Positions 1 to 64,000 of a DNA stretch of 64,000 nt are shown here, one piece after another (position 1 is the first letter of the stretch; each line of letters opens with the position of its first letter). The stretch spans positions 26,061-90,060 of the forward strand of contig CAIZWN010000073.1 of assembly GCA_903936705.1 (NCBI GenBank). The letters run 5' to 3'. The notes under the pieces are model-generated. The model was not told the DNA's origin. It made no database searches and was given only the letters and a program-made list of their open reading frames with translations. This DNA is from an uncultured Myxococcales bacterium (GTDB lineage Bacteria; Myxococcota_A; UBA9042; DTJE01). A program made the translations under genes and the position numbers.

Positions 1-233
1 TGGAACGACCGGGGACCTTTCGTTATGAGGAAGGCATGTCGGTCGTTCAGGCTGTTACGCTTGCAGGCGGTGTCACCAAGACGGCGCGACCGAATTCGAC
101 TGTCGTTACCAGGATAATGGATGGCAGGGAGGTGCGGTCCGAGGTCCCTGTCGACGAGATCAGCCGAGGTACGGCGAAGAATTTCTATCTTCGACCCGGC
201 GATATCGTTTACGTGCCGGAGTCTATTCTATAG
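1..233 (+). CDS. Polysaccharide export protein (Wza-like), C-terminal fragment; the gene starts upstream of the window
   Basis: The frame is open from base 3. The translation ERPGTFRYEEGMSVVQAVTLAGGVTKTARPNSTVVTRI...GDIVYVPESIL matches the C-terminal SLBB/beta-grasp region of Wza-family exporters (conserved G..LAGG.T and GDI.YVP). Confidence 0.5.
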   Translation, partial: ERPGTFRYEEGMSVVQAVTLAGGVTKTARPNSTVVTRIMDGREVRSEVPVDEISRGTAKNFYLRPGDIVYVPESIL

Positions 234-387
234 CGCTTCGGACATCAAAGGTCCTGAACGATGGGATCTGGCCTGTTTTGGCTTGCGCATCCAGGCTGCT
301 GGGTGATAACATGTTCGAACTTATCGCTGGCGTCGTCGGCGTGGTATTCCCGTGCCCGTGCCCCTTCGTTGGGCGGGTGAGGAAGGA

Positions 388-2199
388 ATGGGCAAGGTCA
401 TAGGAATTGATCTGGGTACGACGAACTCCTGCGTTGCCGTCATGGAAGGCGGCAACCCGGTAGTCATACCCAACCTGGAAGGCAGCAGGACCACTCCATC
501 CGTGGTGGCTATCAGCGATGATGGCGAACGGCTTGTCGGTGCGGTCGCCAAGCGCCAGGCAATAACCAATGCTCGCAATACGGTTTTCGCTGTCAAGCGG
601 CTGATGGGCCGAAAGTACGATTCCCCGGAGGTACGTCGGGTATCGACTTCGTACCCGTACAAGGTTGTGCGGGCCGCCAACGGTGATGCCTCTGTGGAAT
701 TGGGTGGTCGTCAGCTGTCGCCGCCCGAGATTTCTGCCGTCATTCTGGCGAAGATGCGGGAATACGCCGAGGAGTACCTTGGCGAGTCGGTTGTGGATGC
801 CGTCATCACCGTCCCGGCGTATTTCGACGACACCCAGAGGCAGGCGACTCGTGACGCGGGGCGTATAGCCGGCCTGAACGTGCTGCGCATCATCAATGAA
901 CCAACGGCCGCCGCGCTGGCCCACGGTCTGTCTCGGCGGGCGGCCGGGCGGGTCGCGGTGTATGACCTGGGCGGCGGAACCTTCGATATCAGCATCATGG
1001 AGCTGGGCGATGGCGTCTTCCAGGTGAAGACTACCCACGGCGACACCTTCCTGGGTGGAGAAGACGTCGACGCCAGGGTCGTGGACCTGCTTGCATCGCA
1101 GTTCCAGCGCATGCACGGGATCGACCTGCGCGAGGATGTCGTCGCGTTGCAGCGTCTGCGCGATGCCGCCGAGAAGGCCAAGATAGACCTTTCGTCCATC
1201 CGCGAGGTGGACATCAACCTGCCCTTCATTCATGCCGATACCAGTGGTCCCAAGCACCTCCAGATGACGTTCACGCGCACCCAGTTGGAGACGCTTGTCG
1301 AGGATCTGATTGATCGGACCATCCAGCACTGCAAGCAGGCGCTGGATGATGCTGGTCTGAAAGCGTCGGATCTCGAGGAAATCCTGCTGGTCGGCGGCAT
1401 GACAAAGATGCCTCTGGTGCAGCAGAAGGTGGCGGGCTTCTTCGGCATGCAGGCCAGTCGCGGCGTCAATCCGGACGAGGCTGTGGCCGTTGGTGCCGCC
1501 ATCCAGGCCGGGATTCTCCAGGGTGACGTCGGCGACGTCGTGCTTCTGGACGTAGTGCCTTTGTCTTTGGGTATCGAGACCCAGGGCGGCCTGTTCACCA
1601 AGCTGACCGAGCGGAACTCCTCGATCCCGTGTTCGGTGGCCGAGGTGTTCACGACGGCCGAGGACTATCAACCCTTGGTCAATATTCATGTTTTGCAAGG
1701 CGAGCGACCGATGGCCAAGGACAACAAGTCCCTGGCGCGCTTCGAGCTGCTGGGCATACCTCCCGCACGACGTGGCATTCCGAAGATCGAGGTGAACTTC
1801 GAGGTTGACGTCAACGGTATCCTCAGCGTTTCGGCCAGGGACCTTGGTACGGGCAACGTGCAGTCTGTGCGCGTGCGGCCTACCTCTGGCCTTACCGAGA
1901 AGGACATCGAGCGGATCATTGCTGATGCGGGTGAGGCTGCTCGTGATGACATCAGTCGGCAGGAGCTGGCGAACCTCAAGAACCGTGCCGATGGTCTGAT
2001 GTACACTACGGAAAGGTCCCTTGAAGAATTCCTGAACTACCTGACGGACGAAGAGATCGCAAGGATACATTCCGATCTTGAGGCGTGCCGCAGAGCCCGT
2101 TCCGGTAGCGATTTGGCCGTGATCGTCGGGGCGATCAAGAACCTGGAACGTTCCTCGTATCGTATTGCGGAACTGATGTACCGCGACGCATCGGGCTAA
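388..2199 (+). CDS. Hsp70 family chaperone (DnaK paralog, 604 aa)
   Basis: MGKVIGIDLGTTNSCVAV, DLGGGTFD and a full nucleotide- and substrate-binding domain architecture are present. RBS GAGGAAGGA precedes the ATG at 388. The C-terminus is shorter than canonical DnaK, and no grpE or dnaJ lies adjacent. Confidence 0.9.
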   Translation: MGKVIGIDLGTTNSCVAVMEGGNPVVIPNLEGSRTTPSVVAISDDGERLVGAVAKRQAITNARNTVFAVKRLMGRKYDSPEVRRVSTSYPYKVVRAANGDASVELGGRQLSPPEISAVILAKMREYAEEYLGESVVDAVITVPAYFDDTQRQATRDAGRIAGLNVLRIINEPTAAALAHGLSRRAAGRVAVYDLGGGTFDISIMELGDGVFQVKTTHGDTFLGGEDVDARVVDLLASQFQRMHGIDLREDVVALQRLRDAAEKAKIDLSSIREVDINLPFIHADTSGPKHLQMTFTRTQLETLVEDLIDRTIQHCKQALDDAGLKASDLEEILLVGGMTKMPLVQQKVAGFFGMQASRGVNPDEAVAVGAAIQAGILQGDVGDVVLLDVVPLSLGIETQGGLFTKLTERNSSIPCSVAEVFTTAEDYQPLVNIHVLQGERPMAKDNKSLARFELLGIPPARRGIPKIEVNFEVDVNGILSVSARDLGTGNVQSVRVRPTSGLTEKDIERIIADAGEAARDDISRQELANLKNRADGLMYTTERSLEEFLNYLTDEEIARIHSDLEACRRARSGSDLAVIVGAIKNLERSSYRIAELMYRDASG

Positions 2200-2247
2200 C
2201 GGTCTGGCCTGTACGGCGACCGGCGCCCCGGGGAGGGAACCGCAGCC

Positions 2248-3516
2248 GTGTACAAGTCTCTTCAATGTTTATCCAGCACCCAATATCGCATGTCGTCATC
2301 CAACTGCCCAGTAGGTCTGCCGGGTCTGGCGATCAGTCTTGGCTGTGCATTGTCGCTGATGGCCAGTTCTGCAATGGCGGTCTTACCATTGTCGCCGGAG
2401 GTTGCCAACCCGGCATCATCCTCAGGACCAACCACCTCGGCGGTGCCAGGGGCCCGCGCCGATTCATCGGCCGGTCAACAGCCTGCGGGTGTTCCAATCG
2501 GGGTGGTTGTGGGGCTTGTCCTTCCCTTGTCTGGGCCTCATGGCATGCTGGGCAACCGCGTGGCGCAAGCCATCGAGCAGGTGCTTGGCGCGGCCGGAGT
2601 CGTGGTGCGACGGTACGATGATCGCGGTGAGCCTGGGTCGGTTTCCGAGGCAGTCGTGCGCGCCGTGACGGACCGATGTGTTGCGATCCTCGGGGGATTG
2701 GGAGACGACGAGGCTCGTATGGTTGCGGATGCCGCGGCATCCAGGGAAATCCCGCTGTTGTCGCTGGGGGCCGCGCAGGACGGGCGCGCGCGCAAGGGTG
2801 TGACCTGGGCCAGGACGCGACGTGGCGATGTCATTGCGACGCTGGCAAGGCGGCTGGCCGGTGCCGAGAAGGTAACAACGGCCTACATTCTTGCCCCGTC
2901 GACACGTTTTGGGCTTGCCGCAGTCGATGCCTTCAAGTCCTCGTTCGAGGCCAGTGGAGGGAGGATTGCGGTAGTGCGACTGTTGGGGCCCGACGATACC
3001 CAGCCTGCCGCAGTGGTCAAGACCTTCGCTGCCCAGGTGGCACAGGTGCGGGCGGCCTCTGCTTGTGAACGTGAAGTCATCTTCCTGCCGATGGATGCAG
3101 ATGCCAGTCGCAGGTGGATGGGGTTCATGGAGGCCGAGGGGGTCATAGGCACACCGCAGGATCCGAAATGCCCGCGGACGATTGTGGCGGGAACGGCACA
3201 GTTGTCCGAACCCTCAGCCTTGGCCATAAACGGCGCGGCACTAGAAGGCATCCGCTTTGCCGACGTTCTTCTGTCTGGTGCTGCCGACGGTGTGTCCGTG
3301 CTTGAGGCCGAGGCTGCCGACGCTGCGCGACTTCTTGTCGGTGCGCTGCGCAGCAAGGCGCAGCCCGGACGCGAGGACGTGCGTCGAGCCCTCGATGCAG
3401 GCGTCAAGGTCAACGGGCACACCGGGGTGCTGGCTTCCAGCCGCGGCCAGTTGACAGGACGAACCATTGTTACCTTCACGATCCGAGCAGGCCGGCCCAT
3501 GCCCGACGAGGATTGA
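2248..3516 (+). CDS. Periplasmic substrate-binding protein, type-1 PBP fold (Leu/Ile/Val-binding-like); start codon uncertain
   Basis: IGVVVGLVLPLSGPHGMLGNRVAQAIEQ resembles the N-terminal motif of LivK-like binding proteins. No transporter permease genes lie adjacent. Confidence 0.5.
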   Translation: MYKSLQCLSSTQYRMSSSNCPVGLPGLAISLGCALSLMASSAMAVLPLSPEVANPASSSGPTTSAVPGARADSSAGQQPAGVPIGVVVGLVLPLSGPHGMLGNRVAQAIEQVLGAAGVVVRRYDDRGEPGSVSEAVVRAVTDRCVAILGGLGDDEARMVADAAASREIPLLSLGAAQDGRARKGVTWARTRRGDVIATLARRLAGAEKVTTAYILAPSTRFGLAAVDAFKSSFEASGGRIAVVRLLGPDDTQPAAVVKTFAAQVAQVRAASACEREVIFLPMDADASRRWMGFMEAEGVIGTPQDPKCPRTIVAGTAQLSEPSALAINGAALEGIRFADVLLSGAADGVSVLEAEAADAARLLVGALRSKAQPGREDVRRALDAGVKVNGHTGVLASSRGQLTGRTIVTFTIRAGRPMPDED

Positions 3517-4478
3517 TATTGGACGAGTTCCGCCTGATCGGCGCGATCAAGCGCGCGGTTCGAGGGCCGATTGATCCACGGGTCGAGATCGGGATTGGTG
3601 ATGATGCAGCAGTCCTGTCCGTGAAATCAGGTCGCTTGGTCGCAACCACGGATGCCCTGGTCGAGGGAGTCCACTTTCGCTTCGACATGAGCCGTCCTGC
3701 CGATGTCGGCTCCAAGGCCGCCGCCGTGAATCTGTCGGATCTGGCCGCGATGGGTGCGCGACCGCTGGCGCTGCTGGTGGCCCTTGAAGTGCCGAATGCA
3801 ATGGCTGACCGTGACGTCGTATCCGCGATGCGGGGGCTGGCGCAGGTTGCCGCAATATTTGGCGCCTCCGTTGTCGGAGGTAACGTGTCGTCGGGCCCCG
3901 TGTTCACCATGACGGTGACGGCCCTGGGCGAGCCCTGTGCCGGAAGGGTGCTGACCCGAGCCGGAGCGCAACCTGGCGATGTTGTCATGGTGGGCGGGCC
4001 TCTGGGTTCAGGGGCTCTTGGCCTGGACCTTCTTGAACACAACCGAGGCAAGGTTAGGACCTACCCGGAATTGGTACGGAGATACCGGCGTCCCGAACCG
4101 CAAGTTGAACTGGGTATGCGCCTTGCCGCTGAGCCTGGCGTTGATGCCGCGATAGACCTTTCGGACGGTCTGGCGTCGGACCTTGGTCATGTGCTTGCAG
4201 CTTCTTGCTGCGGTGCGCGGATCGATGCCGACAGGATCCCCATGCATGTGCAGGCTTTGCGGTACGCGAGGCTGCGTGGCCTCGACGCCAGAATTGTCGC
4301 CCTGACAGGTGGGGACGACTATCTGCTTCTTGTAGCGGCCAAGCCCGAGGTGGTTACAAGTTTGCTATCGGCCGGCATGACGGCCATCGGATGCGTCACG
4401 AAGCGGCGCGGGCTGGTGATCGAATCTGGTGGTAGCCGGCTTGCGCTGCCTGCAGGGTCCGGCTGGCGGCACCGCTAG
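3513..4478 (+). CDS. thiL: Thiamine-monophosphate kinase
   Basis: GIGDDAAVL...LVATTDALVEGVHF...VNLSDLAAMGARP is the ThiL/AIR-synthase-related signature. The start overlaps the stop of the upstream gene by 4 nt. Confidence 0.85.
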   Translation: MILDEFRLIGAIKRAVRGPIDPRVEIGIGDDAAVLSVKSGRLVATTDALVEGVHFRFDMSRPADVGSKAAAVNLSDLAAMGARPLALLVALEVPNAMADRDVVSAMRGLAQVAAIFGASVVGGNVSSGPVFTMTVTALGEPCAGRVLTRAGAQPGDVVMVGGPLGSGALGLDLLEHNRGKVRTYPELVRRYRRPEPQVELGMRLAAEPGVDAAIDLSDGLASDLGHVLAASCCGARIDADRIPMHVQALRYARLRGLDARIVALTGGDDYLLLVAAKPEVVTSLLSAGMTAIGCVTKRRGLVIESGGSRLALPAGSGWRHR

Positions 4479-4510
4479 GCCTTGTTCGTCAATCTTCGGA
4501 GTAGTTCCGC

Positions 4511-4538
4511 CTGTCGACAAGCCATGACTGTTCGACAG
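4511..4538. terminator. Inverted repeat CTGTCGA-N14-TCGACAG between the convergent thiL and trxA genes; weak bidirectional terminator candidate with no T-tract
   Basis: Seen directly in the 79-nt convergent intergenic region. The stem is short and the trailer is GC-rich. Confidence 0.2.
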
Positions 4539-4556
4539 CTTCCTATTCCCGGGACC

Positions 4557-4889
4557 CTACATGTGTCGTTCAAGTTTTTCGATCAACTTCGCTTTTGCGA
4601 TGGCGCCGATGATCTGATCGACCACCTGGCCGTTCTTGATGATCAGCAGGGTCGGAATCGCGGTGATGTTGTGCTTGGACGCCACGACCGTGTCCTCGTC
4701 CACGTTGATCTTGCCGACCTTCAACCGGCCGGAATACGTGTCCGCGATTTCGGCAACCACAGGGCCGATGGCGCGGCAGGGTCCGCACCAAGGTGCCCAG
4801 AAGTCAACCAGGACCGGCAGGTTGGACTTCATGACCTCGGCATCGAAAAGGGCATCGGTCAGTGCCATCACGTTCTTGGAATCGGCCAT
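4557..4889 (-). CDS. trxA: Thioredoxin
   Basis: WCGPC active-site motif, 110 aa. RBS GGAGG lies 5 nt before the ATG. Confidence 0.92.
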   Translation of the reverse strand: MADSKNVMALTDALFDAEVMKSNLPVLVDFWAPWCGPCRAIGPVVAEIADTYSGRLKVGKINVDEDTVVASKHNITAIPTLLIIKNGQVVDQIIGAIAKAKLIEKLERHM

Positions 4890-4911
4890 CGGGTCCTCCG
4901 GTAGTCGAGCA

Positions 4912-5229
4912 TCAAGGCTCGACGGACTGGGACTGACGCTTGCACACCTCGACGAACTTCAGGCGCAGATCAAACAACAAGGTTTCGACGAGGCCGGTTT
5001 CGTCCTCGTCAAGATTGCCCGTCGTCTTGGCCTTCAGCATCGCTATCAAATCGATGACGTGACGCGCCATGGTCAAATCGACGACGGGTCGGTCGGTGCC
5101 CGCAGGCGCACCTTGGCCCAGGTGGTACAAGGCGGAAGTACCCAGCGACAGTACGAACGTGGAAAAATCCACGGTTCGCAGTTCACCGCCAGGCTCCTGG
5201 CATCCGCATTCGGCAGTGTCTGATTCCAT
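4912..5229 (-). CDS. DUF1844 domain protein (conserved hypothetical)
   Basis: DFSTFVLSLGTSALYHLG...IDLIAMLKAKTTGNL matches the DUF1844 pattern. The ORF-track start is TTG. The ATG at 5229 (MESDTAE) is preferred because GGAGG sits 5 nt upstream. Confidence 0.6.
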   Translation of the reverse strand: MESDTAECGCQEPGGELRTVDFSTFVLSLGTSALYHLGQGAPAGTDRPVVDLTMARHVIDLIAMLKAKTTGNLDEDETGLVETLLFDLRLKFVEVCKRQSQSVEP

Positions 5230-5257
5230 AGCCGCCTCCTGGACACGCAAACGATTG

Positions 5258-5476
5258 CTACTTGTCGGCCTTTCGAACGGCAGGTCCCTTGCCGCCCTTC
5301 AGAGGATCCTCAGCCTGGAACTGTTCGGGAAGGCTTGCTTCCAGATTAGCCGCGTTCGTGCCGGCGTCAGGCAGGGCATTCAGGTACTGAGCCAAGTCAT
5401 CCTGGCTCAGACGGCCCCTCGACAGGTTGCGATCGACAAGCCGAACGTCATGAAGCAGTTCAGATTTCATTGCCAT
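5258..5476 (-). CDS. Small hypothetical protein (72 aa)
   Basis: This is the only protein-like part of ORF 5258..5758 (MAMKSELLHDVRLVDRNLSRGRLSQDDLAQYLNAL...). The upstream part of that ORF overlaps the methyltransferase gene and looks like a GC-shadow frame. Confidence 0.35.
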   Translation of the reverse strand: MAMKSELLHDVRLVDRNLSRGRLSQDDLAQYLNALPDAGTNAANLEASLPEQFQAEDPLKGGKGPAVRKADK

Positions 5477-5531
5477 ATTTCCGTTGTTGCGGGGGTTGAC
5501 CCCCAAGCCGGTACCGGAAGGCAATCTAATG

Positions 5532-6284
5532 CTAGGACCCCTGTGTGTCAAGGCGCCGGAGGTCCCTGGGCAAATCGCATGACGGTTGCAACGGCTGCGG
5601 GGCGCTGGAAGTTTGCAGGTCCAGGAGTACGACTTCGGGGGGCCGACCCTTGGTCCCGAGGAGGTCAACGGTGCCGGTGACAACCAGCCCCTCCTCGGCG
5701 GCGGCCCTGCTGACGTCGGACATGCGCTCCGGGGGATAGAGGATCGACGCGACGCCATCCGGTGACAATCGTTGACGCGCGATTCGCAGCAATGAGGCGA
5801 CGTTCATAAGAAGTTCGTGGCGGGCCGCAGCCCTTTCGGGGTCGGGGTTGGTCCTGCCAGTACCCAGGCGCCAGTAGGGAGGATTCGACACGACGCGCCG
5901 GAAAGCGGCTTTACCTAGATAATCTGGCAGGCATCGAGCATCGCCCTCGATGATCGTGACGGCGTCCCCGACGCCGTTTGCCAGTACGTTTCTGCGGGCG
6001 CGGTCGGCAAGGGCAGGCTGGATCTCGACTGCAACGATCTTCCCAGTCCAGCCCCAACCTGCCAGAAGGATTGCCACGACCCCGCAGCCGGTACCGATCT
6101 CAAGAAGATCTCCGTGTGGTCCTTCAAGGACGTGTTTCGCCAGCATCACAGCGTCAATTCCGAAGCGCCATCCACGCTGAGCCTGCACGAACCTGAAGCG
6201 GTCCTCCAACACAGCGACGTCCTCGCCGGGCAGGACATCTGGCATCGTGATGCCTGGTGCAGGTGGCTCAGGACAATCGTTCAT
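5532..6284 (-). CDS. SAM-dependent N6-adenine methyltransferase, tRNA1(Val) m6A37 methyltransferase (TrmN6/YfiC)-like
   Basis: GTGCGVVAILLA is the SAM-binding motif I, and VVSNPPY is the NPPY catalytic motif of amino-methyltransferases. The start is either 6284 or the ATG at 6245. Confidence 0.7.
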   Translation of the reverse strand: MNDCPEPPAPGITMPDVLPGEDVAVLEDRFRFVQAQRGWRFGIDAVMLAKHVLEGPHGDLLEIGTGCGVVAILLAGWGWTGKIVAVEIQPALADRARRNVLANGVGDAVTIIEGDARCLPDYLGKAAFRRVVSNPPYWRLGTGRTNPDPERAAARHELLMNVASLLRIARQRLSPDGVASILYPPERMSDVSRAAAEEGLVVTGTVDLLGTKGRPPEVVLLDLQTSSAPQPLQPSCDLPRDLRRLDTQGS

Positions 6285-6318
6285 CTGTGCCGTTCAATTG
6301 GGGGACTTGCCAGCGACA

Positions 6319-7644
6319 TCAGGGGATTTCGTCCTCCAGGGGATGGATCACCAGCCCCGAGATGATCTTCGGGTAGAAGAACGTCGATTTCTGCGGCATG
6401 CGCTCGCCTGCAGCTGCCACCGCCTCTATCTGTTGGGCAGTTACGGGATTCAACAGGATGGCTGCCTGATACTTTCCGTGATCCTGTTCCAGGGCCTCGG
6501 CAACGTCGTTCAACGAGTGCATGTAGTCCAGGTTTGCCTGGGAGGCCTGCGCATCCTTCGTGATGGCCAGCAATCCGGACATCACGCGCTGGTGCAACCA
6601 TGAAACGTCCAGTCTTGCGACGGAGGCGTGCAGTCCGCTGTCTTTCACGAAGGCCTCATGGGCTTCCGGGTGGACTGCCAGGACCATCCAGCCGCCCTTG
6701 CCAAGCCGGAACGCGAAAGAAGGTCCTGATTTGCCACAGCGCTCAAGCAGACTGGAGGCCTGGTGAATGTCCGTCCCAGCCTGAATCACTTCGCATTCGC
6801 GGGATAGCGCGGCTAGAAGGGCAGCCGGGTCGAATCCGGGAATGCCGTGCAGCAAGCGGTAGATAGGCTGGATTACAAGGCCGTCCTGGTGTGTGTTGGC
6901 CATGTAGACGCTGGCAAAGTTGAACGGCTCTTCGCCGGTCACAGTGCCAAGTTCGGCCCGCCTTGCATTCCGGTAGTTCTTGGTAGTCTCGTAGCGGTGG
7001 TGCCCATCGGCAATGTATTGAGTGAAGCCGGAAAGGATGGTTGACAGGCTCTCGACCGCGTCATGTCTGGTAACCAGTAACAGCCGGTGCCGAACGCCGT
7101 CGGCACAGGCGAACTCGACGCCAGGATTCATCACCCCCGGTTGGGCCAGAACGGCGTCCACCTGTCGCTGGGGATCCGAATAAAAGGTGAATACCTGTGA
7201 ACACACCACCTTGCATGCCGAAAACAGTTTCAGGCGGTCGGCCTTGGGCCCATCCAGAGTGCGTTCGTGGGCCAGCAGGCCGCCATGGTCCTGGATGCGC
7301 CAGCGACCCACGACACCGCGGCGCGTGACTGTGCGGCCGTCTGCCAGGGGAAATGACTGCTCGTAGACATAGAACGCCTGGCTGGGGTCGCGCGCGATAC
7401 TGCCGTTTGCCAGGAAGGTTGCAAGATCGATACGCGATCGGGTGTATCTGTTGTCGGTACTTGTATCCGAGTCGTGCTGGAAACCCAGGATCAGGCGAAC
7501 GACGTTGGCAGGATGGCGTTCGTACAGCTCGCGCTGCTGATCCGGTGAAATCACGTCGTAGGGAGGAGCCAAAACCTGGCCAAGATCCCCGACCACCTTC
7601 GGGTCGTATCTCAAAGCCCTGACCGGCAGAACGCAGTTGGACAT
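6319..7644 (-). CDS. DUF1015 family protein
   Basis: RALRYDPKVVGDLGQVLAPPYDVIS is the DUF1015 N-terminal signature. The start is set at MSNCVLP, where GGCGGAGG lies 4 nt upstream. Confidence 0.7.
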   Translation of the reverse strand: MSNCVLPVRALRYDPKVVGDLGQVLAPPYDVISPDQQRELYERHPANVVRLILGFQHDSDTSTDNRYTRSRIDLATFLANGSIARDPSQAFYVYEQSFPLADGRTVTRRGVVGRWRIQDHGGLLAHERTLDGPKADRLKLFSACKVVCSQVFTFYSDPQRQVDAVLAQPGVMNPGVEFACADGVRHRLLLVTRHDAVESLSTILSGFTQYIADGHHRYETTKNYRNARRAELGTVTGEEPFNFASVYMANTHQDGLVIQPIYRLLHGIPGFDPAALLAALSRECEVIQAGTDIHQASSLLERCGKSGPSFAFRLGKGGWMVLAVHPEAHEAFVKDSGLHASVARLDVSWLHQRVMSGLLAITKDAQASQANLDYMHSLNDVAEALEQDHGKYQAAILLNPVTAQQIEAVAAAGERMPQKSTFFYPKIISGLVIHPLEDEIP

Positions 7645-7745
7645 CTGGCCTCCGCCCCAAGCGACCCGGGCGAAACCTAGCACAACCACGGGTGGAATTG
7701 TTAGTGCAAGGGAATATGGTAACATGCCGCCGGGGAGGAGTTTTG

Positions 7746-9503
7746 ATGCCTTCGAGGGTCTGTCCGGATTGCGATTTCGGATCCGACGCGATCTTGTGCC
7801 CTAAGTGCGGGCACAGAACCATGCGCGAACGAAAGGCTGGGGACGTTGTAGACCCGATGATTGGCACCGATCTGGACGGTCGCTATCGGATCGATTCGAT
7901 CATCGGTCGCGGCGGCATGGGCAGTGTCTATCGAGGGCTGCAGTTGGCTACCGGCCAGACGGTCGCCATCAAGGTAATAAGGGCCGAAAGCGCCGAAAAC
8001 ATGGAGGCGGCCAAGAGGTTTCATCGCGAGGCCCGAGCGGCCAGCCTTTTGACGCACCCGCACACAATTCGCGTATTCGATTTCGGCGAATCCGAGCAGG
8101 GCGACCTGTACATGGTCCTTGAGTTTCTGGCCGGACGTACACTTGGGAAAGTCATTCGGGCCGACGGTTGCATGCCCGAACAACGGGTAGCCAAGATCGG
8201 ATGCGAGATTGCGCAGTCGCTGTCCGAGGCCCATTCGACCGGGCTGGCCCACAGGGATTTGAAACCTGAAAACATCATGCTGGTCGACGCCTTTGGGGAT
8301 CCTGACTTCGTAAAGGTTCTGGACTTCGGAATCGCCAAGTTCCTGTCGGGTTCGTCGGGTGAATCGGCCGTCACGCGGACCGGAGCTGTCGTCGGGACGC
8401 CTCATTGCATGGCACCAGAACAGGCAACAGGCTCGCGCGCTTTGACGCCCGCTGTCGATATGTATGCCTTGGGTGTCATGCTGTTCGAGTCTGTTTGCGG
8501 ATTCAAGCCGTTCGACGGTGATTCTCCACTGAATATCCTGATGGCTCACGTTCGGGACCCGGTTCCTGAACTGCCTGGGGAGTGTGCTGTCTCGATCGGC
8601 TTTCGTGGCCTGGTTCGCCGAATGCTGGACAAGGAGCCGTCGCGAAGGCCGTCGGCGCCCGAGGCCGCTCGCGAAATGGAGCGAATGCGGTTGCATGCGA
8701 TGTTCAGCGGGGCCACCAGGGAGAAGCCGCCTGTACTGACCCTGAATACGGCGTACGGTCCTGCCGTACTGCCAACTGAAGTTGAATCAAGATTGAAGAC
8801 CAGGATGCTGACGTCGAACGAGGTCAAGGTCCAGACGCCTGCTCCTCCCCTTGTCGTTTCCGTCGAGACCCCTGTTGTTGCCGACGTCGATACCGGGTCT
8901 GATGTCGTCGAACCGACAGGGCCTCAAACCCGGATCGCCCAGCCTGCTTTGGCTGTTGACCCAGTTGCGCTTGCGGCCGAGGGCGAGCCCTGGGAGGTTT
9001 CTTCCGCGACTGCGCGCTCGGCGCCTTGGTGGCAGTGGGTCCTGGTTACCCTCCTCATCGCAGTATGCGGCGGTTTGGCGTGGTGGGGATTTTCGGTCTA
9101 CGTCGGGGGTTCCTTTGATTTCGTAGCAAGTGAGGCTGCGCCGCCGTCGTCACCGTCGCCACCACCGTCGCCACCGCCGTCGTCACCGCCGTCGCCACCG
9201 CCGTCGTCACCGCCGTCGCCACCAGCACAGGCTCCGGCCCAGATTGTGCCTGCCAATCCTGCCCCCGAACCAATCGTTGTTCCTTCGGAATTGCGCCCGA
9301 AGGCCTCCGAGCCAAAACCTGTGGATGTTCCATCGAAGGTTGGTATTTCGAAGCCCGTAAGCGAGCCGGCTGCTGGCATAGGTCCGGCCAAGGACAAGGG
9401 CGTCAGGCCCCGACCGATGATTGTCGCTCCGAAGGAAGTACATGCGCCGCCGGTCCGGAAAAAGCCGGTCGAAAAGCAGGATAGCTACAAAATCCTGGAC
9501 TAG
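7746..9503 (+). CDS. Ser/Thr protein kinase (Hanks type) with an N-terminal Cys4 zinc ribbon, one TM helix and a Pro/Ser-rich repeat tail
   Basis: CPDCDFGSDAILCPKCGH is a zinc-ribbon pattern. Kinase motifs are GRGGMGSVYRG, AIK, HRDLKPENIML, DFG and APE. RBS GGGGAGGAG lies 6 nt before the ATG at 7746. Confidence 0.85.
   Translation: MPSRVCPDCDFGSDAILCPKCGHRTMRERKAGDVVDPMIGTDLDGRYRIDSIIGRGGMGSVYRGLQLATGQTVAIKVIRAESAENMEAAKRFHREARAASLLTHPHTIRVFDFGESEQGDLYMVLEFLAGRTLGKVIRADGCMPEQRVAKIGCEIAQSLSEAHSTGLAHRDLKPENIMLVDAFGDPDFVKVLDFGIAKFLSGSSGESAVTRTGAVVGTPHCMAPEQATGSRALTPAVDMYALGVMLFESVCGFKPFDGDSPLNILMAHVRDPVPELPGECAVSIGFRGLVRRMLDKEPSRRPSAPEAAREMERMRLHAMFSGATREKPPVLTLNTAYGPAVLPTEVESRLKTRMLTSNEVKVQTPAPPLVVSVETPVVADVDTGSDVVEPTGPQTRIAQPALAVDPVALAAEGEPWEVSSATARSAPWWQWVLVTLLIAVCGGLAWWGFSVYVGGSFDFVASEAAPPSSPSPPPSPPPSSPPSPPPSSPPSPPAQAPAQIVPANPAPEPIVVPSELRPKASEPKPVDVPSKVGISKPVSEPAAGIGPAKDKGVRPRPMIVAPKEVHAPPVRKKPVEKQDSYKILD
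9139..9222 (+). repeat. In-frame 12/24-nt tandem repeat (CCGTCGCCACCG / CCGTCGTCACCG) encoding SPPPSPPPSSPPSPPPSSPPSPP inside the kinase gene
   Basis: The nucleotide periodicity is seen directly. It lies on the extracytoplasmic side, after the TM helix. Confidence 0.6.
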
Positions 9504-9561
9504 CCATTCCGGTAGACGCGCCCGTGCGCTATGATTTCCGCGAATAGATGACGAGGTCCAA

Positions 9562-10845
9562 ATGCGTAGTGACGTGAAGCTGTTGCGTGGAATTTTGGTC
9601 GTGGTTGTTGCCGCGACTGCATTTGCGCATCGGGCCGGGGCCGAAGAGGGTGGGGCCGCCGCAGCTGCTGCCCTGGCCGCCAGCGCTCGTGTCTACTACG
9701 ACGAGGGAAAACTGGACCAGGCACTGGAGTTGTTTGAGAAGGCGTACAGCCTGGATCCGGACAAGTCGTTGCAGGTCAACATCGCCAGAATCTACGACAA
9801 GAAGGGCGACCTGGCACGGGCGCAGACGGAGTACGAAAAGCTCTTGAAGGCGCCCCTGGATGCCGCGGTCAAAGCAAAGGTCGAGGCATGGCTTGCGGCA
9901 GTGCTGGAGAAGTTCACCGGATTCCTGGTCCTGAGGGTCGAGCCTGCTGGAGCAAGTGTCCTGGTGGATGGGCAGGCTGTAGTTCTTTCGAAGGAGGGAG
10001 GCCTGGAACTGAAAACTGGACGTCATCAAGTGGTGGTTCGCCAGGATGGCTTCCTGGACGAGACGCGGGATGTCGATGTGGTGTCCGGGGCAAAGGTCGG
10101 TGTCGATGTGCGACTGCGCAGCAGACTGGGTAAGGTCAAACTGGACTGCGCCTGCAACGGGGCGCAGATTACCGTGGATGGCGTTTCGGTTGGCGTCGTG
10201 CCGCTGAAGCACCCGCTGCAACTGGAGCCGGGTGCCCATCTGGTGGAACTGGTGGCGTCAGGTTTCAACAAGGCATCTCGCAACCTGAAGGTCGTTTCAG
10301 GCGAGGAGATCCTGCTGTCCATGAAGATGGAAAGCGTCGTGGCGAAAGCCCCTACCCCGCCAGTTCCGGCTGCTGTTCCCGCCGTGCCTGTGGCAAAGGC
10401 TTCGCCCCCCAAGGAGACGCGGAAGCTGGGGGATGCCGTCATTGCCAAGCCGGCGACTGTCAAGAAGGCGTCCGCGTGGCCGTGGGTGACATTCGGGACC
10501 GGCGTTGTGGCGTTGGCGACGGGTGGCGTTCTGACATGGGCCTCCTCGTCCCAGCGCGCAAAGGTTACCGGTGCCGCCACGTCCTCTGATGGCCAGACCT
10601 TGCTGATGACAATGGAACAGGCCAAAAAATACCAGGACAATGCAAATCGCTACCAGACGGCCGCTGTCGCCATGTATGCCGTGGGCGGCGCTGCTGCGCT
10701 GGGCGGGCTGATCTGGGGCATTGTTGACCTGGTGCGAAGGCCTGCCGCCAGGGCCGAGTACTCGGGCCAGAAGAAGACGGTGATCGTGGGTGCTTCGCCA
10801 TGGCCATCTGGCGCCGTTGTTACCGTCAATGTCACTGGCTGGTAA
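9562..10845 (+). CDS. Secreted TPR + PEGA domain protein with a C-terminal membrane anchor
   Basis: A signal peptide is present. A TPR-like segment (YYDEGKLDQALELFEKAYSLDPD) is followed by PEGA-like beta segments and two C-terminal hydrophobic helices. A paralog lies at 13261..14151. Confidence 0.6.
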   Translation: MRSDVKLLRGILVVVVAATAFAHRAGAEEGGAAAAAALAASARVYYDEGKLDQALELFEKAYSLDPDKSLQVNIARIYDKKGDLARAQTEYEKLLKAPLDAAVKAKVEAWLAAVLEKFTGFLVLRVEPAGASVLVDGQAVVLSKEGGLELKTGRHQVVVRQDGFLDETRDVDVVSGAKVGVDVRLRSRLGKVKLDCACNGAQITVDGVSVGVVPLKHPLQLEPGAHLVELVASGFNKASRNLKVVSGEEILLSMKMESVVAKAPTPPVPAAVPAVPVAKASPPKETRKLGDAVIAKPATVKKASAWPWVTFGTGVVALATGGVLTWASSSQRAKVTGAATSSDGQTLLMTMEQAKKYQDNANRYQTAAVAMYAVGGAAALGGLIWGIVDLVRRPAARAEYSGQKKTVIVGASPWPSGAVVTVNVTGW

Positions 10846-10939
10846 GGCTGGCTGAATTGCTTGGCTGGCAGGATGGTTCGACACTCCAGTTCAACCGGCT
10901 GGAACTGGTGTAGGTTTTTCCGTCACACCTCTTCTTTAG

Positions 10940-10962
10940 TGTCGCAGTTGGCCTGACAGACC
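10940..10962 (+). promoter_or_regulatory. Copy of the GACAGAC inverted-repeat motif (TGTCGCAGTTGGCCTGACAGACC) about 74 nt upstream of the Cys-rich gene start
   Basis: It shares a TGTC-N(8-11)-GACAGAC architecture with three sites in the 47.8-60 kb cluster. Confidence 0.35.
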
Positions 10963-11035
10963 AATGCCGCAAGTCATTGAACTTATGTGGCGGCCGTGTG
11001 TATCATAGCCGCGCTAAGTGGCTGGAGTTCAATCG

Positions 11036-13096
11036 ATGATAAGGGTTGCTGGCTGCCTTGTTGCCTTGGGCCTGGCTTGTTCGGCGTTCGGTTGCAAGTC
11101 GTCAAGCGAATCCGGCGGTGATTTCGGGTCCAGTGCCATCGTGCATGCCTTTGGCAGGCTCGAGCCGACTATCAAGACCGATGCACAATCGCCTTCGTCC
11201 AGGAGTCCAGCAGAGATCTCGGGATTTTCTGGCGAGGGGCTTCCCAAGGGGCATGGGCAGACAGGCGGGGTCAATCTGTTGACGGGGTGCGTTGACGGCA
11301 AGGATCTTTTCTTGCAAACGGACATTGATGGCGATCGTGGTAACGAGCAGGTGCATGCCTTGTACTGTGCCGGCGATGAAGTAATCCACATCGCCTGGTC
11401 GGGGGATGCTGCTTCCGGGGACGGCGGTACCTGCTATCTGGCGTGGCATGGTGTCCCGGACGGGCTGTACAGGATTCTTGCAGGTCCTTGTGGCGGTGGC
11501 GGTTTGCTGGTTCTGACCCTTTGCGAGGATCGTGGCGGCAGTTCGGGCGTAGAGTGCCGGGTCTGCCAGTCGGGTGACGAGTGCCAGACGAGCTTCCCGG
11601 ATGACGTTTATGTGGCAGACATTTCCCAGGAAGACAGCAATCGGGGCGATGGCAACTTGGGCGACGGCAGCCTGGGCGACGGTTTTGCGGGCGATACCTC
11701 CGGCTTGCCGGATGCGGCGGGGGCTTGCCAGGGCGACCAGGATTGTCACGATGGCCTTGTTTGCATTGGCAAGGTTTGCACGATCGATCCCACGGTTGTT
11801 TCCGCTGGGTCCTGCCTTACCTGTACTGGAGACGAGGGCTGCGATCCAGGTTTGAAATGCCTGCCGGTAGGCGCAAGCAAGCATTGCCTTCTGGATTGCA
11901 CGACCGATGGGGATTGCCCTCGGTCGTACATTTGCTATGCCGCTTCGTCCTCCAACAAATCCTGTCTGCCGGTCAGCTACGCCTGCCCGCCTTGCGCGGC
12001 CGATGCACCCTGCGAGGCAGGCAAGGTTTGCGACATGCTGGTTTCCGGGGGAACCTGCAAGGTGGGAAATCCGGAATGCGGTTCGTGCACGTACGATTTC
12101 GATTGTGCGGCTGGCATGCGTTGCTACAAGAAGACGGGATCTGCCAAGGGCGTCTGCGTTGCCGGATGTTCGGACGCGAAGCCCTGTTCCGGCGTCGCGA
12201 AGTTCTCGTGCGAGGCAAGCGAAAAGGGCGTCAAGATGTGCAAGCCGCTGGCCGATGATTCCTGCCTGGTATGCCCGCCCGAGAAGCCATTTTTGTCGAA
12301 CGACGGCCTGTCCTGCTGGCAGTGCCTGAACAACAGCCAGTGCACCGTGGTGGGTGAGACCTGCAACGCCATGCACGTTTGTGCGGTTGGCGGCTGTTCG
12401 AAATTCACCTGCGATGACGGGAACTGCCACGACTGTTGTTCGGATTCGGATTGCCCGAACAGTACCGGCCCCTGCACCAACTACCAGTGCGTGAACCAGG
12501 TCGATCCTTGCAACGGCACATGCCTGTCTCCGTACCCGATTTGCGCCGAGATCAACGCTACATTGCAGTGCGTGCAGTGCAAGGAAACTGCCGACTGCGC
12601 CGGCCAGGGTTCAGGCTCGTGCACGTGCACCGGCGACCCGACCTATTCATGCATCGAACCCGACGGCAACGTCTGCCAGTCGGCTGTATGTGGTGCGGTT
12701 TGTCAGACCGAGGTCGATTGCCCTCCTGATGCGAACGGTGCTTCGCTGGCCTGCACGGGCGGTGCTGGCGGCATCTGCTATAACCCGACGGGCGCTTGCG
12801 ACGGGGTTTCGTCCTGCTGTGTTGCGGGTGCGTCGTGCTACGACGTGATGTCGGCTATCATGGGCGGTCTTGGTGGCATTCCTGGCGGCACGACGCCGGC
12901 GATCAATGCCTACTGTTCCTGCACGGACGCGATACCATGCCTGGGTGGCAAGCCATGCACCGCCACAGCCGGCATGTGCACATTCCCGCTTGTAGGTGAA
13001 ACGATGTGTCCTGGAGGCATTCCACCCGCTACCATGCCCGAGAAGCTGTGTATGGACATTGCCGAAATGTTGACTGGCATCCTAGGTGGCATTTGA
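11036..13096 (+). CDS. Secreted cysteine-rich repeat protein (686 aa, about 90 Cys)
   Basis: The signal peptide is MIRVAGCLVALGLACSAFGC. It is followed by many C-x2-D-x-D-C-x2-G-x-x-C-like modules. GGAG lies 8 nt before the ATG at 11036, whereas the ORF-track start at 11018 is GTG. Confidence 0.6.
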   Translation: MIRVAGCLVALGLACSAFGCKSSSESGGDFGSSAIVHAFGRLEPTIKTDAQSPSSRSPAEISGFSGEGLPKGHGQTGGVNLLTGCVDGKDLFLQTDIDGDRGNEQVHALYCAGDEVIHIAWSGDAASGDGGTCYLAWHGVPDGLYRILAGPCGGGGLLVLTLCEDRGGSSGVECRVCQSGDECQTSFPDDVYVADISQEDSNRGDGNLGDGSLGDGFAGDTSGLPDAAGACQGDQDCHDGLVCIGKVCTIDPTVVSAGSCLTCTGDEGCDPGLKCLPVGASKHCLLDCTTDGDCPRSYICYAASSSNKSCLPVSYACPPCAADAPCEAGKVCDMLVSGGTCKVGNPECGSCTYDFDCAAGMRCYKKTGSAKGVCVAGCSDAKPCSGVAKFSCEASEKGVKMCKPLADDSCLVCPPEKPFLSNDGLSCWQCLNNSQCTVVGETCNAMHVCAVGGCSKFTCDDGNCHDCCSDSDCPNSTGPCTNYQCVNQVDPCNGTCLSPYPICAEINATLQCVQCKETADCAGQGSGSCTCTGDPTYSCIEPDGNVCQSAVCGAVCQTEVDCPPDANGASLACTGGAGGICYNPTGACDGVSSCCVAGASCYDVMSAIMGGLGGIPGGTTPAINAYCSCTDAIPCLGGKPCTATAGMCTFPLVGETMCPGGIPPATMPEKLCMDIAEMLTGILGGI

Positions 13097-13260
13097 TGTT
13101 GCCGCGGGCAGAATGGCCATCCTTCCCGTCTGAATAAGCCACGGCCCGTCCTCTTCTTGTCGCGCCCGGCTCTTCATGTCTCTGCCAACCTGTCGTGCAA
13201 TGCGAAGAAAGCCATGGTAGAAGAATGCACACCTTACCCGGGGACGCGCCTGTGGTTTTC

Positions 13261-14151
13261 ATGTCGTCAAGGATGGCGGTCCTGGCTGCGGTTTTGTTCA
13301 GCCTTGCGCTGCCCGCCCGCGCCGCCGATGACCCTGCCGTCGCCGCTCGCGCCCTGGCTGCCAGCGCCAGGGTGTACTACATGGAAGGGAAGCTGGACAG
13401 GGCCCTCGAGTTGTTCCAGAAGGCGTACAGCCTGTACCCCGATCAGGCCTTCCGTGTGAACATCGCGCGCATCCTGGATAAGAAGGGCGAGACTGCTGGT
13501 GCCCAGGCCGAATACGAGGCAATACTGAACGACAAGCCCGACGAGGACACCCGGGCCAAGGCCAGCGGTTGGCTGGCGCAATTGCTGCAGCGCCTGAAGG
13601 GGCGATTGCTTTTCGATGTACTGCCGGAAGACGCCGAGATCGAGATCGATGGGGTCAAGGTCCTGGTTCCTGACGGCAAGACCATTGAAATCAAGCAGGG
13701 GCGCCATGACGTGATGGTCCGGGCCGAGGGCCATGTCGGGGAAGCCCTTGAAATTGATGTGCAGCCGGGTGGTTCCGTGACGCTGAAGGTGCGTTTGGCG
13801 GTCAAGTCCGGGTCGTCTGTCGCCTCGGGCAAGCAGCCTGCGGCGTCGGGCTCCAAGGGCGGCAAGCCTGACGCCCCGGCCAAGTCGCCTTTGTCCGCGG
13901 GTTCGTCGGCGGCGGCGGGACAGGGTTCCAGTCAGCAGGGTCAGGCGCACAATTCCTTTGCGCCTGCCGGATCATCCCGGGGCACGGAGCCTGCCCCCAG
14001 TCCGGTTGTCGGCAAAACGCCCTGGTACAAGAAATGGTGGATATGGACCATCGTAGGCGGCGTTGTGGTCGCGGGGGTTGGGACGGCCGTTGGTCTGACC
14101 GTCGGCAAGCAGGCGCCCGAGAGGCATCTGACCGGTCTGATTACATGGTAG
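13261..14151 (+). CDS. Secreted TPR + PEGA domain protein, paralog of 9562..10845
   Basis: ARVYYMEGKLDRALELFQKAYSLYPDQAFRVNIARILDKKGE aligns almost residue for residue with the upstream paralog. A signal peptide and a C-terminal TM helix are present. Confidence 0.6.
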   Translation: MSSRMAVLAAVLFSLALPARAADDPAVAARALAASARVYYMEGKLDRALELFQKAYSLYPDQAFRVNIARILDKKGETAGAQAEYEAILNDKPDEDTRAKASGWLAQLLQRLKGRLLFDVLPEDAEIEIDGVKVLVPDGKTIEIKQGRHDVMVRAEGHVGEALEIDVQPGGSVTLKVRLAVKSGSSVASGKQPAASGSKGGKPDAPAKSPLSAGSSAAAGQGSSQQGQAHNSFAPAGSSRGTEPAPSPVVGKTPWYKKWWIWTIVGGVVVAGVGTAVGLTVGKQAPERHLTGLITW

Positions 14152-14156
14152 GACAA

Positions 14157-15905
14157 ATGCGTATGCGGGCAGTTCAATCGGTGTCTGGCAAGGCGGTCGC
14201 CAGGTTCATGGCCGCAGTGGTCGCTGTGGTCGGTACTGCAGTCTTGGCGGGTTGTGGCAGCGATACGCAGCCGCAGACCCAGTCGGTCCTGCAGGTCCAT
14301 GTAGGGCTGGTCCAGGCTGTTAAGGTGCTGACCGGCGAATCGCTTGATCCGGCGGTTGGTGCGCAAACCATCAAGAACACGGTTTCGGGTCCAGGGATGG
14401 AGGATGTTTCAACGTCCTACAACTATAAGGATGGCCCTGGTGGCAGCGGGGAGTTGCCGGTTTTTCCGGAAGGCTACGAGCGGCAGGTTACCGTTGAGAT
14501 ATGCCGGGGAATCTGCGAGCCGGCTGCTATTGACGACATTATTTCGCGTGGTCGCTCGGTGCCCATTAGGCTCCAGTGGGGCGACACAAAGTCCCAGACC
14601 GTTTTCGTGGCACCCAGAAACTCCTTCGTGCTTCCCGCAAGGCTTGGCGATAACGGCGCCGTTGTTAAATCGAATGCTTCGTTCAAGGAGCGCGTCGGCG
14701 CAACTGTGACAAGGCTGGACGATGGCACGATGCTGATTATCGGTGGAGCGACTATCAAGGGTGGCGCTGCATCTTGGTACCGTCCCGAGGACATCTCATC
14801 GGTGACGGCGAACGCCGAGATCTACGACCCGCGAACCGGCGTGTTTTCCGCAACGGCCGGCCCGCTGAAGCGTGGCCGGGCATACCACGCCGCGGTATTG
14901 CTGGGCGGCCCGAACAAGGCTGACGGACGCGTGGTCGTGATGGGTGGCTACGAGTCGAAGGGCGGCGGATTTGTTCCAACCGCGTCGGTCGAGATTTTCG
15001 ATCCTGATACCGGGAAGTTCGTCGAGGAGCCTGTGGACCGCTGGCTGTCGGGCGCAGGTCGAGCCCTGCTGACTGCCGGCCTGGCCTACCCGGACGAAGA
15101 CGTGATCTTCCTGGCCGGTGGCATCTCCGATCCCTCGGACCGAGGTGCGTGGTTGTTGTACAAGGCCGGCACCGGAACCGTCGGGGCAGGCGGGTTGGCG
15201 CCGGCGGAGGTCGGTCCCGAGAACGGGCGTGGCAAGCCGCGCTGGAACCATACGATGACCTTCCTGCCTAACTACGGCAAGAGCGCTGGAGGCACTCCGA
15301 TCCCGGCATTCGTATTGATGGGAGGCGAGAACGATTCGGAGGTCCTTTCTGAAGTCGAGGCCTACCAGCTTGATCCCTGGAATGGCGGGTCTTCCTCGGT
15401 GCGTCGGGACGTTGAGGCTGTTACCACTGCGCTGCCTGTTACGGCGCGCACTCTGCATGCGGCAGTATACGTGCCGGGGCAGGACATCGTATGGGTGATT
15501 GGCGGTTTCGAGGACAGGCAACTTTCCAGGCCCATCAATCGCGTCGAGGTATTCCGCGCAGGGTCGCTGTCCTTCACGGCCGGCGAGTATCTCGAAATGG
15601 CGGAAGGGCGCGGTGGCATGTCAGCGACGCTTTCAGAGACATTGAACAATTCGATATTGATCGCCGGAGGTAGAGGTACTGGTGGTCCGCTGGTCCGTAC
15701 CGAGATGATCCTCGAGAAGAAGGTTTGTTCGGGAGCCGATGTGTGCATCCGCCAGCCGTTCCTGGCCTCGGACCGGACCCCGGAAATGGAATCCCCAAGG
15801 GTTGGACATACAGCCTCCCTGGATCCAACAGGGCGCCTGCTGATCCTTGGGGGAGTGTCTGATTTCAACACGATTCCGGCCCCGATCTTCTACAATCCTG
15901 ACTAG
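14157..15905 (+). CDS. Lipoprotein with Kelch-type beta-propeller repeats
   Basis: The lipobox is LAGC. Repeated GG...YHAAVLL / VMGG / FLAGG segments are typical of Kelch/galactose-oxidase-like blades. AGGA precedes the start. Confidence 0.55.
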   Translation: MRMRAVQSVSGKAVARFMAAVVAVVGTAVLAGCGSDTQPQTQSVLQVHVGLVQAVKVLTGESLDPAVGAQTIKNTVSGPGMEDVSTSYNYKDGPGGSGELPVFPEGYERQVTVEICRGICEPAAIDDIISRGRSVPIRLQWGDTKSQTVFVAPRNSFVLPARLGDNGAVVKSNASFKERVGATVTRLDDGTMLIIGGATIKGGAASWYRPEDISSVTANAEIYDPRTGVFSATAGPLKRGRAYHAAVLLGGPNKADGRVVVMGGYESKGGGFVPTASVEIFDPDTGKFVEEPVDRWLSGAGRALLTAGLAYPDEDVIFLAGGISDPSDRGAWLLYKAGTGTVGAGGLAPAEVGPENGRGKPRWNHTMTFLPNYGKSAGGTPIPAFVLMGGENDSEVLSEVEAYQLDPWNGGSSSVRRDVEAVTTALPVTARTLHAAVYVPGQDIVWVIGGFEDRQLSRPINRVEVFRAGSLSFTAGEYLEMAEGRGGMSATLSETLNNSILIAGGRGTGGPLVRTEMILEKKVCSGADVCIRQPFLASDRTPEMESPRVGHTASLDPTGRLLILGGVSDFNTIPAPIFYNPD

Positions 15906-15940
15906 ACCGGGGTACCAGCCGGACAACGTCTCGATATGTC

Positions 15941-17371
15941 CTATATTCCCTTGCGACCACGCAGCGCCGTCAGCACCCGTGCGTGAATCCCCTGGAAGTC
16001 GCGCCCGCTCATGCCCAGCACTACGTCACCCGGAAGGGCGACCTGGGCCGCCTCGTTTGCAAGTGCATCGATGTCGGGAATCATGCGTGCCGGCGTTCCG
16101 CGGGCACTGATGTCGGCGCACAAGCGGTCCATGTCGATGCGCTCGTCGGGAGCCAGGTTGTCCGGCTTCTCGAACGGTTTGTAGAACAGCATGACATCGG
16201 CCTGGGCGAAAGCATCTGCGTACTCGGCCTGGAACACGCGGCGGCGCGAGGTGTTTGATTCGGGCTCGAACAACGCCACCAGACGCGCCCCAGGGTATGC
16301 CTGCCTGACCGCCAAAATGGTCTCACGGACGGCAGTAGGGTGGTGGGCAAAGTCGTCGATGACGGTGACGCCGCCCTCGACCCCTTTGACCTCCTGGCGC
16401 TTTCGGATGCCCTGGAATTGGGCCAACGCCGCCGGCAGTTCTGGTGTTACAGCCCCGACCTCGTGCAGCAGGGCAAGCGCCGCGACCGTATTGCGCAAGT
16501 TGTGGTCGCCTATCAGCGGCGTCTCGAAGATGCCTGCCGTGCGTCCGTTGTTCGTCAACCGGAATCGGCAGCGGCCCGCACCACGGGTCACTTCGGTAGC
16601 CTGCCAGGTGCCGCGTTCCACCCCGAACGTTGTGCCAATCGCACCGGCTTGCGCAAGAACCGCCGGCACGTTGGGGTCCCCTTCTGGCACCAGCAAGGGT
16701 GCGTTGCCGGGGACCAGCGCAGCGAATTTCGCGAATGCGGCTATCACAGCGTCAAGGTCCTTGAAGATGTCGGCGTGGTCGAATTCGACGTTGTTGATTA
16801 TCGCCGCGCTGGGGGCGTAGTGCAGGAACTTGGGGCCTTTGTCGAAAAACGCCGTGTCGTATTCGTCGCCCTCGATCACGAAGTGTGGCCCGCTGCCCAG
16901 GCGGTAGTTTACCCCGAAGTCCAGTGGGACGCCGCCAACCAGGAAGGACGGGTCCAGCCCTTGCGCGTGCAGAAGGTGGCATATCAGCGATGTCGTCGTC
17001 GTCTTGCCATGGGTGCCGGCGACGACCAGCGAACGGCGATTGGAAAGGAAGTACTTGTTCATCGCCTGCGGAAACGACAGGTGGGGGCGGCCGGATTCAA
17101 GGACCGCGATCGCCTCGGGGTTCACCCGGCGGATTACGTTTCCAACGATTACGAGGTCCGGGTCCCACTCCAGATTCTGCGGCCCGTAGGGATGCATCAC
17201 AGGGATGCCCAGTTGGTCCAGCAGCACGCTGACGGGAGGGTATGGCGCCGCCTGGTCGGAACCGCGAACCTGGCAGCCCGCCTCGCGAAACAGCCCTGCG
17301 ACAGCGGACATTGCCGTCCCGCCGACGCCCATGACATGCACCTTGTCGATCCCGTCGATCCCCCGCACCAT
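15941..17371 (-). CDS. mpl: UDP-N-acetylmuramate:L-alanyl-gamma-D-glutamyl-meso-diaminopimelate ligase (murein peptide ligase)
   Basis: The N-terminus HVMGVGGTAMSAVAGLF...GSD...YPP...LL..GI matches Mpl. The Mur-ligase P-loop GTHGKTTTTS and the overall Mur ligase architecture are present. Confidence 0.8.
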   Translation of the reverse strand: MVRGIDGIDKVHVMGVGGTAMSAVAGLFREAGCQVRGSDQAAPYPPVSVLLDQLGIPVMHPYGPQNLEWDPDLVIVGNVIRRVNPEAIAVLESGRPHLSFPQAMNKYFLSNRRSLVVAGTHGKTTTTSLICHLLHAQGLDPSFLVGGVPLDFGVNYRLGSGPHFVIEGDEYDTAFFDKGPKFLHYAPSAAIINNVEFDHADIFKDLDAVIAAFAKFAALVPGNAPLLVPEGDPNVPAVLAQAGAIGTTFGVERGTWQATEVTRGAGRCRFRLTNNGRTAGIFETPLIGDHNLRNTVAALALLHEVGAVTPELPAALAQFQGIRKRQEVKGVEGGVTVIDDFAHHPTAVRETILAVRQAYPGARLVALFEPESNTSRRRVFQAEYADAFAQADVMLFYKPFEKPDNLAPDERIDMDRLCADISARGTPARMIPDIDALANEAAQVALPGDVVLGMSGRDFQGIHARVLTALRGRKGI

Positions 17372-17420
17372 CGCGACCCTCCGTCCCGGTTCCAGCCAAG
17401 TCTATTCGTCCGCCAGTGAC

Positions 17421-17822
17421 ATGGCCAAACGCCTGTCTGGCCGGACATCCAGAAAGTCGCCAGCTTGGCATTCCTCTCGGCCGCGCCTTATCCTCCCCTC
17501 GATGGGACGCAAGGCCACAGCCATCCGGATCGAGGAAACTGCGCATCCCGGTAGTTGCGTCGTCTGCGGGAAGGCAGGCTCCTCTCCCCATGATTTCATC
17601 TGCAGCGACTGTGGCGATCCGCTGGAGGCGACCCTTTTTTGCCGCCGCTGCCACCGCCGATTGACCCTTGATGCTGCCACCGCGCTGGCATTTCTTGCCG
17701 AGAACGGCTACGAGTTCGAAGACGTGCGCGGGATTGTCCTGAAGGTCGATTCGTGCGGCGAGTGCATGTCCGACGATCAGGTTGTTGACATGGACGTCTA
17801 CCGTCTGCGCTTTGGTCGATAA
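17421..17822 (+). CDS. Small zinc-ribbon protein (two CxxC pairs), hypothetical
   Basis: The motifs are CVVCG...CSDCG and CRRCHRRL...CGEC. The upstream part of ORF 17205.. overlaps mpl, so the start is set at MAKRL; MGRK at 17502 is an alternative. Confidence 0.35.
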   Translation: MAKRLSGRTSRKSPAWHSSRPRLILPSMGRKATAIRIEETAHPGSCVVCGKAGSSPHDFICSDCGDPLEATLFCRRCHRRLTLDAATALAFLAENGYEFEDVRGIVLKVDSCGECMSDDQVVDMDVYRLRFGR

Positions 17823-17929
17823 CGCACCCAATCGCCCCGGTTATCGTTGAAAATGCCGTTCGGTTCGGCGATGCTTCGACCCAGGCTGGGGCTGTTCCCG
17901 TCAGCGAACCATCAGGTGGAGGATCGGTA

Positions 17930-19480
17930 ATGCTTTCGCCATTCATCAACGAGACCTATCTGGATTTCTCGATACCGGCGAACCGCAAGTCCATGATGGA
18001 TGCCATCGGGTTGGTCGAGGGCACGTTCGGGAGGCACTACCCCTTGAACGTTGGCGGGAAGGAGATTTACACCGATCGGGAGATCGCGTCGCTGAATCCA
18101 TCGGACCCGTCGCAGGTGGTGGGTTTCGTTTCGTCGGCCACGCCCGAGATTGCCGATCAGGCCGTGCGCGCTGCCCATGAAGCGTTTGCGGCATGGTCGA
18201 GTTGGCAACCCGAGGCTCGCGCCAGGATCCTCCTGCGTGCTGCGGCGATCATGCGCCGCCGTCGGCTGGAACTTGATGCCGTCGAGGTGCTGGAGGCAGG
18301 AAAGCCCTGGCTGGAGGCCGATGCGGACGTGGCCGAGGCGATCGACTTTTGCGAATTCTATGCGCGCGAGGCGATTCGCTATGGCGCGCCCCAGCCGACC
18401 GTCCAGTTGCCTGGCGAAGAGGACACCGCCTGCTATATCCCGTGCGGGGTGACCGTCGTAATCCCTCCGTGGAACTTCCCGCTGGCCATAGCTTGCGGAA
18501 TGACTACCGCGGCTCTGGTGGCGGGCAATACGGTCGTCCTGAAGCCGGCATCGCCGACGCCAGTCATCGCCTGGTATCTGGCCCAGATCCTGCGCGAGGC
18601 CGGTCTGCCGGAGGGTGTCCTGCAGTTCTGTCCAGGGTCGGGCGGTGCCATGGGCGATACCCTGGTGGCCCATCCCCTGACAAGAATCATTGCGTTCACT
18701 GGCAGTATGTCGGTCGGCATCCACATCAACGAACTGGCCTCGAAGGTACAGCCGGGGCAGATCTGGCTGAAGCGCGTGATTGCCGAAATGGGCGGCAAGG
18801 ATGCCATTGTCGTTTGCGACGATGCGGATGATCTTTGCGAGGCGGCAAGGGGCGCGGTGGCCGCTGCATTCGGGTATCAGGGGCAGAAGTGCAGCGCATG
18901 CAGCCGGCTGATCGTGATGGATGAGGTTTATGACAAGGTGGTTGCTTGCGTTGTCGAGGCAACCAGGGAGATCACTGTTGGAGCGTCCAAAGACTTGGCC
19001 AGCCGGATGGGCCCGGTCATCACCGAGTCCGCGATGAAGAGCATCATGGCTTACATTGAGATCGGCAACGGCGAGGGGACCTTGCTTTGCGGGGGCTTTC
19101 GCGCCGAAGGGCCGGGGTATTTCCTGCAGCCGACGGTGTTTGGCGACGTCAAGCAGGGCGCGCGCATCGAGCAGGAAGAGATCTTCGGGCCGGTGCTGGC
19201 AATCACGCGGGCCGTGGATTTCGACGATGCCCTGCGGATTGCCAATGGCACCATCTACGGCCTGACTGGGGCTCTTTACAGCCGCAGCCGCCAGCGTTTG
19301 GAACGGGCACGTCGTGAATTTCACGTCGGCAACCTGTACCTGAATCGCAAGTGTACCGGCGCCATGGTCGGCGCCCATCCGTTCGGGGGATTCAACATGT
19401 CGGGAACCGATTCGAAAGCGGGCGGTCGCGACTACCTGGCTCTGTTTATGCAAGGAAAAAGCGTGGCCGAGCGGATGTGA
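17930..19480 (+). CDS. pruA: L-glutamate gamma-semialdehyde (1-pyrroline-5-carboxylate) dehydrogenase, ALDH family
   Basis: The N-terminus FINETYLDFS...GK.Y.DREI.S.NPSDPS.VVG matches RocA/PruA-type P5CDH. ALDH Cys and Glu regions are present. RBS GGTGGAGGA precedes the start. Confidence 0.8.
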   Translation: MLSPFINETYLDFSIPANRKSMMDAIGLVEGTFGRHYPLNVGGKEIYTDREIASLNPSDPSQVVGFVSSATPEIADQAVRAAHEAFAAWSSWQPEARARILLRAAAIMRRRRLELDAVEVLEAGKPWLEADADVAEAIDFCEFYAREAIRYGAPQPTVQLPGEEDTACYIPCGVTVVIPPWNFPLAIACGMTTAALVAGNTVVLKPASPTPVIAWYLAQILREAGLPEGVLQFCPGSGGAMGDTLVAHPLTRIIAFTGSMSVGIHINELASKVQPGQIWLKRVIAEMGGKDAIVVCDDADDLCEAARGAVAAAFGYQGQKCSACSRLIVMDEVYDKVVACVVEATREITVGASKDLASRMGPVITESAMKSIMAYIEIGNGEGTLLCGGFRAEGPGYFLQPTVFGDVKQGARIEQEEIFGPVLAITRAVDFDDALRIANGTIYGLTGALYSRSRQRLERARREFHVGNLYLNRKCTGAMVGAHPFGGFNMSGTDSKAGGRDYLALFMQGKSVAERM

Positions 19481-19526
19481 TTTCGAGGTGCCAGCGTGCA
19501 AGGTTGTGCGAAGAATGGAGGCTTAC

Positions 19527-21509
19527 GTGAACACCAGTGAACAAGGCGTCTACTACATCACGACGCCCATCTACTACGTCAACGACAAGCCCCACATCGG
19601 GCATGCGTACTGCACTGTCCTTGCCGACGTGCTGGCAAGGTTCCACAGCCTGTTCGGCCAGAGCACGTGGTTTCTGACCGGCGTGGACGAGCACGGCCAG
19701 AAGGTCGAAGAGGCCGCACGCAAGCGAGGGATGACTCCCCAGGCCCACTGCGACGAGATGCAGGCCCATTTCAGGGACCTGTGGCCGACGTTGGACGTCG
19801 CGAACGACGACTTCATCAGGACCACCGAGCCGCGCCACGAGAGCGTTGTCCAGGAGGCCCTGCAAAGGCTGTGGGACCGCGGCGAGATCTACCGTGGCGA
19901 GTACGAGGGCTTCTACAGCCCGCGTGTCGAGAAGTTCTTCACCGAGGATGAACTTGTCGATGGCAAGTGCCCCGAGACTGGCGGCGAGGTGAACCGGATC
20001 AAGGAGGCGAACTACTTCTTCAAGATGTCGAAGTATCAGGATCGGCTGATCCGTCACCTGCGCGACAACCCTGACTCGGTGCGCCCCGAATCCAGGCGCA
20101 ACGAGGTCCTGGGCTTCCTGGCAAAGCCGCTGCAGGACCTGTGCATCAGTCGGCCCAAGTCGCGCCTGTCCTGGGGGATTCCGTTGCCGTTTGACGGCGA
20201 CTACGTGACCTATGTCTGGTTTGACGCGCTGTTGAACTACTGCTCGGCCGTGGGGCTGTACCGGGACGAAGCCAGGTTCGGGCGCTTGTGGCCGTCGGTA
20301 ACACACCTGATCGGCAAGGACATCCTGACCACCCACAGCGTCTACTGGACGACGATGCTGATGGCGCTGGAACTGCCGCTGCCAAGGATTGTCGCTCACG
20401 GTTGGTGGCTGATCGACAAGACAAAGATGTCGAAATCGCTGGGCAACGTGGTCAATCCCCTGTCGATGAAGGACAAGTACGGTGTCGACTCGCTGCGCTA
20501 TTTCCTGATGCGCGAGATGGTCGTTGGTCTGGACGCCGACTTTTCCGAGGCGGCCTTCCTGAAGCGACACAACTACGACCTGGCCAATGATCTTGGCAAC
20601 CTGGCAAATCGGCTGGTGAAGTTTGCCGAGCGCTCGATGGGCGGCGTAGTGCCGGAGCCAGGTGATGGCTCGGGGACGCCACATGATGCGGACCTGCGAG
20701 CCCAGTCCGAGGCGCTGCCGGGGCGAGTGCGCGAGTTGGTGGGCGAATTGCGAGTGGAGCAAGCGGTCGAGACGACCATGAACCTGGTGCGGCGCGTCAA
20801 CCGTTACGTGTCCGAGACCGAGCCCTTCAAGGTGGTCAAGACGGACCCGGCTCGTGCGGGCGCGGCAGTCTGGGCGGCGCTAGAGGCGCTGCGGTTCGCC
20901 CTGAACTGCCTGTGGCCAATCATGCCCGGAAAGTGCCATGCACTGCTGAAGGCCATTGGAGCCGGCGAACCTGTATCGAGGCTTGACGATCTGGCCTGGG
21001 GCGGCTTGAAGGCCGGCTCGGCACTGTTGCTGGAGGCCGCGCCATTTCCCAGGTTTGACGTCCCCGAGTTCCAGAATGTGCCGGTGGTTCCCGTTGGTTC
21101 CAAGGAAGCTGACTCCGCCGCCGCCATCGCCGTCGCCGGCATCGATCCTGCTGCAAAGGTTGAAGCGGCCCCGCAGGCCGTGGCGGGGATTTCCTTCCCG
21201 GATTTCGCCAAGGTGGACCTGCGGGTTGGCACCGTGCTGCAAGCCGAGTCAGTGCCTGGTTCCGACAAGTTGTTGAAGCTGCAGGTTGACCTGGGCGAGC
21301 CTCAGCCCCGTCAGATCGTTGCCGGCATTGGAAAGGCTTATGCCGCGGCTGACCTGATAGGCAGGCAACTGGTGATAGTCGCGAACCTGGAACCTCGAAA
21401 GGTTTTCGGGAACCTCTCGAACGGCATGGTGCTGGCTGCGTCTGACGATGCTGGGCCGGCGGTGCTGGCCCCGGGGCGCCTGATTCCGGCGGGAACGCGG
21501 GTGTCCTGA
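19527..21509 (+). CDS. metG: Methionine--tRNA ligase with a C-terminal tRNA-binding (EMAP-like) domain
   Basis: The class I HIGH motif is PHIGHAY and KMSKS is present. The C-terminal domain is FAKVDLRVGTVLQAE...KLLKLQVDLGE. The GTG at 19527 is preferred because GGAGG lies 5 nt upstream; the ATG at 19515 is an alternative. Confidence 0.9.
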   Translation: MNTSEQGVYYITTPIYYVNDKPHIGHAYCTVLADVLARFHSLFGQSTWFLTGVDEHGQKVEEAARKRGMTPQAHCDEMQAHFRDLWPTLDVANDDFIRTTEPRHESVVQEALQRLWDRGEIYRGEYEGFYSPRVEKFFTEDELVDGKCPETGGEVNRIKEANYFFKMSKYQDRLIRHLRDNPDSVRPESRRNEVLGFLAKPLQDLCISRPKSRLSWGIPLPFDGDYVTYVWFDALLNYCSAVGLYRDEARFGRLWPSVTHLIGKDILTTHSVYWTTMLMALELPLPRIVAHGWWLIDKTKMSKSLGNVVNPLSMKDKYGVDSLRYFLMREMVVGLDADFSEAAFLKRHNYDLANDLGNLANRLVKFAERSMGGVVPEPGDGSGTPHDADLRAQSEALPGRVRELVGELRVEQAVETTMNLVRRVNRYVSETEPFKVVKTDPARAGAAVWAALEALRFALNCLWPIMPGKCHALLKAIGAGEPVSRLDDLAWGGLKAGSALLLEAAPFPRFDVPEFQNVPVVPVGSKEADSAAAIAVAGIDPAAKVEAAPQAVAGISFPDFAKVDLRVGTVLQAESVPGSDKLLKLQVDLGEPQPRQIVAGIGKAYAAADLIGRQLVIVANLEPRKVFGNLSNGMVLAASDDAGPAVLAPGRLIPAGTRVS

Positions 21510-21513
21510 AACG

Positions 21514-23409
21514 CTAGGGCGTTGCCGGCGATGCAGCAGCGCCGCGGACGCCATCGGCGGCCTCGATTACGCATTCAAGGTAGTCGGCCGACTTCAGCAG
21601 CGGGTAGTCCGGCTTGACCTGCGGTCTGGGGTCGGTCTTGACCAGCTGGTCGGCGATCCCGGTCTTCTTGGAGCACGCCAGCACACGCTTGGTCAAAGCC
21701 GCGTTCGGCGAGACGTATTCGCCGGACAGGCGCGACAGGTGGTGGTGCAGATCCTCCTCGCGAAAGCCAACGGGAGGCTGTTCCCCGGGCAGAGGCGGGA
21801 CCGTGATGTCGGGAATCACGCCGGTCACCTGCAGGGTGCGACCGGTGGGCGCGTAGTAGCGCGCGATGGTCAGCTTGATGTAGTAGTCGCGTCGCAGCAG
21901 CGGATTCAGGAGGGTCTGGACCGATGCCTTGCCAAAGGTGCGATCCCCGACGACCAGGGCGCGCTGGTTTTCCTGCAATGCGCTTGCCATGATCTCGGCG
22001 GCCGAAGCGCTGCCATCGTTCACCAGGACCACGGTCGGGAAGGTCCACGAGCCGGGTTCGGCCTTGAAGACCTCGTCTCGGTCGCTGGGATTCTTGACGC
22101 TGACTATGACGCCTTCTTCCAGGAAGTCGTCGGCCATGTCGACCGACTCCTGCAACAAACCTCCCGAATTGTTGCGCATATCCAGGACCAGCCCGCGCAG
22201 TCGCCCTCCCTTCGTCTGGGATTTCAAGGTGTCAACGGCTTGCTGAACCGTCTCGCGAGTGGATGGGACGAATCCGGTGACCTTTATGTAGCCCACGTCC
22301 GGATGACGTTCCAGCAGCCTGGACTGCACGTTCTTGACGTCGATGTGGTCGCGCATGATTGGAAACGTCAGGTCCTTGGGTTCTCCCAGCCTTCGTACCT
22401 TCAGCACCACTGTCGATCCCTTCGATCCTCGAATGCGTTTGACGACCTTCTGGAGTTCCATGCCCGAAACGACCTTGTCGTCCACCTGAACGATCACGTC
22501 GCCTGCCCGCAGTCCGGCCTTGAAGGCTGGTTGTCCCTCCATTGGGTTCTCGACCAGGATGTCGTCGCCGTGTCTCATCAAGACCGCGCCGATGCCTTCG
22601 AACGAACCGTCGGTCGTGGTGCGGGTGGTCTCGTCCCATGCCTTCGCCGACACGATGGTCGAGTGGGGGTCAAGTGATCCCAGGTAGCCTTGTGCCGCCG
22701 CGATGTAGAACTTTGAGGGCCGCAACGCTGGCTTGTCGGATGGCTGCGCCTTGATCCATTCCATCACGCGTTCAAAGTCGGACTCGGTGAACGGCACGCG
22801 GGTCCAAGCACTGTCCAGTTCGGCAAGGCGCTGCCTGTATTCCTTCTTCCTGGCCCTGATCTGGTTTGGGGTGAGGGCGCTGGCGGGCTTGTCGGGAACC
22901 TCCTTGGCGATGCGAGCAACCAGAAAGAAATCGCCCTTCTTCAGGCGATCGGGCTGACCCTCCCAGCGCTTGCGTTCCTTCGCGATGGCCTGCTTGCTGC
23001 GCCACCAGTCCTCGGGGACAGCCTCACGTGGAGGCTCCATCGTGTGCAGGGCGAAATTGGCCGCGGTCAGCCATGCCAGATGCTTGTCGTACCCGGGGTC
23101 GATATAGAACGCCTTCACAAAGTGGCGTACTTCGGCGAAATCATCGGGGCCGAACTCCACACCCTCCCAGTAGTCCTTTTCCTTGTCATCGTCGTCGGCA
23201 TCGTCACCCATTCGATCCGGCGTGTTGCCGGATGAGGCCAGCAGGACCTGCGGACGAGGCAACAGGCGCAGGGAAGCAGGCTCCGGCGACAAAGCTGGGG
23301 CTTCCGGTGCAGTGGCGATGCAGCCACCCGATGCAAGCGTGGCGAAAGCGACTGCCACGAGGGGTTGGATTTGAATGGGGAACCTCAAATGGCACCTCCG
23401 ATCCCGCAT
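21514..23409 (-). CDS. Carboxyl-terminal processing protease (S41 family) with a PDZ domain, lipoprotein
   Basis: The PDZ region is GDVIVQVDDKVV and the tail-specific protease core is LVLDMRNNSGGLL...TFGKASVQ. The lipobox is ASGGC. Confidence 0.8.
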   Translation of the reverse strand: MRDRRCHLRFPIQIQPLVAVAFATLASGGCIATAPEAPALSPEPASLRLLPRPQVLLASSGNTPDRMGDDADDDDKEKDYWEGVEFGPDDFAEVRHFVKAFYIDPGYDKHLAWLTAANFALHTMEPPREAVPEDWWRSKQAIAKERKRWEGQPDRLKKGDFFLVARIAKEVPDKPASALTPNQIRARKKEYRQRLAELDSAWTRVPFTESDFERVMEWIKAQPSDKPALRPSKFYIAAAQGYLGSLDPHSTIVSAKAWDETTRTTTDGSFEGIGAVLMRHGDDILVENPMEGQPAFKAGLRAGDVIVQVDDKVVSGMELQKVVKRIRGSKGSTVVLKVRRLGEPKDLTFPIMRDHIDVKNVQSRLLERHPDVGYIKVTGFVPSTRETVQQAVDTLKSQTKGGRLRGLVLDMRNNSGGLLQESVDMADDFLEEGVIVSVKNPSDRDEVFKAEPGSWTFPTVVLVNDGSASAAEIMASALQENQRALVVGDRTFGKASVQTLLNPLLRRDYYIKLTIARYYAPTGRTLQVTGVIPDITVPPLPGEQPPVGFREEDLHHHLSRLSGEYVSPNAALTKRVLACSKKTGIADQLVKTDPRPQVKPDYPLLKSADYLECVIEAADGVRGAAASPATP

Positions 23410-23687
23410 GACAAGCTAACACACGGGGTACCCCGGTTCAACAAAACGGCCGGTACGCGCCTGCTCGCGGCCAGAAAGGCCATGGGTCCCAGTTGCACAC
23501 AACATCCACATGCCTGCTCAAATTGCGACGGGGTGATCCTTCTGCCGGTGCTGCCTGCCGGATTTCGCGCGGGAGCAGCCTGGGATGCGGGGGCGCAACG
23601 TGCACCTGCCGCCGGTCCGAAACTGCTGTGATACACTGCGCCCCTAGTGGAAAAGCCGCCCCAAAGGGGTTGCTGGGGGAATCTCGA

Positions 23688-24695
23688 GTGCCAGTTGGAC
23701 CTTTTGCAATCTACCTGAACTGCAACGCTCGTCGCGTGTTGCCGGACGTCGTTAAACAGATCGAGGAACTGGTTTCCCCTGACGACATCTTTTTTGCATC
23801 GACGCCGGATGATTCCGATCAGTTCGCGAAGACGATCCTCCATCGGCGCTATCCGACGGTCTTTACCGGTGGTGGCGACGGGACTGTGGTGCAACTGATC
23901 AACTCGCTGTGGAAGGCGTCCCTGGAACGCCCCGAGCGTCCCCAGTTGCCGGCGATTGGAGTCCTGTCACTGGGGACCGGCAACGCACTGTCGTTGCTGG
24001 TTTCGTCCGGCAGCGCGGTTCAGGATTTGAAGACGTATGTCACCAATCCATCGCTGGATACCTGGACGATTTCGCTGGTGGAGGTTGATGGGCGCCTGTT
24101 CCCGTTCGCCAGCCTTGGTACGGATGCCGAGCTGCTTGGCGATTACGTGACCATGAAGAAGCGTTTCGGGTCGGGTCGGCTGAAGCCGTTGTTCCAGAAC
24201 GTCGGTGGATATTTCGTGGCCTTCCTGGGTGCCACGGCGCCCAGGCATCTGAAAGGGTTTGTCGAGGGGCGCAACCTGAGGGTGCGCATCACGAATCTGG
24301 GCGAGAACGCGTGGCGGATCGGGGCCGAGGGCGCCAAGGGTCGTGTTTTCGGGCCGGGCGAGGTGCTGTACGAGGGACCGGTCATCGTGACGGTCGCCGG
24401 TACGACGCCCACATTCGGGTACAACATGAGGGTCCTGCCTTGGGCGGATCGCCACCCGGATTTCTTCCAACTGAGGATTTCGAATGTCCCGTTGGCATGG
24501 AGCCTGTTGAAGATTCGCAATGTCTGGGATGGCACTTTTTCCGCCGACGGCCTGTTTGATTTCTATGCGTCGCACGTCAAGCTGGAATATTCCGATCCGG
24601 TGCCCTTCCAGGTTGCGGGCGACGTGGCTGGAACACGTGACTGTGTGGAATTCCGGGTGGTCCCCAGGGCCATCCGGTTGTTGCGATTCATTTGA
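23688..24695 (+). CDS. Diacylglycerol/lipid kinase catalytic-domain protein (YegS/BmrU-like)
   Basis: It carries the GGDGT motif (VFTGGGDGTVVQLIN). The N-terminal 65 codons of ORF 23493.. look non-coding, so a GTG start near 23688 is inferred. Confidence 0.55.
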   Translation: MPVGPFAIYLNCNARRVLPDVVKQIEELVSPDDIFFASTPDDSDQFAKTILHRRYPTVFTGGGDGTVVQLINSLWKASLERPERPQLPAIGVLSLGTGNALSLLVSSGSAVQDLKTYVTNPSLDTWTISLVEVDGRLFPFASLGTDAELLGDYVTMKKRFGSGRLKPLFQNVGGYFVAFLGATAPRHLKGFVEGRNLRVRITNLGENAWRIGAEGAKGRVFGPGEVLYEGPVIVTVAGTTPTFGYNMRVLPWADRHPDFFQLRISNVPLAWSLLKIRNVWDGTFSADGLFDFYASHVKLEYSDPVPFQVAGDVAGTRDCVEFRVVPRAIRLLRFI

Positions 24696-24761
24696 GCATG
24701 GGTTGCTGGCGGGACTGCTGGTGCCATCGACTGCAGTCGCTGCAACCTAAACGGGGGATTC

Positions 24762-24944
24762 ATGAAACGGAATGTCTGCCTGGTTTGCGGCTACGCGTTT
24801 GATTCCTCGATCGGGGACCCGGTTGGCGGCATTCCTGCTGGTACGGCGTTCGAGGATCTGCCCGAGGGGTGGGTCTGTCCCGAGTGCGGCGCCGAGAAAC
24901 AGATGTTCGAGCTAGAGGAGACTTCAGGGGGGGGCAATTCATGA
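24762..24944 (+). CDS. Rubredoxin
   Basis: The motifs are CLVCGYAFD and W.CPECG (CxxCG x2), with the aromatic core and FEDLP. RBS GGGGGA precedes the start. Confidence 0.92.
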
Positions 24945-26101
24945 ATCCTCGGACGTGCGTCATAGTGGGCGGGGGTGTTGCCGGGATCGAGGCTGCCACT
25001 GCTTTTCGGGCCCGGGATGCCGACTCGCGGATCCTGGTTCTGACGGACGAGCCATGGCCATTCTATGCACGGATCCGGCTGGGCGAGGTCGTTGACGGGC
25101 GCCTGGATCCGCAGGGACTCTTCCTGCGGCTGGATGCCTGGTATGCCGAACAGCGGATCCAGATGCAGCGCGAGGCTCGTGTCGATGGAATCGATGTGCC
25201 CGGCGCGAGGGTGCGGCTGGCTGGTGGCGAGTCGATCCCTTATGACGCCCTCTTGCTGGCCGTTGGCGCGCGGCCGTTTCTGCCGCCGTTTCCGGGGGCT
25301 GAACTGAACTCGGTTGCAACGTTGCGTTCCATGAATGACGCTGTGCAGTTGAGGCGGCGGATGGTGCCCGGCGGGACGTGCGTTGTCGTGGGAGGAGGGC
25401 TGCTTGGCCTGGAGCTGGCGGCATCGATGGCCGGCACCGGGACTGCGGTCACGGTCGTAGAGGCCGCTTCATGGCTGCTGTCGCGGCAAGTCGATCCCGA
25501 GGGTGGCGCGGTTCTGCAAGGGATGCTTGAACGAAAGGGTGTCGCGTTCCGTCTGGGCGCAGGCGTTCTTGGGGTCGAGGAGTCTGGAAATGGTGCGGCG
25601 CGTGTCCTGCTGAAGGGCGGGGAATCGCTGTCGGCCGATCTTGTGGTGGTGTCTGCGGGAGTCCGTCCCGATACAACGCTGGCTCGCGAGGCTGGTCTGG
25701 CAGTGGCCCAGGGAATCTCGGTGGACGATGCGATGCTTACATCGGCCCCGGGCGTATGGGCGGCCGGGGACTGTGCGCAGCACGGGACTGGGCTGTACGG
25801 CTTCTGGAGCGCAGGTGCCGAACAGGGGAAGGCGGCTGGTGCGTCAATGGCCGGTGCGGTGGTCAATTACAAGGGGACCGTCAGGCAGACGACCCTGAAA
25901 ATTACTGACGTGGCCGTTTTTTGCATCGGGGACATGTCGGCGCCATTTGACCGGCAGGAGTCGTTCCAGGACGGTGATTCATACCGTCGCGTGTTGATGG
26001 ATGCCGCTGGCCGGGTTGCCGGCGCGGTACTTGTCGGGAATCTGGATGAGAGGAAGGCGTTGGTGGTGTCGTCGATGACCGGGCGTCCATATCGGCCTTG
26101 A
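24941..26101 (+). CDS. NAD(P)H-dependent rubredoxin reductase-like FAD oxidoreductase
   Basis: It has two Rossmann motifs ([13 protein letters not shown] and [14 protein letters not shown]). The ATGA start/stop overlap with rubredoxin is seen directly. Confidence 0.75.
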
Positions 26102-26136
26102 GTCAGGCCGCCGGAACGGTCAGGAAGGAGGGGATC

Positions 26137-26655
26137 ATGACGGTCGAGGTAGCGATTCGAACTGCTATGGAGTACGAGGCCAAGGTGCGGGACACATATG
26201 CAGCCGAGGTGGTTCTGGCCACGGATCCGGTGGCGGTGCGCGTTCTGACTCTGCTGGCGAGGGAGGAACAGGGACACCTGGATTACCTGGTGGACCGCAT
26301 GCGGGAATGGACTGAATCGGGCACGGTCAAGCTCGAGAAGCTTGGAACGCAGGTCCCATCGGCGCAGCTCCTGGCCAAGGGCATAAAAGGCCTGGAAAGG
26401 CGCATGGCAATGACGGACGAGCAGCGTGCTTCGGCGCTTGCGACATTGAGGAAGGCCGAGGCAGCCGAGCGGGCGACGGCACAGTGGTACCACAAGGTGG
26501 TTGACGAGTTGCCCGGTGCTACCGAGAAGGCCCTTTTCAGCCGGTTCCTGGAGATCGAGGAAGGCCACGCGGCGATAGTGCAGGCCGAGATCGACTCGGT
26601 TACTGGGCTTGGTTTCTGGTTCGACGTTCCCGAGTTCAGGCTGGAATCCGAGTGA
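26137..26655 (+). CDS. Ferritin-like diiron protein (rubrerythrin family)
   Basis: Two E...EExxH half-sites are present (LAREEQGH and FLEIEEGH). The start overlaps the reductase stop region. Confidence 0.55.
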
Positions 26656-26710
26656 CGCTGCTGCCCCGTTCTTCTTTCTGACTGCCTTGCCACTTCAGGT
26701 TCCAGTCCCA

Positions 26711-28990
26711 ATGTTCAGGCCTTCGGGAGGTGCGACCTTGTCTTCTTCCGGTTGCGATCTGGCGATTGTGGGAATGTCGTGCGCCAATTGTGCGAAGGCC
26801 GTCGAACGTGCGGTCTTGCGCGTTGAAGGCGTCTCGTCGGCGCAGGTGAATCTGGCCTCGGAAACATGTTCGGTGCACTTTGATTCCTCGATTGCCAGCG
26901 TCGAGTCGATGGTTCGAGCGGTCGAGGCCGCAGGTTTCAGGGCCGTGCCAGCGCGAGACGATGGCCTTGCCGAGCAGGAGGCTCGAGAGGCCGACGAAAA
27001 GGCGCGGCGGCAGCGGTTCGTGATCGGCGTCATATGCACCGTGCCGCTGGTCGTGCTGGGGATGGCCTCGGATGCCGGGTTGTTCGACGCATGGTCGGCG
27101 CGCGCGCTGGTTCCCTGGGTGCTGTTGGGCCTTGCGACGCCGGTCCAGTTTTATGCGGGATGGGGATTCCTGGCCGGGGCGGTTCGGTCGCTTCGTTCGG
27201 GTACCGCCAACATGGATGTGCTGGTATCCCTTGGATCGTTTGTGGCCTATGGCTGGTCAGCCGCGATTCTGATTGCCGGCGTGTCCGGGCATGTCATGTT
27301 CGAGACGTCCGCCCTGATCATCACGCTGGTCCAGTTGGGGAAGATGCTGGAGGGACGGGCGCGGGGGCGGGCTTCAAATGCCTTGAGGGCACTGTTGAAT
27401 CTGGTGCCCGACATCGCACACTTGAGATCTACGGCTGGTGAAAAGGACGTCTTGGCCGCGGCCCTTCGGCCGGGCGACGTTGTTGTGGTACGGCCTGGCG
27501 AGCGCGTGCCCGCCGACGGCGAACTGTTGGCCGGGCAGTCGATGGTCGACGAAAGCCTGCTGACAGGTGAATCAATTCCCGTCGTCAAGTCGCCTGGTGA
27601 TCGGCTGTTCGGGGCTACGGTGAACGGCGATGGCCTGCTGACAATGCGCATTACCGAGGCCGGGGATTCGACTGCGCTTGCCCGCATCGTGCGGCTGGTG
27701 AAGGAGGCCCAGGCTGGCCGGGCGCCTGTGCAGCGGCTGGCGGATCGCGTTTCGGGGGTGTTCGTGCCGGTGGTGGTCGGGGTGGCGGTCCTGACATTCG
27801 TGTTGTGGTGGCAGATCGGCGGCGATCCTATAGCCGCCATGGTGAGGATGGTGGCGGTGCTGGTTGTTGCCTGCCCGTGCGCGCTGGGTCTGGCGACTCC
27901 TACCGCTATCCTGGTGGGCACGGGGCGCGGCGCCAGGATGGGCCTGCTGTTCCGCGGACCCGAAATCCTCGAGGCCACGTCGCGGCTGCGTGCGGTCCTG
28001 TTGGACAAGACCGGAACCTTGACCGCAGGACGTCCGGTCCTGACCGGGGTGGTGCCGATTGGCCAGATGGATGCGGACGAGGTGCTGGGGCTGGCTGCCT
28101 GTGCCGAATCGGTCGCCGGGCATCCGCTGGGGCGTGCGGTGGTCGATCATGCCACCCAGCGAGGGTTGCTGGTGATCCAGCCAGACCAGGCCAAGGTGAC
28201 GCCGGGACTGGGTGTAGAGGCCGGTGTGGGGGCGCGTACGGTGCGCGTAGGGCGGCCAGGATGGGCTTTGTCTGACGGCGTAATCGGGGCGTCCGAGGCG
28301 CTGGGGTTGGTAAATCGCCTGACGCAAGAAGGTGCGACGTCGGCGCTGGTGGTCGTTGACGGCCAGGCGGCAGCGGTGCTGACTTTTGCCGACGTCGAGA
28401 AACCAGGTGCTGCGGCCGCCGTGAAGGATCTGAAATCGCTTGGTCTGGAGGTCGCCATGCTGACGGGCGACTCGGAACCTGTGGCCAGGGCTGTGGCCGC
28501 GCGCCTGGGGATCGGGGTGGTGACAGCCGGAATTCTGCCTGATGGGAAGGCTGATGCGGTTCGCGCCGCGAGGTCGGAATTCGGCCCGGTCGCCATGGTC
28601 GGCGACGGTATCAACGACGCGCCGGCTCTGGCCGCGGCCGACGTTGGATTCGCCATCGGGACCGGTGCGGACGTGGCCATGGAGGCTGCTGACGTGACAC
28701 TGGTCGGCGGTGATCCGGCAGGAGTGGCGCGTGCCATCAGGCTTGCGCGTGCCACCCTTCAAACCGTTCGCCAGAATCTTTTCTGGGCGTTTGCCTACAA
28801 CGTTGCGCTGATTCCGATCGCCGCCGGAGTTCTGGCGCCGTTTCAGACCGTTCCCCACGTTCTTCGCGAACTGAATCCGGCCCTGGCTGCCGCGGCGATG
28901 GCATTGTCCAGCGTGACCGTGGTGTTGAACAGCCTGAGGTTGGCCGGACGAAGGATTACGGGCTTACCCGATAACGTCACCGGCGCCTGA
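26711..28990 (+). CDS. copA: Copper-translocating P1B-type ATPase
   Basis: The N-terminal HMA domain carries GMSCANC. The membrane domain carries the CPC motif, DKTGTLT and GDGINDAP. Confidence 0.85.
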
Positions 28991-29012
28991 CCCATCCCCT
29001 TATTGGTGCGCG

Positions 29013-29041
29013 TTGACACCCGCCGACCTGCGGGGTACAAC
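29013..29041 (+). promoter_or_regulatory. Candidate sigma70-type promoter TTGACA-N17-TACAAC about 30 nt upstream of the first BMC-P gene
   Basis: A perfect -35 hexamer and a 4/6 -10 hexamer at canonical spacing are seen directly. This is unusual in a 70% GC background. Confidence 0.3.
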
Positions 29042-29069
29042 CGTTCGGCGTGTTCCGGAGGCGTTTTCG

Positions 29070-29345
29070 ATGTACCTGGGCAGGGTGGTCGGGACGGTGG
29101 TTGCAACGCGGAAGTCGCCCGGGCTGGATGGCATCCGTCTGCTTGTTGTCCAGCCTTTGAACCCCGACCGGACACCCAGGGGCAACGTTCAGGTGGCCGT
29201 TGATGCCGTTTCGGCCGGTCCGGACGAGGTGGTCTTTCTGGTTTCCAGCCGCGAGGCATCGCTGGCGCTGGAGGATTCGTTCGTGCCTGTCGATGCGGCA
29301 ATCGTTGGCATAGTTGATTCCGTGGATGTGGAGGTCATGCCGTGA
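29070..29345 (+). CDS. Bacterial microcompartment vertex protein (BMC-P; EutN/CcmL/PduN family)
   Basis: [29 protein letters not shown]...[17 protein letters not shown]...[11 protein letters not shown] matches the EutN_CcmL fold pattern. GGAGG lies 8 nt before the ATG. Confidence 0.85.
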
Positions 29346-29659
29346 CGTTGTGTCGCGTCCTTGGGCCGGTCGTATCCACCATCAAGCACCCGACCTACAA
29401 GGGCCTGAAGCTGTTCGTGGTCCAGCCGGTCGATCCCGACGGCAGTGCGTCCGACCCTTCGTTCCTGGCCGTGGACGTGGTCCAGGCAGGGCAGGGTGAC
29501 CTTGTGCTGGTCAACAGCGAGGGCAACAGTACCCGCCAGATCCTGCAACAAAAGCAGTTGCCTATCAGGTCCCTGATCGTCGGGATAGTGGATGCGGTGG
29601 ACGCCAGGATTCCGGCAGCCCCGCCCGAAGGCACGGTTGCCGCGCAAGCCGACGCGTGA
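29342..29659 (+). CDS. Second BMC vertex protein (BMC-P) paralog
   Basis: [29 protein letters not shown]...[15 protein letters not shown]...[10 protein letters not shown] matches the same fold. The GTG start overlaps the upstream stop (GTGA). Confidence 0.85.
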
Positions 29660-29701
29660 AAGTGCCGGTCGCGTTGTCCCGACATCGAACCAGGTGCGTT
29701 T

Positions 29702-29998
29702 CTACGAGCGGCGGAGTCGGGCGACAATCCGATCCTTGACCGGGTTGCCTGCGTCGGCTGCGGTGTTCAGGACCAGGCTGGCCTCCAGTTGGTTCAGCCA
29801 GGCCTTCGTCTCCGGGAAATCCACACCGCGGCGAGTCACGGCGGCGGTCAGCGGCTCGGAAATCCCGAATCGCATCCGCACATAGCGCTCCTCTTCTTCC
29901 GAGAGCAGGCCCTGGGCGATCGAGGTGCGCACGTCTGCGCGGGTCAGGGTCACGGTCTGCGTCGTGGTCGTGGTCGTCGGTTTCGTCTTGCGGTCCAT
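29702..29998 (-). CDS. Small protein with a sigma-70 region-4-like HTH segment and a poly-Thr tract (hypothetical)
   Basis: LSEEEERYVRMRFGI resembles the RpoD region 4.1 sequence LTPREAKVLRMRFGI. GGAGG lies 6 nt before the ATG at 29998. The ORF-track start at 30019 lacks an RBS. Confidence 0.4.
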   Translation of the reverse strand: MDRKTKPTTTTTTQTVTLTRADVRTSIAQGLLSEEEERYVRMRFGISEPLTAAVTRRGVDFPETKAWLNQLEASLVLNTAADAGNPVKDRIVARLRRS

Positions 29999-30108
29999 TT
30001 GTTTCCTCCGAGCTGTCAATCCCCATCGGGGACTGGCGATAATCGCACGCCGCGGGTCAAGCTGCCAAGTTCCCGACAGTTCCCTGCAATAACAAGCAGG
30101 TGGAACGT

Positions 30109-31491
30109 TCAGTCGCTGCCTGGCCGGGCCAGGTCCAACTGGCGCAGAAGGTATTCCAGGCTCTTGCGATGAATTCCGGCGATGCGGGCCGCCTTCGAGA
30201 CGTTCCCTTCAGTACGCTTCAACAGGCGGCTGAAATAGCGACGCTCGAATTCGTCTATCAGCCGGTCCTTCACATCCTTGAACGGGTTCTCGAAATCCAC
30301 CCGCAGGATCTCGTCCGGGTCGCCTGGGTTGTGGTGCAGCGATGCCTGCGTGGGCGGCGGCAAATCCAGCGGCAGTGGCGCCCCCGACAGCGCACCCGAG
30401 AGGATCACCGAACGCTCCAGGAAGTTGCGCAGTTCGCGCACGTTGCCTGGCCAGGCGTATTCCTTCAATTTTTCCATGGTGTCGTACGACAGGCGAGGTG
30501 CCGGCATGCCGCTGCGGCCAGCGATTTCGGCCAGGAAGTGGTCGGCCATCAAGGGTATGTCCTCGGGCCGGCGGCGCACCGGCGGCAGTGCAATGCGGAT
30601 GACACCCAGGCGCCAGAACAGGTCCTCGCGGAAATTCCCGGCGCGGACCTCGTCGTCCAGACGGCGGTTGGTCGCAGCAATGATGCGCACGTCCAGTGAA
30701 ACGTGACGATTGCCGCCGACCGGCTTGACCTCTCGCTTTTCCAGGACCCGCAGCAGCTTGGGTTGCAGTTCCAGCGGCAGTTCCCCGATCTCGTCCACGA
30801 ACAGGGTGCCGCCGTTCGCCTCGACCATCGCCCCCTGGCGGTCGCGCACGGCCCCGGTGAAGGCGCCGCGCACGTGGCCGAACAGTTCGCTTTCCATCAG
30901 GTCCCTGGGAATCGCCGTGCAGTCGAAAACGACGAATGGCTTGGCGCGGCGTGGTCCAGCGGCATGCAGCGATTCGGCAGCCACTTCCTTGCCAGTTCCG
31001 CTCTCGCCCTCGATCAGCACCGTGGCGTCCGTCGGGGCGACGCGCTTCAGGATTGCGAACACCTCGCGCATCTCGACCGATCTGCCCAGCAGCATCCCGA
31101 ACCGGGTCTCGCGAGCTATACTGATGTCCACGGTCTCGGAGCCCAGCCGGAACAGGATTATTGTCTCGCCCAGCACCAACCGTTCCTCGGCCGGGAGGTA
31201 GGCCGACAGCACCTTCAGGTCGCCGATGCGTACGCCGTTCTTGCTGCCGGCGTCGGAAATCCTGTATCCCTGGCCGTCGTGCTCGATACGGGCGTGGTTC
31301 CGGGATACGGTGGGGTCCGACAGCATGAACTGGCAGTCAGGCGCAGTTCCTATGTCGACCAGGCGTTTTTCGAAGGACTTTTCCATTCCCTTGTCGGGTC
31401 CTTCGATTACCTTCATGGTGTATTTTCGCAGGGTCAGGTAATCCACCGGGACTTCGATATTCACGGTGCGGGTCTGTTCCAATTGGCTCAT
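30109..31491 (-). CDS. Sigma-54-dependent transcriptional activator with an N-terminal FHA domain and a C-terminal Fis-type HTH
   Basis: The FHA core is IGTAPDCQFMLSDPTVSRNHARI. The AAA+ elements are GESGTGKE, GAFTGA and ESELFGH. The HTH is VSKAARIAGIHRKSL. Confidence 0.85.
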   Translation of the reverse strand: MSQLEQTRTVNIEVPVDYLTLRKYTMKVIEGPDKGMEKSFEKRLVDIGTAPDCQFMLSDPTVSRNHARIEHDGQGYRISDAGSKNGVRIGDLKVLSAYLPAEERLVLGETIILFRLGSETVDISIARETRFGMLLGRSVEMREVFAILKRVAPTDATVLIEGESGTGKEVAAESLHAAGPRRAKPFVVFDCTAIPRDLMESELFGHVRGAFTGAVRDRQGAMVEANGGTLFVDEIGELPLELQPKLLRVLEKREVKPVGGNRHVSLDVRIIAATNRRLDDEVRAGNFREDLFWRLGVIRIALPPVRRRPEDIPLMADHFLAEIAGRSGMPAPRLSYDTMEKLKEYAWPGNVRELRNFLERSVILSGALSGAPLPLDLPPPTQASLHHNPGDPDEILRVDFENPFKDVKDRLIDEFERRYFSRLLKRTEGNVSKAARIAGIHRKSLEYLLRQLDLARPGSD

Positions 31492-33488
31492 GGAGTCTCC
31501 GTGGGCGTGGGCTGCGATGACGGGTCCCGAACGCTTCCGGACGGGCCGCCACCACCCAGTTCTACCGTTCCAAGAGCCCGGTCCCGTCCTGGTGCGACGT
31601 CGAACGGCGTGCTGCGCGATCGTTCTCCGCCGTTCGATTTGAGTGTCAAAACGTGCGCCCCGGCAGGCAGTTCCATGTCCACCAGGTTTCCGGACGTCTC
31701 GATCCTGCGGTCGTCGATCAGGACTTCCGCATCGGCCGGGAAGAAGCGGAACTTCACACGACCTGGGATGGCCGAGAGCGACACGTGGACCGATGTTGGC
31801 GAGCCGCTGGTCAGCGTCAGCGGTTTTGAAACCCTTCCTTCGGCCGCCAGTTCCAGCCGCAGCGAGCCGCCGGCAGGGACCGTTATCTCCAAGGGGGTCT
31901 TGCCCAGTTCATGATCGCCGGATGTGACCAGGGCGCCGGGCGGGTCGGATTTTAGGTTGATTTTCCTTGGGCCTGCAGGCTCGGCGGTCATTGGCGCTGC
32001 CGTGGTTCCGGTTCTTGAAAAACCGGCTGTTCGTGATGCCGGGGGCGTTGTCGATGCAGGGCCTTCAGCAGCGGTCGGTTGGACTGCAGGCTGAGTGTCC
32101 ACGCTGGACGCAGGATCGGCTGTCGTCTTTGGATCCTGGCCCGCCGGTGCCGGTGCTACAGCGGCAGCGAGTCCGGTACCCGGCGCAGTCTGGACTTGCG
32201 CTGGCGGGCCGGGCTGGGTCGCGACGATCGGTTCTGATCCGCCGTCGCGCCTGGGTTCGTTGACCATCGACCAGGCCATGACGAATCCGGCAAGACCGGC
32301 GATGCCCAGCCCCATTGCCAACCAGGGCCAAACCCGCCTGGCACGTGCGAACCGCGGGCGCTGGGCAACGTTGCTAGCGGCGACCGAATGGCTGGCGAGG
32401 GTACGGGTATGTGCGGACCTGTCGGACCCGGCGGGCGTCGGTGAGCCATCGAGAGTGTCGAGTGGCTTGCCAAGCAGCGATGCGGCAACCTCGTCCAGCG
32501 AGCGTGGTGTTCCGGGCCGCCCGGGTGTGGGAGTGACCGGTCCGTTGGAACGGACAGGATCGACCGCGGCCAGCCCGGTCAGGAATTCAGCCAGAGTCCT
32601 GGCCGACACCATCGTATGGGCCTCGAACATGTACGTGGACAGTGCCTGCCGGAAGGCCTCCATTGTCGGGTATCTGCCTGCCGGGTCACGGACCATGGCG
32701 CGTCCGACGATCGACGCCAGCGAACCTGGCACCCAGGGGGCCACCTCTGACAAGGCAGGCGGCTCGCACCGACGCACCAGATCCAGCACGGCCATTTCCG
32801 AGGTTCCCTCGAACGGTCGTCGGCCTGCCAGCATCTCGTAGGCGACCACGCCCAGGCTGAACACGTCGGCCCGTGGGTCGCAATCGTCACCAACCACCTG
32901 TTCCGGGGACATGTAATAGACCTTGCCGTGCAGCGTTCCGGGAATTGTCAGCGACAGCCGCAGTGCGGCCTTGGCCACGCCGAAGTCGGTAAGTTTCACC
33001 TGTCCGTCCATGGACAGCAGCAGGTTTGCCGGACTGACGTCGCGATGGACGATTCCCAGCGGGATTCCATCCGGCCCACGTTTTTCGTGCGCATGCGACA
33101 GCGCCTTTGCAATCTCGACCAGGACGTACAGGGCCAGACCTTCCGGCATCCTGCGCTGTTCGACGCGCAGGCGGTGGAACGCCTCCTTCAGGTCCATGCC
33201 TTCCACGTACTCCATCGCCATGAAGTACTCGCCATCGACCTCTCCGACCTCGAAGACCTGCACGATGTTGCCGTGGCTGAGGCAGGCGGCCACGCGGGTC
33301 TCGTCAAGAAAGCGTTCAAGGAAACCGGCTTCGCGGGCCAGGTGAGGCAGGATCTTCTTCAGGACGACCAGCCTGTCGACGCCGGGCAGGCCGGGCTGGC
33401 GCGCCAGCAGGATCTCGCCCATCCCGCCCGCACCCAGGGCGCGCACCAGTTCGTATCGCCCAAACTGCTGCCGAGAATCTTCCACCAA
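31488..33488 (-). CDS. Ser/Thr protein kinase with a TM segment and C-terminal PEGA domains
   Basis: Kinase motifs are GAGGMGEILLAR, VLK, HRDVSPANLLL, DFG and SPE. The PEGA-like segments are PPGALVTSGDHELGKTP and FFPADAEVLIDDRRI. The gene overlaps the downstream activator gene by 4 nt. Confidence 0.85.
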   Translation of the reverse strand: MVEDSRQQFGRYELVRALGAGGMGEILLARQPGLPGVDRLVVLKKILPHLAREAGFLERFLDETRVAACLSHGNIVQVFEVGEVDGEYFMAMEYVEGMDLKEAFHRLRVEQRRMPEGLALYVLVEIAKALSHAHEKRGPDGIPLGIVHRDVSPANLLLSMDGQVKLTDFGVAKAALRLSLTIPGTLHGKVYYMSPEQVVGDDCDPRADVFSLGVVAYEMLAGRRPFEGTSEMAVLDLVRRCEPPALSEVAPWVPGSLASIVGRAMVRDPAGRYPTMEAFRQALSTYMFEAHTMVSARTLAEFLTGLAAVDPVRSNGPVTPTPGRPGTPRSLDEVAASLLGKPLDTLDGSPTPAGSDRSAHTRTLASHSVAASNVAQRPRFARARRVWPWLAMGLGIAGLAGFVMAWSMVNEPRRDGGSEPIVATQPGPPAQVQTAPGTGLAAAVAPAPAGQDPKTTADPASSVDTQPAVQPTAAEGPASTTPPASRTAGFSRTGTTAAPMTAEPAGPRKINLKSDPPGALVTSGDHELGKTPLEITVPAGGSLRLELAAEGRVSKPLTLTSGSPTSVHVSLSAIPGRVKFRFFPADAEVLIDDRRIETSGNLVDMELPAGAHVLTLKSNGGERSRSTPFDVAPGRDRALGTVELGGGGPSGSVRDPSSQPTPTETP

Positions 33489-33716
33489 TCTTCATCCACG
33501 ACCGGGCGCCAAGTGTACCATGTACCGATCGTCATTCCAGGGCTGTCTGATCCGAATGGTGTCCTCGGTCGGTACTCACTGCACAAAGTGGCGGTGACTC
33601 GATTGGAATCCGGACCAATGCCCAGGTAGGAAGCAAGTGGGTTCAAGCTGCGTTCAAAAGGAATTCCATGTGAAGTTCGTGCCAGCCGCCGTGTCTTTCG
33701 AAGGTGGGTCATGAGG

Positions 33717-33755
33717 GGGGCTACGGCGCGGGGCTACGGCGCGGGGCTACGGCGC
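33717..33755. repeat. Three tandem copies of a 13-nt unit (CTACGGCGCGGGG), immediately after the GH84 stop codon
   Basis: Seen directly. Confidence 0.6.
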
Positions 33756-35822
33756 TTCGATCGTCGACAGGGAACGATCCAGAAACGACTGGACAATGCC
33801 GCCGGTGGGGCGCGCCATCAGCGCCCGGGCCTGATCGACCAGATCCCGGAAGGACTGCAGCACTATCGGATCGACCGTTTCGCCCGCCGCCTTGGCCAGC
33901 AGCAGGTCCAGCGCCTGCTGGCCGGCGATGCCGTATCGTCCCGTCTGATCGGCCCACGGCAGCAGTGATTCCTTCAAAGCTGCCGATGCCGAACCGGTCG
34001 ACCATCCTTCGGGTACTGCCTGGAAGGGCCCGAAGAAATCCTCCCGCAGAATCGATGCCGGTCCGGCCAGATCCGACGCGGCATCCCAGGCCAGCCAGAA
34101 GTTTCCAAGCGCCGTTTCCAACAGGGGGGCCTGGGATCCTTGAAGCTGGACCGATCTGTTGGTTCTCGCCATCGTCGCCAGCGCGGCCGCTCCGGCCGAC
34201 CCGGCCAGCATTTTCGCCATGGACCCAAGGGAAACCTCGGGGTCATAGGCGGCAGCGTTCCACGAGTAATCGGCGCACGTCGCCAGGGCTGGCAGCGATC
34301 CGAAGGCGTTAGGCATCGCGTTGAACATCAGTCCCCACAGGTGCTCCGGCAGGTCCGGGTCCCTTCCGGTCAGTGGCCCAAGGTTCACCCGCGGGCCTTC
34401 CTGGTCGATGACCGGGTAGTTGTCGCCCAGCAGGGGCTTGCGTTGCAGCAACGCTGCCGCCGCGTCTGCATCCGCTACCGAAATGGTGCGTGAAACGATC
34501 TCGGGGCCGGTCCATCCTATGGCGACGTCGGAAGCCAGCGCCGCGCCAGCCATCGGAAGCGAGGTTGATGCACCAGGCGCGTTCGTGAAGTAGTCGTTTG
34601 GCACGAACCCCAGTACCACTGCGGGCCGCCGGGCGTGAAAAGCTTCGAGTACGTGCTGCGTGTAGTCGACTACGGCCTCGTCGTAGGTCGTATAGGCAGC
34701 CTCGTCCGCCGGCAAAAGCTTCTTGTCTGTGTCGTCAAAGCTGATTGCCAACAGGCCGAAACCCAGATCCGCCAACAGCACCAGTTTGTCGACGGTAGCG
34801 GCCCGGTCCTCGTCGCTTGAAAATATGGCCGCGCTAAGGGGCCTGATCTGGATGCCGGCCTGCACGCCTTGTGCCCGTGCGGCCTCGACCATGTCGGACA
34901 ACTTGGCCAGGTAATCGTCGGGCCAGTCCTCCCGCCAGTAGTCACCGATCCAGTCCATCCAGGGGTCCATCTTGGACGCATATATGTACAGATTCAGCTT
35001 CAGCCTGGAAAATTCGGCCATGATAGCCAGCCGGTCATCGACATCCCAGGGCGGTCCGTAAAACGTCTCCAGCACTCCTCGATATGAAGTTGCCGGGCCA
35101 TCGTCCACCAGGAATTCCCGGGTTGTTGGCGGTGCAGTTGTGACCAGTTGAGAAACCGTTTCCAGTGCCCAGCGCCGCCCGCGTTCGGCCGGGGCGAACA
35201 CATCGACCACCATCGTGCCCTCGGCACTGGTCGATGTGCGCACAACGTACGACTCGTCCGAAGACGGCGCCTGGGGGGGGCATGCGGCAGTCAGAGCGGC
35301 CCAGTCCGGTGCGTCGTGCATGCGGATTCGAACGCCGGCAGCGCCGGTCGTCACTATCCAGTTGAAGCGTCTTGCGAAGGCATCCAGCCAGGAATTCTCG
35401 ACGGCGCTTCCCCCGTCCAGCGAAACCGAGGCTGGTCCGATCGGTACCTGAATGGCGTCCCCCCAACCCAGCACTCGAACCGGCAGGGGCAGAACGCCGG
35501 AGACGGCGGACGCCGCGCCGTCGGGGGGGCAGGACAGCGCCGGATCAACCGGCGTCGCATCTGCCACTTCCGGGGCGTCGGCCACAACTTCCTCGATTCC
35601 AGGGTCAATATTCTCGACGTCAATCAATACGTCGCTATCCGGTGCCTGGTCCTTAGGGGCGTCCCGCGTGTCCTGGTCCGACGTGTCCGCCGTGGCATCG
35701 ACCCGAAGATCGTTGCCGGCGGACGAGTCCGCGCAACCCACGGCAAATGCCGCTGCGATCAGCCAAAGCCCGCATTCCGGCAACCGAATGACACTGTGCC
35801 TTGCCACGATACCCCCCCCCAA
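33747..35822 (-). CDS. Glycoside hydrolase family 84 (O-GlcNAcase/NagJ-like) lipoprotein
   Basis: RGVLETFYGPPWDVDDRLAIMAEFSRLKLNLYIYASKMDPW aligns with the GH84 catalytic core RGVVEGFYGTPW...KLNTYIYAPKDDPY. The signal peptide ends AVGC. Confidence 0.7.
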   Translation of the reverse strand: MGGGIVARHSVIRLPECGLWLIAAAFAVGCADSSAGNDLRVDATADTSDQDTRDAPKDQAPDSDVLIDVENIDPGIEEVVADAPEVADATPVDPALSCPPDGAASAVSGVLPLPVRVLGWGDAIQVPIGPASVSLDGGSAVENSWLDAFARRFNWIVTTGAAGVRIRMHDAPDWAALTAACPPQAPSSDESYVVRTSTSAEGTMVVDVFAPAERGRRWALETVSQLVTTAPPTTREFLVDDGPATSYRGVLETFYGPPWDVDDRLAIMAEFSRLKLNLYIYASKMDPWMDWIGDYWREDWPDDYLAKLSDMVEAARAQGVQAGIQIRPLSAAIFSSDEDRAATVDKLVLLADLGFGLLAISFDDTDKKLLPADEAAYTTYDEAVVDYTQHVLEAFHARRPAVVLGFVPNDYFTNAPGASTSLPMAGAALASDVAIGWTGPEIVSRTISVADADAAAALLQRKPLLGDNYPVIDQEGPRVNLGPLTGRDPDLPEHLWGLMFNAMPNAFGSLPALATCADYSWNAAAYDPEVSLGSMAKMLAGSAGAAALATMARTNRSVQLQGSQAPLLETALGNFWLAWDAASDLAGPASILREDFFGPFQAVPEGWSTGSASAALKESLLPWADQTGRYGIAGQQALDLLLAKAAGETVDPIVLQSFRDLVDQARALMARPTGGIVQSFLDRSLSTIEAP

Positions 35823-36068
35823 TTTGTTCCCGAGGCCTGGAAAAAGACCGCGCCTCGTCCATCAATTCCGGATTCGCCAGCCCGACGGTGGCCCTGGATT
35901 GAAGGCCAGAGCCTAGCCCGGAACCGGGACCAAGGAAAGTCGGTTTGCTGTGGACGGTCGGTCAGCGATCCATCGCAACAGATCCGGTTTCTGACGATGT
36001 AGGAAATATTGGCCACCCGGCAGGCAAAATCGGCCGCTTCCATTGACATCGACGTCTAGCGATTCAAG

Positions 36069-36106
36069 GGTGCACATGTTGTTTGTGAGGCTGTTTTATG
36101 CGCACC
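36069..36106. promoter_or_regulatory. Inverted repeat GGTGCACA-N22-TGCGCACC, 60-100 nt upstream of the OYE gene; operator candidate
   Basis: Seen directly. A match for each 8-mer arm in the other is 7/8. Confidence 0.2.
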
Positions 36107-36167
36107 CACGCCCAGGAACGCTCGACTGGGAAACGTGTTTCAACCAAAACCCGCAAGGAGTGACGAA

Positions 36168-37253
36168 ATGTCTAATCGCATGCTGTTCGATCCGACGACC
36201 CTGGGAACCCTGGTTCTGAACAACCGCCTGGTTATGGCTCCGATGACGCGCAGCCGCGTCGTGGAAGCCGGCACCCCCAACGACCTGATGGCCGAATACT
36301 ATGGTCAGCGGGCGACTGGGGGCCTGATCATCACCGAGGGCGTATCGCCGTCGCCCAACGGCACCGGTTATGCGCGCATCCCGGGGCTTTGGAGCGACGC
36401 CCAGATCGCCGGATGGAGTAACGTGACTGACGCCGTCCATTCCCGCGGAGGGAAGATATTCGTTCAGTTGATGCACACGGGTCGTGTGGGCCATCCCCTG
36501 AACCTGCCGGCAGGAGGCGAAGTGCTGGCTCCCAGCGCGGTGGCGGCCGACGGGCAGATGTGGACCGATTCCCAGGGAATGCAGCCGCATCCCGTACCTC
36601 GGGCCATGACGGACGCCGAGGTAGTCGCGGCCATCGGGGAGTTCGTGCAGGCGGCGCGCAACGCGATTGCAGCCGGGTTTGATGGGGTCGAGTTGCACGG
36701 GGCGAACGGCTATCTGATCGAGCAGTTCCTCAGCCCCACGACGAACCAGCGCACCGACAGGTGGGGCGGTTCAATCGAGCGGCGCCAGGAGTTCCTGATG
36801 GCCATTGCCGCGGCCGTGGCGGACGCCATTGGTGGGTCCAGGGTCGGGATCCGTCTGTCGCCATACGGGGTCAACGCCGGCATGAAATCGTACCCCGAGA
36901 TTGACGAAAACTACCTGACATTGGTGGCGCGTCTCGCTGCCACCGGCGTTCAGTACCTGCATCTTGTGGACCATTCCGCCATGGGGGCGCCAGAGGTTCC
37001 AGCCGCCCTGAAGGCACAGTTGCGCACGGCCTGGCCCAGGACGTTCATCGTGGCAGGCGGCTTCGACGCGGCATCCGCCGAGGCGGCTCTGGTCCAGGGC
37101 CAGGGCGACCTGGTCGCATTCGGGCGGCAGTTCCTGGCCAACCCCGACCTGGTGGCTCGGCTGGAAGGCGGGCTGCCCCTGAACGCCCCGGACTTCGGCA
37201 CCTTCTATACCCCGGGACCGAAGGGTTACACGGACTACCCGATGGCGACCTGA
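36168..37253 (+). CDS. NADH:flavin oxidoreductase (Old Yellow Enzyme / N-ethylmaleimide reductase family)
   Basis: The motifs are LVMAPMTRSR, GGLIITEG and HGANGYLIEQFL, in a TIM-barrel OYE architecture. AGGAG lies 7 nt before the ATG. Confidence 0.85.
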   Translation: MSNRMLFDPTTLGTLVLNNRLVMAPMTRSRVVEAGTPNDLMAEYYGQRATGGLIITEGVSPSPNGTGYARIPGLWSDAQIAGWSNVTDAVHSRGGKIFVQLMHTGRVGHPLNLPAGGEVLAPSAVAADGQMWTDSQGMQPHPVPRAMTDAEVVAAIGEFVQAARNAIAAGFDGVELHGANGYLIEQFLSPTTNQRTDRWGGSIERRQEFLMAIAAAVADAIGGSRVGIRLSPYGVNAGMKSYPEIDENYLTLVARLAATGVQYLHLVDHSAMGAPEVPAALKAQLRTAWPRTFIVAGGFDAASAEAALVQGQGDLVAFGRQFLANPDLVARLEGGLPLNAPDFGTFYTPGPKGYTDYPMAT

Positions 37254-37295
37254 CGGGAGGGACTGGCATTCTTCAAGCGTTCCCAAGCGCTGTGG

Positions 37296-38861
37296 TCACT
37301 TCGCAGTCGTGACCGGCAGCGACTCCACGCGAGGTCGTAGATCGACGGTCCGGCAAAGATTCCGGGCTGCAATTTCGCGGAAGGATTCCGACACTCGAGA
37401 GTCATCCGCAAGGTGACCCCAGAAATCGATGGCTGCATCCAGAACCGAACCAGCGACGTCCGCGACCTCGGGGCCCAGGATCAGCAGAACGTGGTCCATT
37501 CGGGGCAGTTCGCCTTGCCGCGGATGGTAGTGCATTGGCAGCATGTCGTAGACGGGCGCCAGCGTCGTCACACGTTGGCCGTCCAGCAGGAAGGCGAGGT
37601 TGCCGAAGTGCATATCAGTGTTCCCGATCAGGCGGCCAAAAGTCTCCAGCCAGCGCACTCGGCGCACCACGCTACCTGGAACGATGCCCCCGGCGGCAAG
37701 AATTTCGACCGCAGCCGTCCAGCTGGTCAGGTTCGTGCCAGCGAACTGGGCATCCAGGAACTCCAGTGCGACCTGTCCTGTGCGGTGGGAAACCTGGTCG
37801 CGGTCGAAACGTTCGATCTCCAGGAAAAGGCGGTTTCCGGCCGGCAAGATCGAGGCAATGGGAACATTGAAGCCGTTCTTTCCAACAGTCGAAAGTGCAA
37901 CCTGTTCGGCAACCAGCAGGTCAGCGACGCGGCGTCCAACCGATTCGTCTGTCGGGGGCGAGAATTTGACCAGCACGGGAGTCACGTGGTCTCCATCGCG
38001 CCGCGTGGCCAGGAACTTCGGTTGTTCTCCCGCTGCCGAGGACCCTGCCGTGCCGAACGAAAGCAGATCCGACGCGATCGCAGGATAGCGATCTTGGCGT
38101 TCAGTCACATCGACTGAATTCGACGGCCGCTGAACCTCCTCAAGGAATCGGGAACACGCTTCGTCTCCGATGATGAACGCGCCGGGCTGGTCCCATCCGT
38201 AGCGCGATGCGAACCGCAGCGCATGATCGGCGGACCACATTCGGATGTCGGATGGCAGGCCCAGTTCTGGGTGTCGCTGCGGCACCAACCGCCCTAGGAA
38301 CCCGGACGGTCGTGCGCCCTGCAGAAACCATGGGAGGTCATCGAAGAAACGGCCGCCATCGTCAGAGGCGAAGTAGAAGCCGCGTTCCCCGATGGCGCTG
38401 AGGCTGCCGAATCGACGCGGTTTTTCCCCGCGAGGGCGGACTTCGTAGATGACCAGCGGTTGTCGTACTCCCGGAATTTCTCGCGCCAGGCCGTATCGTC
38501 TATCGCGAGTGCGCCCGAACGAAAGCACTTCGCCACGAAGTGATGAGACCAGTCGCGAGAACGTTGGCTGGCTGACGCCAAGTTCGCGTACCAACACGGA
38601 CGGATTTACCAAGCCCCTGCGGGCCAGCAATGAAAACAGACGCTCCCGAAGGTGCGCTCTTGGGTCGTTAGGTTCCACGTAGATATGAATAGAATGCTGA
38701 CGATAAAAAAGCAAGGATTCGCCAGAGGTTAGTTCGATACAATTGGTATTGGTGAATGAATACGTGAATGGTTGCTTGTGGGTAATGGCATCTGCGCTCC
38801 TCAATCCAGCGGTCAAGTGCCTTCTGGTAGCTTTAGGTTCGCGATATTCGATGGTCCACAA
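37296..38861 (-). CDS. HipA-family Ser/Thr kinase with a fused N-terminal HTH (HipH/YjjJ-like); start uncertain
   Basis: The HTH is LVRELGVSQPTFSRLV. The HipA core is GEQPKFLA...KFSP...IGNTDMHFGNLAFL, with the D-x-H-x-x-N catalytic loop. A GTG near 38678 is an alternative start. The 5-prime end lies in an AT-richer stretch. Confidence 0.7.
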   Translation of the reverse strand: MWTIEYREPKATRRHLTAGLRSADAITHKQPFTYSFTNTNCIELTSGESLLFYRQHSIHIYVEPNDPRAHLRERLFSLLARRGLVNPSVLVRELGVSQPTFSRLVSSLRGEVLSFGRTRDRRYGLAREIPGVRQPLVIYEVRPRGEKPRRFGSLSAIGERGFYFASDDGGRFFDDLPWFLQGARPSGFLGRLVPQRHPELGLPSDIRMWSADHALRFASRYGWDQPGAFIIGDEACSRFLEEVQRPSNSVDVTERQDRYPAIASDLLSFGTAGSSAAGEQPKFLATRRDGDHVTPVLVKFSPPTDESVGRRVADLLVAEQVALSTVGKNGFNVPIASILPAGNRLFLEIERFDRDQVSHRTGQVALEFLDAQFAGTNLTSWTAAVEILAAGGIVPGSVVRRVRWLETFGRLIGNTDMHFGNLAFLLDGQRVTTLAPVYDMLPMHYHPRQGELPRMDHVLLILGPEVADVAGSVLDAAIDFWGHLADDSRVSESFREIAARNLCRTVDLRPRVESLPVTTAK

Positions 38862-38865
38862 GAAC

Positions 38866-39855
38866 CTACCGAAGGAACACGTTCTCGTTGTGCCACTGCA
38901 ACAGTTCAGCAGACGGCCTCAGGTCCGGTGCCGAGGGGACGTTGACCTGCCGGTCTCGCATTGCGTAGTAGGCAACGCCGTTTTCCCAATCCTCGCGCAG
39001 GCGGCCGCTGACCCTAAACTCGTGGTCGGGAGTGATCGTCACATAGCCATGGTCGAACAATCGGTGCACATCCGACCGCAGGAGGATGCCATTCCGAATA
39101 TCGTTGGGGCCGTCCTTTGCGAACGGCTTGATATGCGCCGCTTCCAGCACCGGGAGGGAATGTTCGCCCGTGACAGCGCATGCACCGTAGACATCAGTCA
39201 CTACCGCGCGAAACGTGCCCTGACCCAGACGTGGCTTAACCAGAATGGGCTCTCCGTATCGGGCTGGACGATCGAGGAGTTGAGGGGTGACGGTCAGCCG
39301 AGCCTCAGCCATGCATTCGTCCCAGAGTCGATGTCCCTCCCCGGAGGACAGGTCATAACCTTTCGTTGTGACGATGTTTGGCGACCAGTCGGACGGTTGT
39401 GCAATCCATCGTTCCTTCTCGAAGAACACAGGCTGCGACAGCAGGATGCATCCGATCGGGCCATGTGGGTCGCCCCCGTTTCGAACGCGGTACTCGGCCG
39501 TGCGACGACGGAGGCTTTCTTCCGTCGGGTTCCCGTTTGCCTGGCCGAAAAGCTCCCAGGCTCGCCAGTCCGGTATGACGACGTAGCGGGCAAAAAAGCC
39601 GAAGCCCACAATGACGTTGTGTGGCGCCTTCAACTTGAAGAAGAACGGTTCGCCCGGCACGAGAGCGCTAAAGGCTCCTCCCGACGGTTTCCAAAAGTTG
39701 ATCTCCTCGAGCCCGGTCCTGTTTTCAGCAATAGATTGGCGCTGACGCTCCAGCAAGAATCGGTACCATTCGAAGTCGGTGTTGCCGACACTGCCACGCA
39801 CAGAATTTCTCCGAAATACTAGACGGGAAGTATCCCAGACGGCTGTGGGAGTCAA
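38866..39855 (-). CDS. HNH endonuclease family protein (HNH_2 type, restriction-like) with an uncharacterised N-terminal domain
   Basis: The C-terminus GACAVTGEHSLPVLEAAHIKPF...NGILLRSDVHRLFDHGYVTI matches the HNH_2 motif (C..TG...AAHI.P...NG..L..D.H..FD.G). Confidence 0.65.
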   Translation of the reverse strand: MTPTAVWDTSRLVFRRNSVRGSVGNTDFEWYRFLLERQRQSIAENRTGLEEINFWKPSGGAFSALVPGEPFFFKLKAPHNVIVGFGFFARYVVIPDWRAWELFGQANGNPTEESLRRRTAEYRVRNGGDPHGPIGCILLSQPVFFEKERWIAQPSDWSPNIVTTKGYDLSSGEGHRLWDECMAEARLTVTPQLLDRPARYGEPILVKPRLGQGTFRAVVTDVYGACAVTGEHSLPVLEAAHIKPFAKDGPNDIRNGILLRSDVHRLFDHGYVTITPDHEFRVSGRLREDWENGVAYYAMRDRQVNVPSAPDLRPSAELLQWHNENVFLR

Positions 39856-39907
39856 GTCTCGCGCGCGGTCGTAGAGCGGAATAGAATCGTGTCTTGGGAG
39901 GTGTCCG

Positions 39908-40261
39908 ATGACGGAACTGGATCATGTCCTGGCCAGGTTGAGAACCTTCGTGGCGGAACGCGATTGGGACCAGTTTCATGACCCTAAGAATCTCACGATG
40001 GCGGTCGCGTCCGAAGCTGGCGAATTGAGCGCCTTGCTCCGGTGGGTGCGAGGCGAGGATTCTGACGCGTTCGTGCGATTGCCTGAAAACCGCCGAGCGG
40101 TCGAGGACGAGGTGGCCGACGTGGGGATCTGTTTGCTGCTGTTGTGCGAACGCGCCAGTATTTCCCTGCCGGACGCGATGATGCGCAAGATCGAGGCGAA
40201 CGAGCGAAAATACCCGGTCGAACAGGCGAAGGGGCGAGCTGAGAAACCGGTTCAGAGGTGA
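39908..40261 (+). CDS. MazG-like nucleotide pyrophosphohydrolase (single-domain, 117 aa)
   Basis: The motifs RDWDQFH...EAGEL and EDEVADV..CLLLL match the MazG/NTP-PPase all-alpha fold EE/E..D metal motifs. GGGAGG lies 7 nt before the ATG. Confidence 0.7.
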   Translation: MTELDHVLARLRTFVAERDWDQFHDPKNLTMAVASEAGELSALLRWVRGEDSDAFVRLPENRRAVEDEVADVGICLLLLCERASISLPDAMMRKIEANERKYPVEQAKGRAEKPVQR

Positions 40262-40331
40262 TTGAACGGTGATGTTTCAGAAGGGAGTGGAAGCATTCCC
40301 GGTGAAGTTGCTGGCTGTTTTGGAGGAACTT

Positions 40332-40865
40332 ATGCTGGTTCGTGTAGGGTTCGCGATCCTGTTGGGAGCGGCGCTTTGGGGTTGCGATGCCGTAAACGGG
40401 ACGGGCGATTTGCCGGATGCCGCGGACGTGCCGGTGGACAGTGCCGATACCGCCGACGTTGCATTGCCCCCGGGTTGCTGCCGGGTCGATTCCGATTGTT
40501 CCGCGGTGGCGGGTGAGGGCAGGACCTGCGCCTTCGGGGCCTTTTCCGGGGCGGGTGAGGCAGGGGCCTGCAGGGCGATCCCGGCGACTGGCCGTTGCTG
40601 GGACGACGGAGACTGCCTGGTAAACGAGGGTTGCAAGGGAGCTTCCTTCTGTCCCTGCGACGAGGGCTGCGGCCAGGCCGAGGCTTTGGGTACCTGCAAG
40701 CCCCTGGCCGGTCCAGGCGAATCCTGCGGTTCAGAAGGCGCCAACTGCCGCCCCGACCTGGCGTGCTGCTATCCTTGCGGTGAGGGAGGCTGCGACTGGC
40801 AATGCGACGTGCCCTGCGACGCGACGAAACCCGGCTGTCTTGATGGGTGCATGCAGTACCCGTGA
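40332..40865 (+). CDS. Small cysteine-rich lipoprotein (177 aa)
   Basis: The lipobox is ALWGC. About 26 Cys are present. GGAGGA lies 4 nt before the ATG at 40332. Confidence 0.5.
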   Translation: MLVRVGFAILLGAALWGCDAVNGTGDLPDAADVPVDSADTADVALPPGCCRVDSDCSAVAGEGRTCAFGAFSGAGEAGACRAIPATGRCWDDGDCLVNEGCKGASFCPCDEGCGQAEALGTCKPLAGPGESCGSEGANCRPDLACCYPCGEGGCDWQCDVPCDATKPGCLDGCMQYP

Positions 40866-40987
40866 TGCACCGAAGTTGCTGACCCGTATTCCGCGGGTTG
40901 CCCCGCAAACTTCTGGACCATGTCGCGCCGATCGATTTCAAATCGTCCTAGGCTGGCGCAGGTGGAATCGCTATTCTTGGGCGTCGT

Positions 40988-42328
40988 TTGTCGAGAATGG
41001 GGATGTTGCGATTCGCCCTGCCCCTGCTGATCTCGGTCATGCTGTCCGCCCTCGCGGCCTGCACTGGGGCGAGCAGTGACGCGCCTGCCGACGCTGACAT
41101 CGACGTCGTCGTGGACGTTTCGGCCGACCTTCCGGCCGACGCTTCAGCCGACCTTCCGGCTGACGTTCCAGCGGACGTTCCGGCCGACGTTCCAGCCGAC
41201 GCGGATCTCGGGGGCGTTGCAGACGTGCCGGACCACCTTCCGACCGACGTTCCCGTCGATACCGGACGCGACCTGCCGGAGCTGCCACCTTTCCTTGAAA
41301 CCGGTCTCGTCGCACCCCTGGACGCGATCCCATGCACCACGGCGGACGGCGCTCCCACAAACGCGTGCAACCACCATGGGTCGTCTGTGGCCGTGATGGC
41401 CGACGGCACGGTCCTGGCCGTGTGGTACACGGGCCTCGGGGAATATTCGCCGGACTCGCGGATCGTATGGTCCCGGAAGGCGCCCGGTCAGGAGTGGACG
41501 CCCTGGGCCGTTCTGGTCGACGAACTCACCGTTCCCGAGGGCAACCCGGTCATCTGGGTCGATGACCTAACGGGCGAACTGTGGCTGTTCTACATCCGCG
41601 TCGTCGGTACGTCATGGAACGACGGGCAGGTAATGATGCGCCGCAGCACTGACGGCGGTCAGACGTGGTCTTCGCCAACGACCCTGCGCCAGGACCTCCA
41701 GTGGATGACCCGGAACCACCCGTTGCGGCTGTCCGACGGCGAGGTCCTGCTGCCTTGTTACAACGAAACGTTTTTCGTGCCCAGTTGGCTGGCCAGCCGG
41801 GACGGCTTCACGTCGACGTGGGAGGAAATCACGCCGCCCGACGAGACCTTCCCATACTACCTGGGCCAGATTCAGCCGTCGATCATCCAGCGGCCCGACG
41901 ACAGCTTGTTCGCCACGATGCGCAACGGCAACGTGTTGTTCGAGGGCCATGCCATCGAGGTCACGTCCACTGACAATGGCCGAACCTGGTCGGAGGCGGT
42001 CGCCAGCCCAATCCCGAACCCCGGCGCGGCCATGGACATGACCCGCCTGGCCAGCGGCGCCGTGATGGCCGTGTTCGACAACAGTCCGAACAGCCGGGTC
42101 CCGCTGGCCGTGGCCCTGTCGGACGACGACGGAAGGACGTGGAGCGCGGTGGCGAACGTCGTGACCGTTTGCGGGGACGGCGAGTGCTCGTACCCATCAC
42201 TTGCGGCCGATCCAACCGACGGCTCGGCATGGATCACCTACACCCACGCTCGCCAGACGATCGGCTGGGTTCACGTCAGCGAGGCCTGGGTTCGGCAGAA
42301 GGGGGACGTGTTCGCGCCGATCCCGTGA
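40988..42328 (+). CDS. BNR/Asp-box repeat exo-alpha-sialidase-like lipoprotein with an N-terminal (A/V)D(L/V)PAD repeat linker
   Basis: The lipobox is LAAC. The Asp-boxes are STDGGQTWS, STDNGRTWS and SDDDGRTWS. Confidence 0.7.
   Translation: MSRMGMLRFALPLLISVMLSALAACTGASSDAPADADIDVVVDVSADLPADASADLPADVPADVPADVPADADLGGVADVPDHLPTDVPVDTGRDLPELPPFLETGLVAPLDAIPCTTADGAPTNACNHHGSSVAVMADGTVLAVWYTGLGEYSPDSRIVWSRKAPGQEWTPWAVLVDELTVPEGNPVIWVDDLTGELWLFYIRVVGTSWNDGQVMMRRSTDGGQTWSSPTTLRQDLQWMTRNHPLRLSDGEVLLPCYNETFFVPSWLASRDGFTSTWEEITPPDETFPYYLGQIQPSIIQRPDDSLFATMRNGNVLFEGHAIEVTSTDNGRTWSEAVASPIPNPGAAMDMTRLASGAVMAVFDNSPNSRVPLAVALSDDDGRTWSAVANVVTVCGDGECSYPSLAADPTDGSAWITYTHARQTIGWVHVSEAWVRQKGDVFAPIP
41120..41205 (+). 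repeat. 12-nt periodic repeat encoding ADLPADASADLPADVPADVPADVPADA within the sialidase-like gene
   Basis: Seen directly. Confidence 0.6.
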
Positions 42329-42382
42329 CGACCGCACCTACCCGTGACCGCCCGCACCTACCCGTGCCCGCTGATTTCGCCA

Positions 42383-43765
42383 TCAGAACGTGTACGACAG
42401 CGCCCAGCACAGCAGGAACACCACAGGCGTGTGGACCATCAGTTGCAGGATGGAAAAGCCCGCCAGTTCGCGGGCTCGGACGTTCAGCAGACCCATCAGG
42501 GGCAGCATCCAGAACGGATTGATCAGGTTAGGGAGTGCCTCGGCGGCGTTGTAGATCTGGACGACCCAGCCTGCGTCCACGCCGTGGGCATTCGCAGCGG
42601 TCATCAAATATGGCGCCTCGATGACCCACTTGCCGCCGCCCGACGGGACGAACATGCCCAGGACCGCCGAGTAGGCGGCCGTGAACAGCGGGAACGTGTC
42701 CCGGGTGGTTACCGCGGTGAACGCCCCGGCCAGCGTGGCCGACAGGGCGGTCCCGGTCAGGATCCCGAAGACGCCGCCGTAGAACGGGAACTGGACCAGG
42801 ACCCCACCAGTGGCCGGGATGGCGCCCGACACCGCTCTCAGGAACGACCGCGGCCGCCCGTGCAACACCAGACCCAGCATCAGGAAACCCAGGTTGTAGG
42901 TGTTCAGGTCCAGCGCCGCCATGCCGCCCTTGTCCATGAAGACCACGACGAGGTATGCGATGCCCAGTGCCGCGACGGCCAGGGCCAGGAAGGGGCTGGT
43001 TTCCAGGCGCTCCCCGGGCGTCGTGGGGCGGTCCACAGCGACCGTCGGTGGTTCCAACCTGACGCCCAGGTCGGACGCGGTGCGGATGCGGGCTTCGGCG
43101 GGGTATGACAACCACGCGACCACCACCGACACGACCAGCAACGTCACGATCAGCACCAGGTTCTGCCACAGAAACAGGGTTCGGGTCAGCGGCAGGACTC
43201 CGGTCACATCCTTGAGTGCGGCGGGCAGGGATTCGGGTGTGGCCATCATCAGGGCGGCCGAGGACGACAATCCCAGGGCCCAGATGCTGCCCAGGCCCAG
43301 GTATGCCGCGGCTGCCAGCGCACGGAAGTCCACGCGCCGCTGACGGGCGGCCAGTTCCTTCACCAGCAGGCCGCTGAAGATCAGCGAAAAACCCCACGAC
43401 AGCAGGGAGGCCAGCATGGCGAAGAGGGCGGTGAAGGCCACGGCGCCCCGGGGCGTGCTGGGAATCCGGGCAATCTGGCGAATCAGCCAATGCACGGGGG
43501 GCGACACCGCGACCACATAGCCGCCGACGATGACCATGGCCATCTGCATCGTGAAGGGGACCAGCGACCAGAAGCCCTTGCCGAAGGCTTCAGCCATGTC
43601 GATTGGACCCGCGCCCACGGCCAGCCCGCCACAGAAAACGATGACCACCGCGGCCAGCGCGAACACGAAGGCGTCGGGAAACCAGCGTTCGCTCCAGTCG
43701 GCCAGGCCGGCGCCCCAGCGCGAAAGCAAGCCGTCCGAAGGCGCCGTGTGTGCGTGTTTTGTCAT
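42383..43765 (-). CDS. atoE: Short-chain fatty acid transporter (AtoE family)
   Basis: It is a 460-aa polytopic membrane protein whose N-terminal and overall pattern matches AtoE/TIGR00366. The start is set at MTKHAH. Confidence 0.7.
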   Translation of the reverse strand: MTKHAHTAPSDGLLSRWGAGLADWSERWFPDAFVFALAAVVIVFCGGLAVGAGPIDMAEAFGKGFWSLVPFTMQMAMVIVGGYVVAVSPPVHWLIRQIARIPSTPRGAVAFTALFAMLASLLSWGFSLIFSGLLVKELAARQRRVDFRALAAAAYLGLGSIWALGLSSSAALMMATPESLPAALKDVTGVLPLTRTLFLWQNLVLIVTLLVVSVVVAWLSYPAEARIRTASDLGVRLEPPTVAVDRPTTPGERLETSPFLALAVAALGIAYLVVVFMDKGGMAALDLNTYNLGFLMLGLVLHGRPRSFLRAVSGAIPATGGVLVQFPFYGGVFGILTGTALSATLAGAFTAVTTRDTFPLFTAAYSAVLGMFVPSGGGKWVIEAPYLMTAANAHGVDAGWVVQIYNAAEALPNLINPFWMLPLMGLLNVRARELAGFSILQLMVHTPVVFLLCWALSYTF

Positions 43766-43866
43766 GGGCAGGTTATACCACCGCACAAAAGTGGCGGCCA
43801 AGGGGCGGGCGGGGGAGGGATCATGCCTTTATGGCTGCCACCATGGTCCCCTTTTCAATAGTCAGT

Positions 43867-44445
43867 TCAATTCAGACTGGCCCGTCGCAGCAGTTCTTCA
43901 ATGCTGAGGAGTTTGTCCGGATAAAGCTTGTTCCATGTCAATGCAAACGACTGCGCATGAAGCCGAAAAGAGCCCAGGGCTCTGGGCAGGGTCTCGATGA
44001 AGCCATCAACGAACCGATCGCGGTCGAAGCCATCAAGCTTGACCAATCTGAAGATATCCTCGCTGTCCTTCGCCCCCATCCGAAACATCTTCATTATCGC
44101 AAGGTCCTCGGGACATGGAACGGACACATGAAGTCGTCCCTTCGGTCCCTGATAAACCTTCCTGGCATGCTCCAGCCAGTCCTCCGGAAGAAACGCATCG
44201 AAAATTGCGGACCGCAAATTGATGTCAATCGGGGGTCGTCTTGCGCTGGCGATGGTCCGCATCACCAACAGCCCATCCTGGGTCAGTGTATCAATGTCGC
44301 GGGTTGGGTGAGGCTTGTCGGGGCAAAGCAACTGAACCGCTGCCCCCCCTACGAATACGACGTGCGCTTCGGTTTTCAACGTCTTGTCGACCATCCGTAG
44401 GAAATCCTTCAGTTCCCTGAGTGATAGTTGCGCCCACTCCAACAT
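43867..44445 (-). CDS. Nucleotidyltransferase-fold protein (GG...DxD), possible toxin/antitoxin-type NTase; the start overlaps the upstream ORF
   Basis: HVVFVGGAAVQLL......TRDIDTL fits the minimal NTase motif hG[GS]x(9-13)DxD. Confidence 0.4.
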   Translation of the reverse strand: MLEWAQLSLRELKDFLRMVDKTLKTEAHVVFVGGAAVQLLCPDKPHPTRDIDTLTQDGLLVMRTIASARRPPIDINLRSAIFDAFLPEDWLEHARKVYQGPKGRLHVSVPCPEDLAIMKMFRMGAKDSEDIFRLVKLDGFDRDRFVDGFIETLPRALGSFRLHAQSFALTWNKLYPDKLLSIEELLRRASLN

Positions 44446-45025
44446 TGCGAAGATGCCTCCTAAAAAGGTCGGTGCTAAAGCTGCCGAAGACCCTGTGCCT
44501 GCATAGTGGCTCAGGTGTGGATGCTACCGATCGTTCAACGTCGGCCAATGGCCCTCCAAAGAAGAATCCCTGGTAAGGATCCTCAGTTTGACCCCAGGAT
44601 TCAGCAAGCCTGCCCAAGTTGTCGTTGGAGGTCAGTTCTGCTGCCATTGCGGCGGCGGCGGCCAGCAAACGCATCTCCAGGTCGGACTTGCAGCGCAACC
44701 GCGCCAGGGAAGTCGGATCGAGCGCGGCCAAGGCGGCAGGGAGAACCTCAAAGGCGCGTGCATCCTTCTCAGCGGCAGCTCGGTGCACGAGTGCCAGTAC
44801 TTCGGCAATTTGGGCTGTCGGATCATCCTCGCGTGGCAAGAGATCGGTTGGGTCAACCTCGATGGCCCGGGCAACCTTTCGGACTCCTTGGCTTAGTGGG
44901 TCGAAGTCGGTTTGGAGCATCTTGTAGATGGCCTGACGGGAAAGTCCCGTTCGTTCGGCCAAGTCCAGGACGCTGAGTTGTCGGCTCTCCATCAACTCTT
45001 GCAGCCGAACCGAGAACCCGCTCAT
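44291..45025 (-). CDS. XRE-family HTH transcriptional regulator; the C-terminal 60 codons overlap the next ORF and look non-coding (possible frameshift or fusion)
   Basis: The HTH is LSVLDLAERTGLSRQAIYKML. GGAGGTG lies 4 nt before the ATG at 45025. Confidence 0.5.
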   Translation of the reverse strand: MSGFSVRLQELMESRQLSVLDLAERTGLSRQAIYKMLQTDFDPLSQGVRKVARAIEVDPTDLLPREDDPTAQIAEVLALVHRAAAEKDARAFEVLPAALAALDPTSLARLRCKSDLEMRLLAAAAAMAAELTSNDNLGRLAESWGQTEDPYQGFFFGGPLADVERSVASTPEPLCRHRVFGSFSTDLFRRHLRNVGVGATITQGTEGFPTDGRQDVENRSARRIRRGGSGSVALPRQASPNPRH

Positions 45026-45066
45026 GGAACACCTCCAGACAAATCATGACAATCAGACGTGGAGAT

Positions 45067-45085
45067 GTCAACCGATAGTTGACAA
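45067..45085. promoter_or_regulatory. Perfect palindrome TGTCAAC-N5-GTTGACA plus extra TTGTCA half-sites 40-70 nt upstream of the XRE gene; autoregulatory operator candidate overlapping a TTGACA -35
   Basis: Seen directly. Additional TTGTCA copies lie at about 45049 and 45095. Confidence 0.45.
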
Positions 45086-45202
45086 AAAAGATGACAAGCA
45101 GTCTTTCGGCGATTGCGGCAGCATCGGGCGCAATTGCCGGTGTCGGCCCTTCCTGATCGGCAGTCGCCACAGGGTTTCATGGTCACCGTGCGGCCATCCG
45201 AA

Positions 45203-46816
45203 TCAGCGGACGCATGCCATGTGAAGGTCCTGGTATCGCAGAGTTTCGGCCACCTCGGATTCGGTCCGTGCCTGGTCCCATCCCAGTTCCGCGGCCATGA
45301 TCGCGGCTGCCTTCCGGGCGGCGGGTTCCAGCCGGTCTCCCAGCAGGAAGAATATCGGGGTTCTCCGGCACATGGCATCGATCAACGTCAGGGCCATCTC
45401 CTCGCGGGCGGCCCAGGCGATCTCCAGACCGGTGCAAGGCCACTTTGGGTCAAGCCGTTGCGCCAGGATCGGGGCGTCTGTACCCAGGTCCAGCAGGGTG
45501 TCTGACTTCGCACCATAAGTGCAGACGAGGTGTCGCGCGATGTCCTCGGGAAGCCCCCGTCCGGACTTCAGCCTGGCAATCGCGCCTTCGCGAGAGGCTT
45601 CGTCCAGCACGTTCCCTCGGTAGGGCAGTGGTGTGTGTCCCGTGGTCGATGTCGGCAGATCGCGGCCCAGGTACGTCTTGACAGCCTCCAGGCACTCCTG
45701 GGCCATCAGGCGGTAGGTGGTGAGTTTGCCCCCGGCGATCGTCACGATGCCGCGCGGATCGACGTGGATGTGGTGTTCACGCGACACCTGGCTTTCGGCC
45801 ACGCCTTCGTTGCGCAGCAGGGGCCGCAGCCCGGCCCAGGTTCCGATCACGTCCTTGGCGGTCGCCTTCATCTGCGGGAAATTGTGTCGGACAGCCGTCA
45901 GCAGGTACTCCACGTCCTCGCGGGACGCAAAGACGTTCGCAAGATCCCCGTCGTAGTCCGTGTCGGTGGTTCCGATCACAGTGGCCTTGTGCCAGGGGAT
46001 GATGAACATCGCCCGGCCGTCCTGGGGAGCCTTCATCACTACTGCGGTGGAGAACGGAGCGGTGTCGTACGGCACGACGATATGGGAACCCTTGGTGGGA
46101 CGCAGCCTCGAACCGTTCTTCAAACCCAGCGCAGCCTGAGCTGTTTCGGTCCACGGACCGGCCGCGCAGATGACCGCCTTGGTTTTCACGACAAGCGTCC
46201 GGTCGTTCAGCAGGTCCTTCACCGTTACGGATGCAACGCGCCCGTTCAGGAATTGCGTTCCTTCGGCCTTCGCCCGGCTCAACGCCACTGCGCCCGCCTG
46301 CACTCCGGCAAGAACGTTCTCCAGGGTCAACCGCGTGTCGTCGGTCACGGCGTCGTAGTACAGCAGGCCGCCCGTCAGGCCGTCCCGTCGAACCAGCGGT
46401 GCCGTATCCACGACCTTCTTCGGCCCGAAGCGCGAATGGATCCGGTAGACGCCGAACATGCTCAGCGCGTCGTATAGCCACAAGACGACGTTCATCACCC
46501 TGACACCGTGCTTGCTGTCCTTCCACACGGGCATCAGGAAGGCCAGGGGCAGTACCAGGTGCGCGGCCAGGTGCTCCATTTTCACGCGCTCGGTGGTGCT
46601 TTCGTGTACCAGTCCGAACTCGCCGTTCTGCAGGTAACGCAGGCCGCCGTGGACCAGTTTCGAGGATCGCGACGACGTCCCGAAGGCAAAGTCGTCCATT
46701 TCCACCAGGCCGACCTTCAACCCCCGCAGGGCAGCATCCCTGAAGATTCCGGCCCCGGTGATGCCCCCGCCAACCACGATCAGATCGAATGTCTCGGTTT
46801 CCAGACGGGCAGCCAT
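45203..46816 (-). CDS. glpD: Aerobic glycerol-3-phosphate dehydrogenase (FAD-dependent)
   Basis: The FAD motif is FDLIVVGGGITGAG. SSRSSKLVHGGLRYL is the conserved GlpD block. The start is set at MAARLETETFD. Confidence 0.85.
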   Translation of the reverse strand: MAARLETETFDLIVVGGGITGAGIFRDAALRGLKVGLVEMDDFAFGTSSRSSKLVHGGLRYLQNGEFGLVHESTTERVKMEHLAAHLVLPLAFLMPVWKDSKHGVRVMNVVLWLYDALSMFGVYRIHSRFGPKKVVDTAPLVRRDGLTGGLLYYDAVTDDTRLTLENVLAGVQAGAVALSRAKAEGTQFLNGRVASVTVKDLLNDRTLVVKTKAVICAAGPWTETAQAALGLKNGSRLRPTKGSHIVVPYDTAPFSTAVVMKAPQDGRAMFIIPWHKATVIGTTDTDYDGDLANVFASREDVEYLLTAVRHNFPQMKATAKDVIGTWAGLRPLLRNEGVAESQVSREHHIHVDPRGIVTIAGGKLTTYRLMAQECLEAVKTYLGRDLPTSTTGHTPLPYRGNVLDEASREGAIARLKSGRGLPEDIARHLVCTYGAKSDTLLDLGTDAPILAQRLDPKWPCTGLEIAWAAREEMALTLIDAMCRRTPIFFLLGDRLEPAARKAAAIMAAELGWDQARTESEVAETLRYQDLHMACVR

Positions 46817-47213
46817 CGATTCCCGTTCCCGCAGTCCCCACGCCATGGAAAACCCCCAAATCGCTTACGCGCGATTGTAGTACGATGACGCGGTGCGCAA
46901 CAGGGAATCCGGACTCAAATGCAGGCATCCGGGAGGATCTTCAGGATGTTTAGTCCTGCAAAGGCAACACCCGAAAGACGGCCTGATATTTTCGACCGTC
47001 GAACGGTGCCCGCGTCGTGTCGTTGTCGCGCTTCGGTGCCGTCCACCACACCTTGACCGACCTGCCGACCCGCGGGATACTTCGTCCTGGATGGCGATTT
47101 CCTCTGGAATTTCTTTTCGTCAAGAGAACCGCCAAGTGAACGATTGCGAGTCGTCGGCCCGATGGCTGGCGTCATTGGGGGCCAGAGGTTGGGTAGGCTC
47201 GCCGTGATACGGG

Positions 47214-47830
47214 TCTTTATCGCCGACGATCACGAAATCATTCGGGAAGGCGTCAGACGCCTCCTCGACCAGCAGCCCGATCTCGCCTGTTGCGGCGAAG
47301 CGACTGGACTGGACGAGGCGCTGGCCGCCCTGTCGGACTCGCCCGCCGATATAGTGGTGCTCGATATCAACATGCCGGGCGGGGGCCCAGGCGCGGTCCA
47401 GCGTCTGCGGGCCCTGGCGAAGCCGCCACGCGTTGTGGTGTTCACGTTCTACCCCGAGGACTCCCACGCGCTGGCCTTCCTCCGTGCCGGGGCGGGGGCC
47501 TTCGTCAGCAAGGCGAGCCCGATGGTCGAGTTGGTCAATGCCATCCGGAGCGTGCACGCGTACGGGAAATATCGCTCCCCGCACCTGGCCACGTTCATGG
47601 CCCAGCAGAGGCTTGAAGGCCGGACGGCCCCGTCTGACCTGCTGTCCGACCGGGAGCTTGACGTGATTCGGCGGCTGGCCACCGGAAGGCGGGCGACCGA
47701 GATCGCCACCGACCTGTCGGTCTCGCCCAGCACGGTGAACACGTATGTCCGGCGCATCAAGGACAAGCTGGGTGTCCGCACAACCGTCCAGATCGTCGAG
47801 TTCGTCCTTATGAACGGGTTGCTGGGCTGA
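47214..47830 (+). CDS. Two-component response regulator, NarL/FixJ family (REC + LuxR-type HTH)
   Basis: IRVFIADDHEI...D.VVLDINMPGG is the REC domain with the phospho-acceptor Asp. The LuxR HTH is LSDRELDVIRRLATGRRATEIATDLSVSPSTVNTYVRRI. A GTG start at 47214 is inferred. Confidence 0.8.
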
Positions 47831-47845
47831 TGCCCCCGGTTCTGC

Positions 47846-47867
47846 GTCGTCTTTTCGCGACAGACAC
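47846..47867 (+). promoter_or_regulatory. GACAGAC inverted-repeat motif copy (GTCGTCTTTTCGCGACAGACAC), about 93 nt upstream of the 1615-aa lipoprotein gene
   Basis: It lies 17 nt upstream of a TACGAT -10-like hexamer. Confidence 0.4.
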
Positions 47868-47959
47868 CTCGGGTTCAAGCCACTACGATACGTGCGGGTT
47901 CGTGTGTACACCTGCCCACGTTCGCAAAGTGCGCCTACTTGACGACGGGGAGACCTGCC

Positions 47960-50900
47960 ATGCGTTTCAGCACGCTCGCACCATGTGGAAATCGCAGGGG
48001 ACCTCAGTCCTGGAAAGCACTGCTGTTCGTGCTGGCGGTCGCAGTGTTCGCGGGTTGCGGGGGTTCGGGCAGTCCTGCCGGCGGCCCCTGCACGACCACG
48101 GCCGACTGCGTCGCCACTGGCGCCGTTTGCGCAAGCCGCCTGTGCGTGGCGTGTCAGGTTTCGGCCCAGTGCGTGGACGGGTACGGGGTTGGGGCGGTCT
48201 GTACCGACGGGGCTTGCCATACCGCGGCGGCTTGCCAGCCGGGCTCGGTGGGGTGTTCCTGCAACGTGGGGGCCTGCGATGCCGGCCAGTGCGTCGATGG
48301 CACGTGCGTGGATTGCCGCCGGGGGGCCCTGGCCTGTGCCTGTTACGACAACGGATCGTGCGATCGGGGCGGGCGCTGTGCCGCCGGGACGTGCGAGTCC
48401 TGCCCGGCCAGCGGGCAGGGCTGCCCATGCGGCGACGGTGGCGTCTGCGACGACGGACTTTTCTGCCAGAACCAGGTGTGTGTCGTGGACCTGTGCCAGG
48501 AGGGGACTGGAGGCTGCCAGTGCACGGCCCAGGGTACGTGCGAGGGTGCGCTGCGCTGCGGGGAAGACGGTCTCTGTACCGCCTGCACCAGCGACATCGC
48601 GGGCTGCCCCTGCGACGACGGCGCCTGCACCAATTACCTGGTATGCAACGCGGGGACCGCGACATGCCGGAAGACCGTGGCGTGCGTCGAGGCCGGGTGC
48701 GCATCGCACCAGTCCTGCCAGCAGTCCGCGGGGCAGGACGCGACGTGTCTGGAAGCGTGCGAGCAGGGGTTCGCCTGGAACGCGGGTACTGGCGGCTGCG
48801 ATCCTTCGCCTACGGCCACCTGCCAGGCCGACGTGGCGGGATCCATACTGGCCGACTGCACGACGATGAACCGTGTCTGTGTCACGGCACAGGAAGGCGC
48901 CCAGTGCGGCGCGTGCCTGGTCGGTTTCACGGGTGGCAGCGACGCCCGCGTGGCCTGCCGGGCCGTGTTGACGTGCGCTAGCCTCGATTGCGAAAGCAGG
49001 AACAGCACCTGCGCCCCCGAGGGTGATCATGCCGACGCGACCTGCGGGGCCTGCCTGCCAGGTTATACCCGGCTAGACGGCGGCTGCGTCAAATACGTGC
49101 CACCGACATGCGTCAGCCTGGCGCCGGGCAGCATTCTGCCCGACTGCCTGGCCGTCAATCGGACATGTACCCCGGCTGCCGGTTCGGTCCAGGCCCACTG
49201 CGGGGACTGCATCCCTGGCACCCTTCCGGCGGCGGACAACCCCGCCGAGTGCGTAGGGCCGACCGTCTGCGAGACCCTTTCCTGCGACGTGGTCCAGTAT
49301 TGCCTAACGGGTACTCCCGAGGAGGGGGCCAGGTGCGTGACCCCGAAATGTGCCGCGGGTTCGTCCTGGTCCGACGAGCTGGGCCAGTGCGTCCGGTGCA
49401 ACGTGGTCTGTGGTGACGACCCGGGCGAGACGGGGCGCATCTGGCTGGTCACCATAGCCGGGTCCCGGTCCGGCAGCGGCTGCCTTTGCGAGACGATGCC
49501 CGGCTACTACTGGGAAGAGGGTGATTCGCGGCGTTCCATCCCATGTGACGCCGACCACGACGGCTGGGTGCGCCAGCCGGCCCGCGCCTACGTTGAATCG
49601 GCCGACCCTGCCCTGGCGCAGAACGCCCGCTGCGCCGTCCACAGCATCGACCGGTTCAGCCTGCACAACGAGTATCGGCAGCGACTCGACGTGCTGCTGT
49701 GCGCCGATGGCTCTCTTCAGGCCGCCTACGACGGGGTGGCGCCGTGCCCGACCCGGACGATCCCGTTGTACGAATCGGTGCGCAACGACGACAACGCCGA
49801 GCTGTCGAAGGCGAAGCTGAACGACGTCCCTTCGTACGCCTATGATCTGGCCGGCCGAAGCCTGCGCGCCGAGGAACTGAACCCGCTTACGCGCGCCTGT
49901 ACCCTTACCGGGGACTATAACGACAACCAGGTTTCGGACCTGGGCGAGTGGCACGGCCGTTCGGCCCCGGGGGGCGCCGCCGCCCTCTTCGACCAGTTCG
50001 CATACTTCGTCGAGGTCGCAGGCAGCTACTACGCCAACAACGTGTCGCCTGGGCCCGGACGCTACGTCATCGAGGAGCGCTCGCGCTGTGCCGCCGGCCC
50101 AGGCCCCCAGGCCATTCCGTTCGCGTACGGGGCCGGCGACGGAGCCTATTGGCGGCAGTGCACCCGCAGCCGGGACACTGCCTTCGACCCCACCGACGGC
50201 CCGGCCACTCCCGACTTCGGCATGGACTTCGCGCGCTGGTCGTGCCCGCAGTCGGCCGGCGGATGCCCGGTCCCGCCCCCGCCGACCGACCAGGCGGTCC
50301 AGCAGGACACCCAGCCTGAGAACGGCGCCTGCGTGGTAGTCCTGCCACCCACGGACGCGGAATGCCTGGACGAGAACGGCCCCTGGACCTGCGTCGATGG
50401 TGCCGTGTGGCGTGGCCTGTCCAACTCCAGCCAGTTCCGATGCGTGAAAGTGGATGAAAGTCCCTCGAACGAGGCATCTGTTCTGAAGCCCGAGGCATTC
50501 ACCGACGAGTACCACTTGAATCGTTGCAGGGTGATCTGCCCCGACAGCGACCCGTACTGCACCGTGGACTGCGCCGGCGAATCTTGCGTCTCCTCGTCAG
50601 GGGCCGCGACAGGCACCGGCGCCAACCCCCGGTCCCCGGTGCTGCAGTGCCAGCAGGTCCAGTCGCCCCAGCCGGACGACGTGGGCTTTGCCCTCGTCCA
50701 ATACCACGACCCGCTGGCCACGGGTCTTTACGTGCGCGGCTGCATCAACGAATGGTCGCCCGACCCGATCCAGAAGGGTTCCGACAGCGGCAGCGGCGAT
50801 CCCGTGGTGGCCGCCTGGCGCGACCGTTGCCCCGGTTGGACCGGCGCTCCCAACATGATTGTGGGACTTGGCCTCGACGACGATTTCGGCCGCCTGAAGT

Positions 50901-52807
50901 GCGGCTGCGACGGGCCTACGCTGACCTTCTTCCGGGACCATGACGGCGACGGCTTCGGCGTCGATTCCGAGACGATCGGTGCCTGCGTCCAGCCCTACGG
51001 CTACTCGGCCAAGGACGGGGACTGCGACGACACGGTTCCAACCATCTACCCCGGCGCCTACGAGGACTGCAACTTCATCGACGACGACTGCAACCTGCTG
51101 GTGGATGACAACCCAGGCCCGGTCCTGAATCCCGTGCAACTGGGCGCATGCGAAGGCAAGACGCAGACGTGCGTCCAGGGCACCGGGTGGGTGCCCGACT
51201 ACAGCGCTGTGCCGTTGTTCGGGAAACCGGAGACGCCGGACGCGAACTTCCAGGACGAGAATTGCGACGGCATCGATGGCACCCTGGATGCCGCAGTATT
51301 CGTGGCGACAACGGGCACCAATTACCCCGACTGCGGCAGCCGCGACCGACCGTGCGAGACGGTAGGTTGGGGCCTGAAGCGGGCCGTCGTCCTCCAAAAG
51401 AGCGTGCTTTACATCAAGGCCGGGACGTACGAGGAGAGCCTGGATCTGGTCAACGGGGTCAACCTCTATGGCGGCTTTGACACGAATTGGGTTCGCGGCC
51501 CCCGGACAGTTTCGGGACACGAGACCGTCATCCAGGGCACGGCCCCTTTCCCCGGCGGGCTGGCCACCACCCTGCGGGCTGTCGGGTTGACGGCGGCCCT
51601 GGCCGACCTGGTACTGAAGGCACCGATGGTCCCGGCGGCGACAGGTGGGTACGGCGTATCCACCTATGTCCTCCACGCATCCTCCTCCGCCAACCTGACG
51701 CTGGACCGTGTCGACCTGTTCGCCAGCGCTGGCGGCGCCGGACCCGACGGCCTCGACGGGATCAATGCCGACCAGGCCAAGGCGTCCCAGGGCGGAGCGG
51801 GCACCAGCGCCAGCCGCGCCTTCGGGATCTGCGAAAACAAGAACAACAGTCCCGGGGGCTACGGCGTCGAGAACCCCAAGTGCGCTGGGACGGAGGGCAG
51901 CCAAGGGGGCCCTGGCGGTTGGGCGGACCTGTGCTGTGGCACGAACGGCTACTGCAGCGGATGCAGCTGTTCCGCCCAGTCCGGCACACCCGGCGCAGAA
52001 GCCTGGGACAGCGGCCTGCTGTTCTACGGCGGGGCCAACCTTCATTCCGGCGGGTCGGCAGGTACAGCGTCAAACGCCGGAGCGAGCGCGACGAACTGCC
52101 CGACGTGCGACGGGCAGAACGGCAGCGCAGGGTACGGGGGCGGGGTATGGAGCGGCATGATGAACGGCTACGTCGACCCGAAGTCTACCGAGTGGCGTGC
52201 CCAGGGGGGAGCTAGCGGATCGGTCGGCAGGGCAGGGCTTGGCGGCGCGGGCGGCGGCGGGAGCGGCGGGTCGGATGGGGTCAACTCCTACGGCGCTGGC
52301 GGCGGCGCGGGTGGCACCGGGGGCTGTCCAGCCACGGAAGCCGGCCGCGGCGGCGGGGGGGGCGGAGGGAGCTTCTGCATCTTCGCGACAAACTCGGTGC
52401 TGACGGTCCGGAACTGCCGTCTTGTCCTGGGCAACGGGGGCGCCGGCGGCCGCGGCGGCAACGGTGCCTGGGGTCAGCCGGGCGGGTTGGGCGGGCTTGG
52501 CGGGTCGGCCCTTGGCCAGTCGGGCGGGGCCCTGGCCGGCGGCAACGGCGCCCCGGGGGAGCAGGGCGGCCACAGCGGCGCGGGCGGCGGTGGATCGGGC
52601 GGTGGCAGCTACGGCATCTTCCGCTATCTAGGCGCGGTCTCCGAGACATCGAACACCTTCGAGGGCGGCGCCGGCGGGGCCGGGGGCAGCGGTGGGGTCA
52701 ACGGGGAGATCCGGATCGGCGCCGAGGGGCACGACGTTGAGTTCAAGACCGGCGAAAGCGGCCGCTTGGAGAGTGTCCACCAGTGCTACGACCTGACGTT
52801 CTGCTGA
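47960..52807 (+). CDS. Giant secreted lipoprotein (1615 aa) with an N-terminal Cys-rich CxC-G-C-GLxC repeats, MopE-like putative metal-binding motifs, a parallel beta-helix region and a Gly-rich C-terminal domain
   Basis: The lipobox is VFAGC, and GGGGAGA lies 7 nt before the ATG at 47960. The repeats are CPCGDGGVCDDGLFCQNQVC and similar. DHDGDGFGVDSETIGACVQPYGYSAKDGDCDD...PGAYEDCNFIDDDCN resembles the putative metal-binding motif. IFATNSVLTVRNCRLV-type beta-helix rungs and GGAGGxGGNG runs follow. Confidence 0.7.
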   Translation: MRFSTLAPCGNRRGPQSWKALLFVLAVAVFAGCGGSGSPAGGPCTTTADCVATGAVCASRLCVACQVSAQCVDGYGVGAVCTDGACHTAAACQPGSVGCSCNVGACDAGQCVDGTCVDCRRGALACACYDNGSCDRGGRCAAGTCESCPASGQGCPCGDGGVCDDGLFCQNQVCVVDLCQEGTGGCQCTAQGTCEGALRCGEDGLCTACTSDIAGCPCDDGACTNYLVCNAGTATCRKTVACVEAGCASHQSCQQSAGQDATCLEACEQGFAWNAGTGGCDPSPTATCQADVAGSILADCTTMNRVCVTAQEGAQCGACLVGFTGGSDARVACRAVLTCASLDCESRNSTCAPEGDHADATCGACLPGYTRLDGGCVKYVPPTCVSLAPGSILPDCLAVNRTCTPAAGSVQAHCGDCIPGTLPAADNPAECVGPTVCETLSCDVVQYCLTGTPEEGARCVTPKCAAGSSWSDELGQCVRCNVVCGDDPGETGRIWLVTIAGSRSGSGCLCETMPGYYWEEGDSRRSIPCDADHDGWVRQPARAYVESADPALAQNARCAVHSIDRFSLHNEYRQRLDVLLCADGSLQAAYDGVAPCPTRTIPLYESVRNDDNAELSKAKLNDVPSYAYDLAGRSLRAEELNPLTRACTLTGDYNDNQVSDLGEWHGRSAPGGAAALFDQFAYFVEVAGSYYANNVSPGPGRYVIEERSRCAAGPGPQAIPFAYGAGDGAYWRQCTRSRDTAFDPTDGPATPDFGMDFARWSCPQSAGGCPVPPPPTDQAVQQDTQPENGACVVVLPPTDAECLDENGPWTCVDGAVWRGLSNSSQFRCVKVDESPSNEASVLKPEAFTDEYHLNRCRVICPDSDPYCTVDCAGESCVSSSGAATGTGANPRSPVLQCQQVQSPQPDDVGFALVQYHDPLATGLYVRGCINEWSPDPIQKGSDSGSGDPVVAAWRDRCPGWTGAPNMIVGLGLDDDFGRLKCGCDGPTLTFFRDHDGDGFGVDSETIGACVQPYGYSAKDGDCDDTVPTIYPGAYEDCNFIDDDCNLLVDDNPGPVLNPVQLGACEGKTQTCVQGTGWVPDYSAVPLFGKPETPDANFQDENCDGIDGTLDAAVFVATTGTNYPDCGSRDRPCETVGWGLKRAVVLQKSVLYIKAGTYEESLDLVNGVNLYGGFDTNWVRGPRTVSGHETVIQGTAPFPGGLATTLRAVGLTAALADLVLKAPMVPAATGGYGVSTYVLHASSSANLTLDRVDLFASAGGAGPDGLDGINADQAKASQGGAGTSASRAFGICENKNNSPGGYGVENPKCAGTEGSQGGPGGWADLCCGTNGYCSGCSCSAQSGTPGAEAWDSGLLFYGGANLHSGGSAGTASNAGASATNCPTCDGQNGSAGYGGGVWSGMMNGYVDPKSTEWRAQGGASGSVGRAGLGGAGGGGSGGSDGVNSYGAGGGAGGTGGCPATEAGRGGGGGGGSFCIFATNSVLTVRNCRLVLGNGGAGGRGGNGAWGQPGGLGGLGGSALGQSGGALAGGNGAPGEQGGHSGAGGGGSGGGSYGIFRYLGAVSETSNTFEGGAGGAGGSGGVNGEIRIGAEGHDVEFKTGESGRLESVHQCYDLTFC

Positions 52808-52865
52808 TTCCGCCGAAGGTTCAGTTGCCTTCCCGTCTCGTCCAGCGCTTCAAGTTCCCATGGTG

Positions 52866-52888
52866 TGTCAATTTTACGCGACAGACGC
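52866..52888 (+). promoter_or_regulatory. GACAGAC inverted-repeat motif copy (TGTCAATTTTACGCGACAGACGC), 57 nt upstream of the 257-aa lipoprotein gene
   Basis: It lies 17 nt upstream of a TAGCAT -10-like hexamer. The spacing to the ATG is identical to that of the copy at 59957. Confidence 0.45.
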
Positions 52889-52944
52889 CGCAAGGTGCCG
52901 TGGGTAGCATTGCGCGGCGCTGACGTTCCACCCTGGAGGAGACC

Positions 52945-53718
52945 ATGGAGAGACCGTTGCTTGCGTTTAGTGCCTGCCTGCTATTGGTCATGGCCGCGTG
53001 CGGGGGCAAGAACACGTCCGCGTGCCCGGAAGGCACGACCAACTGCGCCTGCCGTGCAGACCTGACGTGCGACAGCGGGCTGGCCTGCAGCGATGGATTC
53101 TGTGTTGCGGGCTGCCACGAGGGCGCCGAAGGCTGCCCGTGCTACCCGAACGGCACGTGCGACTCGAAGGCCGGCGTGGCCATGGCCTGCCAGGACTCGA
53201 AGTGCGTGGTGTCGGCCACGCCAGTACTCGGCGACCTGGACGATCCCTGCGATTCGACGAAGCCATGCGGCAAGCACCAGGGAACGCAGCTCGAGTGCCG
53301 CGACGACACCTGTCAGTTGCCCCAGGTCGTTTGTCCGGCGGGCACCCTCGGCTGTCCCTGCGACGGTGTGACTTGCCAGGCCGGGCTCGTGTGCACGGCT
53401 GGACAGTGTGCGGCTGCGGCCGGGTCCGGTCTCTTCGTGGGCAGCGGCGACGTACGCGCCTGCGACGTGCTGGTCGAGAAGGCCGATGGCGTCGAGGTGC
53501 TATACGACGCCTCGGTGCTGGGCGTGACTGCCCGGGACGACGCCCGCCTGGCTCTGTCCTTCACGGCCAAGGCCGACTCGGCGCTTGCGGGGCCCGTGGG
53601 CGCGCTGGTGGGCGCCGACGGCAAGCCTGTTGGCGCGGGCACGGTGAGCCTGGCTAAAACCACGTGCTACGACAGGCACGGGTCGGCGGTGGCCGCCCCC
53701 GGCCTTGAGCTGAAGTAG
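52945..53718 (+). CDS. Cys-rich lipoprotein (257 aa) with the same CxC-G-C-GLxC repeat
   Basis: The lipobox is VMAAC. The repeats are CACRADLTCDSGLACSDGFC, CPCYPNGTCDS and CPCDGVTCQAGLVCTAGQC. GGAGGAG lies 6 nt before the ATG. The gene ends 12 nt before the RHS gene. Confidence 0.6.
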   Translation: MERPLLAFSACLLLVMAACGGKNTSACPEGTTNCACRADLTCDSGLACSDGFCVAGCHEGAEGCPCYPNGTCDSKAGVAMACQDSKCVVSATPVLGDLDDPCDSTKPCGKHQGTQLECRDDTCQLPQVVCPAGTLGCPCDGVTCQAGLVCTAGQCAAAAGSGLFVGSGDVRACDVLVEKADGVEVLYDASVLGVTARDDARLALSFTAKADSALAGPVGALVGADGKPVGAGTVSLAKTTCYDRHGSAVAAPGLELK

Positions 53719-53729
53719 GGGGGCCTAAC

Positions 53730-56700
53730 ATGAAGAACCGCATCCAGTTCGTCCTGGTTCTTGCGATACTGATGGCCCCGTTCGGCGCGGCCCGGGCCGC
53801 CACCGGCGTCTCCGAGGAGCGCCTGAGCCTGCCCGAGGGGCCAGGGTCGCTGGAAGGCATAGGCGAGAACGCCGAAGTCAACACGAACATGGGCGCCATG
53901 TCCTACAGCGTGGGCATCGACCTCCCCCAGGGCTTTCCCGGCCTGACGCCCAGCGCGTCGCTGTCCTACAGTTCCAGCAACGGCACCTCCCCGGTCGGCA
54001 TCGGCTGGAGCATGGAGCAGCCTTCCATCGAGCGGCTGACCATGCGCGGCCTCCCCACCTACACCGTCGCCGACGGGATCGCGGTGGAAGGCAGCGACGA
54101 ACTGGTCCTCGTGGATGCCTCGGGTCCGCTTACCTACCGGGCCAGGTTCGAGAAGGGCTTCGTCCGCTATCGGTGGAACGATGCCGGCCAGGGCGCCGAG
54201 GGCTGGTGGACCGCCGAGCAGCCCGACGGGCTGGTGTCCTACTACGGCGCCGACCACAATGGCGCGACGGTGGCTGACGCCCGCACGGGCAGCGACCAGG
54301 GCACGTTCCGGTGGCATCTGGTCGAGACCGTGGACCGCTGGGGCCACGTTCTGCGCTATACCTGGAAGCAGCATGGCAGCGTGACCCTGCTGGACAGCGT
54401 CGGCTGGGTGTTCACCGACGGCACGACCCCCGAGTACGAAGTCCGCTACACCTACGAGGACCGTTATGACAAGGTGTCGGACTGCAAGGCCGGCTACGAG
54501 GAACTGCTGGACCAGCGTCTGGCGCGCATCGAGGTCTTCGCACACGGCACGCGCCTGCGCTACTACGATCTTTCGTACGAGGACTACGCTACGTCCGGGG
54601 GCTTCACCCGCCTGACCGGCGTCCAGAAATTCAGCCAGCAGGGCGAGGCATACCCCGCCCATGACACGTTCGAGTACTCGCGCGCCCTTGGCGTGGATGC
54701 CTGCCCGGTGGGCACCGACTGCCAACGGCCCTACGTCGTCGGCATGGGTAGCCTGGGCGTGGACATCACCCAGGGGAAGACCACCCTCATGGACATCAAC
54801 GGGGATTCGCTGCCGGACGTGCTTGACACCAGCGAGCCTGGCGCCCCCCATCGCTTCTTCCTGAACCGGCTCGCCTTTGACCGGACGGTCTCGTTCCAGA
54901 TGGTCGAAAGCAGCCTGGGGAACCAGGGTTCCCACGCCCTGGGTACGCCGTACACCCAGGTCCTCGACGTGAACGGCGACGGCTTTACGGACCTGGTGAA
55001 CCTCCAGACGGGCGACGTGCTGCTGAACCGCGGCGCCGGCGACTGGAGCGAGATCCTGATGCTGGGAGTGGGCGGCGGCCTCCCGGACCTGGGCGGCGAC
55101 GGCGTGCTCGTATCGACCAAGTTCTTCGATTACGACGGGGACAAGCGCATCGATCTGCTGTTCAGCCGCGACTCGGGCACATCGAACACCACAATGGCAT
55201 GGCGGAACACCGAGAGCGGCTTCGTCAAGGACGAGAACGTGCAGTTCATCGGCGAGGGCTTCGAGACGCCCGCGCTGGAACTGAATGACATGAACGGCGA
55301 CGGCCTGCTGGACGTCGTGGTGGTACAGAAGGACTCGCTGCGCTACCGCCTGAACTTCGGGTGGGGGCACTGGGGCGACTGGCGCTTGATTGCCGGTTTC
55401 GACTTCACTGACCAGGAGGCCGTGGACGCGGAACTGGAGGACCTCAACGGCGACGGCCTGGCCGACCTGGTCCTGGTGGCGGGGAACCAGATCCGCTATT
55501 GGGTCAATCGAAACGGCACGACCTTCGATCCCCAGCGGACCATCTCAGACGCCGAGGTCCAGGGCACGCTGCCCGAGAAGACGCCCGGCACCACGGTGTT
55601 GTTCTCCGACATGAACGGCAACGGCTCGTCGGACATCGTGTGGGTCCAGGGCGACGCGTCGGGCGCCGTGACCTACCTGGAGCTGTTCCCCGTTCGCCCG
55701 AACCTGCTGGCCCGAATCACTAACGGCCTCGGCCGCGTCACCGACGTCACCTATACCTCGTCTGTCGAGGAGCGCGTCCGGGATGCCGCGACCGCGCTGT
55801 GGCAGCACCCGCTGCCCTTCCCCATGACGGTCGTCAAGTCGATGGACGAGTGGGACCTGCTGAGCCAGGTCCACACGGTCACCGGGTACGCCTATCACGA
55901 CGGGTACTACGACGGCGAAGAGAAGCGCTTCCGGGGTTACACCCAGGCCGAGGGCAGCCTGGCGGGGGACGATCTGCAGGAGTCCGGCCAGAGTTTCCTG
56001 GTGTACGACGTGGGCGCCACGGATCCCTACCGGGCCGGACTGCTGATCAGCGAGGAACACCGCAGTGACGGCCGCAGCATCGAGATGACCACGACCCAGT
56101 ACGCCGAGTGCGCCGTGACCGGCGTGCCCCTCAGCGGCCTTGTCCGCCCGGTGCGCCATGTCTGCCCGGTGGGCCAGGTGGAGCAGCGCCGGGAGGGCGC
56201 CCCGGAAACCGAGTGGGTCCGGGTCGAGACGGCCTGGCAGTACGACGGCTATGGCAACGCCGTGCTTGTGTCCAAGCTGGGCGTGACCGCCATCGGTGGT
56301 GCCTGCCCTGCATGTGACGAGGCCGGCTACACCGGGACGCCGTGCGGGGAGCAATGCCTTGGGGACGAGACACATACCCGTACCGACTACGCCACTCCGG
56401 CCGACAACGAGGACCGCTGGATCCTCAACAAGGCGGTCCGCGTGCGCGCCTTCGGCGTGGCCGATGCTGACGGGATGCCGGCTACCGACCTGTTTACCGA
56501 CGTATCGACGTTCTACGACGGCGACTCATTCGCTGGCCTGTCTCTGGGCCAGGTGACGCGCGGCGCCGTCAGTCGGGTGGTCGAGCGGGTCGATACGGCC
56601 GGCGCCACGATCGACAAGGTGCGGAACGCCTTTGATGCAAACGGCAATGTCATCGACACCCTCGACCCGCTGGGCGTGTCGGGGGGCGACACGCACCGCC

Positions 56701-59700
56701 GCACGTACCAGATGGATGCCGATGGCCTGCGGGTCGTGGCAGCGGACGTGCACACCTCCGATGGAGACGGACCATACACGCTGCGCCAGGAGGTGCAGTA
56801 CGACACCGTCTGGGACAAGCCCGTCGAGAGCACGGCCTGGATGCTGGTCGAGGCAGGGACGCCGAAGACGCCGCGGAATGCCACGTACTACACCTATGAC
56901 GACTTCGGCCGCATCACGTCGCGGATTCGCCCGGGCGAGTCGCTGAACGCGCCCGGCGAGACTTACGGCTACGAACTGGGCTCTCCTGTCAGCCGCGTGA
57001 TCGTGAACCGGCGGTCTACGGTCGATGGCATCATGGACATGGCAGAGGCCAGGTGCATCGATGGCCGCGGACGCACCTACCAGACCCGCGAACTGGTTGC
57101 GGAGGGGGCCTGGCGTGTGAAGGGGTTCACGCGCTTCACGCTGCATGGCAATCCACGTGACGCCTACTACCCCTACCTGGCCGCGGACGGGAACTGCGAC
57201 CTGGCGCCGCCGGACGGTGTCCTGGCCCAGCGCACCAGCTTTGACGCCGTCGGCCGCAAGATCGGTCACGTGGCACCGCCCGCCCTGGCCGGCGATGACG
57301 CCGTTCAGCAGCGCTGGGAGTTCCTCCCTCTGTCTTCAGCCGTGTGGGATGGCGAGGACACCCGCGAGGGCGGGCCCCACGCCGGGACGCCCGAGGTGCG
57401 CCGTCGCAACGGGCTGGATCAGACGACACGAATCGATCGTCGGGTCACTGCCGAGGGTTCCATCCTGACCCATCGTGTCGCCTATGACGAACTTGGACGC
57501 CTGGTGTCACTGACCGATCCTTCCGGAGCCGTGCTGACCCAGACGCTGGACCTGCTGAGCAGGCCGCTGCGCGTGGACCACCCGGACAGCGGAACGACGC
57601 AGTTCGAGTTCGACGCGGTCGGCAAGATCGTCAGGCAGGAGGATGCCCGCGGGCACGTGCTGCGCATGACCTACGACGGCCTGAACCGCATGGTGGCCCA
57701 GTGGGACGAAGCCGACCCGGACAACACCACCGTCCGGTGGATCTATGACCGTGCCCCGGGCTGCCCAACCGACCTGTGCACGAACGTGAACGGCCGCCTG
57801 GTCACCCAGACGTGGCTTGTCGACGGTCTGGCGGCCTCCGAGACCTTCGGATACGACAACCGCGGGGCCATTCTTCGCCAGCGCAAGACCGTCCTGGGCC
57901 ACACCTACGACTTCGCGTCCCGTCGCGACAACGCCCAGCGGATCGTGAGCAACGAATACCCCGACAGCCGAGCCATCAATGCGACCCTGGATGGCACGGG
58001 CCAGACGGTGACGGTGCCCGGCTATGTCAGCGCCGTCCACTACGCGGCCACCGGTATCGCGGACGCCATCACTACCACGAACGGCGTGCAGTCGGTGCTG
58101 ACCCTCGACGGGCGCCTGCGGCCGCAGGCGCTGACGGTCACGGGCCCAGGCAGCGAGGTGCTGCTGGCGTACGACGTGGTCCGCGACGCTCTCGGGAACC
58201 CCCTGGAGGTCCACGACGGCCGGGCCGAGGACGGCACGCCCAAGGGGGCGGCGCGCTTCACCTACGACGGGCTGTACCGGTTGACCCGGGCTGAACTGGA
58301 CCCGGACCGACCGTCGCAGGCCGAGACGCTGACCTACGTCTACGACGACGCTGACCGCGTCCTGTCCATCGGTTCGACCGCCGGCGCCCAAAGTCGCGCC
58401 AACGTCGGAGAACTGGTTTACGGCGAGGCGGCGGGGCCCCACGCCGTGACCCGCGCGGGCGACATGACCCTGGGCTACGATCCCGCGGGCAATGCCACTA
58501 CCCGGGGCGATCTGGCGCTGGAGTGGGACCACCTGGGCCGACTGGTCCGGGCCACCCGCGCGGGCGCCGAGTTGCTGAAGATCGGTTACGGCCCGGAGCG
58601 CGATCGGATGGTCAAGCGCGAGGACGGCCACGTCACGCTGTATCTCGCCGACGACTTCGAGGTGCGCGACGGCACGGCCGTGACCTACCTGGACCTGGCC
58701 GGCGGGCGCCTGGCGCGTCTGGAGGACCCGTCCTTCGCGGAGATCTCGCTGTCGGACGTGGCCCCGGCCGCGGGATCCGACACGGCGCTGATCAGCGCCC
58801 CCGACCACGAGATCACGGCGGGCGACGCCTGGCTGGCCCAGGGGGTGGCGGCGGGTGCGCTGTCCCTGGCCGCAGCCCCGGTACTGTCCGACACCCGGGT
58901 GCTGTTGCACGCCAGCGCCGCGCGGACCCTGCACGGCCTCGAGCCGCGGGTGACGTGGCTTCACGAGGACCTGCGGGGCAACACCGTCGCCGAGACCGAC
59001 GACACGGGCGCTCTGGTGGCACGCAGCGAGTTCTATCCCTACGGCGGCGAGCGCCATTCCCAGGGTCCCACCGAGACCCACAACTTCACGGGCAAGGAGA
59101 CCGACGACAGTACGGGGCTGGCATACTTCGGAGCCCGCTACCAGGACCCGTGGCTGGGCCGCTGGCTGTCCCCGGATCCGGCCTACCAGGTCATGGCATC
59201 CCTGGACGACGACGATGCGGCCGAGGCCACCTGCGCATACGGGTTCGTCGGCAACAACCCAGTGGCGAAGAGCGACGCTGACGGCCAGCGGTTCAGTTCG
59301 ATGACCCAGCACTTCTGGGCACCTGGCCGCCTGGGTCTGAAGCAGAGTACGACCATGCTCCAGAACGGGCAGATCCGCCCGAACGTGATGTGGATGACGC
59401 TGCTGCACCTGGAACCGGGGCAACCGATGACCAAGAAACAGGCCCAGCGGGTCGCGAAAACCATATGGGACGTGTCCAAGAAGGACGGCAGCATGCACGA
59501 AGGTGCCTACACCACCGGTTCCGCGACACGCAGCGAGTGGAGAATGGGCGTGGACCAGCTCCAGAGGGGCGGGGCGATGCGGGAAGTCGGCGGGAAGATG
59601 GGGTTCAACCTGGATGTCCGGGCTGTGGCGAACGAGGCGTACAAGAGGGTGAGCGCGTCCAAGATCGCCGACGCCCTCGTTCCCCAGTACCTGTCCGCGG

Positions 59701-64000: not shown

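Follow-up and report, generated by a model that had tools for sequence, protein, structure and literature searches.

A probable lineage-specific mosaic of kinase, TPR-PEGA, Cys-rich and Kelch genes in a variable slot of an uncultured Myxococcales bacterium

The five envelope-protein genes studied here lie in a 64,000-nucleotide stretch of DNA from an uncultured Myxococcales bacterium (the window) and probably form a lineage-specific mosaic, assembled in a variable slot from three older parts; we hold this explanation, including the sensing mechanism proposed below, to be likely as a whole. The first part would be a conserved pair of a membrane Ser/Thr kinase and its partner TPR-PEGA1. The second would be a Cys-rich copy brought in from a ribBA-type gene, with an orphan N-terminus and a promoter-like site of its own, and the third a copy of a PEGA-anchor/Kelch pair whose PEGA body was swapped for a TPR-PEGA head of the kinase-partner kind, giving TPR-PEGA2. 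The arrangement of all five genes is confined to a single species.

Gene Content of a Variable Slot

All five genes named in a preliminary description of this DNA are present and co-directional (Table 1). That description had regarded them as one envelope signalling or cell-surface assembly unit. The envelope character holds, as the proteins comprise a transmembrane (TM) kinase whose tail is periplasmic, proteins with a signal peptide or lipobox, and TM anchors, but there is no conserved five-gene unit. When neighbourhood conservation was checked, as the same description had proposed, the five genes were not co-conserved, so one of the two findings that it had named as speaking against its reading largely emerged.

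Table 1. Features of the slot and its borders, in positions of the window
Feature	Position	Strand	Evidence
DUF1015 gene, left border of the slot and synteny anchor	6319..7644	-	Pfam DUF1015 E 2e-74; gene call in L003
Hanks-type Ser/Thr kinase	7746..9503	+	Pkinase (PF00069) E 5.5e-51, 173.9 bits versus cut-off 31.7
TPR-PEGA1	9562..10845	+	PEGA (PF08308) 53.5 bits versus gathering score 20.8, two stretches; TPR_2 36.2 bits versus gathering score 27
Terminator-like hairpin and T-run, directly 3' of TPR-PEGA1	10880..10918	+	Consensus scan 10894-10909 plus GTAGGTTTTT
Sigma-70-like promoter candidate TTGAAC-18-TATCAT, 30 nt 5' of the Cys-rich gene	10977..11006	+	9/12 consensus positions
Cys-rich probable lipoprotein, 686 aa	11036..13096	+	C-terminal homologs
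TPR-PEGA2, chimeric gene	13261..14151	+	Head versus TPR-PEGA1; anchor versus Kelch-partner PEGA proteins
Kelch lipoprotein	14163..15905, start possibly 14157	+	Kelch_4 69.7 bits versus threshold 21.6
murC-like Mur-ligase gene, right border of the slot	15941..17371	-	Mur_ligase, Mur_ligase_M and Mur_ligase_C domains

The content of the slot between the DUF1015 gene and murC differs in every relative compared. The slot is empty in L011, where murC directly adjoins DUF1015, and in L009 it is occupied by an unrelated 698-aa lipoprotein. In L010 the order is kinase (76% identity), IS4-type transposase, lipoprotein, TPR-PEGA protein (45%) and an unrelated Cys-rich VWA-like lipoprotein, so that of the window's genes only the kinase and TPR-PEGA1 have orthologs there. 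Among the homolog loci and slot relatives examined, the five-gene arrangement was found at no locus outside this species. The same junctions recur in six assemblies (L003-L008), and the arrangement is therefore not an assembly artefact.

The Kinase and TPR-PEGA1

The kinase carries the catalytic motifs GRGGMGSVY, VAIK, HRDLKPEN, DFG and APE of the Hanks type, preceded by a zinc-ribbon-like CxxC...CxxC motif at the N-terminus. Its earlier description as a TM kinase with an extracellular Pro/Ser-rich repeat agrees with a single predicted TM helix at aa 431-454, followed by 5.9 copies of a 12-nt unit (9153-9223). The predicted periplasmic Pro/Ser-rich tail ends in SYKILD-COOH. The orthologs in L010, L030 and L025 (76%, 71% and about 50% identity, the last with the same architecture) end in GYEIVD, TYDLID and RYDLFD, respectively, and apart from this C-terminal Y-x-[IL]-x-D the tails are not conserved. 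The motif is limited to the closer orthologs, since the L029 kinase tail ends in DDYPEP. Domain profile searches detected neither PASTA repeats nor any other folded sensor in the extracytoplasmic region, and the model for PknB/Stk1 PASTA kinases (NF033483) reached 265 bits against a cut-off of 450, over the kinase part only (aa 40-358). A PEGA domain is found in the extracytoplasmic region of the L029 kinase, and likewise in that of another kinase of the window (31488-33491).

TPR-PEGA1 begins with a signal peptide, which is followed by the TPR and a pair of PEGA domains; a Pro-rich linker then leads to two Gly/Ala-rich TM helices and a short tail ending in W. Its family has dozens of full-length members, each about 400 aa long. 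Fourteen of these were aligned with it over the full length, and it is 45% identical to its L010 ortholog from end to end. The loop between the two helices holds a conserved motif, [MIV]-[TS]-[RM]-x-[EQ]-A, with the Ser/Thr present in 11/15 family members. Close relatives of TPR-PEGA1 and TPR-PEGA2 were found in a set of 5.8 billion proteins only on contigs of this species.

A Ser/Thr kinase lies directly 5' of a TPR-PEGA relative, on the same strand, at four to five loci including the window, with gaps of 58 nt in the window, 43 nt in L025, 10 nt in L029 and 119 nt in L030. Three further loci lend support: two kinases lie upstream in L019, a truncated upstream ORF in L028 resembles the L029 kinase tail, and in L010 the IS4-type transposase and lipoprotein genes stand between the pair. 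A handful of loci was examined for this adjacency, as for the PEGA-anchor/Kelch adjacency below, and the kinase/TPR-PEGA loci span 0.50 to 0.71 GC. The kinase and TPR-PEGA1 thus form a conserved two-gene module. We define the kinase-adjacent TPR-PEGA family, which is undescribed, by a signal peptide, TPR, two PEGA domains, a C-terminal two-helix region and a Ser/Thr kinase directly upstream; TPR-PEGA1 shows all of these features, and TPR-PEGA2 those of the head part only. The genes downstream of the pair vary by locus, with FGE-sulfatase proteins in L025 and L030 and the VWA-like lipoprotein in L010. The recurrence of secreted-protein genes right after the pair suggests that this position is not random.

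TPR-PEGA2 and the Kelch Lipoprotein

The TPR-PEGA genes are paralogs, as had been proposed. In a BLASTP alignment of 177 aa the two proteins share 44% identity (E 1e-41), and the match extends across the first PEGA domain; at the DNA level 13336-13490 matches 9655-9809 at 74%. The similarity thus goes beyond the generic TPR consensus; its confinement to that consensus was the other finding that the preliminary description had named as speaking against its reading. The first 60 mature residues, called near-identical there, share 44/60 positions (73%).

The head of TPR-PEGA2 (aa 1 to ~192) comprises a signal peptide, TPR (TPR_19, 33.6 versus a gathering score of 25) and one PEGA-like domain, and a low-complexity linker comes next. 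The PEGA-like domain scores 15.8 bits, under the gathering score of 20.8, and aligns with PEGA domain 1 of TPR-PEGA1. The head shares 44% identity with TPR-PEGA1 and 50% with the L010 ortholog, with dN/dS ~0.25 at saturated dS. The C-terminus is of another kind: a YKKWW-TM anchor (aa ~245-296) that is 49-55% identical, over 31-53 aa, to the C-termini of PEGA proteins in L013, L015 and L017, and whose DNA (14026-14076) matches L013 9864-9913 at 82% nt identity. The loop of TPR-PEGA1 is absent, and TPR-PEGA2 forms a 50% cluster of its own (P0080). These alignments, of protein and of DNA, show TPR-PEGA2 to be a natural fusion, with the head from the kinase-partner lineage and the anchor from a Kelch-partner PEGA535 protein.

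The Kelch protein is a lipoprotein, in line with the preliminary description; its LAGC lipobox is canonical and Cys31 is invariant in 16 homologous sequences. Its AF2 model (pLDDT 85, pTM 0.86) comprises an N-terminal beta-sandwich and a six-bladed propeller, and identity to 15 full-length homologs is 40-68%. The homologs neighbour a PEGA protein of 535-554 aa, with no kinase or Cys-rich gene there. We define the PEGA-anchor/Kelch pair as a ~540-aa PEGA protein ending in YKKWW-TM-...W, followed after 0-47 nt by a ~570-aa Kelch lipoprotein. The pair occurs in L013, L015, L017 and L026; it is thus a conserved and previously undescribed two-gene module of four lineages, with infC adjacent in three. 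In the window the Kelch member fits this definition, and the upstream partner retains the anchor and the junction with its body replaced. The stop-SD-ATGCGG junction between TPR-PEGA2 and Kelch is common to the window and L013, and the Kelch gene is 74% identical in nucleotides to the L013 copy (dN/dS 0.21).

The Cys-Rich Lipoprotein

The Cys-rich protein contains 79 cysteines, fewer than the roughly 90 first claimed, and 67 of them fall within the C-terminal 453 aa. Residues ~234-686 make up a conserved Cys-rich domain with ~60 invariant Cys, shared by a small family restricted to Myxococcota, and residues 1-233 have no detectable relatives. Each of the ~20 homologs spans only the C-terminal ~62%, and the 82% nt identity to the nearest copy, at a ribBA locus, is confined to 11819-13097 (dN/dS 0.24). 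The window gene would thus derive from a Myxococcota-specific gene of which only the 3' two-thirds were copied and have diverged, preceded by an orphan N-terminal domain. The homologs elsewhere adjoin ribBA, with no TPR-PEGA, Kelch or kinase neighbours there, and the place beside ribBA is probably the ancestral one of the family. The homologs carry an [AS]-[AG]-C lipobox, and that of the window copy is non-canonical (GLAC or AFGC).

The Pfam, NCBIfam, PDB sequence and PDB fold searches returned no significant match for this protein, and no NCBIfam family was found at E <= 0.1 for it or for P0002. The Dickkopf N-terminal Cys-rich domain (PF04706) scored 16.5 bits (E 0.011) where 25 bits are required, and a Draxin match was weak (E 0.084). 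The NCBIfam repeat and sorting-tag models did not place the protein among Myxococcus Cys-rich repeat, MYXO-CTERM or TraA-like proteins.

Origin of the Copies

In the family trees, the window's Cys-rich gene has a second copy as its sister, and so has its Kelch gene. Both of these second copies come from contigs of the same sample whose GC is 0.61-0.62, like that of the window, and whose tetranucleotide correlation with the window is 0.984-0.985. The GC of the other DUF1015, Kelch-pair and L010 relatives is 0.69-0.71. Judged from trees and substitution rates, the window's copies are lineage-specific and maintained by purifying selection (dN/dS ~0.2). The copies at the ribBA and infC loci would point to duplication if they belong to the window's genome, and to translocation if they come from a close strain in the same sample.

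Proposed Mechanism

The TPR-PEGA1 would be anchored in the inner membrane by its two-helix hairpin, with the TPR-PEGA-PEGA part in the periplasm, and together with the kinase it may act as a periplasm-facing receptor/co-receptor pair. Conservation and the analogy to TPR clamps suggest that the TPR may dock the C-terminal peptide of the kinase or a secreted ligand, and the conserved Ser/Thr in the predicted cytoplasmic loop is a candidate phospho-acceptor. TPR-PEGA2, which has the same head and a Kelch-linked anchor but lacks that loop, could bring the Kelch propeller, perhaps with the Cys-rich lipoprotein as well, into this sensing assembly. The presence of the loop Ser/Thr in 11/15 family members lends support to the proposed mechanism, as do the terminator-like hairpin and the promoter-like site that set the kinase/TPR-PEGA1 module apart from the other genes. 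The function that we infer is that of a periplasmic sensing or scaffold assembly.

Alternative Explanations

The five genes may instead be accidental neighbours in a slot that collects duplicated or imported secreted-protein genes, the modules being independent and TPR-PEGA2 a tolerated recombinant unrelated to the kinase. We consider this possible but doubtful. The changing slot content, the IS transposase in L010 and the locus-to-locus variation downstream of kinase/TPR-PEGA agree with it, but the chimeric head is apparently under purifying selection (at saturated dS), its stop-SD-ATG coupling to Kelch has been kept, and secreted-protein genes repeatedly follow the pair.

A bolder reading, which we regard as rather unlikely, takes the kinase and TPR-PEGA for an undescribed split receptor that is widespread among Myxococcota-like bacteria. 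In it, TPR-PEGA would be the sensor, a separate membrane protein that docks the Y-x-[IL]-x-D of the kinase and is phosphorylated on the loop Ser/Thr, the site just 3' of the pair would take lineage-specific secreted ligands or clients, and the TPR-PEGA2 domain swap would have rewired the PEGA-anchor/Kelch module onto the receptor.

The mosaic explanation is also preferred over a single dedicated, co-evolved, kinase-driven operon for envelope signalling or cell-surface assembly, which is improbable. The five genes do run in one direction between convergent/divergent housekeeping genes, every protein is of the envelope type, every gene is under purifying selection, and the chimera physically unites elements of two modules. 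Against this, the arrangement recurs at none of the other loci examined, the Cys-rich and Kelch homologs reside elsewhere without a kinase, and the TPR-PEGA proteins lack close relatives beyond the species in the set of 5.8 billion proteins. The spacing also speaks against it: of the short gaps in the preliminary description two were confirmed, one of 58 nt and the other of 5 or 11 nt, according to which Kelch start is used, but the remaining two measure 190 nt and 128-164 nt, and the 190-nt gap holds the hairpin and promoter-like site. One "kinase operon" for all five genes, as first proposed, thus appears unlikely, as these signals precede the Cys-rich gene. Read-through across the five genes could still occur, because the hairpin is energetically ordinary (10846-10925, -28.3 kcal/mol, z = -1.6) and such promoter-like sequences occur no more often than in shuffled DNA. 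The Cys-rich gene had also been credited with an upstream motif of the response-regulator cluster. In a comparison with the region upstream of the window's only response-regulator gene (47057-47830), the local-alignment score was 16 against a shuffle mean of 18.2. The best shared candidate anywhere is the 14-nt GCCGTGnGTAnCAT at 10993 and 52897 (p ~0.02, uncorrected for 7 comparisons), and a shared motif is indistinguishable from chance.

A role in anti-phage defence, with a PD-T4-6-type kinase in a defence island, is highly improbable. In its favour, the slot is variable, mobile-element genes lie nearby in relatives and many of the PADLOC models for PD-T4-6 hit the kinase (best E 4e-84, aa 39-541). 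Such hits, however, are obtained with any kinase of the Hanks type, and PADLOC has no model that recognises one of the other four proteins. The kinase also spans the membrane, has its tail in the periplasm and comes with a conserved partner there, and the genes around it encode secreted proteins of structural type rather than nucleases or effectors.

Comparison With Known Systems

To our knowledge, Myxococcota have very many Ser/Thr kinases, and for hardly any of them is the input known. A recurrent kinase with a periplasmic TPR-PEGA partner, a conserved tail motif and a candidate phospho-site would be a concrete input module, and the chimera would illustrate cleanly how recombination between distant paralogs can rewire modules in nature. 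Neither the Cys-rich family nor the PEGA-anchor/Kelch pair is annotated, and both could now be named. The domains are ordinary, and the locus does not overturn current understanding.

The Cys-rich protein resembles the TraA stalk, the TIGR02232 repeat and the Dickkopf/Draxin modules in being extracytoplasmic and built of many small disulfide-type modules, and the TraA stalk and TIGR02232 repeat proteins come from the same phylum. It has no MYXO-CTERM tag, and its family of ~20 members has a pattern of ~60 invariant Cys of its own. The best PDB matches to the Kelch propeller are the Kelch domains of Keap1 (Foldseek E ~1e-12, target TM ~0.69), but the bacterial protein is a lipoprotein with 16-18% identity, no BTB/BACK, an extra N-terminal beta-sandwich and a PEGA membrane protein as partner.

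The TPR carboxylate clamps of Hop and CHIP bind the EEVD-COOH of Hsp70/Hsp90. By analogy only, the TPR at this locus likewise goes with a protein that has a variable tail and, at its very end, a conserved acidic Y-x-[IL]-x-D-COOH, but the setting is periplasmic and that of Hop and CHIP cytosolic. Extracytoplasmic domains occur in the eukaryote-like (Hanks-type) receptor Ser/Thr kinases of myxobacteria, to which the PknB-type receptor kinases are comparable. The window kinase is like them in its full set of catalytic motifs, its one TM helix and its extracytoplasmic C-terminal region. It differs in that its tail is a Pro-rich linker with a short conserved C-terminal motif instead of PASTA domains or another folded sensor, and the sensor-like TPR and PEGA domains are placed on a separate, adjacent protein.

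Anatomy of the locus

Scaffold_14 of the ENA assembly ERZ18650788, from an uncultured Myxococcota-like organism with a GC content of 0.61–0.62, matches the window, and the same locus is present in five further assemblies. ERZ18650584 is a second sample of this organism. An assembly artefact was ruled out by the identical junctions in six independent assemblies. Five plus-strand genes occupy the interval, here called the slot, that is bordered by a DUF1015 gene on one side and a murC-like Mur ligase gene on the other. The preliminary description had their anatomy largely right, with several details wrong.

Genes of the DUF1015–murC slot and their positions in the window
Gene	Position	Strand	Features
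DUF1015 gene	6319–7644	−	slot border
Hanks-type Ser/Thr kinase, complete	7746–9503	+	Pkinase E 5.5e-51
TPR-PEGA1	9562–10845	+	signal peptide, TPR region, two PEGA domains, Pro-rich linker, two Gly/Ala-rich hydrophobic helices
Cys-rich protein, 686 aa, 79 Cys	11036–13096	+	probable lipoprotein
TPR-PEGA2	13261–14151	+	signal peptide, TPR, one PEGA-like domain, low-complexity linker, one TM helix
Kelch lipoprotein	14157/14163–15905	+	LAGC lipobox
murC-like Mur ligase gene	15941–17371	−	slot border

The kinase has all the motifs (Gly-loop, VAIK, HRDLKPEN, DFG and APE), a CxxC...CxxC motif at its N-terminus, one TM helix and a Pro/Ser-rich periplasmic tail that is partly encoded by a 12-nt repeat. 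The AlphaFold model of the Kelch protein is confident (pLDDT 85, pTM 0.86) and consists of an N-terminal beta-sandwich and a six-bladed propeller, with Keap1 Kelch domains as the best PDB matches. Neither RNA families in the region nor flanking direct or inverted repeats of the kind that border mobile elements were found.

A variable slot

A synteny search anchored on the DUF1015 protein, with each GTDB species represented by a single genome, yielded three related MAGs. The slot holds nothing in L011, where murC abuts DUF1015 directly, and a single unrelated lipoprotein of 698 aa in L009. In L010, a kinase ortholog and a TPR-PEGA ortholog are separated by an IS4-type DDE transposase and by an unrelated lipoprotein encoded on the opposite strand, and an unrelated Cys-rich VWA-like lipoprotein follows. 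The contents thus differ among the three MAGs, and the slot is therefore variable. The L010 kinase (76% identity in the kinase domain) has the same architecture as the window kinase and the tail end GYEIVD, the TPR-PEGA ortholog is full-length with 45% identity, and the transposase gene (L010 6326–8065, minus strand) splits the pair. Only the kinase and TPR-PEGA1 recur in the slot of these MAGs. The five genes had been read as one kinase operon, an envelope signalling unit with duplicated TPR-PEGA proteins; since they are not kept together in L009, L010 and L011, one conserved unit is not supported. Their origin is modular.

Conserved gene pairs

Two adjacencies are conserved. The first joins the kinase and TPR-PEGA1, for which an exhaustive HMMER search returned dozens of full-length relatives (~390–440 aa, 25–46% identity). 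Wherever the context is readable, a Ser/Thr kinase gene lies directly 5′ of the TPR-PEGA relative on the same strand. The gap is 43 nt in L025, where the kinase is ~50% identical over ~500 aa and shares the Zn-ribbon, TM helix and Pro-rich tail of the window kinase, 10 nt in L029, where the kinase tail carries a PEGA-like segment, and 119 nt in L030, where the kinase is 71% identical. L028 has a truncated upstream ORF resembling the L029 kinase tail, and L019 has two kinases upstream; the latter was the one useful locus from a metagenome scan with the TPR-PEGA alignment, which gave mostly generic TPR matches. These loci range in GC from 0.50 to 0.71 and their surroundings are unrelated. The tails of four orthologous kinases are otherwise unalignable and end in SYKILD, GYEIVD, RYDLFD and TYDLID. 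TPR-PEGA family members have, between their two helices, a loop predicted to be cytoplasmic with the motif [MIV]-[TS]-[RM]-x-[EQ]-A; its Ser/Thr is present in 11 of 15 members and is Thr350 in TPR-PEGA1. The genes that follow the pair vary, from a VWA-like lipoprotein in L010 to the Cys-rich, TPR-PEGA2 and Kelch genes in the window.

Genes for FGE-sulfatase-domain proteins were seen 3′ of the pair in two unrelated loci (L025 7290–12148, L030 7670–10345). Three TPR-PEGA relatives (P0056, P0121 and P0069) have, instead of the two-helix C-terminus, a longer aromatic-ended domain (...GVGHAF, ...VAYAF and ...LYSY) that is reminiscent of the signature at the C-terminus of outer-membrane beta-barrels; TPR-PEGA1 ends in ...VTVNVTGW. 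Another kinase–PEGA association in the window is a second Ser/Thr kinase (31488–33491, minus strand), whose C-terminal part includes a PEGA domain and whose gene adjoins that of an FHA-domain sigma-54 activator (30109–31908, minus strand).

The second adjacency concerns the Kelch gene, with 15 full-length homologs at 40–68% identity. A PEGA protein of 535–554 aa (PEGA535) is encoded immediately 5′ of Kelch in all four lineages examined, with a junction of 0–47 nt, and three of the four pairs adjoin a divergent infC-rpmI-rplT cluster. The nearest Kelch copy, P0025 (68%), lies on contigs that have the GC of the window and include one from the same sample.

TPR-PEGA2, a chimera

TPR-PEGA1 and TPR-PEGA2 are true but only partial paralogs: their alignment (177 aa, 44% identity, E 1e-41) spans the TPR and the first PEGA domain. 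Directly after the signal peptide, the first 60 residues, previously called near-identical, are 73% identical. No other part of the family is as well conserved as this N-terminal TPR stretch, and its high identity therefore reflects constraint and not recent conversion; between the two heads, dS has reached saturation (~2).

The last ~50 residues of TPR-PEGA2 (YKKWWIWTIVGG...ITW) are 49–55% identical to the C-termini of the PEGA535 proteins. Window positions 14026–14076 match the PEGA/Kelch locus L013 at 82% of nucleotides, both share the stop-SD-ATGCGG junction before Kelch, and nucleotide identity between the two Kelch genes is 74%. The head has 44–50% identity to the kinase-partner lineage; its relationship to the PEGA535 body is remote (hhalign probability 97.6%, 23% identity). 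With its head from one lineage and its C-terminus from the other, TPR-PEGA2 is a fusion of a TPR-PEGA head with a PEGA535 anchor, in which the coupling to Kelch was kept. In clustering at 50%, it is the sole member of its cluster and has no relatives. In the head tree, TPR-PEGA1, TPR-PEGA2 and the L010 ortholog form one clade (64% bootstrap) with internal splits of only 11–44%. Searching the window by tblastn with TPR-PEGA1, PEGA535 and P0002, the closest Cys-rich homolog, returned no remnants of replaced gene halves.

The Cys-rich protein

About 20 homologs of the Cys-rich protein were found in 5.8 billion clustered proteins, and they aligned only with its C-terminal ~62%; the one named source is Myxococcota, and the contigs of two relatives are labelled uncultured Myxococcales. 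The family comprises lipoproteins of ~575 aa with ~60 invariant cysteines, and has no significant match in Pfam, NCBIfam, PDB sequences or PDB folds. P0002 (75% identity) lies on scaffold_3 of the same sample between a TPP enzyme gene and ribBA, and a 52% homolog in another MAG has the same ribBA/SurA-like context. The window gene is 82% identical to P0002 in nucleotides, from 11819, inside the gene, to the stop codon, and it is under purifying selection (dN/dS 0.24, dS 0.6). Nothing related was found for its first 233 codons, signal peptide and upstream region: protein searches gave no homolog of the N-terminus, Pfam no match, and tblastx against the paralog locus was empty. A 15-nt tandem repeat of 3.3 copies (11633–11682) encodes GDGNLGDGSLGDG in this orphan part. 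The extreme C-terminus of the family is Gly/Leu-rich and conserved (LLGGLLGGI-COOH, window 13070–13096), a possible signal for sorting or anchoring.

A terminator-like hairpin and a promoter-like site lie 5′ of the gene, neither statistically outstanding. The gene had also been said to share an upstream motif with the response-regulator cluster; exact k-mers, blastn-short and Smith-Waterman with shuffles gave nothing significant against seven upstream regions, the best exact k-mer being a 13-mer (E 0.14). The 14-nt GCCGTGnGTAnCAT, the one match to stand out (uncorrected p ~0.02 over seven comparisons), may be the motif that was meant. It occurs at 10993–11006, 30 nt 5′ of the Cys-rich gene and overlapping a −10-like TATCAT, and at 52897–52910, 14 nt 5′ of the ORF 52924–53718 in the response-regulator/toxin region, and is absent upstream of the Cys-rich paralog in L001.

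Second copies and other regions of the window

The contigs of the ribBA and infC loci have a GC of 0.61–0.62 and tetranucleotide correlations of 0.984–0.985 with the first 22 kb of the window, above the 0.969 between the window's own two halves; the other DUF1015, Kelch-pair and L010 locus relatives have a GC of 0.69–0.71 and correlations of 0.81–0.90. In the family trees, each window copy (Cys-rich, Kelch) is sister to the second copy with equal branch lengths. This composition and branching fit paralogs within one genome; the second copies might possibly belong to a co-occurring sister strain.

Positions 47000–64000 have a GC of 0.68 vs 0.62 for the rest, and their tetranucleotide profile correlates with high-GC relatives at r 0.95–0.96 vs 0.91 with the first 22 kb. 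They encode a NarL-type response regulator (47057–47830), a protein of 1658 aa that carries a MopE metal-binding motif, a Tc-toxin-like SpvB/TcdB/RHS protein of 2080 aa (53709–59951) and a further ORF of >1342 aa, and may be an acquired toxin island. A low-GC patch (0.584, 37296–40261) with a HipA-like kinase, an HNH endonuclease and a MazG-like protein, and a DUF6036 nucleotidyltransferase beside an HTH protein (43867–45025), resemble remnants of toxin-antitoxin systems or mobile elements. Downstream of a copper P-type ATPase (26579–28990) is a lone homolog of the microcompartment vertex protein EutN/CcmL (29318–29659), with no other shell genes seen nearby.

Proposed working

We infer that the kinase and TPR-PEGA1 form a split periplasmic receptor. 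What the TPR binds may be the kinase's conserved C-terminus or a secreted ligand, and the Ser/Thr conserved in the loop may be a phosphorylation site. TPR-PEGA2, with the same head, without the loop and with the Kelch-partner anchor, may bring the Kelch propeller, a fold of the protein-binding type, into the same assembly, with the Cys-rich lipoprotein as a possible client or ligand. Alternatively, and this is the main competing view, the modules may simply be neighbours in a variable slot. The kinase also matches PADLOC PD-T4-6 (E 4e-84), but a role as a defence kinase is unlikely, because any Hanks kinase matches the PD-T4-6 models and none of the other four proteins has a PADLOC match.

Within one literature collection, nothing relevant was found on PEGA with kinases, on Kelch lipoproteins in myxobacteria or on the two gene pairs. 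What is new is modest: two conserved gene pairs not described before, a Cys-rich family without annotation and a clear natural domain-swap.

Follow-up and report, generated by a model that had tools for sequence, protein, structure and literature searches.

The shell of the Haliangium-type (HO) bacterial microcompartment (BMC) serves as the main structural and engineering model; to our knowledge, the function of the microcompartment itself is still unknown. Hoch_4425 and Hoch_4426 presumably represent the satellite BMC-P pair of H. ochraceum, and we know of no work that establishes the position of these two satellite paralogs at shell vertices in vivo, even in that organism. The HO type I satellite has been catalogued as two BMC-P genes together with a class II aldolase of family pfam00596 (Sutter et al. 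2021, PMC8217296). The aldolase lies beside the BMC-P pair in 24 of the 30 catalogued HO type I loci and is missing in 6 of the 30 genomes (PMC8217296), so that it is typical and not obligatory. Also described is a BMC-P triplet, made up of 'gray' and 'orange' clade members and a third protein (Sutter et al. 2021, PMC8217296).

Here we analyzed a tandem pair of BMC-P genes in a 64-kb stretch of DNA (the window) from an uncultured Myxococcales bacterium. P1 (29070..29345, + strand) encodes a 91-aa vertex protein of the BMC-P (EutN/CcmL) family from the 'P1-like' paralog group, and P2 (29342..29659, + strand) a 105-aa BMC-P (EutN/CcmL) protein of the 'P2-like' group, with a GTG start that overlaps the P1 stop codon (GTGA). 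P1 and P2, which share ~40% identity, are confirmed as full-length BMC-P family proteins: both match the Pfam profile PF03319 (EutN_CcmL) end to end (profile positions 1–83 of 83), P1 with E = 2.8e-29 and 101.9 bits and P2 with E = 3.8e-25 and 88.7 bits, at a gathering score of 25 bits. The best PDB matches are solved pentamers, namely HO BMC-P (5V74/6MZX), 4I7A, and CcmL (2QW7/4JW0), with E-values of 1.5e-17 to 1e-8; the top match of both proteins is H. ochraceum BMC-P 5V74 (E = 1.5e-17 for P1 and 8.7e-12 for P2), and Hoch_5814 is the pentamer present in the solved shell structures among these matches. The initial annotation had called two adjacent paralogous BMC-P genes, to be abandoned if no significant EutN_CcmL hit emerged; the coordinates, the GTGA overlap, and the PF03319 and PDB matches bear this claim out. 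Assignment to the carboxysome CcmL/CsoS4 or EutN equivalogs was ruled out, since P1 and P2 score far under the NCBIfam cutoffs for CcmL (71.9 and 68.0 bits; cutoff 125), EutN (53.7 and 44.3 bits; cutoff 118), and CsoS4 (41.1 and 28.5 bits; cutoff 120), and the two proteins are therefore not carboxysome or Eut orthologues.

A neighbor-joining tree divides BMC-P into three deep groups of paralogs, which occur together in several phyla. Myxococcota P1 and P2 fall into separate deep groups, both of which also include proteins from loci of other phyla; the third group holds Hoch_5814 and the HO main-locus proteins. This arrangement fits the description of the catalogued BMC-P triplet. As judged by sequence identity (59–96%), shared synteny, and tree position, the pair is clearly orthologous to the P-P-aldolase operons of Myxococcota, the comparison being made with Myxococcota P-P-aldolase loci. 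The nearest reference-genome locus is 75% identical; no metagenome contig exceeds 71% identity among the matches listed, and relatives closer than 71% were reached by exact-protein look-ups. The nearest named relatives are metagenome-assembled genomes of Myxococcota/Myxococcales/Polyangia, and every P1 orthologue begins with MYLGRVVG.

In all 31 of the relatives' loci examined, a class II aldolase gene directly follows P2. The order P1-P2-PF00596 aldolase is found in 12/12 Myxococcota reference-genome loci and in 11/11 metagenome loci among the matches listed, and it extends to the closest relatives. The closest of these, with a P1 about 93–96% identical, has kept the aldolase, and three relatives (L134, L135, and L006) share the flanking gene order of the window (L006 without CopA) yet retain the enzyme. 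Among the loci examined, only the window lineage is without it. The alignments with these three relatives place a deletion scar at 29656..29701 (+ strand), a 43-bp spacer between the P2 stop codon and a convergent gene, where the relatives have intergenic DNA and a class II aldolase gene of ~0.7 kb. Over its first 27–45 nt, the scar weakly resembles the 5′ end of the aldolase gene, with ATG changed to GTG: 14–17 of 27 and 20–23 of 45 positions are identical to the aldolase starts of the relatives, at a background of ~27%, and the share of window positions that match an aldolase start equally well is 1.6e-4 to 1.6e-2. The signal is only moderate, and we regard this stretch as a putative 5′ remnant of the aldolase gene.

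The convergent gene that forms the right edge of the deletion (29702..29998, − strand; gene calls on contigs L001–L005) encodes a 98-aa protein with no assigned function and no Pfam or NCBIfam match. Its position behind the aldolase is retained in L006, L134, L135, L159, and the P0001 contig, and it does not belong to the BMC operon.

Identical P1 and P2 sequences are present on 21 contigs from several samples, and the junction is identical in 5/5 contigs shown (L001–L005). Because these contigs come from five samples and independent assemblies, the aldolase-less junction is not an assembly artefact. A tblastn search of the window with three aldolases gave no match. As for a relocated copy, the only orthologues detected were those that still occupy the ancestral context: a single member makes up the 90% cluster of the closest relative's aldolase, and the aldolases next in similarity are in ancestral surroundings. 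Since all relatives, even the one with a P1 about 93–96% identical, retain the aldolase and only the window lineage lacks it, the comparison shows its absence to be, by all appearances, a lineage-specific and recent deletion. The initial annotation had presented the pair as an orphan. This state is derived from the ancestral and otherwise universal P1-P2-class II aldolase operon and constitutes neither a separate locus type nor a novel class of orphan; the only unusual point about the pair is the loss of the aldolase.

Upstream of P1, sequence reading identifies a sigma-70-type promoter-like element, TTGACA-N17-TACAAC (29013..29041, + strand), and a Shine-Dalgarno sequence, GGAGG (29058..29062, + strand), 7 nt ahead of the P1 ATG. 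The description of the element as near-consensus was too generous, as its −10 hexamer matches at only 4/6 positions and lacks the invariant T, but its position is conserved in three relatives: TTGACA-N17-TACAAA lies at equal distance from the ATG in L006, L134, and L135, where the surrounding intergenic DNA has diverged (dS ~1). A generic promoter scan omits 29013..29041 because the −10 hexamer ends in C, without the final T. The conservation of the motif supports a function as the putative promoter of the pair.

We surveyed the surroundings of the pair for other shell components. No PF00936 (BMC-H/T) protein is encoded in the 64-kb window, as judged by Pfam searches of all long ORFs (a GC3-based gene call being too noisy at the 64% GC of the window) and by six-frame tblastn with BMC-H queries that readily pick up the hexamer genes in control loci. 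Shell genes are likewise absent from the added flanks of ~9.6 kb on the left and ~6 kb on the right, ~80 kb in total, and no aldolase or metabolosome enzyme is found in the window or in the ~16 kb of added flanks. The earlier statement that the 64 kb hold no shell hexamer or trimer gene and no signature enzyme thus extends to ~80 kb, and no complete shell locus, which could have made the pair part of a standard locus, lies within ~9.6 kb to the left or ~6 kb to the right. The sole aldehyde dehydrogenase in the window (17930..19480; 516 aa, 10 kb upstream) was considered as a BMC enzyme and rejected, with 772.9 bits to NF002852 (cutoff 648), as a housekeeping L-glutamate gamma-semialdehyde dehydrogenase (P5C dehydrogenase).

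An HO main locus was taken to require, in the same genome, BMC-H, BMC-T(dp), the third BMC-P, and an aldehyde dehydrogenase (AldDH) with an N-terminal encapsulation peptide. Four independent HO main loci, all from other organisms, have the form BMC-Tdp - BMC-H - BMC-P - AldDH - BMC-T; each encodes a single BMC-P and lacks an aldolase, so that the two remaining pentamers fall to a satellite. Among the BMC-H candidates looked up, no BMC-H, BMC-T, or third BMC-P could be linked to the genome of the window, so that a working shell is here assumed rather than demonstrated. Four candidates (P0138, P0141, P0127, and P0121) were assigned to other organisms: they come from different samples and differ in tetranucleotide composition, with correlations to the window of 0.76–0.84 versus 0.955–0.98 for its own flanks. 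BMC-H is too conserved for assignment by similarity, and the protein database was clustered at 90%.

We propose that the pair is probably an HO type I satellite operon of a Myxococcota microcompartment from which the aldolase has recently been deleted. The suggestion of a Haliangium-type satellite locus in the initial annotation agrees with (i) the orthology of the pair to P-P-aldolase operons, (ii) its detached position, and (iii) the lack of PF00936 genes over ~80 kb. In the ancestral operon, a sigma-70-type promoter would have driven BMC-P paralog 1, paralog 2, and the class II aldolase, with translational coupling. A deletion of ~0.8–0.9 kb would then have taken out the aldolase and left the promoter, the ribosome-binding site, and both pentamer genes untouched. 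From their sequences, P1 and P2 are predicted to form pentamers capping the vertices of a shell, which would be built of BMC-H, BMC-T, and the third BMC-P from a distant main locus, presumably of the form seen in the four loci above. The organism may run the organelle without this aldolase, or it may stand at an early stage of organelle loss.

If the microcompartment is in fact being lost, P1 and P2 would be the useless but still undamaged relic of a decaying system, a reading that we consider unlikely. In every relative, no gene is linked to the pair more tightly than the one that was lost here, no relocated aldolase orthologue was detected, and no main locus is tied to this organism, all of which would fit decay. 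Against it, both ORFs, their coupling, the Shine-Dalgarno sequence, and the promoter motif are intact, and a single allele is established over the 21 contigs from several samples. At conserved columns of the orthologue alignment (≥90% for P1), P1 carries 0 private changes and P2 carries 1, which does not exceed the number in relatives that retain the aldolase. The dN/dS values, 0.09–0.17 for P1 versus L134, L135, and L006 and 0.15–0.19 for P2 versus relatives, indicate that purifying selection acts on both genes, although, with so recent a deletion, they mostly reflect the time before it. For the same reason, the intact state of P1 and P2 is no proof of continued function, and the points against decay weigh little. 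Finally, the 6/30 catalogued HO type I genomes that lack the satellite aldolase suggest that a shell of this kind may be viable.

Another explanation is that the BMC-P paralogs have a role independent of any shell, for example as a scaffold or regulator of another process, and are therefore retained with no cargo or shell genes close by. The persistence of the pair in the absence of its aldolase would agree with such a role. However, nothing in the analysis points to a non-shell function; loci of other phyla place members of these paralog groups directly beside BMC-H, and all other Myxococcota pairs are coupled to a putative cargo enzyme. We regard this explanation as very improbable.

The flanking genes had also been read as a hint to expression conditions. 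CopA, P1-P2, and the block encoding the 98-aa protein, the FHA-sigma54 activator (EBP), and the Ser-Thr kinase occur together only in the immediate clade (the window, L134, L135, and partly L006); CopA is absent at the corresponding spot in L006, and in distant Myxococcota loci none of the window's flanking genes lies beside the pair. Because the neighbors are limited in this way, the hint has no comparative support, and the copper, redox, and signalling genes around the pair are not conserved partners of it. In the window, sigma-54 promoter matches number 96, at the level of chance (79 ± 9); none is a candidate upstream of the pair, and the one site close by, with 2 mismatches, falls within the P1 coding sequence. 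That P1 and P2 are locally regulated accessory genes tied to the Cu-ATPase/rubredoxin or the signalling block, as the recurrence of these neighbors in the immediate clade might suggest, is exceedingly improbable, given the restriction of the neighbors to that clade, the convergent orientation of the signalling block, the chance-level sigma-54 matches, and the conserved sigma-70-like motif of the pair itself.

That a class II aldolase is linked to the two extra pentamer genes counts among the few clues to HO chemistry. On the proposed reading, the population is a natural knockout of that aldolase in which both pentamer genes are unaffected, and all three genes are present in a very close relative; such near-isogenic lineages with and without the aldolase offer a comparison for the roles of the enzyme and of the 'extra' pentamers. 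Should the remainder of the shell locus have stayed intact in the genome, the aldolase would be dispensable or replaceable; otherwise, the locus would provide an early snapshot of organelle loss. Two stronger outcomes, that the pair is kept and expressed after the loss of its cargo aldolase in an organism without a functional shell or even without any shell genes, or that the aldolase is dispensable for the HO organelle, seem to us quite doubtful. The former, if true, would imply a role beyond vertex capping for a widespread paralog pair, and the latter, if true, would argue against the status of the aldolase as a signature enzyme. Taken alone, without the rest of the genome, the locus is an ordinary satellite carrying a small deletion.

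Compared with known systems, the pair resembles the carboxysome satellites (CcmK3/K4) and the CsoS4A/B pair in being detached or paired shell paralogs, which are thought to tune shell properties; CcmK3/K4 are BMC-H proteins, whereas the window pair belongs to the pentamer family. The FRAG types, known from Ignavibacteriae, Gemmatimonadetes, Planctomycetes, and candidate phyla (Sutter et al. 2021, PMC8217296), likewise have shell genes away from recognisable enzymes and a characteristic BMC-P triplet; the window pair differs in its apparent orthology to HO-type satellites and in that its enzyme-free state would be secondary. The ACI-type locus of Acidobacteriota (class II aldolase - BMC-H - BMC-P triplet) tightly links the same three BMC-P paralog groups and aldolase family, but combines them in one main locus beside BMC-H, whereas the window pair is detached and aldolase-less. 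From the HO type I satellite, the window pair differs in having no adjacent pfam00596 aldolase, owing to the apparent recent lineage-specific deletion; it shares with that satellite a tandem of BMC-P paralogs detached from BMC-H/BMC-T in Myxococcota, orthology to the 31 P-P-aldolase loci (some with identical flanking genes), and membership in two separate deep groups of paralogs, matching the BMC-P triplet.

The P1-P2 locus is most probably the known three-gene satellite operon of the Haliangium ochraceum (HO)-type microcompartment, secondarily deprived of its class II aldolase. Both genes of the tandem pair proposed in the initial annotation are present and both products belong to PF03319: P1 (29070..29345, plus strand) encodes 91 residues from an ATG with GGAGG 7 nt upstream, and P2 (29342..29659, plus strand) encodes 105 residues from a GTG that overlaps the P1 stop codon (GTGA). 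The two proteins are ~40% identical and cover the whole Pfam EutN_CcmL profile with 101.9 bits (P1) and 88.7 bits (P2) against a cutoff of 25, and their top PDB matches are solved BMC-P pentamers, headed by the H. ochraceum shell pentamer 5V74 (E 1.5e-17 and 8.7e-12, respectively). Both score far under the cutoffs of the NCBIfam equivalog models CcmL, EutN and CsoS4, and so fall outside these three named types of BMC-P. Sequences identical to P1 and P2 are found on 21 contigs (NCBI, JGI, Logan and ENA assemblies), and the five loci compared, from five samples, match the window in gene order; among named relatives, the closest are MAGs of Myxococcota, Myxococcales and Polyangia.

In a scan of reference genomes, 12 Myxococcota loci carried the tandem pair with no BMC-H in the available flanks, and many Acidobacteriota, Planctomycetota and other loci carried a BMC-P triplet beside BMC-H. 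Clustering of the flanking ORFs gave one conserved neighbour, present in 12 of 12 Myxococcota loci on the same strand directly 3' of P2 (212–290 aa), which Pfam assigns to the class II aldolases (PF00596, E 1e-39 to 1e-46). A neighbour-joining tree places Myxococcota P1 and P2 in two separate deep paralog groups, each common to the loci of other phyla, with Hoch_5814 and the main-locus proteins as a third; the three groups match the BMC-P triplet catalogued by Sutter et al. 2021 (PMC8217296). The orthologous P1-P2-aldolase loci in Myxococcota support the earlier suggestion that the window holds an HO-type satellite pair. In one Myxococcota subclade (L007, L009, L055, L059–L062), P1 directly follows the stop codon of a conserved gene whose product ends in '...FxVDIPIVVTA', which implies a longer operon there.

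Pfam scans of all long window ORFs found no PF00936 (BMC-H/BMC-T), aldolase or PduP/EutE-type enzyme, and six-frame tblastn of the window with four BMC-H sequences gave a best E of only 0.13. In dozens of control loci the same queries picked up hexamer genes readily, which gives weight to the negative result, and the reported lack of shell and signature enzyme genes in the 64 kb stands. The sole aldehyde dehydrogenase (17930..19480), adjoined by a methionyl-tRNA synthetase gene, was rejected as a microcompartment enzyme: it is a housekeeping L-glutamate gamma-semialdehyde dehydrogenase (772.9 bits, curated cutoff 648). A shell locus immediately outside the window, the finding that the initial annotation held to count against its reading, was not encountered either: flanks added through exact-protein look-ups of DnaK and a 2073-aa protein (~9.6 kb left, ~6 kb right) contain no shell gene and no aldolase; they encode TPR and polysaccharide-export functions, a further giant protein, and one protein each of the FGE-sulfatase and Nmad2 kinds.

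The aldolase is missing where relatives have it. Its start lies within 140 nt of P2 in 30 of 30 relatives' loci with DNA; in the window, the P2 stop (29659) and that of a convergent 98-aa gene (29702) are 43 bp apart, and tblastn with three aldolases found no match in the whole window. The gene is likewise absent from five same-lineage contigs, and 1.2–10 kb are present beyond P2. The closest relative's P1, P0001, is 96% identical by the search tool (6 of 91 residues differ by our own count), and the gene calls on its contig read P1, P2 (104 aa), Aldolase_II (230 aa), a convergent 96-aa gene and the activator. The closest locus from the reference-genome scan is 75% identical. Two further loci, L134 (82%) and L135 (79%), match the whole gene order of the window, plus the aldolase: rubredoxin, reductase, 172-aa gene, CopA, P1, P2, aldolase, small gene, FHA/sigma-54 activator and kinase. 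In DNA alignments the match between the window and these relatives breaks off where P2 ends and picks up again at the small gene's 3' end, with a GTG standing where the relatives' aldolase ATG overlaps the P2 stop. Over the next 27–45 nt the window agrees with the aldolase 5' ends of these relatives at 14–17 of 27 and 20–23 of 45 positions (background ~27%), an equally good match being found at 1.6e-4 to 1.6e-2 of window positions; this putative remnant lends moderate support to a deletion, the case for which comes mainly from phylogenetic distribution and synteny. The loss is recent. The initial description of an orphan pair is therefore right in that no shell or enzyme genes lie nearby, and wrong in so far as it implies a locus type of its own.

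A non-orthologous aldolase may replace the lost one; DeoC-type aldolases occur elsewhere in some HO genomes (Sutter et al. 2021, PMC8217296). Relocation of the orthologue found no support: the organism's contigs are well covered in a collection of 5.8 billion proteins, where a relocated copy would be expected to appear and none was seen. There, the L134 aldolase retrieved the closest relative's enzyme (P0249, which shares a 3,019-bp contig with P0001), whose 90%-identity cluster has one member; the next sequences, 86% and 83% identical, come from other samples and retain the ancestral P2-aldolase-small gene context. The aldolases of L134 (10599..11291) and L006 (10590..11297) and P0249, all of the close clade, extend C-terminally ~45 aa past PF00596 ('...LPDPVVRMLLDLRTKSGLGPSGRARAKALPK'), which by eye could be a putative encapsulation-peptide-like helix.

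The reading frames and coupling of P1 and P2 are intact. In an alignment of 25 orthologues, P1 has 0 and P2 has 1 private changes at columns with 90% conservation or more, within the range of aldolase-keeping relatives; dN/dS against L134, L135 and L006 is 0.09–0.19, mostly reflecting pre-deletion time. The pair's own promoter-like element, previously read from the sequence as TTGACA-N17-TACAAC (29013..29041, plus strand), recurs as TTGACA-N17-TACAAA at equal distance from the ATG in the same three loci, where nearby intergenic DNA has diverged (dS ~1), and the element is a phylogenetic footprint; a generic promoter scan omits it because of its last base, C. TTGACA also lies upstream in another subclade, and in a third P1 directly follows the upstream gene. 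Synonymous divergence of P1/P2 is 1.0–1.4 between the window and each of L134, L135 and L006 and 0.4–0.8 among these three, and the window has the lower GC (64% vs ~71%) and the lower GC3, a pattern suggestive of a shift in base composition along the window lineage.

The proposal that flanking copper, redox and signalling genes hint at expression conditions found no support, as they accompany the pair only in its immediate clade: in L006 this position lacks CopA, and more distant Myxococcota loci have none of these neighbours. The signalling block (98-aa gene, FHA-sigma-54 activator, kinase) is convergent to P1-P2, and matches to the sigma-54 promoter occur in the window about as often as expected by chance, with none upstream of P1. 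The region 24700..28990 (9370..10000 in L006) carries a cluster of rubredoxin, rubredoxin reductase and a 172-aa weakly rubrerythrin-like protein (Pfam E 0.0025). CopA follows this cluster in L134, L135 and the window; in L006 the cluster runs straight into P1, which makes CopA an indel at the site. The conserved 98-aa ORF (29702..29998, minus strand), always downstream of the activator in the close clade, has no Pfam or NCBIfam match, a poly-Thr N-terminus and a 'LSEEEERYVRMRFGI' motif resembling sigma-70 region 4; a promoter-like TTGGCA-N18-GATTAT lies by it (30068..30039).

Elsewhere, 37296..39855 and 43867..45025 (minus strand) hold two toxin-antitoxin-like or defence-like pairs, a HipA_C kinase beside an HNH_2 endonuclease and a DUF6036 nucleotidyltransferase overlapping an HTH_26 protein. 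A giant-gene block (47939..64000, continuing in locus L155), preceded by a LuxR-type response regulator, lies in the highest-GC quarter (68% vs 61–63%) and encodes a 1615-aa protein with a MopE metal-binding motif, a Tc-toxin-like 2073-aa SpvB/TcdB-midN/FG-GAP/RHS protein and a 2076-aa protein with no Pfam match.

Four independent HO main loci share the order BMC-Tdp, BMC-H, BMC-P, AldDH (488–492 aa) and BMC-T, with one BMC-P each and no aldolase; gas-vesicle genes (GvpL/GvpF, CDC48-like AAA ATPase) lie a few kb from one HO-type main locus (L166 1..3319, GCA_022360315.1). With 7,978 matches at E ≤1e-20, BMC-H is too conserved for assignment by similarity, and the four BMC-H candidates looked up for the window organism all came from other samples (tetranucleotide correlation 0.76–0.84, vs 0.955–0.98 for the window's own flanks). 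The window lineage represents a natural, near-isogenic aldolase knockout, of modest added interest for the HO organelle; HO genomes with no satellite aldolase are already in the catalog of Sutter et al. 2021 (PMC8217296).

Follow-up and report, generated by a model that had tools for sequence, protein, structure and literature searches.

Three neighboring genes of an uncultured myxococcal bacterium encode a nuclease, a HipA-family kinase and a MazG-like pyrophosphohydrolase. Do they form one defense or toxin system, as the original prediction proposed, or are they neighbors of separate kinds? The stretch of DNA analyzed here, called the window, is 64,000 nucleotides long, and the islet occupies its positions 37296–40261, with the kinase and nuclease genes on the reverse strand and mazG on the forward strand. 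The three predicted ORFs and their domain assignments were recovered, Pfam matching HNH_2, HipA_C and MazG-like. The islet combines known kinds of gene in a mosaic. The explanation that we favor, with modest confidence, is that it holds two unrelated units: a restriction-type cassette of nuclease and mazG, which would combine modified-base reading with nucleotide sanitation, and an independent hipH gene.

Base composition and surroundings of the islet

The islet had been described as lower in GC than surroundings of 70% GC, which was taken to suggest horizontal acquisition. The measured GC of these surroundings is 63–65%. At the gene level the islet is indeed mildly lower in GC (0.59–0.62, against 0.64 in the flanks), but not significantly so: its GC3 values of 0.65–0.73 lie at z of about −0.4 to −1.6 relative to the window (mean 0.75, sd 0.063), and similar GC and GC3 recur in many genes across the window's first half. 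Neither gene GC nor GC3 thus sets the islet significantly apart from the window as foreign DNA, and the compositional case for horizontal acquisition is weak, with the exception of the 187-bp spacer that carries the hipH promoter. This spacer (38679..38865) has a GC content of 44.4% and accounts for the AT-rich stretch that had been noticed at about 38650–38900.

A strain lacking the islet was sought through its identical OYE neighbor, and 16 of 16 contigs proved to derive from the same genome, essentially without differences (no contig has more than one mismatch), the islet being present wherever these contigs extend to its position. OYE homologues were dropped as a synteny anchor, their conservation across phyla being too high. 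Within about 5 kb, the Pfam-assigned genes encode NAGidase, an OYE reductase, HipH, MazG, a BNR protein, a SCFA transporter and DUF6036; no methyltransferase is found among them, and two ORFs, a Cys-rich gene (40269–40865) and 44588–44896, have no Pfam match. A tRNA-Gly call at 42979–43072 was rejected as spurious, at 94 nt and inside a transporter ORF.

The nuclease and its sensor-like domain

The nuclease gene (38866..39801, reverse strand) encodes 311 residues from a GTG start at 39801, preceded 6 nt upstream by a GGAGA Shine-Dalgarno sequence. Gene callers open at this same GTG, and homologues of 303–321 aa fit it. The 329-aa ORF originally proposed starts at TTG 39855, a codon that is part of a conserved TTGACT box, and was rejected; the HNH_2 and restriction-type assignment stands, but at the shorter length.

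The C-terminal HNH_2 (beta-beta-alpha-Me) domain (residues ~191–311; 38869..39231, reverse strand) follows a low-confidence linker (residues 171–190) and matches Pfam HNH_2 at E 9e-15. Its closest relative is the HNH domain of VcaM4I (6yex; E 2.5e-9), in an alignment spanning AAHIKP...RNG...DVH. Residues H214, H223, N237 and H246 are unchanged across 50 homologues, and they include the catalytic His/Asn/His set (H223, N237, H246). Matches to NF045808 and to the HNH models of PADLOC are confined to this part of the protein.

The N-terminal domain (residues ~1–170; 39292..39801, reverse strand) has no Pfam match, PUA, EVE, SRA and YTH models included. It contains many invariant aromatic residues, among them W12, F36, W37, F55, W82, F85, F126 and F127. 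An AlphaFold (AF2) model built on a 50-sequence alignment reached a pLDDT of 90.7 (a single-sequence run of the 329-aa ORF gave only 32.6), and in this confident model the domain is a PUA-superfamily pseudobarrel of ASCH/EVE/YTH-like type, a fold of the modified-base-reader kind. Its nearest structural neighbors are the ASCH proteins ZmASCH, a ribonuclease, and YqfB, an ac4C amidohydrolase, rather than SRA or EVE domains; these ASCH proteins are RNA-binding or nucleoside-acting, not proven readers of modified bases in DNA.

Type IV, modification-dependent restriction enzymes have this architecture, a PUA-superfamily domain joined to HNH_2, and the finding of no cognate methyltransferase among the Pfam-assigned genes nearby agrees with this class. 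The 311-aa protein is thus a candidate type IV enzyme, presumably dependent on DNA modification. VcaM4I itself belongs with TspA15I to the EVE–HNH type IV endonucleases (PDB 6yex; PMC7897488, PMC6765204), while TagI and ScoA3IV (PDB 6ghs) read through an SRA domain, in contrast to the ASCH/EVE-like domain seen here. Compared by description only, the closest parallel is ScoA3V (Sco5330), a “distantly PUA-like”–HNH enzyme with 6mA-stimulated nicking (PMC6765204): in both, the HNH enzyme carries an N-domain that is only remotely PUA-like, in a clade apart from EVE and SRA. Close homologues of ScoA3V have been reported only in Actinomycetales (PMC6765204), whereas the present family spans many phyla, with 5388 matches at E<=1e-10 (>5,000 proteins at 90% clustering). 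Its neighbors across the family include an HIT-PLD-helicase “mREase_IV” (E 2e-108), PDC-S41/DUF2075, a type ISP R-M enzyme, AbiE-type TA genes and integrases. Plasmid-borne matches lie in defense or mobile contexts, and none of them has a MazG.

mazG and its association with the nuclease

Divergent from the nuclease, mazG (39908..40261, forward strand) encodes a 117-aa, DCTPP1-like all-alpha (MazG-like) dNTP pyrophosphohydrolase. The small divergent MazG-like protein of the original prediction is upheld by a score of 33.4 bits against Pfam PF12643 (gathering cutoff 27) and by an E-value of 8.5e-22 to mouse and human DCTPP1 (2a3q, 6sqw). The latter match covers the whole catalytic core of this mammalian all-alpha dCTP pyrophosphatase, also known as RS21-C6 (PDB 2a3q, 2oig, 6sqw). 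The catalytic, metal-binding ExxE...ExxD motif is whole, with E36, E39, E68 and D71 invariant. In comparison with DCTPP1, the pocket retains W20, F23, H24, W46 and Y102, and mapping on that enzyme shows that the equivalents of its Trp47/Trp73 sandwich, His51, Phe41/50 and Tyr129 are kept. Two DCTPP1 residues are changed (His38 to Leu11 and Tyr102 to Cys75), so that the substrate is possibly not a cytosine nucleotide. DCTPP1 clears 5-modified dCTPs and so prevents their misincorporation (PMC13291643, PMC7162842); unlike it, the protein studied here is bacterial, has only 117 residues with Leu and Cys at these two positions, and shows genomic linkage to nuclease and helicase genes, its activity being predicted from sequence.

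The intergenic region between the two genes (39802..39907) holds both ribosome-binding sites, a direct repeat ATACTAGACGG/ATCCCAGACGG at 39816–39842 and the TTGACT box (39855–39850), which is shared with the intergenic region of locus L164 in an alignment of only two sequences, and hence weak evidence. A host-like, GC-rich secreted-protein gene lies 7 nt 3′ of mazG, which could be merely the first gene of a secreted-protein operon.

Is the adjacency of mazG and nuclease anything more than accessory-gene clustering? Were it not, the three genes would be unrelated neighbors, the nuclease standing alone and MazG serving as an ordinary house-cleaning dNTP pyrophosphatase. We judge this unlikely, though it has real points in its favor. 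Type IV enzymes of such architecture act alone (PMC6765204), about 90% of nuclease loci are without MazG, and so are the solitary relatives at 57% identity. Many MazG relatives occur in housekeeping-looking contexts, for instance beside rlmJ-like genes (12/80 loci, by sequence motif rather than by family scan), and mazG here is 7 nt from a host-like gene. Against it stands the conservation of the pair. A mazG gene lies divergently adjacent to the nucleases of 99%, 78% and 77% identity, which are all the closest relatives with enough contig sequence, and it is retained there although the flanks otherwise differ. The survey of the nuclease family took in 80 species-level loci and 1.17 Mb, 0.75 Mb of it farther flank. 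Eight loci have a MazG no more than 2 kb from the nuclease, six of them within 125 bp; these are the only MazG matches in the survey, and the farther flank yielded none. The clustering has a binomial p of 1e-4 and, if one background copy is assumed for every 3 Mb, a Poisson p of 8e-13. The original description of MazG as a recurrent neighbor of such genes is borne out in this family.

The eight loci are annotated as Elusimicrobiota, Acidobacteria, Binatia, Beta- and Deltaproteobacteria, Actinomycetota and Solirubrobacteraceae; their gene order varies and their nucleases are scattered over the nuclease tree, yet mazG is always followed directly by a DUF2075/Schlafen-type (Schlafen-group-3) helicase gene, in the same mazG→DUF2075 operon. 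In an NJ tree of the 110-aa MazG proteins, used qualitatively only because it is poorly resolved, the MazG of the window groups with other HNH- or DUF2075-linked MazGs. No DUF2075 helicase or remnant of one was found in the window. The ASCH-like nearest folds, the presence of MazG in only ~10% of loci, the solitary 57% relatives, the housekeeping-looking contexts of the MazG family, the absence of DUF2075 here, the distance of 7 nt to a host-like gene and the changed His38 and Tyr102 were all counted against reading the pair as a restriction cassette.

A second alternative, which we consider quite improbable, has the PUA-like–HNH protein acting independently of DNA modification. Its ASCH-like domain would then be the RNA- or nucleoside-binding guide of a nuclease that serves, for example, on RNA/DNA hybrids, in repair, or as a nucleotide-sensing abortive-infection effector, binding a free modified nucleotide in the manner of PUA-Cal-HAD. 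In favor of this are the N-domain's best structural match (ASCH, not SRA or EVE) and the PUA domains reported to sense free m6-dAMP and to partner MazG-like enzymes (PMC12871103); nucleotide sensing would make MazG a natural signal remover.

An independent hipH gene with its own promoter

The third gene (hipH, or yjjJ, type; 37296..38678, reverse strand) encodes 460 aa from GTG 38678. This start, suggested by the original prediction, occupies the same alignment column in 12 of 14 distinct homologues, of 452–466 aa. The kinase matches Pfam HipA_C (E 2e-20) and, over model positions 9–437 of 446, the NCBIfam model PRK09775 “HipA family toxin YjjJ,” an extent that confirms the predicted HTH–HipA fusion. 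The score of 391.1 bits falls just under the equivalog cutoff of 401, so the protein is named here as a member of the HipH clade and not as a YjjJ equivalog; it is a distant, probably Myxococcota-type, member. As in E. coli YjjJ/HipH (HipA-homologous kinase clade X; PMC8262856, PMC9948734), an N-terminal HTH (about 38538–38636, reverse strand) is fused to a HipT-like Ser/Thr kinase core (about 37479–38042, reverse strand). The extension of ~100 aa contains a conserved “ELGISQPTFSRL” helix-turn-helix segment, the MarR_2 match there being below cutoff (E 0.004). All four kinase motifs are present and invariant in the homologue alignment, namely the Gly-rich loop GSSAAGEQPKF with its two Ser, the VKF lysine, NTDMHxGN and YDMLP. 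The clade is described as monocistronic (PMC8262856), and no hipB or hipS adjoins the gene here, in line with the predicted lack of a separate antitoxin: upstream is the 187-bp promoter spacer and downstream a convergent gene. Close relatives are likewise solitary.

The spacer is the GC minimum of the 64-kb window, whose seven lowest 200-bp windows all lie within 38576–38925. It contains, on the hipH strand, the predicted candidate promoter: a −35-like TTGCTT (38714–38709), N17 and a −10-like TATTCA (38691–38686) that ends 7 nt before GTG 38678, a leaderless-like arrangement. The match to the sigma-70 consensus is only 6/12, and a consensus scan of 37100–40400 reported no promoter; phylogenetic footprinting, however, showed TTGCTT and TATTCA, with their spacing to the start codon, to be conserved among five hipH loci of different genomes. 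In these five contexts all boxes of the spacer are invariant or nearly so, including the (C/T)CATTCA repeats (38771–38764, 38760–38752 and 38693–38685, reverse strand), and the promoter thus travels with the gene. HipH would then be transcribed alone from a conserved, probably leaderless, promoter, with the repeated ATTCA boxes as candidate operators for its own HTH, which suggests autoregulation. This promoter type is an observation of the present analysis.

How does this bear on the trio? HipH occurs in 0/80 species-level nuclease loci, is lacking in both the 78%- and the 77%-identical loci, which keep MazG, and has five unrelated contexts in its five closest relatives examined, none with HNH or MazG. 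PADLOC-DB 2.0 likewise recovers no multi-gene system, its only hits being generic HNH/restriction-enzyme models on the HNH domain, with noise for the kinase (E about 0.009) and no match for MazG. A single three-gene system, with the kinase for example regulating or backing up the nuclease, is therefore largely refuted by non-conservation and very improbable: the three adjoin each other and have a slightly lower GC than their flanks, and a HipA-family gene of any clade does lie near nuclease or MazG in only 3 of about 160 loci (1.7–5 kb away in two, and in the L105 metagenome contig as a canonical hipBA pair beside mazG and a degraded copy of this nuclease), but the L105 kinase is of a different clade with its own HipB, and hipH is separated from the nuclease by its own conserved promoter, in a 187-bp spacer more AT-rich than any other part of the window. 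hipH is an independent monocistronic unit, here simply a neighbor of the nuclease–mazG pair.

A possible division of labor and its meaning

How might the pair work as the restriction cassette that we favor? The N-domain would dock on invading DNA and inspect a flipped modified base in its aromatic pocket, and the HNH domain would then nick or cut close by, a methyltransferase not being required. The DCTPP1-like MazG may hydrolyze dCTP-type, probably base-modified, deoxynucleotides to the monophosphate. Modified nucleotides would thereby be prevented from being built into the host chromosome, and the nuclease would spare self; MazG might also starve phages that build their DNA from modified dCTP. 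Elsewhere the helicase encoded directly after mazG would complete the pair, a gene that is missing here.

Precedents exist for each half of such a combination. McaZI-type DUF3427 MDREs beside DUF2075 NTPases (PMC6765204) join a modified-base-dependent nuclease to a DUF2075 helicase, and the PUA–MazG–HAD variants of PUA-Cal-HAD (PMC12871103) join a PUA sensor to a MazG-like phosphoesterase. Both involve other nuclease or sensor families, and neither has a mazG→DUF2075 operon with a PUA-like–HNH gene. In the literature library searched, no publication names both MazG and DUF2075, and no earlier description of the association was found. It is possible, though we hold it only tentatively and as less than probable, that the DCTPP1-like mazG→DUF2075 operon and the PUA-like–HNH nuclease form an undescribed, widespread multi-gene anti-phage system, of which the window has a reduced two-gene form, coupling modified-dNTP sanitation or depletion to modification-dependent cleavage. 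If so, the pyrophosphatase would provide self-protection (immunity) for a type IV enzyme, or act as a second effector against phages with modified dCTP.

Type IV restriction enzymes are usually regarded as solitary genes. To our knowledge, little attention has been paid to how the host DNA is spared once salvage returns modified nucleotides to it. That a DCTPP1-type sanitizer recurrently accompanies a modified-base-reader nuclease, together with a Schlafen-type helicase, points to a testable answer, and the association is a candidate module for the catalogue of defense systems. The specificity of the nuclease may be useful for epigenetic tools, since its sensor domain has no Pfam model in a large family. 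As for the third gene, the control of antitoxin-less HipH kinases is stated to be unknown in the HipH literature, and the conserved promoter with its repeated ATTCA boxes offers a concrete handle on it.

Gene starts, composition and occurrence of the islet

The three open reading frames (ORFs) of the original prediction are present as it described them. Two lie on the minus strand, a HipA-family kinase (hipH; maximal ORF 37296-38861) and an HNH nuclease (maximal ORF 38866-39855), and one lies on the plus strand, encoding a MazG-like protein (39908-40261). The nuclease had been taken to be a 329-aa protein, but its homologues measure 303-321 aa and gene callers give 311 aa on identical contigs, with a GTG start at 39801 and a GGAGA 6 nt upstream. 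The longer frame opens with the TTG of a TTGACT box, at 39855, which is kept in the intergenic region of L164, a locus with a 77%-identical nuclease. The DNA from this box to the start of the nuclease gene, part of the spacer shared with the divergent mazG, carries a direct repeat, ATACTAGACGG / ATCCCAGACGG, at 39816-39842 with 16-nt spacing. Since 12 of 14 distinct kinase homologues begin in the alignment column that V62 of the long ORF (GTG 38678) occupies, the kinase has 460 aa (452-466 aa in its relatives), and the start proposed for it earlier was the right one.

The islet had also been described as a lower-GC stretch in surroundings of 70% GC, a contrast taken to suggest horizontal acquisition. 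Its AT-rich spacer is real, but the 7-kb flanks have 63-64% GC and the window as a whole 63.8%. The three genes themselves have 59.6-61.7% GC, and their GC3 (0.65-0.73) lies at the low end of the window distribution (mean 0.75, sd 0.063) yet inside it, so a foreign composition is not borne out. The sole striking compositional feature is the 187-bp spacer at 38679-38865 (44.4% GC), and all seven of the lowest-GC 200-bp windows in the 64 kb are located at 38576-38925. A second low-GC spot (0.546) consists of a DUF6036/AbiEii-like nucleotidyltransferase gene (43867-44445, minus strand; Pfam E 1.5e-12) and a divergent 102-aa ORF with no family match (44588-44896, plus strand), and could represent a further small islet of toxin-antitoxin or defence genes. 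The tRNA-Gly(CCC) called by ARAGORN at 42979-43072 is probably a false positive: it is 94 nt long and sits inside a short-chain fatty acid transporter ORF (42383-43801, minus strand).

An identical OYE neighbour was found on sixteen contigs from several samples, all 99.98-100% identical to the window with at most one mismatch per contig. These contigs carry the islet wherever they are long enough to reach it, and no islet-free variant was seen among the sixteen. Independent short-read contigs of the same genome (L172-L174) break off at 37530 or, in one case, precisely at 37295, just ahead of the hipH stop codon. Such ends at the left edge of the islet may hint at assembly-graph branching and hence at strain variation, though they prove nothing.

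The PUA-like–HNH nuclease and its MazG neighbour

In the nuclease, the Pfam HNH_2 match (E 9e-15) is confined to residues 226-274. An AlphaFold model built on 50 homologues (pLDDT 90.7) divides the protein into an N-domain (residues 1-170) and an HNH domain (191-311), joined by a floppy linker (171-190). The HNH part aligns by sequence with VcaM4I (E 2.5e-9), and H223, N237 and H246 are invariant in the 50-homologue alignment. So are numerous aromatic residues of the N-domain (W12, F36, W37, F55, W82, F85, F126 and F127), a pattern consistent with a base-binding pocket. The family is large, with 5388 proteins at E<=1e-10; the N-domain alone yields 1024 clusters at 50% identity under the same threshold and is nearly always N-terminal in proteins of about 310 aa. 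Fusion of a PUA-superfamily reader to HNH is an established architecture of modification-dependent restriction endonucleases (PMC6765204, PMC7897488). From this architecture and the genomic context we infer that the nuclease is modification-dependent. None of the neighbouring genes was identified as a methyltransferase; two ORFs close by lack a family assignment. Because the nearest structural relatives of the N-domain are ASCH proteins, sensing of RNA, a nucleoside or a free nucleotide is a live alternative to the reading of modified DNA. PUA proteins that sense free m6-dAMP have been reported, with rare variants carrying a MazG-like effector (PMC12871103).

The divergent MazG–nuclease pair is partly conserved, and not at random. 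It is retained in relatives with nucleases 99%, 78% and 77% identical, within otherwise dissimilar neighbourhoods: one has a DUF2075 helicase and HigB, another a second HNH_2 paralogue and a HIT gene. The latter is L164 (2066-4419), where the paralogue (309 aa) follows the nuclease and precedes a stand-alone HIT hydrolase gene; tblastn found nothing in the N-terminal region of the paralogue that matches the window nuclease. HIT-PLD-helicase type IV enzymes, which likewise begin with a HIT domain, adjoin the nuclease family in about 10 loci. Among species-level nuclease loci (the best 80 of 568 confirmed stretches), MazG was found in eight, always within 2 kb of the nuclease and in six cases within 125 bp, with none in the remaining 0.75 Mb of flank (binomial p 1e-4; Poisson p 8e-13, assuming a background of one copy per 3 Mb). 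In this respect the original prediction is supported: MazG recurs beside this nuclease family. Three gene orders occur among the eight loci, which are spread across the nuclease tree and by annotation belong to Elusimicrobiota, Acidobacteria, Binatia, Beta- and Deltaproteobacteria, Actinomycetota and Solirubrobacteraceae. The nuclease also recurs beside a HIT-PLD-helicase (PADLOC “mREase_IV,” E 2e-108), a type ISP restriction-modification enzyme, AbiE-type toxin-antitoxin genes and integrases, all of them defence-island company.

In all eight loci, mazG is followed at a gap of at most about 20 nt by a gene for a DUF2075/Schlafen-group-3 helicase (Pfam E 5e-88), and in five more nuclease loci a DUF2075 or PDC-S41 protein is present but MazG is not. 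A reverse survey of 80 metagenome loci starting from MazG recovered the mazG–DUF2075 order in 13 and this nuclease family in two. An rlmJ-like gene, recognized by its sequence motif, adjoined MazG in 12, and a different recurring set of genes was present in 11; both contexts look like housekeeping, and therefore only part of the MazG family is defence-linked. In a poorly resolved neighbour-joining tree of the MazG proteins, the window MazG groups with other HNH- or DUF2075-linked members. The tight two-gene operon (L008, L011, L013, L014, L020, L061, L063, L068; L085, L095, L098, L102, L116, L123, L128, L129, L138, L147, L151, L159, L163) is found across many phyla, whether or not the PUA-like–HNH gene is present, and some of its helicases carry a C-terminal Peptidase_S24 domain. 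PADLOC returned no full-length match for it: MazG had none, and the helicase only weak partial ones to PDC-S41, AbiO and Nhi. The window contains neither a DUF2075 gene nor a remnant of one. The position after mazG, held by the helicase in other genomes, is here held by a gene for a 198-aa Cys-rich secreted protein of host-like GC, across a 7-nt gap (40262-40268).

The MazG-like product (Pfam 33.4 bits, cutoff 27) is closely related to mammalian DCTPP1/RS21-C6, with an E value of 8.5e-22 across residues 12-113. Its metal-binding residues E36, E39, E68 and D71 are invariant among nuclease-linked relatives. When the described DCTPP1 pocket (PMC13291643) is mapped onto the alignment, equivalents of the Trp47/Trp73 sandwich, His51, Phe41, Phe50 and Tyr129 are retained, whereas His38 and Tyr102 are replaced by Leu11 and Cys75.

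The hipH kinase and its promoter

The kinase (Pfam HipA_C, E 2e-20) belongs to the HipH/YjjJ clade, matching positions 9-437 of 446 of the NCBIfam YjjJ model at 391 bits against a cutoff of 401. The helix-turn-helix segment ELGVSQPTFSRL precedes its HipT-like core, and the Gly-rich loop GSSAAGEQPKF, the VKF lysine, NTDMHFGN and YDMLP are invariant among homologues. The clade is defined as monocistronic, with no linked antitoxin and control unknown (PMC8262856).

Alignment of the regions upstream of hipH in five genomes (window 38679-38790, minus strand; L081 and L082, 5860-6000; L179, 2860-3000; L181, 2697-2837) revealed invariant blocks within otherwise unconserved DNA: TTGCTT/TTGACT, 17 nt, then T(A)TTCAT, which ends 7 nt before the ATG/GTG. 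The promoter proposed in the original prediction (TTGCTT-N17-TATTCA) agrees with the consensus at only 6 of 12 positions and was not picked up by a consensus scan, yet the invariance of the blocks across the five loci gives it phylogenetic support. Its geometry suggests a leaderless mRNA. Two (C/T)CATTCA boxes further upstream are also common to the five loci, and the ATTCA box recurs within the −10 region. These boxes are putative operators for the HipH helix-turn-helix and may form an autoregulatory set.

A probable mosaic islet

Nuclease, kinase and MazG do not form a conserved trio. By tblastn, HipH was found in none of the best 80 of 568 nuclease stretches and is absent from the 78%- and 77%-identical nuclease loci. 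Five close HipH relatives (65-76% identity) occupy five unrelated contexts: AbiEi with unknown genes, a STAND NTPase, a Ser/Thr kinase with PEGA, MutS with an amidohydrolase, and a penicillin amidase with sulfur transport. Only three of about 160 loci have a HipA-family gene, whatever its clade, in the vicinity of the nuclease or MazG. One of these, L105 (147-2573), has a canonical hipBA pair, a nuclease remnant and then mazG; in the 148-aa remnant the PUA-like domain is fused straight to the C-terminal tail, the HNH domain being deleted. We read this arrangement as clustering inside a defence or toxin-antitoxin island. Nor did PADLOC identify a known defence system: nothing significant matched the kinase or MazG, and the HNH domain alone was hit, by generic restriction-enzyme models.

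The islet is best read as a mosaic of an unrelated, self-contained hipH and a restriction-type cassette, the latter pairing the PUA-like–HNH nuclease with a DCTPP1-like partner, without the helicase in the window. PUA–HNH type IV enzymes, HipH kinases and DCTPP1-like enzymes have each been described before. In McaZI, which belongs to a different nuclease family, a modification-dependent endonuclease has been observed to adjoin a DUF2075 NTPase (PMC6765204), and a defensive role of MazG domains has been predicted in the literature, not validated. Our literature search found no paper containing both “MazG” and “DUF2075,” nor one tying MazG to modification-dependent restriction; as far as could be checked, the recurrent mazG(–DUF2075)–PUA-like–HNH module is therefore an undescribed variant. 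DCTPP1 hydrolyses dCTP and C5-modified dCTPs, preventing their misincorporation (PMC13291643). Homology and gene linkage suggest that the MazG partner would likewise remove modified dCTP-type nucleotides, thereby avoiding self-restriction or starving phages.
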